Source of the DNA: a virus
Virus record (IMG/VR): IMGVR_UViG_3300042473_001368
Reading direction: 5' to 3' (one strand)
Length of the DNA stretch: 64,000 bases
The stretch's first letter is position 1; every line of letters starts with the position of its first letter. A program made the translations under genes and the position numbers. Shown here one piece after another: positions 1-64,000 of the stretch. The notes under the pieces were generated by a model. That model was not told the origin of the DNA. It did not search any database and worked only from the letters and a program-made list of their open reading frames with translations.

Positions 1-410
1 TTGAGCGTGCAGAGGAAATCTGCCAACGCCTCGCTGATAAAGGCTTTGCATCGACTAACATTGTCTTTGGTATTGGCAGCTTTACCTATCAAGGCGCTGT
101 AACTCCTGATGCAATTGTAACTCGCGACACCTATGGCTTTGCTGTAAAGAGCACCTATGGTGAAGTTGAGATCAACGGAGATATTGTTGGTAAAGAGATC
201 TTCAAAGATCCTAAGACTGACAATGGTCTGAAGAAGAGTGCAAAAGGTCTGACCGCTGTCTATGAAACAGCAGATGGCTTTGAGCTCAAAGATCAAGCAA
301 CCTGGGATGAAGTTCGCAATTGCGCATTCTATCCTGTCTTCGCAAATGGCAATCAGTGTGTTGTTGAAACTCTAAGCGAGATTCGTGCTCGCCTTGCTAA
401 AAACTTCTAA
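1..410 (+). CDS. nadV: Nicotinamide phosphoribosyltransferase (Nampt/NadV, or Namat-like), 3' part only
   Basis: Frame 3 manual translation: FGIGSFTYQ...TRDTYGFAVKST...IFKDPKTDNGLKKSAKGL, the Nampt C-terminal signature; stop TAA 408-410. Confidence 0.85.
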   Translation, partial: ERAEEICQRLADKGFASTNIVFGIGSFTYQGAVTPDAIVTRDTYGFAVKSTYGEVEINGDIVGKEIFKDPKTDNGLKKSAKGLTAVYETADGFELKDQATWDEVRNCAFYPVFANGNQCVVETLSEIRARLAKNF

Positions 411-411
411 T

Positions 412-885
412 ATGAAAAGTATTACACTATTCGCGCCAAATCTCTTAAGCGTTGATGAGATTATGCGGTATAGCAATAAGCGTAAAGTCTTTCTGGCCGG
501 CAGCATCGAAATGGGTGCTGCCGAGCCATGGCAAGAGGAACTAGCGTCTCGCTTCGCAGATAACGATATTGTCTTTTATAACCCTCGCCGTCCTGATTGG
601 GACAGCACATGGACTGATACAAGCGACGCATTTAACGAGCAGGTAAACTGGGAGATGGATCACCTAGAAGAGGCTGATGAGATCATTCTCTATTTTGATC
701 CAGCTACTAAGAGCCCGATTAGTCTATTGGAGCTTGGCTTGCATGCTGCTAGCAAAAAAGTAACGGTGTGTTGCCCTGATGGCTTTTGGCGCAAAGGTAA
801 TGTTCGTGTTGTCTGCGAGCGATACGATATACCTTTGATCCACAGCAAAGAAGAGCTCATCGATCACTTGCGCCGTGTCTGGTAA
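412..885 (+). CDS. Nucleoside 2-deoxyribosyltransferase-like protein
   Basis: VFLAGSIEMG, YNPRR, QVNWE, SPISLLELG motifs; ATG 412 follows the Nampt stop. Confidence 0.8.
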   Translation: MKSITLFAPNLLSVDEIMRYSNKRKVFLAGSIEMGAAEPWQEELASRFADNDIVFYNPRRPDWDSTWTDTSDAFNEQVNWEMDHLEEADEIILYFDPATKSPISLLELGLHAASKKVTVCCPDGFWRKGNVRVVCERYDIPLIHSKEELIDHLRRVW

Positions 886-924
886 GTATAACGAACTACG
901 ATATAATTAAGAGTAATACAAAAT

Positions 925-1188
925 ATGAACATCTACCATATCTCTCAAACTGAAAATCGCGGCTATGATACCTATAGTGATGCTGTAGTAATTGCGCCTG
1001 ACGTTGAAACTGCGCGCCGTGTAAACCCCAGTGAGTACGGCGACGTCTTTATGACTGACGAGGATTGGAAATATACTTATAGCAGCTGGGCGAGCTCGCC
1101 TGAAAATGTGAGCGTGACTCTTGTCGGAGTTGCATCTGAAAACGAAAAATCGCCTCGCGTTGTTTGCGCAAGCTTTCACGCTGGCTAA
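925..1188 (+). CDS. Hypothetical protein
   Basis: ORF downstream of motif at 890. Confidence 0.7.
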   Translation: MNIYHISQTENRGYDTYSDAVVIAPDVETARRVNPSEYGDVFMTDEDWKYTYSSWASSPENVSVTLVGVASENEKSPRVVCASFHAG

Positions 1189-1199
1189 TTTACAAAATT

Positions 1200-1493
1200 A
1201 TGAAACTTGCATCTATTGAAACTATCAAAACCGTTGAGCAGCATTCAAATGCTGATGCTCTCGACATTGTAACTGTGCTTGGCTATCGCTGCATCGTTGG
1301 ACGTGGTGCCTTCTCTCAAGGAGATAAGGTAGTTCTAATCCAACCTGATACTGTATTGCCTGACGAGCCATGGGCTGAAATGTTCCGTAAACGCAGCAAC
1401 AGAGTGAAAGCTTGTCGTCTGCGTGGTGAATGGAGCTATTCAATAGTACTACCGTTATCAATTCTTCAAAATTACGGTGAACTTATCGAGTGA
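1200..1493 (+). CDS. RNA ligase (DRB0094 family), N-terminal piece
   Basis: HSNADALD...GDKVVLIQPDTVLP...RLRGEWS matches the N-terminal domain of DRB0094-type ligases. Confidence 0.8.
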   Translation: MKLASIETIKTVEQHSNADALDIVTVLGYRCIVGRGAFSQGDKVVLIQPDTVLPDEPWAEMFRKRSNRVKACRLRGEWSYSIVLPLSILQNYGELIE

Positions 1494-1533
1494 AAGCTAT
1501 ATGATTTTGTGGGGTGTAGTATAAATATGTTAT

Positions 1534-2394
1534 ATGAACTACACTAAGATATATAACTCACTAATAACTCAGGCAAAAAACAGACAGGTAGATATCAACC
1601 AGTATTATGAGCGACACCATATAGTACCTAAATGCTGTAACGGAGAAGATACAGAATCAAATACGGTACTTTTAACAGGTAGGGAGCATTACATTGCACA
1701 TCTTTTATTGTGGAAGATGTTTCCGTCTAACAGCAAACTATTGTTTGCCTTTAGGATGATGTCGCATGCTAACAATAACGGTTTACGAACATATAAGTAT
1801 AATGCTAGGTTGTACGAAGCTGCACGGCAATCACTTTCAACGTATCTTAAAACTAATAAAGAGATAGGTAAAAAGGTATCTGAAGCACTTAAAGGTAGAA
1901 AGCAAAATGCTGAGCATGTTAAAAAGCGTATGGATAGTAGAAAACGAAACGGTAAAAAATATACCACTGAACATATCGAGAAATACCGTAACGGAACTTT
2001 ACGTGCACTTGCACGGGGCTGGAAACCTAATACAACAGGATTGAGATCGCATGTAAAAGGAGAATTTAAACATTCTGATAAAACAAAAAATATTTTACGT
2101 CATAAAAGATTGGGTAAAACGTTTGATGAAATATATGGACCTGAAAAGGCTCTACAGATGAGACAGCAAAAGAAGGAGTTAGTTGGTATCAGTAATCCGA
2201 ACTTTCGTATAATAGACGTAGAGTTGGTTAAAGATATGCTCGATAATGGTATACCAATGAAAGAAATTGTTAGAGAGCTAAAATCTAGTTATGTAACAAT
2301 CTCAAAGAGATTTCAAGATGTTTTTGGAGTTTCTATATCCAACTATACAAACTCTAAAGACTTAACAAAAAAACGGATCACGAATAAACATTAA
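1534..2394 (+). mobile_element. Free-standing HNH homing endonuclease inserted in the RNA ligase gene
   Basis: MNYTKIY...ERHHIVPKC..G.D..SNTVLLTGREHYIAHLLL; basic NUMOD3-like repeats; late promoter TATAAATA just upstream. Confidence 0.9.
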
Positions 2395-2401
2395 ATAGTA
2401 T

Positions 2402-3133
2402 ATGAAACTTAAAATAAGCGGACAAATAATAGACCTCGTTCCAGGCACTGAAGTCTCTGAGATTATTGGCGTCACCAAATATGAGCCACCTGCTCCTCAA
2501 GATCTTAGCGCTGCTGGCTATTTGCCTCGTGGATTGCCTAAGACTGATGAAGAGCGCTGGCAGAATATTGTTGACTTGCCCTTTGGTGAAGTGTGTGATA
2601 TTACTCTCAAGATCGATGGCAGCTCGTTAAGTGTCTATGCTCGTAAACTCGAAGATGGCTCTTGGGAAACCGGAGTAACTTCTCGTAGCTTGCGCCTCAA
2701 GCCTGAATGCGATAACAAATACACTCAAGGAGTTGCTAAGTATGATATTCTCAACAAGCTCCTCGCTTACTGTCAGCAGCATGATGTAAGTCTCAGCTTG
2801 CGCGGTGAGCTGTATGGTAATGGCATTCAGGGCTTCGGCAAAAATCCTCACGGTCAACTTCCGCTTAATTTCGCTGCTTTCAGTGTCTTTAATATGGATA
2901 AGCTTGAGTATGCAGGTCCGAGCGACTCGCATTACTACGAGAAGATTTGTGCTGAGCTAAACATTCCTGTTGTGCCAATGCTCGAGAAAGGCGTTGTGTT
3001 AACTCCAGAGCACATTCAAAAATATAGCGCAGAGATTGATAAGATCGATGGTAAAGCTTTTGAAGGCGTTGTAGTTAAGCATGCAGGTGGCTCGTTTAAG
3101 ATTATTAACCTGCAATATGATGAAAGAAAATAA
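2402..3133 (+). CDS. RNA ligase (DRB0094 family), C-terminal catalytic piece
   Basis: GVTKYEPP, PKTDEER, KIDGSS (motif I), GELYG, FAAF, EGVV, FKII. Confidence 0.9.
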   Translation: MKLKISGQIIDLVPGTEVSEIIGVTKYEPPAPQDLSAAGYLPRGLPKTDEERWQNIVDLPFGEVCDITLKIDGSSLSVYARKLEDGSWETGVTSRSLRLKPECDNKYTQGVAKYDILNKLLAYCQQHDVSLSLRGELYGNGIQGFGKNPHGQLPLNFAAFSVFNMDKLEYAGPSDSHYYEKICAELNIPVVPMLEKGVVLTPEHIQKYSAEIDKIDGKAFEGVVVKHAGGSFKIINLQYDERK

Positions 3134-3401
3134 CAGCATAACTAAAGAACACGAAGATCTGATTAGTAAATATCGTTGGTCTATTCAAGAGCTTGGTCGT
3201 GTGCAGGATCTCTATTACGAGACACTGACAATCGGACTAGGCTTGAGTGACAAGGCTGAAGAGTTTTTATTTGATTACATCTATAACAGCGGCGAAGAAA
3301 CTTCATTTGAAGAATATCTTTCAAAGTTCGGAGAGCTCAGTTCTCCGAACACTGTTACTAGACCGAACTTTGGTGACTTCGATATCTACAAAACGAACTA
3401 A
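3117..3401 (+). CDS. Hypothetical protein
   Basis: Coupled ORF; stop lies inside the motif at 3392. Confidence 0.65.
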   Translation: MMKENNSITKEHEDLISKYRWSIQELGRVQDLYYETLTIGLGLSDKAEEFLFDYIYNSGEETSFEEYLSKFGELSSPNTVTRPNFGDFDIYKTN

Positions 3402-3415
3402 CGTATCATTACAAC

Positions 3416-3826
3416 ATGAAATTAGCTATTGAACATCGCTACACACATGCTGAAGCTAAGGAAGGAGAGAAGATCGGTCTAGCTGGTCTTCGTGCTCTTA
3501 AAAATAGCAAAGGCCAGTGGGTTGTAAGTTTCTCGAGTACGAATCACAAATACCTTAATGTGGACTACAACATCTCGGGCAATGCACCGTGTGGTGAATC
3601 AATAGGATTTGAAGATGACTCAGATGCTTTTGCTGAAGGCTTCTCTATCGAGACACAAGAAACATATCCTGATGATGGTTGTGATATGCCGCACGATAGT
3701 GTAATTCTTTGGATGATTCCTGAGTCTAAGGCAGAACAAGAAGAACTATCTGGAGTGGCTGCAATCTTACCTTCTAAGTGGAGCTATTGCGCTTGCATCG
3801 TTCCATTCTCAGACGTTGAACTATAA
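3416..3826 (+). CDS. Hypothetical protein
   Basis: ORF after motif 3392. Confidence 0.7.
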   Translation: MKLAIEHRYTHAEAKEGEKIGLAGLRALKNSKGQWVVSFSSTNHKYLNVDYNISGNAPCGESIGFEDDSDAFAEGFSIETQETYPDDGCDMPHDSVILWMIPESKAEQEELSGVAAILPSKWSYCACIVPFSDVEL

Positions 3827-3864
3827 AATAATATTTACAAAACGAACTAACATATAATTATAAC

Positions 3865-4326
3865 ATGAACATTGCTCAAGCATTAAAAGAAAAGAATCGT
3901 GCAGCTGGTAGAGTTGCTAACCTACAAAATCAACTGTTTCGACACAACCGTTATCGCAGCGATCAGAGACCTATTGAAGACCCTAAAGTGATTTGGGCGA
4001 ATCTTCTTAAAGAGCGAGCTCATTTGAATCAGATTAAATATCTGATTCAGAAAGCAAATGCTGGTATCGCCGCAGAGCTTGTATCTATCGCAGAAGCAAA
4101 AGCTATGCTTGTGTTTCTCACTAGTAACGCAAATACTGCTGGACTACGAGGCTCTACTGAACAAGTATATGACCGCGCCTCTGGCAATTATGCAGATAGT
4201 GCCTATACTATCGAGTATGGTCTTGATGCAGCTGACCTCCGCGAGCAAGTCGAACATTATCAAAAGATGATCGAAGACTTACAAGATAAGATTGACAACT
4301 ACAACGCTGTTACTCAAATCGACTAA
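3865..4326 (+). CDS. Coiled-coil protein, DIP1984-like
   Basis: MNIAQALKEKNR...EDP...LQDKIDNYNAVTQI pattern. Confidence 0.6.
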   Translation: MNIAQALKEKNRAAGRVANLQNQLFRHNRYRSDQRPIEDPKVIWANLLKERAHLNQIKYLIQKANAGIAAELVSIAEAKAMLVFLTSNANTAGLRGSTEQVYDRASGNYADSAYTIEYGLDAADLREQVEHYQKMIEDLQDKIDNYNAVTQID

Positions 4327-4333
4327 ATAATTT

Positions 4334-4528
4334 TGTTGGCTCTAAATGGATTGACTTCGATGTACTTAGGAAGTACCAAAATACTACAGCTTCATGCTGT
4401 GCATTGATAACGATAAAGATAATAATCACGTAAATGCGTGTTAAAACTTAAGTTTCAAAATTTTGTTATTAAATCTCAAAGTTCAAAAATTAAAACTCAG
4501 CGTGAAGTTATGAAGTTTAGAGCCAACA
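4334..4528 (+). ncRNA. Candidate structured ncRNA (~195 nt)
   Basis: Perfect 13-bp terminal stem TGTTGGCTCTAAA (4334-46)/TTTAGAGCCAACA (4516-28), several internal hairpins, no convincing ORF. Confidence 0.55.
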
Positions 4529-4546
4529 TCCTATAAATATAACCGT

Positions 4547-4675
4547 ATGTCCTTAGAATACTTTTTGTATGTATCGAAGTATGTTAGTATTGGGTTTATT
4601 ATTGGGTGCATTTTTGGTACTATCTTGTATCATATACTAAAAAAACTATTTTATATAGTCGATAAACTTGAATAA
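4547..4675 (+). CDS. Small membrane protein (42 aa)
   Basis: After TATAAATA; MSLEYFLYVSKYVSIGFIIGCIFGTILYHILKKLFYIVDKLE. Confidence 0.5.
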   Translation: MSLEYFLYVSKYVSIGFIIGCIFGTILYHILKKLFYIVDKLE

Positions 4676-4692
4676 GACCTTATAATAAGTAG

Positions 4693-5091
4693 ATGAAACA
4701 AATACTACTTACAATATTATTAGCTCTTTCTTTGTGCGAGCCTGTGAAAGCTAATGATACAAAGATAGGACTCGCGACATATTACTCAATAAGTACAAAT
4801 GGAGGATCAACAACATCAAGCGGTGTACCTCTCAGCGACAATAAACTAACTGCAGCGTCAGTTATCTTCCCTCTCAAATCAAAACTATTGATTACAAATC
4901 TCACGAATGGCAAATCTATTACCGTTACTGTAACAGACACAGGTCCATTTGCAATGAATTCTCAGGGCAGAGCTATTAGACCTCTTCGCGCTCACCCTTC
5001 TCGTATCGTAGATGTTTCCCTCGCAGCTGCGAAAGCTCTCTCCTTCCATGGTAAAGGTATTGCAAAAGTTAAAGTACAAAAATTAAAATAA
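4693..5091 (+). CDS. rlpA: RlpA-like (DPBB) lytic transglycosylase with signal peptide
   Basis: GLATYY, LTAAS..FPL.S.L.ITNLTNGKSITVTVTDTGPF, RIVDVSLAAAKAL. Confidence 0.85.
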   Translation: MKQILLTILLALSLCEPVKANDTKIGLATYYSISTNGGSTTSSGVPLSDNKLTAASVIFPLKSKLLITNLTNGKSITVTVTDTGPFAMNSQGRAIRPLRAHPSRIVDVSLAAAKALSFHGKGIAKVKVQKLK

Positions 5092-5092
5092 T

Positions 5093-5209
5093 ATGACATT
5101 AGGACTTATTCTATTACTACTCGGCGCATTCACGTTAGGCGTTGTTGCAGGTGCATTTCTAATTTGCCTGTTTATAAGCAATAAACTTCCGCCTCCACCT
5201 AACTGGTAA
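5093..5209 (+). CDS. Small membrane protein (38 aa)
   Basis: Hydrophobic ORF between rlpA and the phosphoesterase. Confidence 0.5.
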   Translation: MTLGLILLLLGAFTLGVVAGAFLICLFISNKLPPPPNW

Positions 5210-5210
5210 C

Positions 5211-5906
5211 ATGAGAGAATTATTAGTATTTTTACACAGCGTCGACTTGCTAATACCTGCTATTATTGTTGCTTGTGTATCGTTTGCTGTGTTTATTCAT
5301 GCATGGATTTTATGGAAGCATCTCCTCACGCCAGTAATTGATCTACCTAGAGACTTACTTAAACTACAAAAAAAAGAAAAAATGAGCGTATACTTTATTG
5401 GTGACCCACATCTTGGTCATCGAAACATTGCAAAATATCGTCCTTGGGTTAAGGACACTGCGGACAATACTCGCATCTTTGTATCTCGTTACCTTAGAGA
5501 AATTAGGAAAAAGGACATTGTCTTTTTTATGGGCGATGTCGCATTTGACGAAGACAGCCTAAAGGTTGTTGGTGAATTGCCTGGTCGTAAGATCTTAATT
5601 AAAGGCAACCATGACGACTATGTAAGTACAAGCTTACAAAAAGATGTCTTTGAAGAGATTCATGGTATCATTAGCTACAAGAAAATGTGGCTGACGCATG
5701 CTCCAATACATCCAGATGAGATGCGAGGACGTGCACTTAACGCTCATGGCCATGTGCATATGAGCAGTATCATGCGCCGTAATTGGTATGGCAAAAAGGT
5801 TCTCGATGACCGCTATGTCAACACATGCGTCGATCGCGTCGTAGCAGATAGCAGTGGTTATTACTATTTCACAACTCTCGAACAACTAAAAGAAAAAATA
5901 AAATAA
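5211..5906 (+). CDS. Calcineurin-like metallophosphoesterase (catalytic domain begins at Met 5382)
   Basis: GDPHLGH, MGDV, GNHD, THAP, HGHVH. Confidence 0.9.
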   Translation: MRELLVFLHSVDLLIPAIIVACVSFAVFIHAWILWKHLLTPVIDLPRDLLKLQKKEKMSVYFIGDPHLGHRNIAKYRPWVKDTADNTRIFVSRYLREIRKKDIVFFMGDVAFDEDSLKVVGELPGRKILIKGNHDDYVSTSLQKDVFEEIHGIISYKKMWLTHAPIHPDEMRGRALNAHGHVHMSSIMRRNWYGKKVLDDRYVNTCVDRVVADSSGYYYFTTLEQLKEKIK

Positions 5907-6202
5907 TGTATAATATACACACCGGTCAACTTAATGAAAAAGTCCAATGCGAAAGAGCTCCAGGCATTAGTGATTCAATCGAGCGGCTCTATAAAGAATG
6001 CAACGTCTTACAAGAACAGCTAGCGGTATTTCGTGACCGATTAGGACCTTATTTGAAGAAGTCTACTGAAGGGATACCTATCCCCTCTTTAGATATTCCT
6101 AAAGGAGCAAGCGAACGTACGCAGGCTCTCTTCGATATTGCTGCAAGAATTCGTGAAATGCAATTCTTTATTGATTGCCTTAACCATGACATTGACCTAT
6201 GA
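5906..6202 (+). CDS. Hypothetical protein
   Basis: Translationally coupled ORF. Confidence 0.6.
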   Translation: MYNIHTGQLNEKVQCERAPGISDSIERLYKECNVLQEQLAVFRDRLGPYLKKSTEGIPIPSLDIPKGASERTQALFDIAARIREMQFFIDCLNHDIDL

Positions 6203-6537
6203 TTGACTTTCACCAGCATCTAACTCAAATAGCGCAGCACAGTAAATTAAAAACGAGCTGGAAGATTCGTTATCGTGGTGACTATTTGCGCATGAGTTCT
6301 GGCAAGGAAAGTTGGAACGCAAAGGGCTATGCAAAGGCTGCACTCATTCTTGAGTTTGAAAAGCTGTTGCATGCTCATAGTCGTGGAGCTAATAGTCTTG
6401 ATGAATATACTAACCTGTTATGGAGCCAAGCGTGGCCAATCACATGCAGTGTATCAATCGAAGCTCGTTTAAAAGTAGCGAAAGAAGAGTTGCTAAAACT
6501 CGTTGAGTTTGTTGAACTAAAAGAAAAAGAAGTTTAA
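6199..6537 (+). CDS. Hypothetical protein
   Basis: ATGA overlap with previous ORF. Confidence 0.6.
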   Translation: MIDFHQHLTQIAQHSKLKTSWKIRYRGDYLRMSSGKESWNAKGYAKAALILEFEKLLHAHSRGANSLDEYTNLLWSQAWPITCSVSIEARLKVAKEELLKLVEFVELKEKEV

Positions 6538-6546
6538 TGATCGAAT

Positions 6547-6726
6547 ATGAATATTGAAGATGACATAATTGATAATATCTGTGATGTTATATGTGATCGT
6601 ATATGGACTGAGCTCTGGCAACTGACAACCGAGCATATACAATTTGGCGTTACAGCTCACGCATCTGCTATATTAACAGCAGACTTTGCAATTGAACAAA
6701 TTTCAAATAAATTAAAAGAACTATGA
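6547..6726 (+). CDS. MNIE-family small protein (59 aa)
   Basis: MNIEDDIIDNICD...; starts inside GAATATGAATATTGA; stop overlaps thyX ATG. Confidence 0.65.
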   Translation: MNIEDDIIDNICDVICDRIWTELWQLTTEHIQFGVTAHASAILTADFAIEQISNKLKEL

Positions 6727-7502
6727 AAGTACGATTACTAACAAAAACTGAGGGCGCCAAGGGCACAGAATATGAAGGAAAAACTATTGATGAAATTATT
6801 GTTGGCATTGCCAGATGCAGCAGCAGTCGCGAGGCAAATGAGCTTTTCTCTGAGCCTCATAAGTTACTACGTCACTGCCTGAATCATAGCCACTGGAGTG
6901 TATTCGGTGAAGCCAATCTTGGCTTTGAAATTACAACGAGTCGCGCTATTGGTCGAGAGCTGTTGCGTCACTGGAGTCTAGCTCCGCAGGAATTGAGTCA
7001 GCGTTATAAGAGCATCAGCGACTTTGAGCCAATTGAACTGCGCATGCAAAGCGCAGACAATCGTCAAAGCTCAACAGTGGTATTTGATCCGAGTCTCGAT
7101 CCATATGATATGTTTGGACCAGTTCCAGCTAGCGGAGAAATAAATGCTCATCTTGATAGTATCAAAGTGCTCTATAATAAATTGCTAGAGGCTGGTGTTG
7201 CGCGTGAGTGTGCTCGCATGATCTTGCCTGAGACAACTGAAACAGTGCTCATCTTTAATGGCAAGATTCGCGATTGGATTACAACTCTCAATCAACGCTT
7301 GCACAAAACAGCGCAAAAAGAATGTCGTTTAGTTGCTGAGGAGATTCGTGATATCTTTATTGCTGAGTGTCCAGTGATTAGCAAGATGCTCTACAACTTT
7401 GAGGATGCCTATAATTGTCATATCCTAGAGCGAGTGCTCCTGGAGAAGTATGGAGTCTATGGCATGGTCAAGGAGAATGGCTTCAAGAAACTTAAGAGTT
7501 GA
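6723..7502 (+). CDS. thyX: Flavin-dependent thymidylate synthase
   Basis: HWSVF, SRAIGRELLRH...QELSQRY, ARECARMILP. Confidence 0.92.
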   Translation: MKVRLLTKTEGAKGTEYEGKTIDEIIVGIARCSSSREANELFSEPHKLLRHCLNHSHWSVFGEANLGFEITTSRAIGRELLRHWSLAPQELSQRYKSISDFEPIELRMQSADNRQSSTVVFDPSLDPYDMFGPVPASGEINAHLDSIKVLYNKLLEAGVARECARMILPETTETVLIFNGKIRDWITTLNQRLHKTAQKECRLVAEEIRDIFIAECPVISKMLYNFEDAYNCHILERVLLEKYGVYGMVKENGFKKLKS

Positions 7503-7532
7503 TCTCATAACGAACTCCGTTATAATTTGTGT

Positions 7533-7658
7533 ATGAGCCAGTACACAGCACGTGACTTAATCGCTCTTGGGTTTGATCCAAATGATCCACAATTCAAGAG
7601 CGATCTCGAAGTCGCCAAGAAAGCAAACTGCGCAAAATATGGTACTATTTCCTTGTGA
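7533..7658 (+). CDS. Short ORF, partial duplicate of the 8111..8443 N-terminus
   Basis: DLIALGFDPNDPQFKSDLEVAKKANC nearly identical at DNA level. Confidence 0.5.
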   Translation: MSQYTARDLIALGFDPNDPQFKSDLEVAKKANCAKYGTISL

Positions 7659-7867
7659 GCAACCTCCAACAAAACGATGCCTATCAGCCAGTTAATTATG
7701 CCTATCTCTCTGGGGCCCTTCAAGGCGGCATGCAAATGATCGCACGCGAACTTGTAATGGCTGGACTGCTGCAACACGATGATCTTGCAAAAGCAGAAGA
7801 AATTGTTGCTGCTATGATAACTCGCTGTGAAGCTAGTGAACGTGAATATTCAAAAACCAAAAACTAA
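7655..7867 (+). CDS. Hypothetical protein (paralog of 33693..33902)
   Basis: Shared VNYxYLxG...IAxEL...GLL.DD. Confidence 0.65.
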   Translation: MSNLQQNDAYQPVNYAYLSGALQGGMQMIARELVMAGLLQHDDLAKAEEIVAAMITRCEASEREYSKTKN

Positions 7868-7872
7868 AACTT

Positions 7873-8106
7873 ATGAAAATTATATTTGAGAAAGAAGAAA
7901 ATCAAGAAAAGCAATTGACACTTGCTGATGTCGATCACAATCAATTCTTTGTGTGTGGGGATGGTTATCTGTGTCAAAAGATCACCGATTCCCGTTACAC
8001 TACCATTGCTAAAAGCAACGGACAACTTTACAGCGATATTTTTTCGTGTGATGCTCATTATCGAATCAAGCGCATTCTTCCTAAGATCGCGAAGATTGAA
8101 TTTTGA
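7873..8106 (+). CDS. Hypothetical protein (paralog of 25216..25449)
   Basis: Shared MKIxFEKE...NQFFVCGDGxLCQK...IAKIEF. Confidence 0.75.
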   Translation: MKIIFEKEENQEKQLTLADVDHNQFFVCGDGYLCQKITDSRYTTIAKSNGQLYSDIFSCDAHYRIKRILPKIAKIEF

Positions 8107-8110
8107 GACT

Positions 8111-8443
8111 ATGAACATCTATTCAGCAAGCGACTTGATCGCTCTTGGTTTTGATCCAAGTGATCCACACTTCAAGAGCGATCTCGAAGTCGCAAAGAAA
8201 GCAAACTGCAGTCGCAAAGAACTTGTTGATGTTATCTTTGCAGCACGTCGAGAAGCAATAAAGACCTTTCATAGTGAGCCTCGCACCTACTCTTTCGATG
8301 AAGCAGTTGCTTATCTTAGAGGCTGGCTTTGGAGCGAGTCAAATCTAGAAGCGCTAACTCACAACGAAGTTTGTGCAATGTTCAAGAATGCTGCAGCGTG
8401 TGTTGAATGCGCGAATGATGGAATAGGAAATCGACCAACTTAA
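8111..8443 (+). CDS. Hypothetical protein
   Basis: ATG 8111 in the listed ORF. Confidence 0.65.
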   Translation: MNIYSASDLIALGFDPSDPHFKSDLEVAKKANCSRKELVDVIFAARREAIKTFHSEPRTYSFDEAVAYLRGWLWSESNLEALTHNEVCAMFKNAAACVECANDGIGNRPT

Positions 8444-8445
8444 TT

Positions 8446-8613
8446 ATGGCAAGCTCAGGAAAAGGTAAAGGCAGCGTAAAGACTGTTGAATGGTGGAAAC
8501 ATCTTCGTGATCGCAAACGCGCTCAAAATCGTTTGGTGCGAGAAGATGGCAAAGAACAGATTGAAACAGAATTAGAGGAAGCTGAAGAGGAGGGTGAAGA
8601 TGAAGAATATTAA
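8446..8613 (+). CDS. Small protein with basic N-terminus and acidic tail (55 aa)
   Basis: MASSGKGKGSVKTVEWWKHLRDRKR...EEEGEDEEY; stop overlaps next ATG. Confidence 0.55.
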   Translation: MASSGKGKGSVKTVEWWKHLRDRKRAQNRLVREDGKEQIETELEEAEEEGEDEEY

Positions 8614-9210
8614 ACACGAAGCGTATAATTTTATAAGTGTTGCGGTATGGGACGCAGCAGCACATAGTGTAGAGCATGCTGTTGATAATTATGTAAGCGG
8701 ACTTGCGTGGGGTAGTGCGTGGGACAGCATAAGCAATACTATATGGGCTATTGATGATAGTTCAAGAGATACTGTTAACAATACGATAGGCGCCTATGAA
8801 TATTGAAACTGAAATAAGTTACAATGTGTACTATTCAGTGCTGTTCTTGGTGCATAGCCCTGTGAGTGGCGCTGTGAATTGTTCTGTGGGTGTTTCTGTG
8901 TATAATACTGTGAGGGATGATGTGTGGAATTCAGTTAGTGATTCAGTTAGCAATGCAATAAAGGAATATGAATATTGAAACTATAACACATGCATCTTTT
9001 ACAGAAGAAATTACTGAATTATGGGATGATGTTTGGAATTCAGTAATTTTTAGGACAAATTATAATTTGAATCGCGATGTTGCACTTAATATACGCAATC
9101 GTGTAAGTGAATTTGAAATAAGCCTTAGAGACGCTGGTCAATCTGAAGCTGGCGCATATAGTGGTGCGATGCACCGCACTAGACTAATAACAACAACCAT
9201 TTTACAATAA
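8600..9210 (+). CDS. MNIE/EYEY chain 1: three overlapping small ORFs (8600..8806, 8796..8978, 8968..9210)
   Basis: 11-nt overlaps ATGAATATTGA; Ser/Val-rich. Confidence 0.75.
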
Positions 9211-9234
9211 CGAACTACAATATAATAAAAACAT

Positions 9235-9621
9235 ATGGGACTTGACATGTACTTAACTTCGCGCTCAGAAAATGAGCGCGCTAAAGCAAATGATTATGCC
9301 GATTGGGCAGTGCTCGCCTATTGGCGCAAATTCAATGCACTACACGCTTGGTTTGTGCGCAATGTGCAAGACGACGTAGATAACTGCGGCGATTATGTTG
9401 TGACACAATCTAAACTAAGTGAGCTTATAGGCGTTCTCAAGACGCTGCAGCAGACTCGCGATACAAGCTTGCTGCCAACACAAAGCGGCTTCTTTTTTGG
9501 AGATACTAATTACGACCAATGGTATTGGAGCAAGGTTGCCTCTGCTATTGATACACTATCTAAAATCTTAACAACCTTTGACTTTGAAAACGATGAACTT
9601 CTTTATACTTCAAGCTGGTAA
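9235..9621 (+). CDS. Conserved phage hypothetical protein (MGLDMY...YWRK..A.H.WF type)
   Basis: Recognisable motif; motif promoter at 9209. Confidence 0.75.
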   Translation: MGLDMYLTSRSENERAKANDYADWAVLAYWRKFNALHAWFVRNVQDDVDNCGDYVVTQSKLSELIGVLKTLQQTRDTSLLPTQSGFFFGDTNYDQWYWSKVASAIDTLSKILTTFDFENDELLYTSSW

Positions 9622-9628
9622 CCCTCCT

Positions 9629-9835
9629 ATGGACAATAAGATCGCTGCGATAATTTTTCTATGCAGTGCTGTATTGGTTGTAACACACATACTTTCCTAT
9701 GCAGCTGGTGCTAATGCTGAGAGTCCAGGCGGTGGTGATGCACCAATAATGCTGCCATTCGTATTGGTTATGGTTGCTACAATCGCATCAACATTATTCT
9801 CTCTTATTATTATCTTAACAAACATCTTATCTTAA
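9629..9835 (+). CDS. Two-TM membrane protein
   Basis: Two hydrophobic stretches. Confidence 0.55.
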   Translation: MDNKIAAIIFLCSAVLVVTHILSYAAGANAESPGGGDAPIMLPFVLVMVATIASTLFSLIIILTNILS

Positions 9836-9868
9836 AATAACTAAAAGGAACTACTGTATAATATAATT

Positions 9869-10420
9869 ATGACAAGAGAACTTGCAATTGAAATTGCGAC
9901 TGCTGCACACGCTGGGCAAAAGCGTAAAAACAGCGGAGAAGATTATATCGCGCATCCTTTAAAGGTTGCTGAGAACGCAGAACGAATTTTTCGAGAAGAA
10001 TATGCTGGTGATTTCTTCCCTGATGAAGTAGAAGTTATTGCAAGAAAAATCTATATTGTCGGTGTGCTGCACGATGTAATTGAAGATACTGAGGTCAATT
10101 TGGAAGCAATATCCAATGTCTTTCCCGATATTCATATTCTTCAAGCATTGGCTAAGCTTACTCGACATGAAGGTCAAACCTATTTTGATTTCATCAAAGA
10201 AGTTATCGACAATGGCAGCATAATTGCTAAGATTGTAAAGATTGCCGATATTCGGCACAATATGAGCGACTTGAAGGAAGGCTCTTTGAAAGATAAATAT
10301 CGCTTTGCTTTGGATAAGCTAACTGATACTTCAAAAGAACGCAAAGACCTATTGCAGCGAATACAAGCATTAGAAGACGAAATTGATGATATGCATTATC
10401 AATCGCAAATGAATTTATAA
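9869..10420 (+). CDS. HD-domain hydrolase, RelA/SpoT (Mesh1)-like
   Basis: AH.GQKR..GEDYI.HP..V, LHDVIEDT, VKIADI.HN. Confidence 0.85.
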   Translation: MTRELAIEIATAAHAGQKRKNSGEDYIAHPLKVAENAERIFREEYAGDFFPDEVEVIARKIYIVGVLHDVIEDTEVNLEAISNVFPDIHILQALAKLTRHEGQTYFDFIKEVIDNGSIIAKIVKIADIRHNMSDLKEGSLKDKYRFALDKLTDTSKERKDLLQRIQALEDEIDDMHYQSQMNL

Positions 10421-10431
10421 AAGAAACTACT

Positions 10432-10968
10432 ATGAAAATATTTTGGGACATTGACGAGACACTGATTCATTCTCGTGTTTACATTGACAGTAAACATAAG
10501 CACACATTCGTCGTTGACGTTTATGACGAACTCTACTACACATGCGTGCGACCCTGCTCCAATGACTTGATTAACTATAGTCGAGAATTGGTTGGTGCAG
10601 ATAATGTTTACATCTTAACTGCAGCGGCTGAGTTATATGCGCAGCGTATTAGTAAGAAAGCTGATTGGGGCTTTGCCGAGGATCATATCATTGGTCGGGA
10701 AACTATTGAACGCTATAGCATTAATATCCCAAGTTTGTATGGCAGCAGCACGTATGTATCAGAGCATCCATTAGCTCATCCTGATAATGTCTTGATTGAC
10801 AACTTGATGCCAGAGTGGAACAATGAAAAGACATCGTTGATGCGCATTAATCCTAAGACAAACTATTGCAAAGTTGATGATTATATAGGCTATAATTTGG
10901 AAGAAGACATCTTTAGAGATAATATTAAACACTTTTTGAAAACGAGATATGAGAACAAAACAATTTGA
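10432..10968 (+). CDS. HAD-superfamily (NIF/FCP1-like) phosphatase
   Basis: N-terminal WDIDETLIHS (DxDxT), VRP, LIDN. Confidence 0.75.
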   Translation: MKIFWDIDETLIHSRVYIDSKHKHTFVVDVYDELYYTCVRPCSNDLINYSRELVGADNVYILTAAAELYAQRISKKADWGFAEDHIIGRETIERYSINIPSLYGSSTYVSEHPLAHPDNVLIDNLMPEWNNEKTSLMRINPKTNYCKVDDYIGYNLEEDIFRDNIKHFLKTRYENKTI

Positions 10969-11245
10969 ATTGAGTAACGGTGACTTAGCTAATGGCGAGT
11001 CAATTGAAGAGATGATTAAAACTCTTGAGAGCCTTAACAAACGAGCAAAGGAGCTAGGAGCAATTGATACATCTGTCGATTTTTATCGAGGAGACTATGG
11101 CTATGTTGAAATTTCAGCAACCCGATACATGACACCTGAAGAGGTAGCAAAAGCTGAAGCAGACGATGCAGTCAGAAACCAAAGACAGCTTGACTTTGAG
11201 CGTAGACAATACGAAGCTCTTAGAGCAAAATTCGAAAAGCAATAA
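10949..11245 (+). CDS. Hypothetical protein
   Basis: Coupled ORF. Confidence 0.65.
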   Translation: MRTKQFELSNGDLANGESIEEMIKTLESLNKRAKELGAIDTSVDFYRGDYGYVEISATRYMTPEEVAKAEADDAVRNQRQLDFERRQYEALRAKFEKQ

Positions 11246-11275
11246 CGAACTCTAATATAATTAAGGACAGCAAAT

Positions 11276-11431
11276 ATGAAACTACTACAAAAAATTAAAA
11301 ACGTATTCACTCGCCGTCAATCAGTTTATGGTGCTAAGATCTTTACGCAACGTTCTTGGCTCGATCGTCAAGTAGACGACGCAATCTATAAGCGCGAGAT
11401 GATGCGCGGCGTTGGACCAGCTATCAAATAA
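11276..11431 (+). CDS. Small hypothetical protein (51 aa)
   Basis: Between motifs 11244 and 11454. Confidence 0.55.
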   Translation: MKLLQKIKNVFTRRQSVYGAKIFTQRSWLDRQVDDAIYKREMMRGVGPAIK

Positions 11432-11479
11432 CAAAACAGTTAATTGAAAACAAAACGAACTACATTATAATTAAAACAT

Positions 11480-12454
11480 ATGAAAGAGAAAATTACTCAT
11501 ATCACTGACGAACAAAAAGCAAAAATGCCACAGTATGTGGATAGGTGGATCAAGACCGGTACTAATACTGATCGACTCGATCCAGTCCGTACCGCGAAGA
11601 CAATTGAGAACTACCGTAAGCTTATTGGTAAGCCTGTTGATGTTCCTTTGATTATCCTCGATAACCCTCTTGAAGCGTGGGCGGCTTGCCATCTCCTTAG
11701 TAACTTCGGAGTGAGCTTTGAGAACCTTAATGCAGAGCTTGCAGAGGTTTTCAATGGTAACCCTAAAGGCTATGAGATTCCTCGTGCTCGACTGCCATGG
11801 CAATGCGGTTCGTTCTTTGTATCGACCTTCTCCTTCTATGACTATATGTTTGAAGAGCTGGGCGTTGAGATCGACGCAGAGCTTTACGCGAAGTATAAAG
11901 TCTGGGAATCGACTTCTGAGCTTGGCTGTATCTATCCTTTGGATGAGTATACTATTGTCTCTCAGAAACCAACTGAGATTCATTTGAACGAAGCTCGTGT
12001 GCTGCATCGCGATGGTGGACCTGCTATTTCTTATGCTGGTATGGGTAACCTTAAGATCTATTGCTTGAATGGTGTTACTGTTCCAGAATATATCGCGGTG
12101 ACTCCTGAAGAGAAACTCGATCTTGAATACTACAAGACTATCGAGAACGCTGACGTCAAAGCTGAGTTTGTTCGCAAAGCTGGCATTGAACGCTTCAAAG
12201 AACTTGGCAAATTGGTCGATGACTATACCAAGTATGCTGGAGCCGAATATGAACTCTGGCAGAAGAGTCAATATGAAATCTGGGATATGAGCGCGATCTT
12301 CGATGGTCTCGACTATGCTCCTTATTTGATGATGACAAATCTCACTACAGGTATTTATCATTTCGAGGGAGTTAGTCCAGCTTGTCGTACTCTTAAAGAT
12401 GCAATCAAGGAACGCTTAGGCGGACGTGATCTTATCATTAAAGCTATTGCGTAA
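11480..12454 (+). CDS. DUF6745-like phage protein
   Basis: LHRDGGPAISY...NGVTVP...IENADVKAEFVRKAGIERF. Confidence 0.7.
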   Translation: MKEKITHITDEQKAKMPQYVDRWIKTGTNTDRLDPVRTAKTIENYRKLIGKPVDVPLIILDNPLEAWAACHLLSNFGVSFENLNAELAEVFNGNPKGYEIPRARLPWQCGSFFVSTFSFYDYMFEELGVEIDAELYAKYKVWESTSELGCIYPLDEYTIVSQKPTEIHLNEARVLHRDGGPAISYAGMGNLKIYCLNGVTVPEYIAVTPEEKLDLEYYKTIENADVKAEFVRKAGIERFKELGKLVDDYTKYAGAEYELWQKSQYEIWDMSAIFDGLDYAPYLMMTNLTTGIYHFEGVSPACRTLKDAIKERLGGRDLIIKAIA

Positions 12455-13595
12455 GCTTTAGCTTTGATTCGAGAATAGCTTCGATATTGTCGAAATCATA
12501 GTATGGAATTCTAACGAGTTCGATATTATGGTCTCGACAATATCTGTTTTTGCGTTGGTCGCGTTCTTGCGTTTCTTCGAAGGCTTTTTCTCCACCAAAA
12601 AACTTGATAGGTTCGAAGTGTTGCTTACCGTCGAATTCTATCATTAAGTTAAGAGAAGGTACAAAGAAATCAAAATAGTATCTATAGCTATCATCCTTAA
12701 TATATTTTTGAATTTTGTATTCACAGTTTAAAGAGTTGAGATACTTTGAAATCCTCGTCTCGCCTTGAGAGTTGCAGCACGCGACACAACCACTACCTCT
12801 CAAATGCCCACCAGGCTTTTGTTGAAACTCGCCATGAACAGGGCAGATAATATTGACGGGTGTAATACTGTTAATGTAATATACGTTTTCGTAATTGTAG
12901 AAATTATCATGAATTACGCTCGACCGCGCCACAAAACTCTTTTGTAGTTTCTTGTTATTATTTGCTCGTACTCGTTCAATGTTGCACTCTTCGCAACCAC
13001 CAAACCCTCTCGATAATATAGTAGCCTTTGTCTCAAAGTACTTGTTGTGCTCAAGACACTTTACCCGTACGGTAGATACACTGTTAGCGTACCCTGATTC
13101 GGAAAGATCAAACTTATTATCTCCCCAGACGCTCTTAATAATATTCTCCCATTCTACTTTCCGCTTCGCGTGATTAGATTCAGAATAATTTTTATTTGGT
13201 TTGCATTTTTTGCAACCTCTTCCTAATGTATAGTGCGCAGAGTATGGCATCTTAAATAACCCATGGTCAGGGCAGATTATATCAACAGGCGTATTAGCAT
13301 TCTTATACACAACTTTCGAATAATCGTATCTATCGCCATGCTTGTCTCTAAACTTTCCTAAAACATAATCATGGCTATGAGTTATTGGCGCACTATTTTT
13401 AATCTTACCGCATGCCTGACAACCAAACCCTCTTAAATGAGCGCCTGCTCGTTGTTTAAATTCGCCATGCAAAGAACACACAGCTGTTATTATTGTATCG
13501 CTATTAACATAGTTGATGTTAACGTATTCATACACGCCTTTATGTACTTTTGTTGCTTTTTCGATAAAGCTCTCGTTTGTATGTCTTACAGGCAT
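12444..13595 (-). mobile_element. Putative homing endonuclease: repeated YDYS..Y...IIC..HG.F...H..G.GC Zn modules plus C-terminal PD-(D/E)XK (Vsr/DUF559-like) nuclease
   Basis: Several CxxHG...GCxxC repeats; FDFF...IEFDGKQHF...DQRKNRYC...LVRIPY; late promoter ACTAAATA upstream on - strand. Confidence 0.85.
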
Positions 13596-13728
13596 ATAAA
13601 TTATTTAGTCTACGCACCGTACTTTTCTACGATTAACCGTAGATATCGTAACGAACTACTATATAATTAACTCGTAAGCATATGATGTGCTTGCATAATT
13701 TAACTCCTAGCCTATAATAAATACGAAT

Positions 13729-14073
13729 ATGAAATTAAATCAAAATGAATGTGTGCTTCACGGTGAAGCAATGATTATGCCTGCTTCTCTTCCAGCTGAT
13801 GCTGTAGAGATCAAGCCATCAAACGATAATTACCACATTATCGCAGACAGTGAAACTACTGGCAACCACCATGTCATCGACACGGTTCCTGGTACTCGCT
13901 TCTTCAAGAGCGGTAGTCGTACCTTTATGACTAACGAGAAAGAGACTCGTGTTCGCTGCGTGCATCCAGCTCGTCACAATGCGATTGCGTTGAGCCCTGG
14001 TACATATGAAGTTGGCGAGAATCAACTTGAGTATGACCACTTCGCTCAGAACCTACGTAAGGTTCGCGACTAA
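13729..14073 (+). CDS. Conserved phage protein usually paired with DUF6745 (HGE...SETTGNHH...HNAI.L.PG.Y)
   Basis: Motif pattern and position. Confidence 0.65.
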   Translation: MKLNQNECVLHGEAMIMPASLPADAVEIKPSNDNYHIIADSETTGNHHVIDTVPGTRFFKSGSRTFMTNEKETRVRCVHPARHNAIALSPGTYEVGENQLEYDHFAQNLRKVRD

Positions 14074-14096
14074 TATATTTGTAGTGTGTGTAGTAA

Positions 14097-14133
14097 ATAG
14101 GGGAGAGTCTTTCGGCTCTTCCCTTATTTTTTT
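14097..14133 (+). terminator. Intrinsic terminator
   Basis: GGGAGAG/CTCTTCC stem followed by a T-run. Confidence 0.75.
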
Positions 14134-14148
14134 GTAGAGAGCATAAAT

Positions 14149-15162
14149 ATGCTTATGCGTAGAAACGATTTCAAACAGTTAACAAGCCTCTATGAGAGCG
14201 TATATGTTGTTAGCGAAGCAAACTTAGCAGATGACAAAACTCTTATGGCAGCTCTTGACGAGGCTTTAGGTGAAAAAGGTATTACTGGAAACTCTCCTAT
14301 CGAAAAATGGTTTAAGACACAGTACCTTAAATGGTTCAAATCTCCTGAGGGCGATGATAAGAAAAATGTATCACAGCACCAATATGCTGAAGGCGAGCCA
14401 GAGTGGATGTCGAGAGAAGGTATTGTAGATTTCGGTGGCTTCTCGCAGAGTGAGAAGCAGAAACTTTCTCATATGATCGACTACTTCCTCGCGCTTGATG
14501 ATAGAGAGATCGCAACGATTTACAAAGAACCATACGGCGTCATCGTTAATAAGGTTGCTGAGTGGGATCGTAGATTAGCTAAGAAGATGGAGAAATCAGA
14601 AATCTCTCCGCTTGTCGAAGGCACTGACTTTAAAGTTATTCGTAAGACCCAAGACGAAACAGGAGCACCGATGAAGTGGGTTAAGCTTCTAACACCTGCA
14701 GCATTTAAGTTTGAAGGTAATTCAATGGGACACTGTGTAGGTGGTTATAACCCATCTAAGAAAGGTCTCGATATCATCTCTCTATATGATGAAGATAACT
14801 TGCCGCATGTTACTATCGAGATTCAAAACAAAGAAATAAGACAGATTAAAGGTAAGCAAAACGCTGCCCCTACATCTACATATCAGCCGCCTTGCTACGA
14901 GTTTGTTAAATATCTTGTTGACAGAGATGGATACAAGGTTACTGGTGACGGTGATAACATTGGTATGGCGCATTTTGAAAGTGAGTATTACTTCCGCGAT
15001 ACACAAGAATGGCAAGATATCTTTACTAATAAGATCGTGCCTATGCAACAGAGAGCGTTTGATGAAATCAAGAAGCGCATTAAAGTTATTGCTACAGAAG
15101 GCTATGAGTATGCTTCAAGCTATATGTATAACCTTCTCAAAGAAAAGCGCTCAATCTGGTAA
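14149..15162 (+). CDS. PcfJ-like domain protein, late promoter
   Basis: EGNSMGHCVGGY...SLYD....PHVTIE...QIKGKQN; CATAAATA upstream. Confidence 0.7.
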   Translation: MLMRRNDFKQLTSLYESVYVVSEANLADDKTLMAALDEALGEKGITGNSPIEKWFKTQYLKWFKSPEGDDKKNVSQHQYAEGEPEWMSREGIVDFGGFSQSEKQKLSHMIDYFLALDDREIATIYKEPYGVIVNKVAEWDRRLAKKMEKSEISPLVEGTDFKVIRKTQDETGAPMKWVKLLTPAAFKFEGNSMGHCVGGYNPSKKGLDIISLYDEDNLPHVTIEIQNKEIRQIKGKQNAAPTSTYQPPCYEFVKYLVDRDGYKVTGDGDNIGMAHFESEYYFRDTQEWQDIFTNKIVPMQQRAFDEIKKRIKVIATEGYEYASSYMYNLLKEKRSIW

Positions 15163-15164
15163 AC

Positions 15165-15788
15165 ATGTCTAAGAAAATTATAGAAGGTTATGTTAACTTG
15201 ACCGGGTACTACCTCGAAGAACTTCCCGATTTCTTTAAGGATGTAAGTGTAGAAGGCGAGTTTTACTGTAACAAAAATCAATTAACTACGCTAGAAGGCT
15301 CGCCTCAAAGCGTAGGCGATCATTTTATATGTACTAGAAACCGTCTTATATCACTTAAAGGAGCTCCACAAAGAGTAGACGGTGATTTTTTATGCGGAGA
15401 TAATCGCCTAACCTCACTTGAAGGAGTTCCACTGATAATAGGTGGTGATTTTTCCTGTAATAGAAATCAATTAACTACACTCGAAGGCATATCTAAGAGT
15501 ACTATAGGTGGCGGTTTTTTTTGCGGAGGTAATCAACTAACATCGCTTGAAGGATCACCACCGGATATCAATGAATCGTTTAACTGTGAGTCAAATCGTC
15601 TTACCTCTCTCAAAGGAGGACCAGGGTATGTTGGAGGATCATTTATTTGTAGTAATAATAAACTTACTTCTCTGGAAGGTGCACCGCGTGTAGTTGATGG
15701 TGATTTCTATTGCAAAAATAATGACGTAAGGTTTACAGTAAAACAAGTAAGATCAGTGTGCAGGGTAGAAGGTGATATATATGTCTAA
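15165..15788 (+). CDS. Leucine-rich-repeat-like protein (~22-aa LTSLEGAP..VGG.F.C..N repeats)
   Basis: About 7 repeats. Confidence 0.85.
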   Translation: MSKKIIEGYVNLTGYYLEELPDFFKDVSVEGEFYCNKNQLTTLEGSPQSVGDHFICTRNRLISLKGAPQRVDGDFLCGDNRLTSLEGVPLIIGGDFSCNRNQLTTLEGISKSTIGGGFFCGGNQLTSLEGSPPDINESFNCESNRLTSLKGGPGYVGGSFICSNNKLTSLEGAPRVVDGDFYCKNNDVRFTVKQVRSVCRVEGDIYV

Positions 15789-16308
15789 GAAAGTTATAGA
15801 AGGGAATGTAGATCTCAGTGATATTTGGGTGGACGAGCTTCCAGATTTCCTCGCTGTTGATGAGCTACAAGGCAATCTTAGAATTGATCAATATAAATAC
15901 CCTTCACTTAGATCTCTTAAAAACTCTCCGATCTTGGTAAACGGTACAGTAGTAATCAATTCTACCAATATTAGAGATCTTCAAGGGTCACCTCAAATGA
16001 TATTAGGCAATTTTGAACTAGATGCAAACACGGAGCTAGCTTCTCTCAAAGGTGCACCTCGTTATATCGCAGGTATTTTTTCTGTGCAGTTTTCTGAGCA
16101 GCTTAGATCTTTGGATCATGGATGGCCTGAGAAGGTTAAAGTGGGTAGAGGGTTCCAATTGCACTATTCTGGAGAAATGGATGCGTTTAGAGTAGATGAT
16201 GTACTCAAATATTACGATGTTGATCCTAAGGATATCTTTATAAACGACGCATACGAGGATCCAGATATGTATGACCTGGAAGATGGAGAGTACATTAACG
16301 AGTTGTAG
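15781..16308 (+). CDS. Degenerate LRR-like paralog
   Basis: MSKKVIEG, SLKNSP, DLQGSP, SLKGAP; 8-nt overlap ATGTCTAA. Confidence 0.8.
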   Translation: MSKKVIEGNVDLSDIWVDELPDFLAVDELQGNLRIDQYKYPSLRSLKNSPILVNGTVVINSTNIRDLQGSPQMILGNFELDANTELASLKGAPRYIAGIFSVQFSEQLRSLDHGWPEKVKVGRGFQLHYSGEMDAFRVDDVLKYYDVDPKDIFINDAYEDPDMYDLEDGEYINEL

Positions 16309-16402
16309 TTGAACTCTATGTGAACTACTCTATAATATCTTTATGAATGCTGAAGGAGACCCTGGGAATGCCAAGGTCTCTTGAAGTTTATGAAGATAGG
16401 TA

Positions 16403-17019
16403 GTGATGAGAGAAGAAACATTAGAATCCAAGAGACGCGGCATAAGTGAAGCTAATATTGTGACGAGTGATCTTATATTAGCCACTCTTCGGACAGACAG
16501 TGAATGGCTTGCAAATGTCTTAAGTGAAATGGTTAGCGGTGTAACGCAATATACACGGCTAGCAGGAAGCGAGCTACAAAATCATATAGCGCAGACACTG
16601 CAAAATTATTATGAATATGGCAAATAGAGAGCTACAGGAAGAAGTAATTAGTAACAGCATAATCACAGCAATTATAGCAGATATGGATGCTCTTGCCGCA
16701 GAGCATCCTGACGAGTCACTTGTGATTCACAATATTTTTATACCAGTTAACAATCAGGTCGGCTCAAGATTTCTAGCAGAAATTGAAGATAAAGTCTGGA
16801 ACTATAGATATGGAAGACCTAAAGTTAAATAAGCGGCCACGGACTACTGAGTTTGAATCGTTTTATGATATGGTTCGCGCCGTACGTGATAACCTCTCCT
16901 GCGATCTCGACGACCCTAATTGGTGGCAAGATGTATACACACTTTCGCAAATTGAGGCTGGTGTGCATAAAGTTACAGGTGCTATACGGTGGGAGCTTTC
17001 CTTAGATAAAACGAACTAG
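16403..17019 (+). CDS. Three coupled small ORFs (16403..16627, 16611..16832, 16810..17019)
   Basis: First junction TATGAATATGG is a YEY/MNM variant. Confidence 0.6.
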
Positions 17020-17046
17020 CGTATAATAGATATACACTGCAGGACT

Positions 17047-19089
17047 ATGCATATTAATATTTACGACGAACTACTTACTCGCTGCGGAAACTCTGTGTAT
17101 AGTTCTATATGGTGGCCTGTAGCAACCAACGTAAGAGATAAAATTCCTTCGGAAATGTGGGATTTTTATAAAACTACTATTATACGAGATGGTACAACTG
17201 GCTCATTAAGCAGAGAAGTAGATAATGAGGTAGGAAATTATGAATATTGAAACTATAATTGATTGTGATATCGGTCACAGATGTCGTACTGCATTTCGTC
17301 AAGAGCTTGAGAATATTTGCAAGGTCAACTTTGATGGCCATGAGTATTACGGCCTTTATATTGAGCTGACATATGATATTGACACAGTTACTGACAGCCT
17401 ATATTTTAATTTTGAAGACACCGCAGATAGCTATTACTATGATTGATTTAGGTGAAGAGATAAGATACAAGATACAACTCTCAGCTCGTGACGCGATTAC
17501 TTCAAAATTGATAGCAGTTAAGCATATGACATTTTCTGGTTATGGCATGGCTGATGATGAGATGTGGAATGAGATTATCTCGCCAATGACACGTCTTGCT
17601 ACTGAGCTAAAGGTATGGGGAGAGATTGGACGATATGAATATTGAACGCAAAATATATTATGACCCATGCAACTATAGTTGGGGTGATATACAAACAAAC
17701 GCATTAAAACAAATTCGTAATACAAGAAGCATCGAGGATATCATGGTTGTGGTCTCGGGTGTTGAAGAGCTATGCGATGAAGTGAGAATGCAAAGCACGC
17801 TTGAACTTTTCATTGCTAATCACAATCCTGGTAATATACTAACAACAGAAAATGAAGAAGAACATCCACGGTGAGATTGAAGGCGAGTTGATGGATAATA
17901 CTCAAGATGCATTATGCGAATTGAGAAGCAGTGTATTTGGCAATGGCACATATATGAATAATCCCGTTCATATGCACTATCACGATACAATAAACAATCA
18001 GCTATTTCTACAAACAGTATGCACCATTAAACAAAAGCTTAATGCAGAATTTTTCAGTAGAGACATTGAAGGCATAGCAAAAATTATGAAACAAGCGCAT
18101 GAAAGATTACAACGACCGCGTATTAGCAGAAGAAATCGCTGATTTCGATAAATTCAGAAAAATCACTACAGCGATCTATAGTGCTTGGAACGATAGAGCA
18201 GATTATCGTGTATCTAATGCTGTGCTTGTAGGGGTATTTGATGGTGTGAATCCGATACAACTTCTTTCATGCGTTGGTGCTAGTCTGAAATATTATGAAT
18301 ATTGAAAGTAAAATAGATTTTCATATGTGGGCTTCAATTCGAGGCCGTCTGCGCGACTCTTTGGAGAGTTTCATTGACCGGGATGTTGATTATTATGCTC
18401 AGCACGATGTGATCGATGAAGTCTTTGAGCCTGTGTGTCAATCTGCTGATGACAGTGTGAAGAATAGTGTGAGAACAGCAATAGAAGAATATGAATATTG
18501 AAAAGAAAATAGTTGATTCTGTGGTGGATGCTGCGTGCAATTCTGTGTATGGTGCTGTGTATACCAATGTATGTAATTCTGTATCTACTAATGCTAGACA
18601 TCTCGGTTGGTTTTCTGTATATAGTGCTGTGTGGAATCCAGTAGAAGATACTGTTAGTAGCAAAATAAACGAATATGAATACTGAAAAGGAAATATATGA
18701 CTCAGTTCATGGCTCAGTTTGGAGCTCGGTTTATAGCTCAGTTCATGGCTCAGTTATTAACTCAGTTCATGACTCAGTTCATGGTTCAGTTTATGGCTCA
18801 GTTTATATCTCAGTTTATGACTCAATTTATGGCTCAATTGACAATGCAATAAACGGATATGAATATTAAAAACGAATTAACAAACTCATGCAATAGTGTG
18901 TCAATGAAAGTAGAATTAGATCTTTATAATAGCGTAAGTAATTGCGCTACACTTACATCAGTGACAACTGTTAAGCTTGCTCTTGTGCATGATCTTTGCA
19001 AGGTAATGAATTATGCATCGCCGATTAGTGTAAAACACGCTGTAGATAGTGAAATAGAACAATATAGATACAATGCAATTGGGTCCTGA
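17047..19089 (+). CDS. MNIE/EYEY chain 2: ten overlapping small ORFs (17047..17250, 17240..17446, 17439..17645, 17635..17874, 17852..18142, 18099..18305, 18295..18501, 18491..18685, 18675..18869, 18859..19089)
   Basis: Mostly 11-nt ATGAATA(T/C)T(G/A)A overlaps; headed by motif 17010. Confidence 0.75.
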
Positions 19090-19110
19090 AAGACTAAATA
19101 GAGCTATAAG

Positions 19111-29047: not shown

Positions 29048-29142
29048 CTCTTAAAAATGAAACGGGGGAGCGCATAGCAAAACACAGTTATCAGCTCCTC
29101 GTCGAGCTAAAACGAACCTCGATATAATTACGTACACGCAAT

Positions 29143-31588
29143 ATGAAATCAACACTCCTATTTCTACAACGGTTTACTCCGCCAAAAGGTTATATGATCA
29201 ACCGCGAGGCGACTCTCGCTGAGCGCAAAGCAATCGGCCGCAAAGCGCTCGTTGATAGACTCGCGCCTGAGATCTGGAACATGCTCTGGGAACTCAATGA
29301 TTACACAACTCTTTCTCACTTCGGAAGTATCACTCATTGGAGCTACAAAGATGGCAAAGTAGAAGCTTGGGTAAATTGCGGTGCTGTTCACTACTATGGT
29401 TTTCAAGAATTCAAAGATATGCTGCTCGACTATGAGCCTACCTATGTGTTACGAATGCATAAGCTCTGCGCGAAGAATCTACGCGATCAAAAGGCTCTAC
29501 GCGGCAATGCTCGTAAGGAAGAAGCAATGAAACATCTTCGCGAGGTTCAGGTGAAGCCCACAGAACGTAAAGCGACCAAGCCGGTCAAGATCAAGATCGA
29601 CCTTGAGATCGAAGCTTGGCTCTGAGTGCATAACGAACTCCGATACAATGGGCGTATGAAAAAGAGCCGCAAATTGTCAAAGTCTTTTGACTATAGCCCC
29701 ATCGCGCTTAGAGCGTTAACGCGCCACAGTTATGCTCCTCCTGTGAAGAAGTTCAAGGATAAGAAGCATGACGCTAAGAAGTACGGGTGCCGCTCGAAGC
29801 AAAACGAACTCTGATACAATACCTCAGTGTATAATACCAACAACAAAACATCTGAAGAGCTTTGGGCGATCACTTCTGAAACAGGAGCGATATTGTGGAG
29901 CCGTGGCGGCTCCAGCTCTACACCACGGCTTATGGTTTATGAATCTGAAAAGAAAGCTGAAGCTGCTCTCAAAAGTTCCTGGACAAAGCAAGTTCATAAT
30001 GCTGATGCAGTCCAGATTCGTAAGATCTATTCCGCTCCGCAAAACGAACTCCATTATATTTAACGCACACAGCATATGAAAGACTTCTTCCCACCACAAT
30101 TTGATCGCAACAAAAACGGCTCACTCTTTGATCGCGGTAGCGCGGATGCTTACTACCGTCGCGCTTTTGAACCGCATTGGTATCCAGAAGGTACTTACAA
30201 TGGCGAGAAGATTACGAACTTGACCTCGGAAGAGATCGAGGAATACCGCGCAGGGTTCAAATATCAAGAATCGACTGGCGTCTTCAAAGAATATTAATCA
30301 AAACGAACTCCGATATAATTAACGCACACAGCATATGAAATTACCAACACGTACAAATATTAAGAAGATCCTTAACCGCTACGACCTTTCTCGCAGCTAC
30401 ACGGACAAGCGAGCGAATGGAAACCGGATCAAGATCTCGACACGGATGAGCGAAGAATCAATAGAGCTCATTCAAAAGGAACTTTCAAAAGAGTTTCCTC
30501 ATCTTGACATCGTTGTCAAACTTATTGATTCAAAGTTCACGTCTTCCGGTGGTTCACGAATCTGCACTGCAATTTACTCTTCCGTCAAGCTCAGCTAAAC
30601 GAACTTCATTATAATTAACTTGTAACCAACAACAAACACATTAACATTATGCCATTTACTACAATCGTCGCTCCTGAACAAGTCCGTCAACAATTCACCG
30701 CTCTGCGCGATAAGCTCAAAGCTACCGATAAGCTGCTGATGCAAGCTTGCTGGGATACAGTCCAAGAGCTGCTCTTCACTGCAATGTCTGAAGAAGATCT
30801 TGCGAACCGAATCGATAAGCTTCGTGCTGATCAAAAGGTAGTTAAGGCTGCTCTCAAGCCTGCTGCTAAGAAAGCTCCAAAGAAGGAGGCTAAGAAAGAA
30901 GCTCCTAAAGCCAAGAAGGAGAAAGCGCCTAAAGCTAAGAAGGAGAAGGAAGTTCCTTCTAAGCCAGTAGCTAAGAAGTCCAAGAAGAAACTGCTCAAAG
31001 AAGCACCGCTTGTCCTTACTGAAGGAGAGCGCATCATCGCTGAGGACGACGATGTTCCTTGCTTCGTCTCGGTAGGCTAAGTTATGCGGCCCTGAGCATT
31101 TGGCGTAAAAAGGCTCAAAGCTTTACGAACTCTAATATAATTAGGCGATGCAAGTAGAACTAAACAAACTGATTGACGACCTGAGTGAAAAGTTTTGGAA
31201 CAATTGTACCTTTTCAAAGCCAGCGGCTAATGCGAGGGAAAGTGTTCTCCAAACAATCAAAGCATATTTCATTAAGAAAGATCTTGTGATCGTTTCACGT
31301 GTTGAATATGACCGGCTCTTGAAAGAAATTGAAAACATAAGAGAGTCAGAAAACGGAACGCCTTACTAAAACGAACTTCAATATAATATTGGTATGATGA
31401 ACAACACTACACGCAACACTACTACTCGTTCAAACTGGTCTGTCAAATTTGGAGCTGTAAAGTCCGTAGACGCTTCCGAAGTGATCTTCAAAGCAACCGT
31501 AAAGGTCAATCCTTATCTGCGCTCTAAGACCTACTTGAAGCGTCCAGGCATCTCGATGAAGGGTAAAACGAACGCAGAAGCTTACTAA
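29143..31588 (+). CDS. Eight motif-headed single-gene cassettes (29143..29625, 29656..29814, 29827..30063, 30076..30297, 30335..30598, 30649..31080, 31148..31369, 31394..31588)
   Basis: Each preceded by AACGAAC-type motif; 30649..31080 has a Lys/Ala/Pro-rich histone-H1-like tract. Confidence 0.75.
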
Positions 31589-31606
31589 CTTGACTAAATA
31601 ACGTCA

Positions 31607-32017
31607 ATGAAAAGAGATATCGACTTACTCAACGAAGCGTACAACAAAGTGCGCAAACAATCACAGCTCACTGAAGGCAGAAAGGATGGTAACTTTGACG
31701 ATTACGAAACTGATCAAATGAGACGTTTTAACGATCCGAATTACGATGACGAAGACGATGAACCATTGTCTGACTATGATGCAGGCAAGGTGCGCGTCGG
31801 AGACGTCAAAGCATGGGAAGCTCTCTTAGCTGCTGTTGAAGGTGATGAGAACATCGATGCAGATAGATTCCTACAGATGTGGGCGCAATCAACAAAGCAG
31901 AACCCTGCTGGTCTTGATCTCGATAGATGCATCAATGACTTCGCATCTGCTTCTGGTATCGGTCTCGCTTTCGATCCTACAGACAATACTCTGTATGTGG
32001 ACGATTATTACGATTGA
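31607..32017 (+). CDS. Acidic late protein (possible internal virion protein)
   Basis: ACTAAATA upstream; MKRDIDLLNEAY...LTE. Confidence 0.7.
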   Translation: MKRDIDLLNEAYNKVRKQSQLTEGRKDGNFDDYETDQMRRFNDPNYDDEDDEPLSDYDAGKVRVGDVKAWEALLAAVEGDENIDADRFLQMWAQSTKQNPAGLDLDRCINDFASASGIGLAFDPTDNTLYVDDYYD

Positions 32018-32046
32018 TCATTCGCTCAGTACAAAACGGTCAAATT

Positions 32047-32074
32047 GGAACCCTCAGTAAATTCTGAGGGTTCC
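32047..32074 (+). terminator. Stem-loop just before motif 32082
   Basis: GGAACCCTCAG/CTGAGGGTTCC 11-bp stem. Confidence 0.6.
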
Positions 32075-32105
32075 GCGTCTAAACGAACTCCGATATAATT
32101 TAGGT

Positions 32106-32561
32106 ATGCTTACGACCACCATCGCAACTTCGATTCAATACGGAAACTACAAAGCGCTTATGAGCCGCATAGAGCAGATCAAAGCACTCATGAAGCACTA
32201 CGCTAAAGCGTTCAAAGATGAATTTGATTACAATCCAAAGGTGGTTGTTCATATGCGCCCCATTAAGGGCCGAGTTGCTGGGAGAGCGTTCTGCAATAAC
32301 CCTCTCATTGAGATTGACCCTCGTTACAAGTTCCGTGAAATCATCGAGACCATCGCTCACGAGCTTACTCACTCAGAGCAATACAAACAAGGTCGATTGA
32401 AGCACCTTGTAGGTAATCAATCGATCTGGGAGAGCCGTACGATGAGCCGAGGAACTACATACTCGCAATACTTAGCGCTTCCTTGGGAGGTTGAAGCTCG
32501 TAAACGCGCTAAGGAGTTCGTTGACAAGTACTTCACTCACAACTACCTCGACGTTGCTTAA
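32106..32561 (+). CDS. Zincin-like HExxH metallopeptidase
   Basis: TIAHELTHSEQY...PWEVEAR. Confidence 0.8.
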   Translation: MLTTTIATSIQYGNYKALMSRIEQIKALMKHYAKAFKDEFDYNPKVVVHMRPIKGRVAGRAFCNNPLIEIDPRYKFREIIETIAHELTHSEQYKQGRLKHLVGNQSIWESRTMSRGTTYSQYLALPWEVEARKRAKEFVDKYFTHNYLDVA

Positions 32562-32589
32562 GCTTAACGAACTCCAATATAATAACATT

Positions 32590-32944
32590 ATGATCAAAGC
32601 AATACTACTCGCAACCGTTACGCTCACCGCACTGTTCCTTCTCATTCAGATCTTCTTTGGCTGGCAGATCGCTGCTGCCTTCGTTGGCGGCTGCGTCGTC
32701 ACCGATCTGTTCTGGGGCTTGGCGTTGCGTAAGAGACTCGCAACGCTGGATGCGCAATAATGAACTTCTGTATAATACTGGTATGACAACATATTGGGAA
32801 CTAGAAAAAGAGTTGATTGAACAGCATGGTCTTGAGAAGGTGAATGAAGCACTTGCTCAGCTTGAAGAGGATCTTGGTCAGAATGGCTTTGATGCTTACA
32901 GAAGTGGAGAGCATGATCTACTTCTCAACTACTTCGAGCAATAA
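32590..32944 (+). CDS. Two small cassette ORFs (32590..32760 membrane; 32783..32944)
   Basis: Each follows a motif copy or variant. Confidence 0.65.
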
Positions 32945-33633
32945 GGAATGAAGCTCGATCGCTTTTCTCGAGCTCTTCTTTTTGCCTCTTTAACATTGCG
33001 TATATGCTCTTCGGTTTGTTTTCTACCTTTGAGTGCTTCCGCCTGTTTCCGTACATGCTCTCGGGTTTGTTTTCTACCTTTCAAAGCTTCGCGTATTTTC
33101 TGCTTATGTTCTTCTGACTTTGGAACTCCCTTCATCGCACAGCAACCAGCAGGAGCTTGCGACTTACGTAAATTGCGCTCTGTTGAATGCTTCTTACCCT
33201 TTAACGCGATACTTATCTTGCGCTTCGTTTCTTCTGATTGATTGCCACCAGCAATACTTCGACGGTAGCTCTTGTTGATAAACTTGTGTTGTAAATCACT
33301 AGTCAAAACCTTCACCAGTACCTTACTCTCCCACAACGACGCTGCTTCAGCTGTATCAAACGTTTTACGAATTTGAATGATGTCAGGCTCACCATATAAT
33401 GTACGGAACTCAGCTACGGTTGCTGATGATGTGAAGTAGGTTACCCAAAAGTCATCAGGATGACAACCTGTGCTGTGTAAGCACTTATATTTTCTTGAGT
33501 ATCTTACTCCGTAATAAAACTTATTAAGTTTAGACCAGCCTATCAAATAGCAATAGGGACGATAAATAGTATTATGCTGTTGGTTTGTTTTCATGACAAT
33601 AGATTGGTTGGGATGTAGGAGTCCGCGAACCAT
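32929..33633 (-). mobile_element. GIY-YIG-like (Seg-type) homing endonuclease with NUMOD3 repeats
   Basis: YCYLIGW...YYGVRY...CHPDDFW..YFTSS; SEETKRKIS, SEEHKQKIREALKG; ACTAAATA upstream on - strand. Confidence 0.85.
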
Positions 33634-33692
33634 ATAATTATATTTAGTCTCTTAGTGTTGTTTTGCATAATGAACTTCGGTATAATTGAGGT

Positions 33693-34358
33693 ATGGAAAA
33701 TAAAGAACATACATCAACCAAGTACGTTTCAGTAAATTACAGCTACCTCGCTGGTGTCCTTACTTCTAAGCTCCTCATGATTGCAGGAGAGCTCTTAAAG
33801 CAGGGCTTACTGAAGGACGACAAGCTCGACGAAGCAATAGCGATCGCCCTCAAAGCGATCGCTGATGCAGAGGAATCTGAGCGCAATTACACTCAAGGTT
33901 AACGAACTTCGATACAATATTATTATGACAGACAAAGACGACGCCTACGCTGCTATTGCCATTCTCGTTGCTTGCTTCGCCGGCATCTGCATCTTCATGA
34001 CCATCTTAACGATTGTTGTGGCTGCTTGCAAATGGATCGCTGGAGTGCTCTAAATCAGAGCTTATTGATTCCCGCTGGGAGCTTTGGGGCTCTCCTATTC
34101 TTTACCAAAATGAGTACAGACACTAATGAAACGATTTATGAAAGGGCTAAAGCGTATGAGGACATGGATGATGATGACCGTGCTTTCGCTATTCACTCTG
34201 CGCGATACATCCTCGAGGAGGTTAGCATGGAGAGGATGGCTGAGATCAGTGGGCTACCACTTGGAGTCATCGCCGCTGCCTTCGACAACATCTTCATCGA
34301 CAAGGACACAGTTCGCACCAAGGTGCCAAAAGGACAGCGCGGACCAAGGCGCCGATAA
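33693..34358 (+). CDS. Three small ORFs (33693..33902, 33925..34053 membrane, 34110..34358)
   Basis: First two are motif-headed. Confidence 0.65.
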
Positions 34359-34390
34359 CGAACTTTGATACAATTACAGTAGACAGACAC

Positions 34391-34481
34391 AAAGGATTTG
34401 ATGTCGCTCATGGTAGGGAAGCAGGGAGGTCTGCCATGAGTGCAATAGCACATAGTCGCCCTGATGCCGACATCATCCTTT
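34391..34481 (+). ncRNA. Candidate pseudoknotted small RNA (overlaps a possible 20-aa ORF 34436..34498)
   Basis: Stems AAAGGAT/ATCCTTT, GATGTCG/CGACATC, CTCATGGTAG/CTGCCATGAG; loop CAGGG can pair with CCCTG; own motif promoter 34357. Confidence 0.5.
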
Positions 34482-34486
34482 ATCTT

Positions 34487-36814
34487 AACGAACTCTGATA
34501 CAATTAGGTATGACCGCTACTGCAGAACCAATCAATGGAGCAACCTATAACAAAGCAGCTCTCGCTGTCTTTTCGAGTCTTTTGATTCACCCTGACTGGG
34601 AGCTCGAAGATCACCTCGCGTACTTGCAACACGAAGTGTACATCGACATCGAGACTCCTATTACCTATTGCTACTGGCCAGATGGGCCAAAGACAGAGCC
34701 TCTCAGAAAGTTCGTTAAATCGTGGTTGAATCGCATAGAGCGTCTCAAAGAGGTTTGCCACGAAATCATGGTAAGCAAGACGGTTAACGAACTCTGATAC
34801 AATATCATTATGCAGACATTCAAACTTCATCGCGAATACATCAGACAATTCATCGATTTCCTCGGCAAGCTTGAGCGCGGTGAACAGATCTCTTACGATT
34901 GGTTCTCTAGCCATCTATCAGATCTTCGTAGGCTCCTTGATGGCTATAACTTTCAATTCGCAGATAATACTATTCAAGTTGAAGACGAAGACCTGCAACA
35001 CATCCTTTGGTTCTTTGAGCGCTTTGACTACTCAGATGATATCGAGGACGGTGATCGCGTTATCTTCGACATCCATACTATGTCGGCTGATGCATTCAAA
35101 GCAATGCGCGTGTACCTCGATTGCCTTAACGAACTCTGATACAATTAGGTATGAACGAAAGCACATTCAACCCAGACATCGATTACAAAGCAACAAACGA
35201 TTGCTCTTATGCAAGCCCTTACAGAGCTTTGCGAAATGACGCGACAATCAGAGTTTCTAAGAAGTTAGCGCGAGAAATTATTCTGCACAATTACACAGTT
35301 GATCGCCTTGATAAAGTTCATAACCTCCAATTGAAGCATATTGGCCTTGGTGTATACGAGGTAAAATTGATACATGATTGCGCTAGCATCAATGGTAAAG
35401 ATGTCGGTCGTAATCTCATTGTTGCATCGTTCTATTGAAACAACAGCACAACGAACTCTGATACAATTACATTATGACAAAGACTTATCCATTCTGGAAA
35501 ATTGCAACTCCCCGCCGCATGATGCTTGGCTATTGCGTGCATGAGATCAAAGTGACACACCTTGGCAAAGGCATCTATGGTTGCAGAGTATTTACCGATG
35601 GCGTGCTCAATGCTGAGAATCGCTGCAAAGGTAAAGAGAACATTCGCTTAGCTTGTCGCGACCTACTGCGCTGGGAGTCTAAGTTAGGCAACATCAGCGC
35701 CTTTGCTCAATCATCTCGCCACCGTCAATAACGAACTCTGATACAATATTACAGAATGACCGAATATCTCGATTCTAAAGGTAATCCTCTTGAAGTAGGC
35801 CACGAGTATGCTCTTGTCACTTACTGGGAAGAGAGCTTCACACCCAACCCTGCTAGTGAGTGGATCAAAGCTGTTTGGACAGGTACTAGCTTTGTGGATG
35901 CAGATGGCTGCAGTTGGACTGAATGGCTTGAGAAGCCTGGTGTGGTTTCTCCTGATGTTGCGTACTAAACGAACTCTGATACAATTAGGTATGATCACGG
36001 AAGCACTCACACGCACATTCAAGCCAACAGAAAGCAACTACCCTTACATCATTCCTGCTCTGCGTAATGGCATGGAGGTAAAGGTGACAAAGAAGATCGC
36101 TAAGGAGTTTGCGTTGGCTGAGCCTGGAATCATTGTTAAGGGTACTGTCCGCTATATTGAGTTTGCTCCAGCTGATCTCGGCCTCGTCGTAATGACTCTT
36201 AAAAACGAACTCTGATACAATTACATTATGCAACGACCGATTATTACTACCGCTTCAGATGGCCGCACCTACACTTGGGATAAATCAGACACCGCATACA
36301 TTGGAGTAGAAACTTCTTGTGGGTGTTATGGAGCTGAGCTACGCGATGATGGTCGCTGGTCTCCTATTAACGTCGAAGGTTGTCACTTCCAAGTCTGGAG
36401 TGATGAAGCGTATGACACTCCAGAAGAAGCATGTGAGCGTTCACATGAAATCTTCACCTGATTAACGAACTCTGATACAATTAAACAGTAACCAAAATAA
36501 ACTAGATGTCAATCACACTTCACATTCCGCAATTAGTTATTACCGTGCTGAGCTGGGCTACCTTGGCTCTTGTTATCTTATTGATCATTACCTGGACGAA
36601 GCGTTTAGCTCTTCATCGCATCTCAGAGGTCAAAGCATTATCAAAAATGTATCTCTGGTTGCTGTTTACGAATGACTTCAAAGACGAGATGGTCCGTAAC
36701 CTCTTTGACAGATACATCAGGAATTTGATGAACCGCGATGACGAGGCCAAGCTCGTATATGATCTAAAGAACATCCTTGATAAGGTCATCAAGAGCAACG
36801 AACTCTAATACAAT
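34487..36814 (+). repeat. Exact 18-nt direct repeat AACGAACTCTGATACAAT x8 (plus one 1-mismatch copy), spaced 236-342 nt
   Basis: 34487, 34786, 35128, 35450, 35730, 35968, 36204, 36464; 36797 variant; also 29803. Confidence 0.95.
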
Positions 36815-37068
36815 ATCAATATATGGAAGTAACTCAATACATGAAGGACACTGGCGTGCTTGTTGAACCTGTTGAATGCGTTCTGGAAGGCATCGATGGT
36901 AATGCATTCGCTCTGATCGGTCATTGGTCGAAGTGTGCCCGTAAAGCTGGTCGTACCGCAGATGAGATCGCTATCGTTCAGCACGAGGCGATGGCCAATG
37001 ACTACGATCACTTAGTAGGTACTCTGGCACGCCACTGTGCTGACTACTGGGAAGATGTTCCCTTTTAA
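34510..37068 (+). CDS. Nine single-gene cassettes (34510..34797, 34810..35139, 35151..35438, 35474..35731, 35756..35968, 35991..36215, 36228..36461, 36506..36808, 36823..37068)
   Basis: One ORF per repeat interval; four end in NEL-stop encoded by the repeat. Confidence 0.8.
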
Positions 37069-37088
37069 TTTCAATGTGTGTGGTTGAC

Positions 37089-37124
37089 AGACTCACCGGT
37101 GCTCAGAGAGATGCCGGTGAGTCT
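37089..37124. terminator. Hairpin ending the cassette array
   Basis: AGACTCACCGG/CCGGTGAGTCT 11-bp stem. Confidence 0.6.
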
Positions 37125-37241
37125 CTGCATCTACCGCGTTATTTCAGAACCGGGTTCTCTAGAGAGAGCGGGTCTCTGAGCATGTAAGCGTTCGAGAATG
37201 TCTATAGCTGAGAGCTTTTAGGAAACGTTTTTAGGCCATGG

Positions 37242-37390
37242 CTCCTATAAATTTTTTTCGCAAATCTCCCAACTCTCCTTATAAAAATTTTTTTTGCTAT
37301 TCTCCCAGACTCCTTATAAAAATTTTTTTCGCAAATCTCGGAATTCCTATAAAATTTTTTTTTTTGCAAATTTTCTATACTCTCTTATAA
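37242..37390. repeat. Four to five imperfect ~34-nt direct repeats CTCCT(T)ATAAAAATTTTTTT(C)GCAAAT
   Basis: TATAAA cores at 37246, 37280, 37315, 37348 and partial TATAA at 37386; non-coding. Confidence 0.85.
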
Positions 37391-37412
37391 CGAACTCTGA
37401 TATAATTACAAT

Positions 37413-37652
37413 ATGGAAACAGTTGAAACATACACACCAGTTCTACGCGAATTTGATTGCTTCTCTGCTGAAATGGTGCTTGATAGCTCTGGTGAATGGG
37501 TGCGCTATGAAGACTACAAAGAACTCTCAGAATATGCAGACAAGCTCGCTGAAGGATTGCCATGCTTGCCAAAGGACATTGAAGTTCTCCGATCCACCAA
37601 CGCCGCGCTTGCTCAACGAGTCTTTGAACTTGAATCTATGCTACACGATTAA
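37413..37652 (+). CDS. Hypothetical protein (GEWVRYEDY motif)
   Basis: After motif 37389. Confidence 0.7.
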   Translation: METVETYTPVLREFDCFSAEMVLDSSGEWVRYEDYKELSEYADKLAEGLPCLPKDIEVLRSTNAALAQRVFELESMLHD

Positions 37653-37671
37653 CAAAAAAAAAAAACTATAA

Positions 37672-38445
37672 ATGAAAAGTCTAATTATCGGCAGCACCGC
37701 CATCAAACACTGGTATCCTGATTTTAAGCGAGAGCCAAAGGATCTTGACTTGATCGATACTGAAACATATATGAGTACAAAGGAAGTTGAACGTCTTTGG
37801 ATCCATCAGTTTCAGGAGCTTCTTGATATTAATATTGATGACCGCTATCTCGATCCAAACAGTCTGCTTACACTCAAGCTATCTCACCTTGGCTGGGATA
37901 TTCTCTGGGAGAAGCATGTAGCGGATGTCGAGTTCCTATTCAGTAAAGGCTGCATGGTCGACCGGGGGTTATACGAGAGACTTGTTGCGGGCTGGATACG
38001 AAAGCATGGTAAGAAATGGGCATCTCTTAAAGGTAAAGACTCTACTACATTTTTTGAAGATGCTGTTGCACGTAAATACAATCATGATAGTATTCATGAA
38101 ATTGTAGCTATCTATGATAAGCCCCTCTACGAACAACTCATTCACGAAGGTGTACAGTGTAGCGAAAAAGGATTTGAAAAACTCTCTTATGAGGATAAAA
38201 TATATCTTGTAAAGGAGGAGGTGTGGGTGACTGCATTAGAGCGGTATCTCATTCCCAATGACTTTAAATACAGTGCTACTCTCGCTTATCAACAAGCGCT
38301 TAAGAAGCTTGCAACAACCATGTCTAGCGGCTGGTTCAAGTTTTTTATTCTCAGTAACATTCATATCCTGAGAAAATGCCGTGACAGATCCTATATTGAT
38401 AAATTTAAAACTGCTGAATCTCAAAACCTAATCAAACTAAACTAA
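37672..38445 (+). CDS. Putative nucleotidyltransferase-like phage protein
   Basis: IIGSTAIKHWYPDF.REPKDLDL (GS...DxD). Confidence 0.65.
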   Translation: MKSLIIGSTAIKHWYPDFKREPKDLDLIDTETYMSTKEVERLWIHQFQELLDINIDDRYLDPNSLLTLKLSHLGWDILWEKHVADVEFLFSKGCMVDRGLYERLVAGWIRKHGKKWASLKGKDSTTFFEDAVARKYNHDSIHEIVAIYDKPLYEQLIHEGVQCSEKGFEKLSYEDKIYLVKEEVWVTALERYLIPNDFKYSATLAYQQALKKLATTMSSGWFKFFILSNIHILRKCRDRSYIDKFKTAESQNLIKLN

Positions 38446-38446
38446 C

Positions 38447-38971
38447 ATGATGATGACTAAAGAACAACAAAAACAAGTACAAATACTCGAACTACAGAAC
38501 CAGATCAAAGAACTCAATAGGCAGATTGAGTTGCTCAGTAAGCGTAAAGGTCTTAAGGATATTACTCCTAAGGAAATTTATACTGACTATCTGCGTCTTC
38601 TAGGTGAAGATGAAGAGACTAGAAAAGATGCTCGTAAATATATTGACATGAGCTTGTTGACTAGTCCTTATACTAAAGACTATGGTATTAATGTACACGA
38701 GTTTGTTACTGCAGAGTTTCAGTATACCCGCGTTCGTCTAACCTTTGATGAATTTACGCTCGAGGTTGTTGACCAGAAGGGTGGCGGTGAAGGCAGTGGT
38801 GAGCATTGGCATAGTGTTCTCAAGGCGGTTGATGTAGCTGATCCTACTATTGTTCGATACTTCTACATTCCTGGTTACTACGCATCTTACGAAGGTACAA
38901 CTATTGACTTTGATGACATCTATGAAGTCACACCTTTCGACAAAGTTGTTGTTGATTGGAAGCGTGCATAA
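38447..38971 (+). CDS. Conserved phage protein (GGEG.GE...GYY.SY.G...EV.P motif)
   Basis: Motif; adjacent to the nucleotidyltransferase-like gene. Confidence 0.7.
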   Translation: MMMTKEQQKQVQILELQNQIKELNRQIELLSKRKGLKDITPKEIYTDYLRLLGEDEETRKDARKYIDMSLLTSPYTKDYGINVHEFVTAEFQYTRVRLTFDEFTLEVVDQKGGGEGSGEHWHSVLKAVDVADPTIVRYFYIPGYYASYEGTTIDFDDIYEVTPFDKVVVDWKRA

Positions 38972-38990
38972 TTAACCCTGCATATTATAA

Positions 38991-39026
38991 AAAAAGCTCT
39001 CTGCATTTACTTGCGGAGAGCTTTTT
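38991..39026. terminator. Bidirectional terminator at strand convergence
   Basis: AAAAAGCTCTCTGCA/TGCGGAGAGCTTTTT. Confidence 0.85.
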
Positions 39027-39052
39027 CTTTTTATTGTTGTTACAAGAAAGGT

Positions 39053-39808
39053 TTATATATTTAGGTCGATCGGGTTGCGACGAACCTTTACACTACCGCT
39101 TACCTTGCATACGCTTCGTATTTGTTCTTCTGTGAATGTTTGCAAGCTATAATCTTTCTCACTACCTTGCGGGTAACAAATAAAGTTGCCATTTACTACC
39201 TTTGGACACCCTTCAAGTGATTCGAGCGGATTTTCTGATACATTGAAAGTATAATCTACATATTCTGGTGCTCCTCTTAAGTCTCTTAGACCGCAACCAT
39301 ATGCGCTAAAGGTACCATATGACCTTACAGGTGCACCTTCTAATGATGTAAGATTCTTATTGTCATTCACTATGTAGTATGACATATTCTGATAGTCAGC
39401 TAACAAAGCTGTTGGACCACCTATAAGGTTTCTTAAATCGCAAAAAGATGCATCAAACCGTCTCATTTCTTGCGGGCAACCTTCTAATGATCTGAGATTG
39501 GTATTATACCTACAATCATACGAACTCCATACTTCATCCGGCGAACCGACAAGACTAGTTAATAGGTTGCGCGATACATCATAACTACCCTTAACGATTC
39601 TTGGGCCGCCTTCTAATGATTTAAGGCTTGATCTACTTACATTAAAATAGCCATAGATAAGACGCGGACTATTCTTTAAGTTTGTGAAACTGTTTTTACC
39701 CGCATACAAACTACCGTGTACCTCGTCTATCTCACCAAGAAACTCGGGTAGCTCTTCGAGATACATTTCCTCTAACTCTATTAAACCTTCTATAATTTTC
39801 TTAGACAT
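39053..39808 (-). CDS. LRR-like protein (degenerate)
   Basis: MSKKIIEG...SLEGGP, SLVGSP, SLEGCP repeats. Confidence 0.85.
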   Translation of the reverse strand: MSKKIIEGLIELEEMYLEELPEFLGEIDEVHGSLYAGKNSFTNLKNSPRLIYGYFNVSRSSLKSLEGGPRIVKGSYDVSRNLLTSLVGSPDEVWSSYDCRYNTNLRSLEGCPQEMRRFDASFCDLRNLIGGPTALLADYQNMSYYIVNDNKNLTSLEGAPVRSYGTFSAYGCGLRDLRGAPEYVDYTFNVSENPLESLEGCPKVVNGNFICYPQGSEKDYSLQTFTEEQIRSVCKVSGSVKVRRNPIDLNI

Positions 39809-40481
39809 ATACTTTACCTCCTACCTCACACACTGCTCTAACTTGTTCTTCAGTAAATTGTACATCGTTATTACTACACTCAAAAATTCCGCCTACATAT
39901 TTCGGTGCTCCTTCAAGTGATGTTAGTTGGTTATAACTACAAACAAAATGACCACTTACACTTATAGGCGCTCCTTTAAGTGAGGTTAGTTTGTTATTAG
40001 TACAATCAAAATTACCAACTACTCTCTGCGGAGCTCCTTCGAGAGATATTAGTCGGTTGTCAGTACAATCAAAATTACTAACTACTCTCTGCGGAGCTCC
40101 TTTAAGTGATGTTAGTTGGTTACCTAAACAATAAAAACTACCACCAACACTTTGCGGTGCTCCTTCGAGTGATGTGAGTAGGTTATGATAACAATAAAAA
40201 CTATCACCTACACTTTGAGGCGCTCCTTCGAGTGTAGTCAATTTATTGTTATAACAGTAAAAATTCTTACCTACACTACGTGGAGCTCCTTCGAGTGATG
40301 TTAGTTTATTATTTTCGCAATTAAAAGTACTACCTACACTACGTGGAGCTCCTTTTAAAGTTGTTAGTTGGTTGTTAGTACACTTAAAATAACCTTCTAT
40401 CTCAACACCCTCAAAAAAATCAGGTAGATTATCAAGATAGAGTTTGCTTATATCAACATGCCCCTTTATAATTTTCTTCAT
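39801..40481 (-). CDS. LRR-like protein, about 8 regular ~22-aa repeats
   Basis: F.C..N.LTSLEGAP.SVG repeats. Confidence 0.9.
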   Translation of the reverse strand: MKKIIKGHVDISKLYLDNLPDFFEGVEIEGYFKCTNNQLTTLKGAPRSVGSTFNCENNKLTSLEGAPRSVGKNFYCYNNKLTTLEGAPQSVGDSFYCYHNLLTSLEGAPQSVGGSFYCLGNQLTSLKGAPQRVVSNFDCTDNRLISLEGAPQRVVGNFDCTNNKLTSLKGAPISVSGHFVCSYNQLTSLEGAPKYVGGIFECSNNDVQFTEEQVRAVCEVGGKVYV

Positions 40482-41173
40482 TGGTCCATTGTTTGTTCTA
40501 GCTCTTTAGCATATCTTAATCTCTTACCTGTGTGCGGTACACCAGCCTTTTCGTATTTCTTCAAGAAGATTAGAGTGGCGTCTTCTACACTATCAGCATT
40601 ATTAAGCATTTGTTTTACTCTCATATATTCTGGATGAACTGTTAGTTCGTGTATAATAAAGTCGATCTGTGTGTTAAAATCAGTCCATTTTTTACCTTGT
40701 TTTTTGGCAAATGATACAAGATTGATTCTGTCTGTATCAAACCTACCACCTTTCTCCCATTGAACTAATCCTCTTCCTGGACCACCTCTCAACTGAACCA
40801 TGTCTGATTTCAACTCTTCTCCAGCTTCTGCTTTGAGATTCGCAACGATTCCTATCGCTGCTGTACGTGTTAAACCGCTTAGCATTAACTTATAAAATGC
40901 GTGTCTTGCTCTTGCTTGAGGAGAGCTTATATCCTGCGATATGTTCGGACGTACCTTGACAGGCTCTTCAGCTCTCTGAGATATGTTCGGACGTACTTTG
41001 ATAGGTGTTCTTGGTCTCTCAGATGTTTCTATCTTCTGTTCAATAGATTGTCGTGGATTGTCGTTATACTTATTTAAAATGGTGTTACCTCCTTTGATCA
41101 TTCCGAGTCCGGCTGCTCCTGCAGCTAGAGCCTTTAAATAGGTCTTTACATTTTCATCAAATTGCAAAATCAT
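40478..41173 (-). CDS. Phage tail lysozyme-domain protein
   Basis: AIGIVANLKAEAG...GRGLVQWE..GR...QIDFIIHEL...F...YEK. Confidence 0.8.
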   Translation of the reverse strand: MILQFDENVKTYLKALAAGAAGLGMIKGGNTILNKYNDNPRQSIEQKIETSERPRTPIKVRPNISQRAEEPVKVRPNISQDISSPQARARHAFYKLMLSGLTRTAAIGIVANLKAEAGEELKSDMVQLRGGPGRGLVQWEKGGRFDTDRINLVSFAKKQGKKWTDFNTQIDFIIHELTVHPEYMRVKQMLNNADSVEDATLIFLKKYEKAGVPHTGKRLRYAKELEQTMDQ

Positions 41174-41236
41174 TTTATATAGCTTTATTTATCCTTTTAA
41201 CATAGTTTTTTAAAGCTAGGTGTATATAATATTCAT

Positions 41237-41875
41237 ATGCGTAATATCAACCTTCCGAAGGCTCGTGTATACATCCGTAAAGATGCCTTCGGTGGCTCAA
41301 GCGAAGAATTTGAACCAGCTTGGCTTGTGTCAGTTCGCGCACTTAGATCGCGACCGCTTTGCTTTCAGGTATGGGTTGATAAGTATGCTGCGTGCTACGA
41401 TAAAGTACCACCTCATACACTATACTGGAAAGTTCCTAGCAGCTTTCAACAAGCTCTACCTCTTTCTAAAATACAGATGTGGGAATGCTTATCAGGTTCT
41501 ATAGAATGCTGGGTAAAAGCACAACTCGGCGATGCGCCTGTTATTGTAAATCTAGGTAAGGATTACGGTACAACTAGAGGCAAGTACTGGTTTACGCTCG
41601 ATTTTATACCAGAGAATGAAGCGCTTGGTTATGTTGATGTTGGTGAAGCAGGTGTTCTTGAAGAGCACAAAGAGGGTAATGTTATCAAACTTGCAAACGG
41701 TCAAATTGCCATCTACCCTAATAACCGTCTCAAGTGGCTTCCTCCCTCTCTTACATCTGCATCAGCATTGTCTGCTATTCCTCCATGGAGTGTAGCGAGT
41801 GATGCGCAATGGGAAGCGTGGATGACAGGAGAAGATAAGGCAGAATTACACGGAGATTCTGAATGGGCTTATTGA
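41237..41875 (+). CDS. Conserved phage hypothetical protein
   Basis: Long clean ORF with tataat upstream. Confidence 0.75.
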   Translation: MRNINLPKARVYIRKDAFGGSSEEFEPAWLVSVRALRSRPLCFQVWVDKYAACYDKVPPHTLYWKVPSSFQQALPLSKIQMWECLSGSIECWVKAQLGDAPVIVNLGKDYGTTRGKYWFTLDFIPENEALGYVDVGEAGVLEEHKEGNVIKLANGQIAIYPNNRLKWLPPSLTSASALSAIPPWSVASDAQWEAWMTGEDKAELHGDSEWAY

Positions 41876-41904
41876 TTCAAAACGAACTTCACTATAATTA
41901 GTAT

Positions 41905-43023
41905 ATGAACCTAGATACACTTTATAAAAGGGATAGCAATGATGGTGTCCGTCAATGGACAATTGAGGTAAATGAAACAGGTTACCGTACTCACAGTGGT
42001 TTGGTGAATGGTAAGATTGTAACTAGTGAGTGGTTTAAGGTTGAAGCGACAAATGTTGGTCGTTCTAATGAGAGGGATCTCGCTACTCAAGCGCAATTCG
42101 AAGCACAGGCACGCTGGCAAAAGAAAGTTGATTCGGGATACAGTCCTAATCAAGAGAGTTGTAATACAGCAACAGTCAAAATCACTCCTATGCTTGCTAA
42201 AAAATGGGAAGACCGCAAAGATAAGCTCTCGTTTCCTTTAGCATCACAACCTAAGCTCGATGGTCTTAGATGTTGGATTGATAAGCAAGGTGCGTGGACT
42301 CGTAACGGTAAGCGTTGGATGACTGTACCATTTTTAACAAAAGCGCTGAGAGGCTTTTTTGATAGTCATCCTCATGCCATTCTTGATGGGGAGCTTTATA
42401 GTCACGAACTTAAGCATGACTTTAATAAAATCTGTAGCTTGGTTAAAAAGTCAAAACCAACAGCAGAAGATATTGACGAGTGCGAATCGAAGATCAAGTA
42501 CTACATTTACGACTGTGTAATTCATCCTATGAAAACGTCTACATTTACAAGTCGTATTGAAAGTGTGCGAGAAATTGTACAAAGACTGCCGCAAAACTTT
42601 GTAGCTGTACCAACAACCATTGCTAATGATCAAACTGAGCTTGATGCTCTATATGGTGGTTATATTGAGGATGGCTTTGAGGGTCAGATGGTACGACTGC
42701 CAGATAGTCCTTACGAATTCAAACGCAGCGCAAATCTATTGAAACGAAAAGAGTTTCAGGATGACGAGTACTTGATTGTTGATATTTGTGAAGGCAATGG
42801 CAATAAGAGCGGCATGGCAGGATATGCAATCTTGCAACACGCTGACGGTCGCACATTTAATAGTAATATCAAAGGGCAGCATGACTTCTTGACAGAGTTA
42901 CTTAAGAATAGAGAGACATATATTAGCACATATGCTACATGCACATTCTTCAATCTTACTCCTGATGGTATTCCTCGCTTTCCATACATTACGCGTCTCC
43001 GAGACGGTAAGGGTGTCGATTGA
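41905..43023 (+). CDS. lig: ATP-dependent DNA ligase
   Basis: PMLA, QPKLDGLRC (KxDG), LDGELY, EGQMVR, LLKRKEFQDDE, GIPRFP. Confidence 0.95.
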   Translation: MNLDTLYKRDSNDGVRQWTIEVNETGYRTHSGLVNGKIVTSEWFKVEATNVGRSNERDLATQAQFEAQARWQKKVDSGYSPNQESCNTATVKITPMLAKKWEDRKDKLSFPLASQPKLDGLRCWIDKQGAWTRNGKRWMTVPFLTKALRGFFDSHPHAILDGELYSHELKHDFNKICSLVKKSKPTAEDIDECESKIKYYIYDCVIHPMKTSTFTSRIESVREIVQRLPQNFVAVPTTIANDQTELDALYGGYIEDGFEGQMVRLPDSPYEFKRSANLLKRKEFQDDEYLIVDICEGNGNKSGMAGYAILQHADGRTFNSNIKGQHDFLTELLKNRETYISTYATCTFFNLTPDGIPRFPYITRLRDGKGVD

Positions 43024-43060
43024 TCCTTTTGTGGTAGTTAATGCATAAATAATAACTACC

Positions 43061-43279
43061 ATGATTGCATTTCTTAGAAAACTACTAGATTGGTTTCTAG
43101 CAGATTACGAGCAACCAGTTAAGCAAAAGCAGTATTTGTATAGGTATAAGCACCGTGTTTTTTGGTGCGATCCGCAGACAATAAAGAGACTGAATGATGC
43201 TTTAGCAATGGCTAATAGCGAAGAAAGGTATAAGCGAGTTCTTTCGCCTGAGTCAGAGCGGTATAAAAAGAGAGATTAA
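43061..43279 (+). CDS. Small late hypothetical protein
   Basis: CATAAATA upstream. Confidence 0.6.
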   Translation: MIAFLRKLLDWFLADYEQPVKQKQYLYRYKHRVFWCDPQTIKRLNDALAMANSEERYKRVLSPESERYKKRD

Positions 43280-43281
43280 AA

Positions 43282-43308
43282 AACCGAGCTAGTTAAGCTA
43301 GCTCGGTT
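43282..43308. terminator. Bidirectional terminator
   Basis: AACCGAGCTAG/CTAGCTCGGTT flanked by A/T runs. Confidence 0.8.
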
Positions 43309-43484
43309 GATTTTTTATATTCTTGCAGCTCGTCTTTTGTTATATGAAAACGGCATCGATCACCGTATCTAAAAAAGACCTTGTTACCATCTATTCTGTA
43401 AATGCTGATATAATCTTCGCCTCTGCCGTTATTGAGCTTAAGAAGATTATCTCTAAATGATTCGTTGATGTATACTTTTTCCAT
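43293..43484 (-). CDS. Hypothetical protein
   Basis: Downstream of the lysis cassette. Confidence 0.55.
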   Translation of the reverse strand: MEKVYINESFRDNLLKLNNGRGEDYISIYRIDGNKVFFRYGDRCRFHITKDELQEYKKSTELA

Positions 43485-43491
43485 GTGCTTG

Positions 43492-43728
43492 TTATCTGAT
43501 TTGTTCGCTTTCTAATTTTCTAAAACGAGCGTCTGAATGCCAGAGCTCATCTGTCTGCGGAGTATAAACACCTTCAACTGTTTTAATTGGTTGATCCGCT
43601 TTGAGGTGTAGAGTAGGTGGTTGATATATGTTCAATGAATTCTCTTTCTCTCTTAAGCTCCACCCGCAAGAGGTCAGCACGAGCATGATCGCTACTAAGC
43701 TTAGATGTACGAAGTTTTTCGATTTCAT
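43492..43728 (-). CDS. Putative o-spanin (lipoprotein)
   Basis: Basic N-terminus, hydrophobic stretch, lipobox LTS-C; overlaps the upstream ORF in another frame. Confidence 0.7.
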   Translation of the reverse strand: MKSKNFVHLSLVAIMLVLTSCGWSLREKENSLNIYQPPTLHLKADQPIKTVEGVYTPQTDELWHSDARFRKLESEQIR

Positions 43729-43852
43729 TGACAATTTCTTTCTGTTCCTGTCTCGACTTGACAATAATATCATAATAGAAAGCTTTAGAGCGTAGCTTAA
43801 AGTACTCAGTAAGAGCTACAAAAAAAGCTTTAAACAACGCTATAGCATCCAT
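43583..43852 (-). CDS. Putative i-spanin
   Basis: Hydrophobic N-terminus plus coiled coil; between holin and lipoprotein. Confidence 0.6.
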   Translation of the reverse strand: MDAIALFKAFFVALTEYFKLRSKAFYYDIIVKSRQEQKEIVNEIEKLRTSKLSSDHARADLLRVELKREREFIEHISTTYSTPQSGSTN

Positions 43853-44034
43853 TACTTGTTCTTTGCTTTACCGATGTTAAGAGCAACAAAGTCAATAATA
43901 GCGTAGACTTTGGCAAGTGGTGTACCAGGTTCTGGAGTTGGTGTAATTGCAGCGATTGCAGATGCGAGAGCTACTGCAGCTGTTACAACATTAAACCATG
44001 GGTATTGTTGAATGTATTCGATTAGTGTTTCCAT
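43852..44034 (-). CDS. Putative holin
   Basis: 60 aa, TM segment, AITPTP motif, basic C-terminus. Confidence 0.65.
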   Translation of the reverse strand: METLIEYIQQYPWFNVVTAAVALASAIAAITPTPEPGTPLAKVYAIIDFVALNIGKAKNK

Positions 44035-44088
44035 AAAAATATTTATTCTATAAAGTTTATTTTTTTGGTAGGCGACCTAAATATTTTT

Positions 44089-44575
44089 ATGATTAAAGTA
44101 TTATCAGACAATAGCGTTCAACTCTGTGGTAAAGGTAAATGCTGTCCAATCGTAACATTACGCGAAGACGGCACATATGAAGTTAAAGATGATTACGGCA
44201 ATACAGTTCTTGTTAAGAAAGAAGAGCTTGAGCTAGTAGCTGATGCAGTCAAGACTCTCGATATTAAAAGAGATCAACTAATCTGTGGATAACTTATACT
44301 TCTTTACAGTCTCTTGTATAGGTCTATGCTTTATATTAAAGTATGGATCTATACTTTCTTTTATTAGAACTCCTCTTCTCAAGATTGCATTCTTCAGAGA
44401 GTTGTTTACATGTGCACTGTGTCTTGGCTTCTGGTCAGGAGTTATACTTGGCACCACTGCTTACCTCTTTAATGAAGTGAGTTTGTATGTAGCTCTCTTA
44501 TCTGCAGTGTATAGCGCTGCTACATGCTGGGTAGCTGATTATGTATTAGACATAATCGTTAAGCATTCTCGATAA
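44089..44575 (+). CDS. Two late ORFs: 44089..44292 (CGKGKCCP) and 44285..44575 (DUF1360-like membrane protein, CALCLGFWSG)
   Basis: CTAAATA promoter; motifs. Confidence 0.65.
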
Positions 44576-44861
44576 ACTTCAACAACTCATATAACTGAGC
44601 TGAACAATAACCCATTCCGCGTTCCTCGCTATCAGCAAGCAAATTGTTGATTACAGCTTTAAGAGGTCCGATCGGAATGGATTTTTCTTCTTCGGATTCT
44701 GGAAGAGCCGCTGTTATCATACCTGCTCCAGGCTTATTGATCCCGGTGAGATAAGAGTTTTTAATATCTAGTCTAGGTGTATACTTTAGGTTATCAGATG
44801 GATCATTGCCCATTGGGTAGCTTTCATATATTGCTTGGAGGTCTCTAAAACTATTACTCAT
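44559..44861 (-). CDS. Small late hypothetical protein
   Basis: ACTAAATA upstream on - strand; MSNSFRDLQAIYE. Confidence 0.65.
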   Translation of the reverse strand: MSNSFRDLQAIYESYPMGNDPSDNLKYTPRLDIKNSYLTGINKPGAGMITAALPESEEEKSIPIGPLKAVINNLLADSEERGMGYCSAQLYELLKFIENA

Positions 44862-44877
44862 ACTTACGTGTATTTAG

Positions 44878-44905
44878 TTGAAAAGCATTAAACTTCTATT
44901 ATAAT
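44878..44905 (+). promoter_or_regulatory. Sigma70-like promoter TTGAAA-N16-TATAAT (same form at 51923 and 53905)
   Basis: Three copies with identical 16-nt spacing before DNA-metabolism operons. Confidence 0.7.
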
Positions 44906-44912
44906 TTATTAA

Positions 44913-45490
44913 ATGGATAGAACACTAATTTGTCTTATCTCTGGTAAAAAATATGTATTTAGCCAGGATTACTTTAATAAAAAAGCGGAAGAGTATGGAG
45001 GTGCGGAACAACTTAAAAAGTTCTTTGTTACTAAGAAAGTAAAGTCTCTTATTGGTAGAAGTTATTCGGTTGATGAGATTCGCCGTATTCTAAGTATCAA
45101 TGGAGAGGAAGGACTTGTACCATCTGATAGTAGGGATATTATAGAAATAATGTCTTTTCATAAGATGAAAATTGATGCTTCGTCTAGACGAAATACTAAC
45201 AAATTACCTACCATAAAAACCGATCCAATCGTCGCTGAATTCATAAATAACTTACAGGTATGACTAAAAGATTTATTGCACAACAAGGTAGCAAAGGCAC
45301 TGTTAGGGTGTTTGATGCTTCAACAGGAAACTTATATAAAATTATCAATGTCGGTGGTGATGTTGTATCACAACCAATTGTAACAGAAAGTGAAATGTCT
45401 GTCATGGTGAAATCGGGAGAAACTAATTTTCTCAAAACCTTTATATTGCCATCAGGTGGGCTGAAGAACACCGTTACACTTTCTAACTAA
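44913..45490 (+). CDS. Two hypothetical ORFs (44913..45263, 45260..45490)
   Basis: Lead the nrd operon. Confidence 0.7.
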
Positions 45491-45498
45491 TATATACT

Positions 45499-46482
45499 AT
45501 GACAGATATTACTATTTTCGACGAACAAATTTGTCGAAAGCCAAATCGCTATGCTTGGACTGAAAAATTCATCGAAGCAATGCATAATGGCTTTTGGACT
45601 GATAAAGAATTCTCATTTAAATCTGATGTTCAACAATTTAAAGTTGAGCTTACCGATCAAGAAAGAGAGATTATTATACGTACACTATCAGCTATTGGAC
45701 AAATTGAGGTAGCTGTTAAGACATTCTGGGCTAAGCTCGGTGAAAATCTTCCTCATCCATCTTTACAAGATCTTGGTTATGTTATGGCTAACGTAGAAGT
45801 TATACATAATAATGCATATGAAAGACTTATATCTGTATTAGATCTTGAGGATGTATTTGAAGAGAACCTTAAACTAGAGTGGATTCAAGGCAGAGTAAAG
45901 TATTTACGTAAATACACACATAAGTTTTACAAAGACAGCCGTAAGCAATATCTATATGCATTGATCTTGTTTACTCTCTTTGTTGAGAATGTGTCTCTTT
46001 TTTCTCAATTTTATATTATTAACTGGTTTGCGAGATTTAAGAATGTACTTAAAGATACAGATCAACAAGTAAAATATACACGTAATGAGGAGAATATTCA
46101 CGCTCTTGTTGGTATCAAAATTATCAATACTATTCGTGAAGAGCTTCCTTCTCTGTTTGACGAAGAGTTAGAGCAAAAGATTCATAGCGAAGCTCATGAA
46201 GCATTTAAGTCTGAAGCTAAGATTGTTGACTGGATGATTAACGGTATTCAAGAGCCAAGTCTTTCAGCACCTATTCTCAAAGAGTTTATTAAGAATCGTA
46301 TTAACGAGTCACTTGCACAAATTGGATTTAAGCCAGCTTTTGAAGTAGATAAAGAACTTTTAGAGTCTACAATGTGGTTCGAGGAAGAGTTACTAGGCAA
46401 TAATATGGTAGACTTCTTTCATTCGCGTCCAGTTGACTACGCTAAGAATACGCAATCATTTTCAGAAGACGACTTATTTTAA
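45499..46482 (+). CDS. nrdB: Class I ribonucleotide reductase beta subunit
   Basis: W...E...D, E..H...Y, ENVSLFSQF, RNEE.IH, DFF..RPVDY. Confidence 0.95.
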   Translation: MTDITIFDEQICRKPNRYAWTEKFIEAMHNGFWTDKEFSFKSDVQQFKVELTDQEREIIIRTLSAIGQIEVAVKTFWAKLGENLPHPSLQDLGYVMANVEVIHNNAYERLISVLDLEDVFEENLKLEWIQGRVKYLRKYTHKFYKDSRKQYLYALILFTLFVENVSLFSQFYIINWFARFKNVLKDTDQQVKYTRNEENIHALVGIKIINTIREELPSLFDEELEQKIHSEAHEAFKSEAKIVDWMINGIQEPSLSAPILKEFIKNRINESLAQIGFKPAFEVDKELLESTMWFEEELLGNNMVDFFHSRPVDYAKNTQSFSEDDLF

Positions 46483-46485
46483 TAT

Positions 46486-48135
46486 ATGGAAAAATACAAA
46501 TGGCTTAATAAAGATTCACGAAAGTTTCTTGAGAGGGACTATCTACTTGAAGGAGAAACTCCAGAACAACGTATAGCAGATATTGCTAACAGTGCTCAGA
46601 AGCTTCTTCGTAAAGATGGTTTCGCAGAGAAGTTTATTGATTATATGGAGAGAGGCTTTTACTCTCTTTCAACTCCAATCTGGACTAACTTCGGACGTAA
46701 AAGAGGCCTGCCTATTTCTTGCTTTGGGAGTTACATTCCAGATGATATTGTAGGCATTCTTCAAAAGGTTGGTGAAGTTGGAGCTATGTCTGCTGGAGGC
46801 GGAGGTACATCCGCGTACTTTGGAGATGTAAGATCACGTGGCTCTAAAATTAGTTCTAATGGTACATCAACAGGCGTTCATCATCAGCTGACTGTATTTG
46901 AAGCATTGACCAATTATGTATCTCAAGGAAGTGTAAGACGTGGTTCTTTCGCTGCTTATCTACCTATTGATCATGGCGATATCGAAGAGTTTCTCAAAAT
47001 TCGATCTGAAGGTAACAATATTCAAGAAATGTCTTTTGGGATTACTGTAACCGATGAATGGTTAAACTCCATGTATGAAGGTGACAAAGAGAAGAGACGT
47101 ATTTGGGGTCTAGTTATTAAGAAGAGATTTGAAACTGGTTACCCATATATCTTCTTTACTGATACTGCAAACAATCAAGCTCCTCAAGTCTATAAAGATA
47201 AAGGTAAACGTATTAATGCTAGTAATCTATGCACAGAAATTTTCCTATCTACAGATGAGAACGAATCATTTGTTTGTGATCTATCTTCTCTCAATCTTGA
47301 AAAATGGGATGAAATTAAAGAGTTACCAGATGTTATTGAAGTACTGAGCTATTTCCTCGATGCAGTTATGACTGAGTTTATCGAAAAGACTGCAGGTAAT
47401 CCTCTTATGGTAGCTGCTCGAAATTTCGCTATCAATCAACGTGCTCTTGGTATAGGTGTTCTTGGGTGGCATTCATACTTACAATCAAAGTCTGTACCGT
47501 TTGAATCCTTGGAAGCTAAGTTTACAAACATCGAGATTTGGGAACGTATCAGAAACGATGCTGATGCTGCAACAGCTAAGATGGCTACTGAATATGGTGA
47601 ACCTCCTCTTTTAGAAGGCTACGGTAAGCGTAATGTAACTATGCTTGCTATTGCTCCTACAACTTCGAGTAGCTTTATTCTTGGTCAAGTTAGTCCGAGC
47701 ATTGAGCCACTTAACAGTAACTACTTTGTTAAGGATCTCGCTAAAGGTAAGTTTACATACCGTAATCCATATCTTGAGAAGATGCTAGAGTCAAAAGATA
47801 AAAATGATACAGATACATGGAAGTCTATTCTTACAAGAGGTGGATCTGTTCAGCATCTTGACTTCTTATCGCAAGATGAGAAAGATATCTTTAAGACATT
47901 CGGTGAGATTTCTCAGAAAGAAATTATTACACAAGCTGCTGATAGACAGCAGTATATTGATCAAGGGCAGTCGCTTAACTTAATGATTCCTCCTGCTGTT
48001 AAAGCTAAGGAAGTTAACGAGTTAATTAAGTTTGCGTGGGAGAGCGGAATTAAGTCGCTCTACTACCAACGGTCAGCTAATCCAGCTCAAGAGCTTGCAC
48101 GATCTATATTAACGTGTTCGTCTTGTGAAGGTTAA
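46486..48135 (+). CDS. nrdA: Class I ribonucleotide reductase alpha subunit (no ATP cone)
   Basis: STPIWTN, SCF, SNLCTEI, LGIGVLG, APTTSSS, DQGQSLN, GIKSLYY, C-terminal CSSC. Confidence 0.95.
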   Translation: MEKYKWLNKDSRKFLERDYLLEGETPEQRIADIANSAQKLLRKDGFAEKFIDYMERGFYSLSTPIWTNFGRKRGLPISCFGSYIPDDIVGILQKVGEVGAMSAGGGGTSAYFGDVRSRGSKISSNGTSTGVHHQLTVFEALTNYVSQGSVRRGSFAAYLPIDHGDIEEFLKIRSEGNNIQEMSFGITVTDEWLNSMYEGDKEKRRIWGLVIKKRFETGYPYIFFTDTANNQAPQVYKDKGKRINASNLCTEIFLSTDENESFVCDLSSLNLEKWDEIKELPDVIEVLSYFLDAVMTEFIEKTAGNPLMVAARNFAINQRALGIGVLGWHSYLQSKSVPFESLEAKFTNIEIWERIRNDADAATAKMATEYGEPPLLEGYGKRNVTMLAIAPTTSSSFILGQVSPSIEPLNSNYFVKDLAKGKFTYRNPYLEKMLESKDKNDTDTWKSILTRGGSVQHLDFLSQDEKDIFKTFGEISQKEIITQAADRQQYIDQGQSLNLMIPPAVKAKEVNELIKFAWESGIKSLYYQRSANPAQELARSILTCSSCEG

Positions 48136-48140
48136 TAATT

Positions 48141-48167
48141 AACCCCGGCAATGCCGGGGTTTTTTTT
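48141..48167. terminator. Bidirectional terminator
   Basis: AACCCCGGCA/TGCCGGGGTT plus T-run. Confidence 0.85.
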
Positions 48168-48927
48168 ACTTAGAATTTAATTTGCGTAAGTCGGTTAATG
48201 CTGCGACTGTAGCGTCTATTCGTTTATCGTATTTTGCAGATGGTATAATTACTCCATCAAATACTGTTTTTCCAAGTACAATACTTAGACCTTGAATTGC
48301 TTCTGACCTAGTATATCCTTTATTAAGAGTAACATAATCAACAACTGGTACAATGTCAACGATATTATCATTAACTATTTCTTCAGTTTTAACATTTGTA
48401 CGCTTACTATTAATTAAGCTTATAACCCATGGCTTAGTAACTTTAATACCAGGGCATGTTTTCGATGTCTTTGGATCATCTCTATGAAAACGAATCGTGG
48501 TATTATTAATTTCAATTCCAAGCCACTCAGCAAGGACAGCTACTGTTTCAGCTGCAGTCTCCCAGCATTGTAAACCTCTACCTGACAATGGATCTTCCTT
48601 ATCATAATCTCCTAACACCTCGATACCAATAGAATTTCGATTAAACGAAACCGCGTGAATACCAGACATTGTTGGCGGAGTCATTCCGAAGATTTGATCT
48701 TCATCGATAAAGAAATGAGGACCTCTAGACCAGCCTAACTCGCCGGAATAAAAGGTTTTAATATTTTCAATATGCTGTATAGTAAATCCTTTTGGTCTCT
48801 GAGCTAGTGAAGGAGCTGCAGTATGGTGAAGTACAATACAATTAATGGCTGCTGGTTTTGTGAGTGTTTGGAGGTACTCTTTTAATGAATTTGGTGTCCA
48901 AACTCTTCCGGTATTTTCGAATGACAT
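48166..48927 (-). CDS. N-acetylmuramoyl-L-alanine amidase (Amidase_2), endolysin candidate
   Basis: IVLHHT, HFFID, GIHA..FN..SIGIE..GDY, FHRD...KTCPG. Confidence 0.9.
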   Translation of the reverse strand: MSFENTGRVWTPNSLKEYLQTLTKPAAINCIVLHHTAAPSLAQRPKGFTIQHIENIKTFYSGELGWSRGPHFFIDEDQIFGMTPPTMSGIHAVSFNRNSIGIEVLGDYDKEDPLSGRGLQCWETAAETVAVLAEWLGIEINNTTIRFHRDDPKTSKTCPGIKVTKPWVISLINSKRTNVKTEEIVNDNIVDIVPVVDYVTLNKGYTRSEAIQGLSIVLGKTVFDGVIIPSAKYDKRIDATVAALTDLRKLNSK

Positions 48928-48953
48928 ACATAAGTATTTATAACAATTTTAAC

Positions 48954-49625
48954 ATGAAACCTTTTATGAAAGCAAAAAAATGGAAATATAAACTAAACGA
49001 CAACTCTGATGAAGCTGAAGTTTCAGAAGGTTACCAACCTCAAATTTTTATAACACCTCAAGCAAGTGGCGGCATGTCACAACAGCAAGCAAGTCTAAGG
49101 GTAGTAGAAAATACTATCTTTTTTTATGGCGAGGTAAATGATAGCACATGTCTGGATCTCAACGCGATCCTTATTGATCTCGATGCTAAAATCTGGAACA
49201 CATTTGCGTTTATTGACTCTGCTACTAAGCCTCATATCAAGCTTAGAATTAAATCTGATGGAGGAGAGATCTTCTCCGCTCTTTCAACTATCGATGTTAT
49301 CAGAAATCTTAAGTGCGATGTCTATACATATGTAGATGGATGCGCTGCTTCTGCTGCAACACTGCTATCTATTTGCGGTAAGAAGAGATTCATTGGTAAG
49401 AATGCATTCATGTTGATCCACCAATTATCTGCAGGTAGTACTGGTAAGTTTAAAGAGCTTGAAGACAGCTTTGAGAACTGTAAAGTTGTAATGAAACTTC
49501 TTAAGGATATCTACAAGCAATACACGAAGATAAACATGAAAACTCTTAACGAGATTCTCGATCATGACTTATGGATGGATGCTTCTACGTGTTTGAACTA
49601 CGGGCTTGTTGACGAGATCATTTAA
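48954..49625 (+). CDS. clpP: ClpP-like serine protease
   Basis: I.SDGGE, G.AASAAT, MLIHQLS, D.WMDA..CL.YGLVDEI. Confidence 0.85.
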   Translation: MKPFMKAKKWKYKLNDNSDEAEVSEGYQPQIFITPQASGGMSQQQASLRVVENTIFFYGEVNDSTCLDLNAILIDLDAKIWNTFAFIDSATKPHIKLRIKSDGGEIFSALSTIDVIRNLKCDVYTYVDGCAASAATLLSICGKKRFIGKNAFMLIHQLSAGSTGKFKELEDSFENCKVVMKLLKDIYKQYTKINMKTLNEILDHDLWMDASTCLNYGLVDEII

Positions 49626-51163
49626 GCCTGCGCAGTTTTAAACTCGTGTACTACCTGAGTTGCGGGTGTAGTTATGAACTTGTTAATACTATTGTTCATA
49701 GCTGCATTCCGCAACGCTTCATTTGAAGTGTATAGCTTGAGAGGTACATTGTTGAAGTGATGTGAGTGAGGTTCAAGCTCAACTGTATTAGGTGTACTAA
49801 CCGCATACACTCTACCATCTGCTCCAAGTACTCCAATTACAGTACCTTCTACTAACTTGCCAAATACTTTCGTCTCATATGTCTGCTGTACTTCAACAGG
49901 AGCACTTATATGATTAACATATGTTTCGCCTTCTGTATAAGTTGAGCCACTAACTATAAGATTCTTTGCAACACCTACACTTGAATCAAGTAGTACTTGT
50001 CTTGGCGATCTTATCATGATACGAGGAGCAAATATATCTACATACGTAGAACTGTTTAATGTAGCTCCTCCTACACCTGAAATATTAACAAGTGTACCAG
50101 CTAGTTTAACGCTTGTACCGCTGAATGTTATAGGTCCTGTTGTTTTAATCTGAACACCGCCAGACCCTACCATCACATTATACTTATTACCAACTGTAAG
50201 TGTTTTTGTACCGCATGGAAAGTTGCTCGCGTTATCAACTTCTTCTACAAGTGGCAATTCACCGAAGTGTCTAAATACACTCTTTTTAGACACACCTATT
50301 TCTGTAACGCATGATCTACCTTCACTATCTATACGAACAGAAGGATAGTTATTAACTACAGCTCCAATTGTCTCGATGCTGTGTCTTTTAACTGAAGAGA
50401 TCTCATCACCTCCATTACCAAGCTTGCTCTCTATCACAGATAGCTCATCTTGGATTTCAATCATTCGATCCTTCAGGTTTGCCTTTGCTGAATTAGTAGT
50501 CCATTGTCCATCCTGAGTCGAAGAAGAGATACTAGCACCATAACGGATAATTCCAGATGCACTTGTACCAGTTTGCTGACCAAATGCTTGATCTATATTA
50601 CCTACATCAGGTGATGTTTGCGCTGGTGGGTTTGTTGATTTATCTGGTATTGGAGCGTAAGATGTAACTTCATCTACATCACTATTCACACTTGGAACTT
50701 TAACATAACCACTAAAGTTATTGTTAACGGATAGTCTCGAATTTTTACCTAAGTCAGGATTGCTTATTCTTTGCCCGCTTAGACCTCGTAGTAAATTAAA
50801 CTGAGAGTTAATAGCAGCTATATCTTTGTACTTGTCTCTCCATTCTGCGTGTTGCTCAACTTGCTCCTTAGTAATATGACCCTTTAATTCATATGAGTTA
50901 CCACCAACACGTACAATATTGTCTTTCTCTACATACAGTGAGTTAGTATTACCTACAGTGTGAAACTCGTCAAATAAAACTGTAGTCTGCTTATTGTTTG
51001 TAGCTAACTCATTTGTAACAACATTATTGATAGCTATATTTGACCCAGCATATTGAGAAATTTTAATTTCTTCTCTATCAGTAGAGTTATTAATTTCTAT
51101 CGTACCGCCTCGTTGATTAACGATTAGTTTATTGCGGTAATCTTTTGTACTAGATTCTTTCAT
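49622..51163 (-). CDS. Baseplate hub/spike gp5 C-terminal-like (beta-helix) protein
   Basis: Beta-strand repeats (TLTVGNKYNVMVG), directly after the gp5 OB-fold ORF. Confidence 0.55.
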   Translation of the reverse strand: MKESSTKDYRNKLIVNQRGGTIEINNSTDREEIKISQYAGSNIAINNVVTNELATNNKQTTVLFDEFHTVGNTNSLYVEKDNIVRVGGNSYELKGHITKEQVEQHAEWRDKYKDIAAINSQFNLLRGLSGQRISNPDLGKNSRLSVNNNFSGYVKVPSVNSDVDEVTSYAPIPDKSTNPPAQTSPDVGNIDQAFGQQTGTSASGIIRYGASISSSTQDGQWTTNSAKANLKDRMIEIQDELSVIESKLGNGGDEISSVKRHSIETIGAVVNNYPSVRIDSEGRSCVTEIGVSKKSVFRHFGELPLVEEVDNASNFPCGTKTLTVGNKYNVMVGSGGVQIKTTGPITFSGTSVKLAGTLVNISGVGGATLNSSTYVDIFAPRIMIRSPRQVLLDSSVGVAKNLIVSGSTYTEGETYVNHISAPVEVQQTYETKVFGKLVEGTVIGVLGADGRVYAVSTPNTVELEPHSHHFNNVPLKLYTSNEALRNAAMNNSINKFITTPATQVVHEFKTAQA

Positions 51164-51164
51164 A

Positions 51165-51899
51165 TTATTTCTTTACATTTTCGAACACACCAGGTTGTGT
51201 TAATGACTGTTTTTCACAATCAGGTTGGTCATGGTTATACATAAGACTTATCTCTCTATAGTCGTGACGTACACCAAAATAGACAGGAAAGTTTGTATCG
51301 CCATTATAGTGAAACACCCACACTTTTGTACCTATCTCTGGTACACCAAATACACCCTTCGACTTATTTACTTGTTTTGATGGACGAGTGAGAAAACTAT
51401 ATGGGTTGTTGTTAGCTGTCATCAACTCTGTTGGATCACGAAAAGCATCTCCTATTGAGCCACCATATTCTTCATAAAACCAAGCTGGTGAAAAGCTTCC
51501 ATTCTCTACTGAAGGTGATTCTGTATTATTAGTTTCGAACTCATCAAAGTAATCAGTATCTGAGATTGTACATATTTGTCCATCAGCATTATATCGTCCT
51601 GGGCCACCTTCACCGAAAAGCGGTGCGCATGGCTCAGCCCAAGGAATAAAATTTGATATCTCCTCGTAAATCTTTGTATCAGACCAGCTATCATTTTTAT
51701 TGTTAGATCCTGGAAAGCGCATACTAAACTTTTTGTAATCTGCTAACCAGTTCTGCAATGGTTGATTACTTATTTCTGGAATGTATACTTTCACTCTGTA
51801 TAAGCTTCGAGGATCGTTATTTTTAACTACGATGCCTTTATAGAAAGATGTGTCATCTCTCTTATACTCAACAGCACTATTTACACCACGAACAAACAT
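51165..51899 (-). CDS. gp5: Baseplate hub gp5 N-terminal OB-fold protein
   Basis: YKGIVV.NNDP....RVKVYIP, WAEP, GVFGVPEIGTKVWVF..GD..FPVYFG. Confidence 0.75.
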   Translation of the reverse strand: MFVRGVNSAVEYKRDDTSFYKGIVVKNNDPRSLYRVKVYIPEISNQPLQNWLADYKKFSMRFPGSNNKNDSWSDTKIYEEISNFIPWAEPCAPLFGEGGPGRYNADGQICTISDTDYFDEFETNNTESPSVENGSFSPAWFYEEYGGSIGDAFRDPTELMTANNNPYSFLTRPSKQVNKSKGVFGVPEIGTKVWVFHYNGDTNFPVYFGVRHDYREISLMYNHDQPDCEKQSLTQPGVFENVKK

Positions 51900-51957
51900 T
51901 ATAACTATTTATCGGAGACCACTTGATCTTCAATAGATAGGTAATATAATTGATTAT

Positions 51958-52770
51958 ATGTTAGTATCTCACGAAACTCCTATTTCCTATCTCGATGAAT
52001 CTCGTAAGTATAATGATTATGATTATGCATTGTGTCACTTATTTGAGACGCATCCAGAGTATTACAACTTTTTTAAAGTAAGTCTAGCGCAAGGTCGCGA
52101 AGTACTACTTGATAATTCTATCTTTGAATTGAAGACTGCATTTGATCCTGATAAGTTTGCTAAGTACGTTAGAGAGTTGAAGCCTACTTATTATATTGCT
52201 CCTGATGTTCTCGAAGATTCGCAAGCTACAATTGACTCGTTCAAAGCGTTTCGTGAAAAGTATCCTGATTTGCCCGGCTTATGTATTGGTGCTGTTCAAG
52301 GTAATACTTTTCAAGAAATTGTAGACTGTTATAAGTTTATGTCTGAAAATGCAGACTATATTGCAATCTCTTTTGACTTCTCGTGGTATCAGCAAATTGG
52401 TTTATCGAATAGTAAAGATCCTGCACTAGCGAAACTTGAAAAGATGTCATCAGGTAGACGTATGATGATTAGTATGTTGCAAGAGAATAATATTTGGAAT
52501 TACAATAAGCCTCATCACTTGCTTGGTAATTCACTGCCGCAAGAGATGAAAGAGTATTGCTTTACGCCAAGCATTCGAAGTGTTGATACATCTAACCCTG
52601 TTGTTGCAGGTATTCATAACATTCGATACATTACCAAATACGGTATGACATGCAAGCCTTCTGTGATGCTCGCTGATCTAATTGATATTGAACTTAACGA
52701 AGATCAAAAAGAAGATTTGCAGTTTAATGTTAAAGAATATCGCAAGCTTACAAAATTCGATCAACGATAA
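51958..52770 (+). CDS. dpdA: DpdA-like DNA 7-deazaguanine transglycosylase (TGT fold)
   Basis: SHETP, LLDNSIFE, IAPDVL, GAVQG, PHHLLG, SVDTSNP; context with queF. Confidence 0.75.
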   Translation: MLVSHETPISYLDESRKYNDYDYALCHLFETHPEYYNFFKVSLAQGREVLLDNSIFELKTAFDPDKFAKYVRELKPTYYIAPDVLEDSQATIDSFKAFREKYPDLPGLCIGAVQGNTFQEIVDCYKFMSENADYIAISFDFSWYQQIGLSNSKDPALAKLEKMSSGRRMMISMLQENNIWNYNKPHHLLGNSLPQEMKEYCFTPSIRSVDTSNPVVAGIHNIRYITKYGMTCKPSVMLADLIDIELNEDQKEDLQFNVKEYRKLTKFDQR

Positions 52771-53387
52771 TGAGTATATATAAAGATAGATGCTGGGTCG
52801 CATTCTTTTCTCAATCCGGAAAAGAAATCTGCGACATTTCTGAAGCTATTGGCAGGTATCCTGATGTAGTGTTTACTGATAACACTACCATTAGTAAACT
52901 CGATCCCCGGATTGTAAACTGCAGAAAGCTTATCATTCGCAAATATAGAGGACTTAATAAGTTCCAGCAAATGAGATACTACACTGAAGATATACCTGCA
53001 GGTAAGATGTTTGATGCTTCTACCGTTGTAACACTGCATGGATGGCTTAATATCGTACCAGGTGCTGTGTGTAGGTTGTTTGATGGTAAGATGTTTAATG
53101 GCCACCCTGGTTTGATCAGTAAGTATGAAGATCTTAAAGGTAAAGATCCGCAGGTTAGATGCTTTAATAATATCGAGAAGTATGAACGTGTTGGTAGTGT
53201 TGTTCATGTTGTAACTCCTGGTGTTGATGAAGGTGAAATCAAATATGTTTCAAGCACAGCAGCAAATAAATGCGTTAATCTAGATACAACCTACAAAGTT
53301 TTAGCTAATACATCTCTGAGATGTTGGTTGCAGTTCTTTGAAAAGGAACTAGGCTATACTATTAAAGATGAACATATTTGTAACTGA
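52770..53387 (+). CDS. dpdN: PurN-like formyltransferase (DpdN-like)
   Basis: FFSQSG, LHGWL.I, NGHPGL....LKG, VH.VT.GVDEG.I. Confidence 0.75.
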   Translation: MSIYKDRCWVAFFSQSGKEICDISEAIGRYPDVVFTDNTTISKLDPRIVNCRKLIIRKYRGLNKFQQMRYYTEDIPAGKMFDASTVVTLHGWLNIVPGAVCRLFDGKMFNGHPGLISKYEDLKGKDPQVRCFNNIEKYERVGSVVHVVTPGVDEGEIKYVSSTAANKCVNLDTTYKVLANTSLRCWLQFFEKELGYTIKDEHICN

Positions 53388-53904
53388 TGACGATCCAATT
53401 ATAGCTGCTCATAATTTATGCGACCAGCATGTCAAAAGTAAAATGCAAATTGAAGGAGCTATTATGTTAGCTCATGCATTTGATCAAGAGACTCTCAATC
53501 ACGAATCTACCCCTCGTACGCAATCTGGAAAGGTACGTAAGAGAGGTAGGGGATATTTTAACCATCAGTGCTCTATTTGGGCTAGAGAGTCTCTTGAAAA
53601 CTTTGAATGGCTTGTAGAGCATACGCTTGAAATGTTTAACGAGCGACGAGTCAGACTTCCGGGATCGAAAGACCATTTTACAGAAGGCTTTATTAAATGG
53701 TGTAAAGCTAATAAGCATAACACTATTATTGCGCAACGTCCTATGACACCTTATGCGATTGCAATCAATGCAGATAGCAATTGTCGTAAGATTCCAAACT
53801 TCGAAGCTCTAACAACTGTTGATAAGTATCGTGAGTTCATCATTCACGATAAAGAATTTGCTACATGGTCTGTAAGAAACAAACCAACCTGGTACAAAAA
53901 GTAA
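53368..53904 (+). CDS. Pyrimidine-dimer DNA glycosylase (DenV-like)
   Basis: MNIF..D.DP..AA..LCD.HV..KM..E...ML, H.CS.WARES..N..WL. Confidence 0.8.
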   Translation: MNIFVTDDDPIIAAHNLCDQHVKSKMQIEGAIMLAHAFDQETLNHESTPRTQSGKVRKRGRGYFNHQCSIWARESLENFEWLVEHTLEMFNERRVRLPGSKDHFTEGFIKWCKANKHNTIIAQRPMTPYAIAINADSNCRKIPNFEALTTVDKYREFIIHDKEFATWSVRNKPTWYKK

Positions 53905-53937
53905 TTGATTTCTCCTTTAATTAAATTATAATATATT

Positions 53938-54498
53938 ATGATTGTTTCATTTAGTGGTGCACAAAGCACGGGAAAAACTACTCTTCTTAACTATCTACAA
54001 GAGAAGAATTGTCATATAGCATTCGTACCTGAGGTAACTAGATTAGTAAAGCGTAAGTATCATTTACCGATCAATGAAGATGGTACTAATGTTACTCAGC
54101 TTATGATTGTAACTGAGCACTTGCGCAATGTGTATAAGTTTGCAGATTATACTAACGCTATCTTAGATCGATGCGCTTTAGATGGACTTGTATATACACA
54201 ATGGCTTTATAATGAAGGTAAAGTAGATAAGTGTGTACTAGATACAGCTAATACAATCTACGATCAAATCATATCGAAATATGATTTAATTTTCTACACT
54301 TCTCCTGATGATGTTGTATTGACTGATGATGGAGAAAGAAGCGTAAACGCAAAATTCAGATCTGATATTATTGAAATATTCAATAGCTATATCGCTAATT
54401 TACCTAATGTTGTTACGCTTCGCGGAACTGTAGAAGAACGTCTTAAAACTATCAAAAAAGAGATTGAATCTCGCAAACTATCCTATATACTTTTATAA
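53938..54498 (+). CDS. P-loop nucleotide kinase (dNMP kinase/AAA_28-like)
   Basis: GAQSTGKTT, PEVTR, DRCALD, G.VEER. Confidence 0.8.
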   Translation: MIVSFSGAQSTGKTTLLNYLQEKNCHIAFVPEVTRLVKRKYHLPINEDGTNVTQLMIVTEHLRNVYKFADYTNAILDRCALDGLVYTQWLYNEGKVDKCVLDTANTIYDQIISKYDLIFYTSPDDVVLTDDGERSVNAKFRSDIIEIFNSYIANLPNVVTLRGTVEERLKTIKKEIESRKLSYILL

Positions 54499-54502
54499 CT
54501 TT

Positions 54503-55429
54503 ATGTCAAAACTAGATAACTCGAACATCAGTAAACACCTCGGTAAGTCGTCAGAGTACGCTTGCTTCTACGATCCATCTCTTCTTGTTAGAGAGCCTCG
54601 ATCGTCAAATAGAACTCATCTCGATCTTCAAGATGATAACCTACCATTTGTTGGTAGTGATACCTGGAATGGTTACGAAGTAACTGCACTTAGTAATAAT
54701 GGCTTGCCGTTTTTCTGTGTTGTTAAATTCACATATCCGTGTGATAGTAAGTATATTGTAGAGTCTAAGTCTCTTAAACTGTACTTTAACTCGTTCAGTA
54801 TGACTAAGCTTGGCGATACACAAGAAGAAGTCTTTGCAAGTATTAAAGAGAAAGCTGAAAAAGATCTTAGTGAATTGCTCGAGACTACAGTAATTGTAGA
54901 GACTTTCTCTAATTTATTCTGTATTGAAAGCGCTAGAACTATGGTAGCTGAATGGAATCTTGATGAAGAGTCTCAGCAATCTCATATCACTATTGAAGAT
55001 ACATACCCTATTGAAGATATTGTCTTTGAAAAATATCTCGAAGATCCTTCTTTGCTACGTGTTGTAGATGCTGAAGTTCCTGTTTCGAGATATCATAGTG
55101 CATTGCTTCGCTCGAGATGCCGTGTAACTGCGCAGCCAGATTCTGGTGATGTGTTTGTACACATCAAAGGTAAAAAGACCGTTGATCCGATTTCTCTTCT
55201 TGAATATATTGTCTCGTTCAGAGATGAGTGTCATTTTCATGAAGAGATTTGCGAAGCGATCTATAAGAGATTGTGGGATCTTCTTGAGCCAGAAGAATTG
55301 AATGTAATGTGTCTTTATGCTCGACGTGGTGGATGGGATATTTGCCCTGAGAGAGCATCGAACGAGAAGCTGCTTCATTCAAGTCTAGGAGATGCTTCTT
55401 GCGTTCATGTAAAAATGCCACGGCAGTAA
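54503..55429 (+). CDS. queF: 7-cyano-7-deazaguanine reductase (bimodular QueF)
   Basis: IVESKSLKLYFNSF, SRCRVTAQPDSG, FHEEIC, YARRGG. Confidence 0.92.
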   Translation: MSKLDNSNISKHLGKSSEYACFYDPSLLVREPRSSNRTHLDLQDDNLPFVGSDTWNGYEVTALSNNGLPFFCVVKFTYPCDSKYIVESKSLKLYFNSFSMTKLGDTQEEVFASIKEKAEKDLSELLETTVIVETFSNLFCIESARTMVAEWNLDEESQQSHITIEDTYPIEDIVFEKYLEDPSLLRVVDAEVPVSRYHSALLRSRCRVTAQPDSGDVFVHIKGKKTVDPISLLEYIVSFRDECHFHEEICEAIYKRLWDLLEPEELNVMCLYARRGGWDICPERASNEKLLHSSLGDASCVHVKMPRQ

Positions 55430-55442
55430 TAAATAAGATTAT

Positions 55443-55769
55443 ATGCCATCGGTCCCGACTAGTAACAATGGGTCAACTTTTTACAATCAGAACGATTGTA
55501 AATCTTTCAAACAGACATTAGCAGCAGGTTCTCTTGTTGCGCTGTCTGCTTATACATGCTCTGAAGTGTTAATAGTCAATCGGACCGGTGGCAATATTCT
55601 TGTTTTTGATAACAATAATTTTAGTGTTCAAAATAGCTTCTTAATGAAGAATGATGAACAATATACATTCAGAGGATTAACAAATACTTCTGTTGTATCT
55701 ACAAGTGGTGCTGCGACGGGCGATATCTACTACAGATCGCAATTTTATAGTTTACTTCCGCAGCGTTAA
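55443..55769 (+). CDS. Late beta-rich hypothetical protein
   Basis: AATAAATA upstream. Confidence 0.65.
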   Translation: MPSVPTSNNGSTFYNQNDCKSFKQTLAAGSLVALSAYTCSEVLIVNRTGGNILVFDNNNFSVQNSFLMKNDEQYTFRGLTNTSVVSTSGAATGDIYYRSQFYSLLPQR

Positions 55770-55784
55770 CTATAAATAGTCTTG

Positions 55785-58727
55785 ATGAGACTATTTAGCG
55801 AAAAGGTTAATCCGACCTTTAATAGCTCAGGCTATAACATCCTTACAGTTAAAGACTACACTGAAGTCTTTTTCGATGTCTATGAGTTTGAGATAAATGG
55901 ATCCAGGTTTGTTGCAGAAAAAACAGGTGTGTTTGAAGACTCACCTATTGTTTCTATTCCTGTTGATCATAACAATATTGTAGAGCAGTATGACTTTGTA
56001 CTTCATAAAGGAAGTCAAAGCATTCATTTCGATCCCTCTACAACATCTACACCTTCGCATCTTAAATCTACCTCAGATGTAGAGCCTCTTCTTGTAGAGA
56101 GCGTCGAAGATGAAACAGATGAAGTATTTCTTGAAGATAAGAAAGTTGCAATCTTAGAAGAAATTGAAAAGGCTAAAGTTGCTGCTGCTAAGTATATCTC
56201 TCAGATCGAAAAACAAAATAAGAGAGAACTGGTAAATTACCAAACAGAAAGAGAAGTAGCTCTCAAAGAAGACATCGACAAGCAAAAAAGAATTCTATTA
56301 GATGAATTTTACACCCTAGTAGAAGGGCTAAGAGTCAAGATTGCAGAAGAGAGTAATGATGCTACTTTAGAGTTGAAAGATCTTATCTCTGATCAACTTA
56401 AAAAAGTATCATCAAATGTAGATGCGCAAATTGCTTCTGCTGAGCAAGCTATCGATACAAAGATCGAGGAACGTGCTAATGAGTTATTGAATAATGTTCT
56501 GCTCAGCGAAGTAAAACGTTCAAGCAAAGATATTGCGGATAATCTTAACAGTCAAGTTAAGACAATAGCAGAAAATATTTCTAAGTCACTAACCTCTACT
56601 AAGAAACAGATAGAGGTAGATATCACTGAGAAGCTCCAAGAGATCTCAACGGAGCTTAATGCCAAAGACAAAGCTATAGTCGAACTCAATGATACCGTAA
56701 ACAAGCAGAGCAACAGGGCTCTCAGTAGGATCGGTACTGTTAAAACACAGTTAGAAGGTACAGTTAAAGATGTAGTTGATTCACTCGAAGCGCGTATCGA
56801 CTCTGCGTCAGATAAGCTTACAAAATACTACAGTGAGAAACTACAACTTGTAGAAGCCTCATTGTCAAATGCCTCTGAGCATACAAAGAATCATATCATA
56901 GGTCTCATTAAGGAATCATATCAAAGCTTACAGGATGATATAGCTAATATAAAAGTAACAGTACCTAATATTGTTATTGAGAAGTCAAACGGTAAGCAAG
57001 AGATTGACGTTACAGCTCTTAGAACTGAACTTGAGAAGTCTGTAAGTGGTCGATTTGTAAATGAGATAGCTTCTCTTAAGCGTCTAATTGAACTTTCATC
57101 TGGTGGCGGTTCTGTCGCTATGCAATTTGCAGCTGGCGGCACAATGAATGGCAATCTGAATGTAACTGGTCAGTATTTGTCTGCAGGTGTAGATCTGCTG
57201 ACGATATTTTCAGGCGGTGGTGGTGATGATACTTATGTTAATACTTTAGTAAGATCTAATAGTGCTAACTGGGACGGAGCTTACAACACAAGTGTTATAT
57301 ACCAATCAAATAGCGCCACCTACGCTACTATAGATTTTACAAATTCTAAGTTCTTTACTCTATCTGGCGGAACTGTAACAGGTCCTACGACGTTTAACAA
57401 CAACGTTACGATTCAAGGTAATCTAACTGCTTTAGGAACAACTACTTTTAACAACACTATATTCTCTGTAACTAGCGCGTTGAGTGTTGTTCATGTAGGT
57501 GGTGGGCCAGCTATGTGGGTTGGTAATAACGGAACAGGTGATATTGCATCCTTTTACGACATCGACCAAAACATAGAAGTGTTACATGTAGGTGGAGTTA
57601 ATTCAACGTTTCCTAATGTTGGCGTTCATACATCTACCCCTAACGAAAGATTTACTGTATCAGGAAATATCAGTGCTAGTGGAAGTGTATTTGGAAACAA
57701 TTTAGTGTACACAGCTGGAGATCAAACAATCGCCGGAGCAAAGACATTCTCTAATAATATTGTTGGCAATGGCACTGCTAATAGATTGCCAAATCAATTA
57801 GCAGTCGCTTCATCTGATATAATTACAAAAGGATTAGCTGATTCGCGATATACTAGCAGAAATGAAAGAATAACAGACGACACTACATTTCTTCAAACCA
57901 CATGGGAGCAATTTTTAGATTTTGATGATCAGTATAATGCTGATCTAACATTAGCTGCGGCTTCTGGCGGGACAACATTCGGCGCGTCTCCAGCAGTATT
58001 TGGCGATGTGTGGACTACAAGTAATGCTGGTGTTACTGCTTTTAGTGGAAATGATGCACATACTCACCGTGGCATTTTTCTTGTCAGAGGGCCAACAGCA
58101 AGCAGCCAAGCTTTTTATATTGGTATAAACAGAACAACTATACCGTATAATTTAACAAATAGAATAGATGAATTCACTTGTCGTGTATTTGTAGGTAGTA
58201 CTGATTTTAGGACGCAAGGATACTTTAAGATTGGAATAATACCAAAAGGCGGAACAGGTGGCGCTGATCAATCTCTACGTGGAGGGTTAATTTTTAACCC
58301 GTACTTAAATTCAACTAATTTAGTTCTTGGAGTTAATAAGGCCGCTACTGCATCACCATACACATTTACAACTACATCTGCAAATGTTGATTTTTTAGAT
58401 ACTGGTGTTAATTTTATTGACCTACTAGATAAATGGGTAAATATTACTTATAGAATTGATCGCAGTGTCGGGCCTACTATCACCATAATTATCACTAGAG
58501 AGAATGTAATTCTATTTCAAGCTAGTTATAATACTGCCACCGATCCTGTTGTTAGTACATGGACTAGAAAAGCTGACTTATATCTTCTAGGAGCAAGTAA
58601 TGAGATTGGCATACAAAATGGAAAATTCACTTATACCACACGCTCTCAACTTCACATAGATTATCTATACTATAAAGTAACAGGAACTTCTGCCGCACCA
58701 TCAAATTGGAACTCACTAAGATTTTAA
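55785..58727 (+). CDS. Large virion/fibre-like protein: acidic coiled-coil N-half, Gly/Thr/Asn beta-rich C-half
   Basis: TATAAATA upstream; GGGSVA.QFAAGGTMNGNL, GGTVTG, TAGDQTIAGAKTF fibre-type motifs. Confidence 0.7.
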   Translation: MRLFSEKVNPTFNSSGYNILTVKDYTEVFFDVYEFEINGSRFVAEKTGVFEDSPIVSIPVDHNNIVEQYDFVLHKGSQSIHFDPSTTSTPSHLKSTSDVEPLLVESVEDETDEVFLEDKKVAILEEIEKAKVAAAKYISQIEKQNKRELVNYQTEREVALKEDIDKQKRILLDEFYTLVEGLRVKIAEESNDATLELKDLISDQLKKVSSNVDAQIASAEQAIDTKIEERANELLNNVLLSEVKRSSKDIADNLNSQVKTIAENISKSLTSTKKQIEVDITEKLQEISTELNAKDKAIVELNDTVNKQSNRALSRIGTVKTQLEGTVKDVVDSLEARIDSASDKLTKYYSEKLQLVEASLSNASEHTKNHIIGLIKESYQSLQDDIANIKVTVPNIVIEKSNGKQEIDVTALRTELEKSVSGRFVNEIASLKRLIELSSGGGSVAMQFAAGGTMNGNLNVTGQYLSAGVDLLTIFSGGGGDDTYVNTLVRSNSANWDGAYNTSVIYQSNSATYATIDFTNSKFFTLSGGTVTGPTTFNNNVTIQGNLTALGTTTFNNTIFSVTSALSVVHVGGGPAMWVGNNGTGDIASFYDIDQNIEVLHVGGVNSTFPNVGVHTSTPNERFTVSGNISASGSVFGNNLVYTAGDQTIAGAKTFSNNIVGNGTANRLPNQLAVASSDIITKGLADSRYTSRNERITDDTTFLQTTWEQFLDFDDQYNADLTLAAASGGTTFGASPAVFGDVWTTSNAGVTAFSGNDAHTHRGIFLVRGPTASSQAFYIGINRTTIPYNLTNRIDEFTCRVFVGSTDFRTQGYFKIGIIPKGGTGGADQSLRGGLIFNPYLNSTNLVLGVNKAATASPYTFTTTSANVDFLDTGVNFIDLLDKWVNITYRIDRSVGPTITIIITRENVILFQASYNTATDPVVSTWTRKADLYLLGASNEIGIQNGKFTYTTRSQLHIDYLYYKVTGTSAAPSNWNSLRF

Positions 58728-58730
58728 GAT

Positions 58731-59078
58731 ATGAACTTAACAACAAAACAACAAATAGATATTGACATCGCCAGTATAGAAGCATCAGCAACCACATTCT
58801 TAAATGCTGTCAATGCTGCTATACATTCTCTCAATGACTCTCACCAAGTTTTTTGGAGTCTACCTGACGATAGATTGACAGCAGTTCTACAAAAGCTATA
58901 TGACAACAATCAACTCTTGTCGTTATTTGCTAACCATGAATACAGTGCAACATCATTGAACGAAATTAAAAGCAGAGCAAATTCTAAAGGCTGCGAGGCA
59001 ATCGCAGCTGCTGGTAGAGAGTTTCAGATTGTTAATGGTGTTGTGTCCTTGATTGTTAAACCGATCGCAGAAATATAA
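58731..59078 (+). CDS. Hypothetical protein (possible fibre chaperone)
   Basis: Immediately after the fibre-like gene. Confidence 0.6.
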   Translation: MNLTTKQQIDIDIASIEASATTFLNAVNAAIHSLNDSHQVFWSLPDDRLTAVLQKLYDNNQLLSLFANHEYSATSLNEIKSRANSKGCEAIAAAGREFQIVNGVVSLIVKPIAEI

Positions 59079-59097
59079 GGTACTCTATTATTAACTT

Positions 59098-59140
59098 AAA
59101 GACCCGCTACAATCATAAAGATGTAGCGGGTCTTTTTTTT
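59098..59140. terminator. Bidirectional terminator
   Basis: AAAGACCCGCTACA/TGTAGCGGGTCTTT. Confidence 0.85.
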
Positions 59141-59161
59141 CTATGAAGAACGAATTAGATA

Positions 59162-64000: not shown

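Follow-up and report, generated by a model that had tools for sequence, protein, structure and literature searches.

Promoter-mediated gene shuffling is already known from T4-type phages, in which PeSL recombination and mini-circles have been demonstrated experimentally (PMC2839356). Here, a 64,000-nt stretch of DNA (the window) was analysed. It comes from an uncultured freshwater T4-like phage and carries a dense promoter-per-gene array. Taken as a whole, the best explanation of this array, with a probability of roughly 0.7, is that each gene would have its own leaderless pre-late promoter and that the repeats would double as crossover or template-switch joints.

Organization of the array

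The repeat AACGAAC-N5-TAtAAT was found in 43 copies on the + strand and one on the − strand when the whole window was scanned with the looser form ACGAAC-N5-TAnAnT, and its information content is restricted to about 21 nt. With at most three mismatches, the 18-mer AACGAACTCTGATACAAT matched 24 times, each time on the + strand, where 0.08 matches were expected. Thirty-two strict copies (AACGAAC-N5-TAnAnT, mean spacing 422 nt) and two degenerate ones make up the array (24302..37406, +), all sharing the direction of the genes. The initial annotation had described a discrete system at 29143-37068. This segment does hold 20 strict copies and the approximately 25 consecutive units claimed for it (23 ORFs on the + strand, a non-coding unit and a homing endonuclease on the − strand), but the array extends beyond it and the motif spans 41 kb. 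Eleven more copies lie outside the array between 890 and 41881. Ten are dispersed (890, 3841, 7509, 9209, 11244, 11454, 13650, 17010, 20661 and 23687; 890..23704, +), and the last, AACGAACTTCACTATAAT (41881..41898, +; spacer from hexamer to ATG of 6 nt), precedes an ATP-dependent DNA ligase gene (41905-43023), which shows that the motif serves a core gene too.

The array opens with three copies of the CCTCRG subtype at 24302, 24910 and 25190 (24302..25207, +), each followed by ataggagt and ATG (spacer 8); the degenerate copy AAGGAACCTCAATACAAT (24658..24675, +) has its ATG 6 nt on, at 24682. Seven copies follow at 25454, 25725, 26045, 26177, 26783, 27026 and 27281 (25454..27298, +), of which that at 26045 has a tRNA-like RNA 7 nt downstream and that at 27281 is predicted to drive a KaiC/DnaB-like ATPase gene (27315-28211). 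An HNH homing endonuclease gene is inserted antisense at 28208..28834 (−; phrog_655, E 1e-47), with its own late-type ACTAAATA element near the ATG. Beyond it, the copy AACGAACCTCGATATAAT (29111..29128, +) is separated from the gene at 29143-29625 by a 14-nt CA-rich leader. Nine copies, mostly of the CTCCGA/CTYMAA subtype, then occur at 29632, 29803, 30043, 30302, 30598, 31124, 31370, 32082 and 32566 (29632..32583, +); the one at 29803 is an exact 18-mer with a GTG start at 29827 (spacer 6). A late-type ACTAAATA-N6-ATG junction (31583..31609, +) preceding the gene at 31607-32017 is a second promoter class within the array. The second of the two homing endonucleases inside the array is an antisense homing-endonuclease-like gene with NUMOD3 repeats (32929..33633, −), also with a ACTAAATA element near its ATG. 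Further along are the degenerate copy AATGAACTTCGGTATAAT (33669..33686, +; ATG at 33693, 6 nt on), the copy AACGAACTTCGATACAAT (33901..33918, +; spacer 6, gene 33925-34053) and the copy AACGAACTTTGATACAAT with a 106-nt ORF-less unit (34357..34486, +), a possible small-RNA cassette with a stable fold (−34.4 kcal/mol, z −2.5).

Eight consecutive exact 18-mers on the + strand come next. They lie at 34487..34504 (spacer 5, gene 34510-34797), 34786..34803 (spacer 6, gene 34810-35139), 35128..35145 (spacer 5, gene 35151-35438), 35450..35467 (spacer 6, gene 35474-35731), 35730..35747 (3' of the latter gene), 35968..35985 (spacer 5, gene 35991-36215), 36204..36221 (spacer 6, gene 36228-36461) and 36464..36481 (24-nt leader, taaacagtaaccaaaa..., gene 36506-36808). 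Their intervals of 299, 342, 322, 280, 238, 236 and 260 nt agree with the range of 236-342 nt noted initially; the count of eight does not, since the copy at 29803 is a ninth. The copy AACGAACTCTAATACAAT (36797..36814, +) is predicted to drive the gene at 36823-37068 and is followed by a T-tract-rich non-coding spacer (37069..37388). The last copy, AACGAACTCTGATATAAT (37389..37406, +), precedes the gene at 37413-37652. A conserved DUF7275/DUF7277 gene (37672..38445, +) served as the downstream anchor in the search for relatives, and a strong terminator-like hairpin (38991..39026, +; 15 pairs, T-tracts on both sides) closes the + strand block.

Repeat subtypes cluster locally, as had been noted before: neighbours differ at 2.38 positions, against 3.28 ± 0.19 in permutations (p < 1e-4).

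Gene starts

The hexamer-to-ATG spacer is 5-8 nt in 27 of the 43 copies (6 nt in 15, 8 nt in eight, 5 nt in three and 7 nt in one). The motif-adjacent ATGs are the first start codons following a stop, and protein and nucleotide homology to relatives starts at them. The first 50 nt 3' of the motif are unusually unstructured (−3.6 versus −6.9 kcal/mol, p = 4e-8). This geometry suggests that the mRNAs should be leaderless, with transcription starting on or beside the start codon. Not all units are leaderless: leaders of 13-33 nt follow 12 copies, with AGGA or GGAG at Shine–Dalgarno (SD) distance in two.

The promoter-at-ATG design is genome-wide and not array-specific. An SD-like site precedes only two of 42 large ORFs, ATAAATA-N4-9-ATG has 14 occurrences (0.3 in the control), and in late genes the T4 late promoter TATAAATA, a known DNA element, stands as far from the ATG as the repeat does. 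Since SD sites are almost absent and late genes share the geometry, each gene would need its own 5' end for translation, and hence its own promoter. The initial annotation recognized the pattern of one promoter per gene, which motif statistics and geometry support, but missed this main reason for it. In relatives the arrangement is the same but the boxes differ (TAAAAACTAGAA-TACAAT-N6-ATG and TAAACACTGCAC-TAnAAT-N6-ATG), and in the relative G001 the spacer is 6 nt in 33 of 45 copies. The AACGAAC box was also found in other genomes, where copies by strand number 25:1, 0:27, 9:16 and 14:6.

Anatomy of the putative promoter

The 3' half of the repeat is the consensus −10 hexamer TAtAAT, with TG at −15/−14 in 11 of the 43 copies. 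The AACGAAC box is invariant and would lie at −24..−18 relative to the start predicted from consensus and geometry. There is no −35 element, information content at −35 being nil across the 43 copies, and canonical −35/−10 promoters are not enriched in the window (42 found versus 43 expected). The repeat is thus best described as a putative promoter without a −35 element, which this T4-like phage would use as its standard promoter for pre-late (early or middle) expression.

The Z-element contacts the beta-prime zipper of RNA polymerase and, if the −10 is strong, can replace the −35 element. As described, the Z-element (AACCT or AACAT, −22..−18, within the −24..−18 segment) substitutes for a −35 element (PMC3173786). 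The AACGAAC box fills exactly this segment. All boxes of the clade share the core ACT-N4-TAnAAT at the Z-element position, and it is more likely that the AACGAAC box is read by RNA polymerase through this contact than by a phage-encoded factor. A possible though less favoured reading, which bears only on what recognizes the box and leaves the other parts of the main explanation untouched, is that a phage protein specific to the lineage (an activator, a phage sigma factor or a sigma-appropriator like MotA/AsiA) reads the box instead of the host polymerase core, making the repeats middle-type promoters under phage control. Seven box bases are invariant across 43 copies, and seven to nine invariant bases exceed the needs of the loosely defined Z-element. 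The box changes per sub-lineage (AACGAAC, AAAAAC, AAACAC) while the geometry is retained, and both features suit a lineage-specific protein equally well. Moreover, replication-type genes (the DNA ligase and the DnaB/KaiC-like ATPase) are among those putatively driven, and an ordinary −35/−10 early class is not visible in the window, whereas the relative G002 has such promoters. Against a protein reader, besides the shared core, foreign AACGAAC promoters are still intact in G001, and lineage-specific flanks could stem from copy-and-paste spread and not from recognition. As a weak point on the same side, a MotA C-terminal domain was not found in five relatives (one 89% complete), in a search in which the control genomes could not have scored.

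Comparison with related genomes

The initial annotation proposed looking in relatives for indels at the repeat. Where breakpoints off the repeats and a conserved gene order would have argued otherwise, the order is scrambled and breakpoints match the repeat or the ATG. Of 40 array ORFs, G002 shares only about 10, in scrambled order. The gene at 35474 has homologues in G002 (79%) and G001 (82%). Together with the identical 18-mer 3' of it, it leads to another gene in each of the three sequences. Between two identical copies, the window has three cassettes that G002 lacks, and a leader homologous to the 24-nt leader of the 36464 unit stands in G002 directly 3' of its 35474 homologue. The close contig L231 shows two indels against the window, each starting at a repeat. 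It has two extra motif-led genes between its 36823 homologue and the non-coding spacer, and its identity to the window stops right 3' of the hexamer of the last copy (37389..37406), where L231 continues with DUF7275 and the window with the gene at 37413-37652. In G001, window-type cassettes form an island with nucleotide identities of 92% and 85%, compared with protein identities of 66% (MCP), 68% (RNR) and 42% (ATPase). The island kept its AACGAAC promoters amid more than 40 resident-type promoters with a different box, and at its right edge AACGAACTCTGATATAAT is directly followed by TAAAAACTAGAATACAAT.

These relatives support the proposed shuffling at repeats. Dozens of co-oriented, identical 18-24-bp joints would serve as crossover or template-switch points, at which promoter-plus-ORF modules could be inserted, deleted and exchanged, also between lineages with different promoter boxes; the homing endonucleases of the array probably add double-strand breaks. 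For homologous recombination 18-24 bp is short, which counts against repeats as joints.

Alternatively, the repeats are merely promoters, and turnover reflects illegitimate recombination, homing-endonuclease-induced repair and lateral transfer, with selection keeping the events that leave genes intact; breakpoints would then appear to match repeats because every gene boundary has a promoter. We consider this unlikely, even though nearly all array junctions carry a repeat, so that the two models are not separable statistically. Several exchange events have a repeat at one end only, or have their limit at an ATG or a stop codon and not within the repeat, one cassette inserted in L231 is flanked by the non-motif direct repeat ataactttcaa, and two homing endonucleases lie within the array. 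However, identity often breaks off only a few bases from the edge of the 18-mer, the same gene and 18-mer have three different neighbours, and recombination at PeSLs has been shown in T4-type phages. In addition, identity among the eight consecutive copies is 100%, including positions at which other copies vary; together with the local subtype clusters, this suggests that neighbouring repeats were copied or converted from one another.

Gene junctions

Two of the three frames are closed by the repeat itself, through a TAA at its start and a TGA or TAA at +9. Terminators within the array are not in excess and the genes are not set apart by intergenic sequence; upstream ORFs therefore continue into the promoter that follows, and some end in NEL-stop. 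As noted initially, the repeat encodes this ending: it does so for five called ORFs (ends 29814, 34797, 35139, 36215 and 36808, the last with NEL-TAA from the copy at 36797), or seven on a liberal count, and about 11 further ORFs stop at a TAA that shares bases with the initial A's of the repeat. Most copies have no hairpin in front of them. Gene junctions without the motif also exist, among the overlap-coupled genes at 21.8-24.3 kb.

Read-through RNAs containing the repeat must exist given the lack of intergenic terminators, and without SD sites genes lacking their own promoter need another start signal. The repeat could accordingly act on RNA, as a processing site for a phage endoribonuclease or an SD-independent internal initiation signal in long polycistronic transcripts. 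This is highly improbable: a perfect sigma-70 −10 hexamer makes up the 3' half of the repeat, at the canonical distance of 6-7 nt from the start point, the T4 late promoter takes this position in late genes, a tRNA-like RNA and a non-coding unit, neither with anything to translate, also follow the repeat, and an Rfam search gave no match here.

Gene content

The cassette proteins are mutually unrelated orphans with only two weak paralogue pairs. None of 34 had a Pfam match above threshold, and all PHROG matches among the 34 were to families of unknown function, which gives no indication of the early host-takeover or anti-defence role suggested initially. Tandem amplification of genes, one of two origins suggested initially, is excluded because the ORFs are unrelated; the other, homogenisation, looks confined to the promoters. 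In a partial screen of most ORFs of at least 150 aa plus the 34 array cassettes, profile libraries matched no recombinase or integrase family. Although the array looks like regular repeats and spacers, with units in one orientation and a very high turnover of genes, a dedicated integron-like capture system with the repeat as recombinase site, or a tandemly amplified gene family, is already largely refuted by these results and by the motif preceding core genes far from the array.

Comparison with described systems

Unlike an integron, the array has no attC-like hairpin and no recombinase in the ORFs screened, as the initial annotation had observed. Its proposed integrase-free capture system is not supported, as nothing points to a capture machine and short-repeat recombination with homing endonucleases would be enough. 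The analogue that it named, PeSL, is the right one: the array would work alike as a shuffling joint. The promoter itself is not a PeSL, because it has no −35 element, no SD site and a stem-loop in a few copies only. In this phage, the joints of promoter-mediated gene shuffling would be leaderless 18-base promoters set against the ATG.

The repeat array and its genes

The repeated element of the window, AACGAAC-N5-TAtAAT, is found far more often than expected by chance. Its 18-mer, allowing up to three mismatches, has 24 matches, all on the plus strand (0.08 expected), and the looser form ACGAAC-N5-TAnAnT has 43 copies on the plus strand and one on the minus strand. The initial annotation had placed an array at 29143-37068. 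The array itself is real, while this extent was too small, as 32 copies with a mean spacing of 422 nt are spread over 24302-37406 (+). Eleven further copies are located at 890-41881, including one that precedes the DNA ligase gene. Nine copies of the 18-mer are exact, namely the eight consecutive ones already recognized at 236-342-nt intervals (34487-36464) and a ninth at 29803. Conservation is restricted to about 21 nt (cAT-AACGAAC-TyyrA-TAtAAT-ta); the -35 position is empty, and no information content was detected upstream of -27. Within 60 nt of the copy at 13650 (+) there is no ORF, and the sequence 3' of this copy holds a short palindrome, aagcatatgatgtgctt, and a late-type ATAAATA-N-ATG junction at 13729.

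The local clustering of repeat subtypes described initially was recovered in a permutation analysis, in which adjacent copies differed at 2.38 positions, compared with 3.28 +/- 0.19 in the permuted order (p < 1e-4). Likewise, the proposal that the repeat supplies the stop of upstream genes as NEL-stop was confirmed for five called ORFs, and about 11 more ORFs stop at a TAA overlapping the first A's of the repeat. A stop codon is present in two of its three frames. The clustering had been attributed in part to tandem amplification, which did not hold for the genes: all-against-all blastp of the approximately 40 array ORFs retrieved no more than two pairs, both weak (41% and 27% identity), with a mean column identity of 8%. 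These ORFs are not paralogues, and a tandemly amplified gene family is therefore excluded. A CRISPR-like array was ruled out as well, the spacers being coding genes of 130-1800 nt.

None of the 34 cassette proteins searched against Pfam reached the threshold, and all 11 PHROG hits belong to families of unknown function. Two homing endonuclease genes lie antisense in the array, at 28208-28834 (-; phrog_655, E 1e-47) and 32929-33633 (-; NUMOD3 and phrog_314). No recombinase family was matched among the screened ORFs of the window, the repeat is non-palindromic, and hairpins are rare with no attC-like sites. Integron-type cassettes were thus rejected, in agreement with the initial annotation, which had seen neither integrase nor attC hairpins.

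Some units of the array may encode RNAs. Two tRNA-shaped genes of about 102 nt each are found at 25935-26172 (+), neither of which was called by ARAGORN. The first scored 45 bits with Rfam, with a 48-nt insert replacing the anticodon/variable region, and the second only 17 bits. The motif copy at 26045 (+) is located 7 nt before the GCGGG 5' end of the second RNA, which may therefore lack a 5' leader. The copy at 34357 (+) precedes a 106-nt unit (34375-34486, +) containing no ORF of at least 25 aa; for these 106 nt, a structure of one long stem and two inner hairpins is predicted (-34.4 kcal/mol, z -2.5), and the unit may be a small-RNA cassette of the array.

A predicted leaderless design across gene classes

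The 3' end of the repeat is a consensus -10 hexamer, located 5-8 nt before the ATG in 27 of the 43 copies (6 nt in 15, 8 nt in eight, 5 nt in three and 7 nt in one). Leaders of 13-33 nt follow another 12 copies, and SD-like sites were detected in just two of the leaders. The exact copy at 29803 has a GTG start 6 nt downstream, and two degenerate copies (AAGGAAC..., AATGAAC...) are likewise 6 nt upstream of an ATG. No earlier start codon separates the ATGs next to the motif from the preceding stop, and homology with relatives starts at these ATGs. Setting the hexamer at -12 to -7 puts the A of the ATG at +1, so the mRNAs of the motif-adjacent genes should, as predicted from this geometry, be leaderless. 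The first 50 nt 3' of the motif are markedly unstructured (p = 4e-8), which fits the 5' ends of leaderless mRNAs.

This design appears not to be limited to one temporal class. SD-like sites precede only two of the 42 large ORFs of the window. Late and structural genes and homing endonuclease genes have the T4 late-promoter sequence TATAAATA, or else ACTAAATA, equally close to the ATG, and ATAAATA-N4-9-ATG junctions number 14, against 0.3 in the control. Since these late-type promoters, including those of all homing endonucleases, also abut the ATG, the leaderless design would span temporal classes. Occurrences of TATAAATA or ACTAAATA 5-9 nt from an ATG were seen on both strands, at 1534, 12444-13595 (-), 19111, 28208-28834 (-), 31607 and 32929-33633 (-), among others.

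Neither canonical -35/-10 promoters (42 found, 43 expected) nor terminators are enriched at 22-42 kb, and a single strong terminator (38991-39026) closes the plus-strand block. Without SD sites, only a 5'-terminal cistron would be translated efficiently, and each gene would therefore require a start point of its own. For lack of intergenic space, upstream ORFs would run into the next promoter.

Two other arrangements were observed. Five leaders form a CA-rich subclass of 14-16 nt without SD (26193-26209, 27299-27314, 29129-29142, 30061-30075 and 30320-30334), with the sequences taacacacacaatat, tacatacacacaatat, tacgtacacgcaat and, twice, taacgcacacagcat. In E. coli, CA-rich leaders are known to enhance translation. 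A family of proteins of 61-72 aa with the C-terminus ...YEY(E/K)Y is encoded at 17047-24093 (+) and is also multi-copy in the related genome G002. In contrast to the leaderless units, its genes have no promoters of their own and are linked by ATGAATATTGA stop/start overlaps, apparently being translationally coupled.

Shuffling of cassettes among relatives

The window, which derives from an uncultured T4-like phage, encodes a gp23-type major capsid protein (MCP; 59682-61142, minus strand), both ribonucleotide reductase (RNR) subunits, an ATP-dependent DNA ligase and QueF. Its capsid protein shares only some 32% identity with the counterparts in cultured cyanomyophages and 64-82% with those in many IMG/VR contigs. 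Searches of the phage collection with the array (megablast) and with the large 981-aa ORF (tblastn) gave no match, and no relative was found among viral contigs with the KaiC-like ATPase as query. Metagenome contigs retrieved through the downstream DUF7275 gene (37672-38445, +) are all short, and one of them, L230, has only 133 nt upstream of this anchor. Two neighbouring paralogous genes at 39053-40481 (-), 40% identical, are built of ~21-aa repeats (...LTSLEGAP...), and akin repeat DNA is also found at 15.2-15.8 kb; the number and sequence of these repeats are the main difference of L230 and a second such contig, L231, from the window.

As the initial annotation had suggested, we compared indels and gene order in relatives with the positions of the repeats. 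In three of them, G002, G001 and L231, gene order was scrambled or segments ended at the repeat or the ATG, several of the events being one-sided, with a repeat at one end only. G002 has the same box as the window, and its RNR (66% identity) and MCP match (37%) rule it out as a genome-wide close relative. It contains homologues of only about 10 of the 40 array ORFs, 76-92% identical and scrambled in order; those of genes 31148 and 24682, for instance, are neighbours in G002, while 6.5 kb separate the two genes in the window. The homologous blocks run from the ATG to a point within or just past the next repeat. Because G002 is otherwise so diverged, the identity of the shared cassettes is, in our reading, a sign of exchange. 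Relative to G002, the window also has three extra cassettes between two identical 18-mer copies, and gene 35474, with its identical 18-mer, is followed by a different gene in each of the window, G002 and G001.

Around the anchor gene, L231 and the window share 93-98% identity. L231 carries two extra motif-led genes, which start exactly at a repeat immediately following the stop codon of the 36823 homologue. At the repeat common to both (window position 37389), identity ends just past the hexamer, and the window has an additional 79-aa gene there.

The genome G001 has a different box, TAAAAACTAGAA, present in 45 copies in 40 kb. An island at 28224-28959 contains three genes, two of them counterparts of 37413 (92% nt identity) and 35474 (85% nt identity) of the window, together with two AACGAAC promoters, and the right edge of the island is AACGAACTCTGATATAAT, butted on a resident promoter. 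The core proteins of the two genomes are far more diverged (MCP 66%, RNR 68%, ATPase 42%). Judging from these identities, the island is a lateral transfer of cassettes along with their promoters. Within it, at 28440-28470, the promoter that separates the homologues of 37413 and 35474 is reduced to ...ACAATtacattATG, and the upstream ORF now reads through into the following gene in a different frame, which looks like decay of a foreign promoter.

Promoters of another type were observed in L088/G002. These are σ70-looking, with a T-rich upstream region and GTTTAC-N17-TATAAT, some of them 6 nt from the ATG (e.g., L088 4697-4741 and 11378-11422; upstream of the homologues of window genes 29656 and 30076). 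A repeated leadered promoter of about 55 bp (GGTGTACAAATCGCGTGATTTGTGGTAYTAT...) in G002 drives orthologues of window genes that have the AACGAAC promoter, so the promoter class of an orthologous gene appears swappable. The σ70-looking leadered promoter of G002 had no match in the window. Almost every junction of the array has a repeat, and a causal role of the repeat is therefore statistically inseparable from selection for intact genes.

Predicted promoter class and possible reader of the box

With the hexamer at -12 to -7, the AACGAAC box occupies -24 to -18. The Z-element, AACCT or AACAT at -22 to -18, contacts the beta-prime zipper and can replace the -35 element when a strong -10 is present (Yuzenkova et al. 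2011, PMC3173786). Like the -10/Z promoters T7 A1 and A2, the predicted promoter of the window has an AAC-containing block in the -24 to -18 spacer segment, 4-5 bp before a strong -10, with GAACT in place of their AACCT/AACAT (PMC3173786). On these grounds, it matches the -10/Z class in position. The published Z-element is loose, has modest effects and was established on promoters with a -35 of their own (PMC3173786), whereas the box of the window has seven invariant bases and lineage-specific flanks, and the -35 is lacking entirely.

The main alternative to recognition by the polymerase core is that the box is read by a lineage-specific phage factor. Sister lineages have the same geometry with other boxes, TAAAAACTAGAA-TACAAT-N6-ATG and TAAACACTGCAC-TAnAAT-N6-ATG; ACT-N4-TAnAAT is common to all lineage boxes, and the 6-nt spacer is kept in 33 of the 45 copies in G001. 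In T4, the late promoters, TATAAATA, are recognized by gp55 together with gp33 and the sliding clamp, and the middle promoters consist of a MotA box at -30 plus a -10. The window shares with T4 the late-promoter sequence, at late/structural and homing endonuclease genes, and its AACGAAC class resembles the middle promoters in having another box in place of the -35, although this box is located at -24 to -18 rather than at -30. T4 transcripts have leaders with SD sites, whereas both promoter classes of the window abut the ATG. The C-terminal domain of MotA, MotCF (PF09158), had no match in five relatives, a weak negative given the incomplete records and control genomes that were unable to score.

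No convincing copies of GTTTAC-N17-TAnAnT, the T4-early type, were detected in the window. The GAAC...TCTGA portion resembles a sigma-E promoter, but the spacing is wrong for an ECF sigma factor, and the GG/GC of sigma-54 promoters is absent.

A possible clade-wide reading and its implications

The initial annotation was thus correct in its observation and is supported only in part in its interpretation. We propose, at a probability of roughly 0.35, that a clade of freshwater T4-like phages has abandoned operons with leaders and SD sites, all gene classes having become promoter-start modules that are exchangeable across lineages, with a -35-less Z-type promoter read by the polymerase core. The modules would include early/middle, late and homing endonuclease genes and even the tRNA-like RNA and a possible small RNA, and the pre-late promoter would be a natural high-information Z-type element. 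One element of 18-24 bp would merge promoter, translation start, stop codon and recombination joint. Since the identical 18-base joint is present at modules everywhere, exchange would be possible within lineages and between lineages with different boxes, as in the G001 island.

If this reading is correct, it provides a mechanistic reason for promoter-per-gene arrays in the hyperplastic regions of phages and ties expression strategy to genome plasticity, since leaderless translation would require a transcription start for each gene. The window contains dozens of near-invariant natural -35-less promoters with an upstream box exactly at the position of the poorly defined Z-element, and these copies and the alternative boxes of sister lineages constitute a data set for what the beta-prime zipper or a phage factor reads. 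The foreign-promoter island of G001 is a clean natural example of promoter-plus-ORF transfer between diverged T4-like phages. For annotation, the promoter could serve to call gene starts in such phages, where gene finders relying on SD sites will place them wrongly.

Comparison with known systems

Promoter-early and promoter-middle stem-loops (PeSL and PmSL) are known from the T4-type phages RB49/phi1, T4/PST and KVP40/nt-1 (Arbiol et al. 2010, PMC2839356; Comeau et al. 2014, PMC4122927). In both these systems and the window, hyperplastic regions of a T4-like genome contain orphan ORFs preceded by a repeated promoter motif, which includes or adjoins the stop of the preceding gene. Where relatives differ by indels or replacements, these end at the motif, some events being one-sided, and homing endonucleases are a co-factor. 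For PeSLs, recombination and mini-circles have been demonstrated experimentally (PMC2839356). In composition, they differ from the element of the window. A PeSL comprises an AT-rich UP region, -35, -10, a stem-loop terminator and an SD site in about 50-70 bp (PMC2839356; PMC4122927), whereas the unit of the window is 18-24 bp long, with the ATG at the predicted start point. Only the -10 is present, without a -35 or an AT-rich upstream region, and 27 of the 43 copies have the short hexamer-ATG spacing, with SD-like sites in two leaders only. Upstream folds of -12 kcal/mol or stronger were found at 12 of the 43 copies, five or six of which are convincing hairpins; the run of eight identical copies has no upstream hairpin beyond weak folds, and the motif-spanning segment is less structured than the control. 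The PeSL analogy drawn initially therefore stands for role and evolutionary behaviour, in which PeSLs are the closest analogue, and fails for the -35, stem-loop and SD. Given these absences, the element would work like a PeSL without being one.

As an expression unit, the element of the window appears to match a different precedent, the leaderless genes of Deinococcus-Thermus, whose -10 region is adjacent to the ORF (Zhong et al. 2025, PMC12340547). Shared features are a -10 about 6-7 nt before the ATG, the lack of an SD site and a predicted transcription start on the start codon; the 5-8-nt copies precede the first start of real ORFs in this way. The middle and late mRNAs of Thermus phage phiYS40 are also reportedly leaderless. 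The window departs from the Deinococcus-Thermus pattern in belonging to a T4-like freshwater phage, in extending the layout to pre-late as well as late promoters, in an extra invariant upstream box, and in the link with cassette shuffling. PeSL-type shuffling and leaderless genes beside a -10 have both been published before; what the window adds is therefore a new variant and combination of these concepts rather than a new principle.
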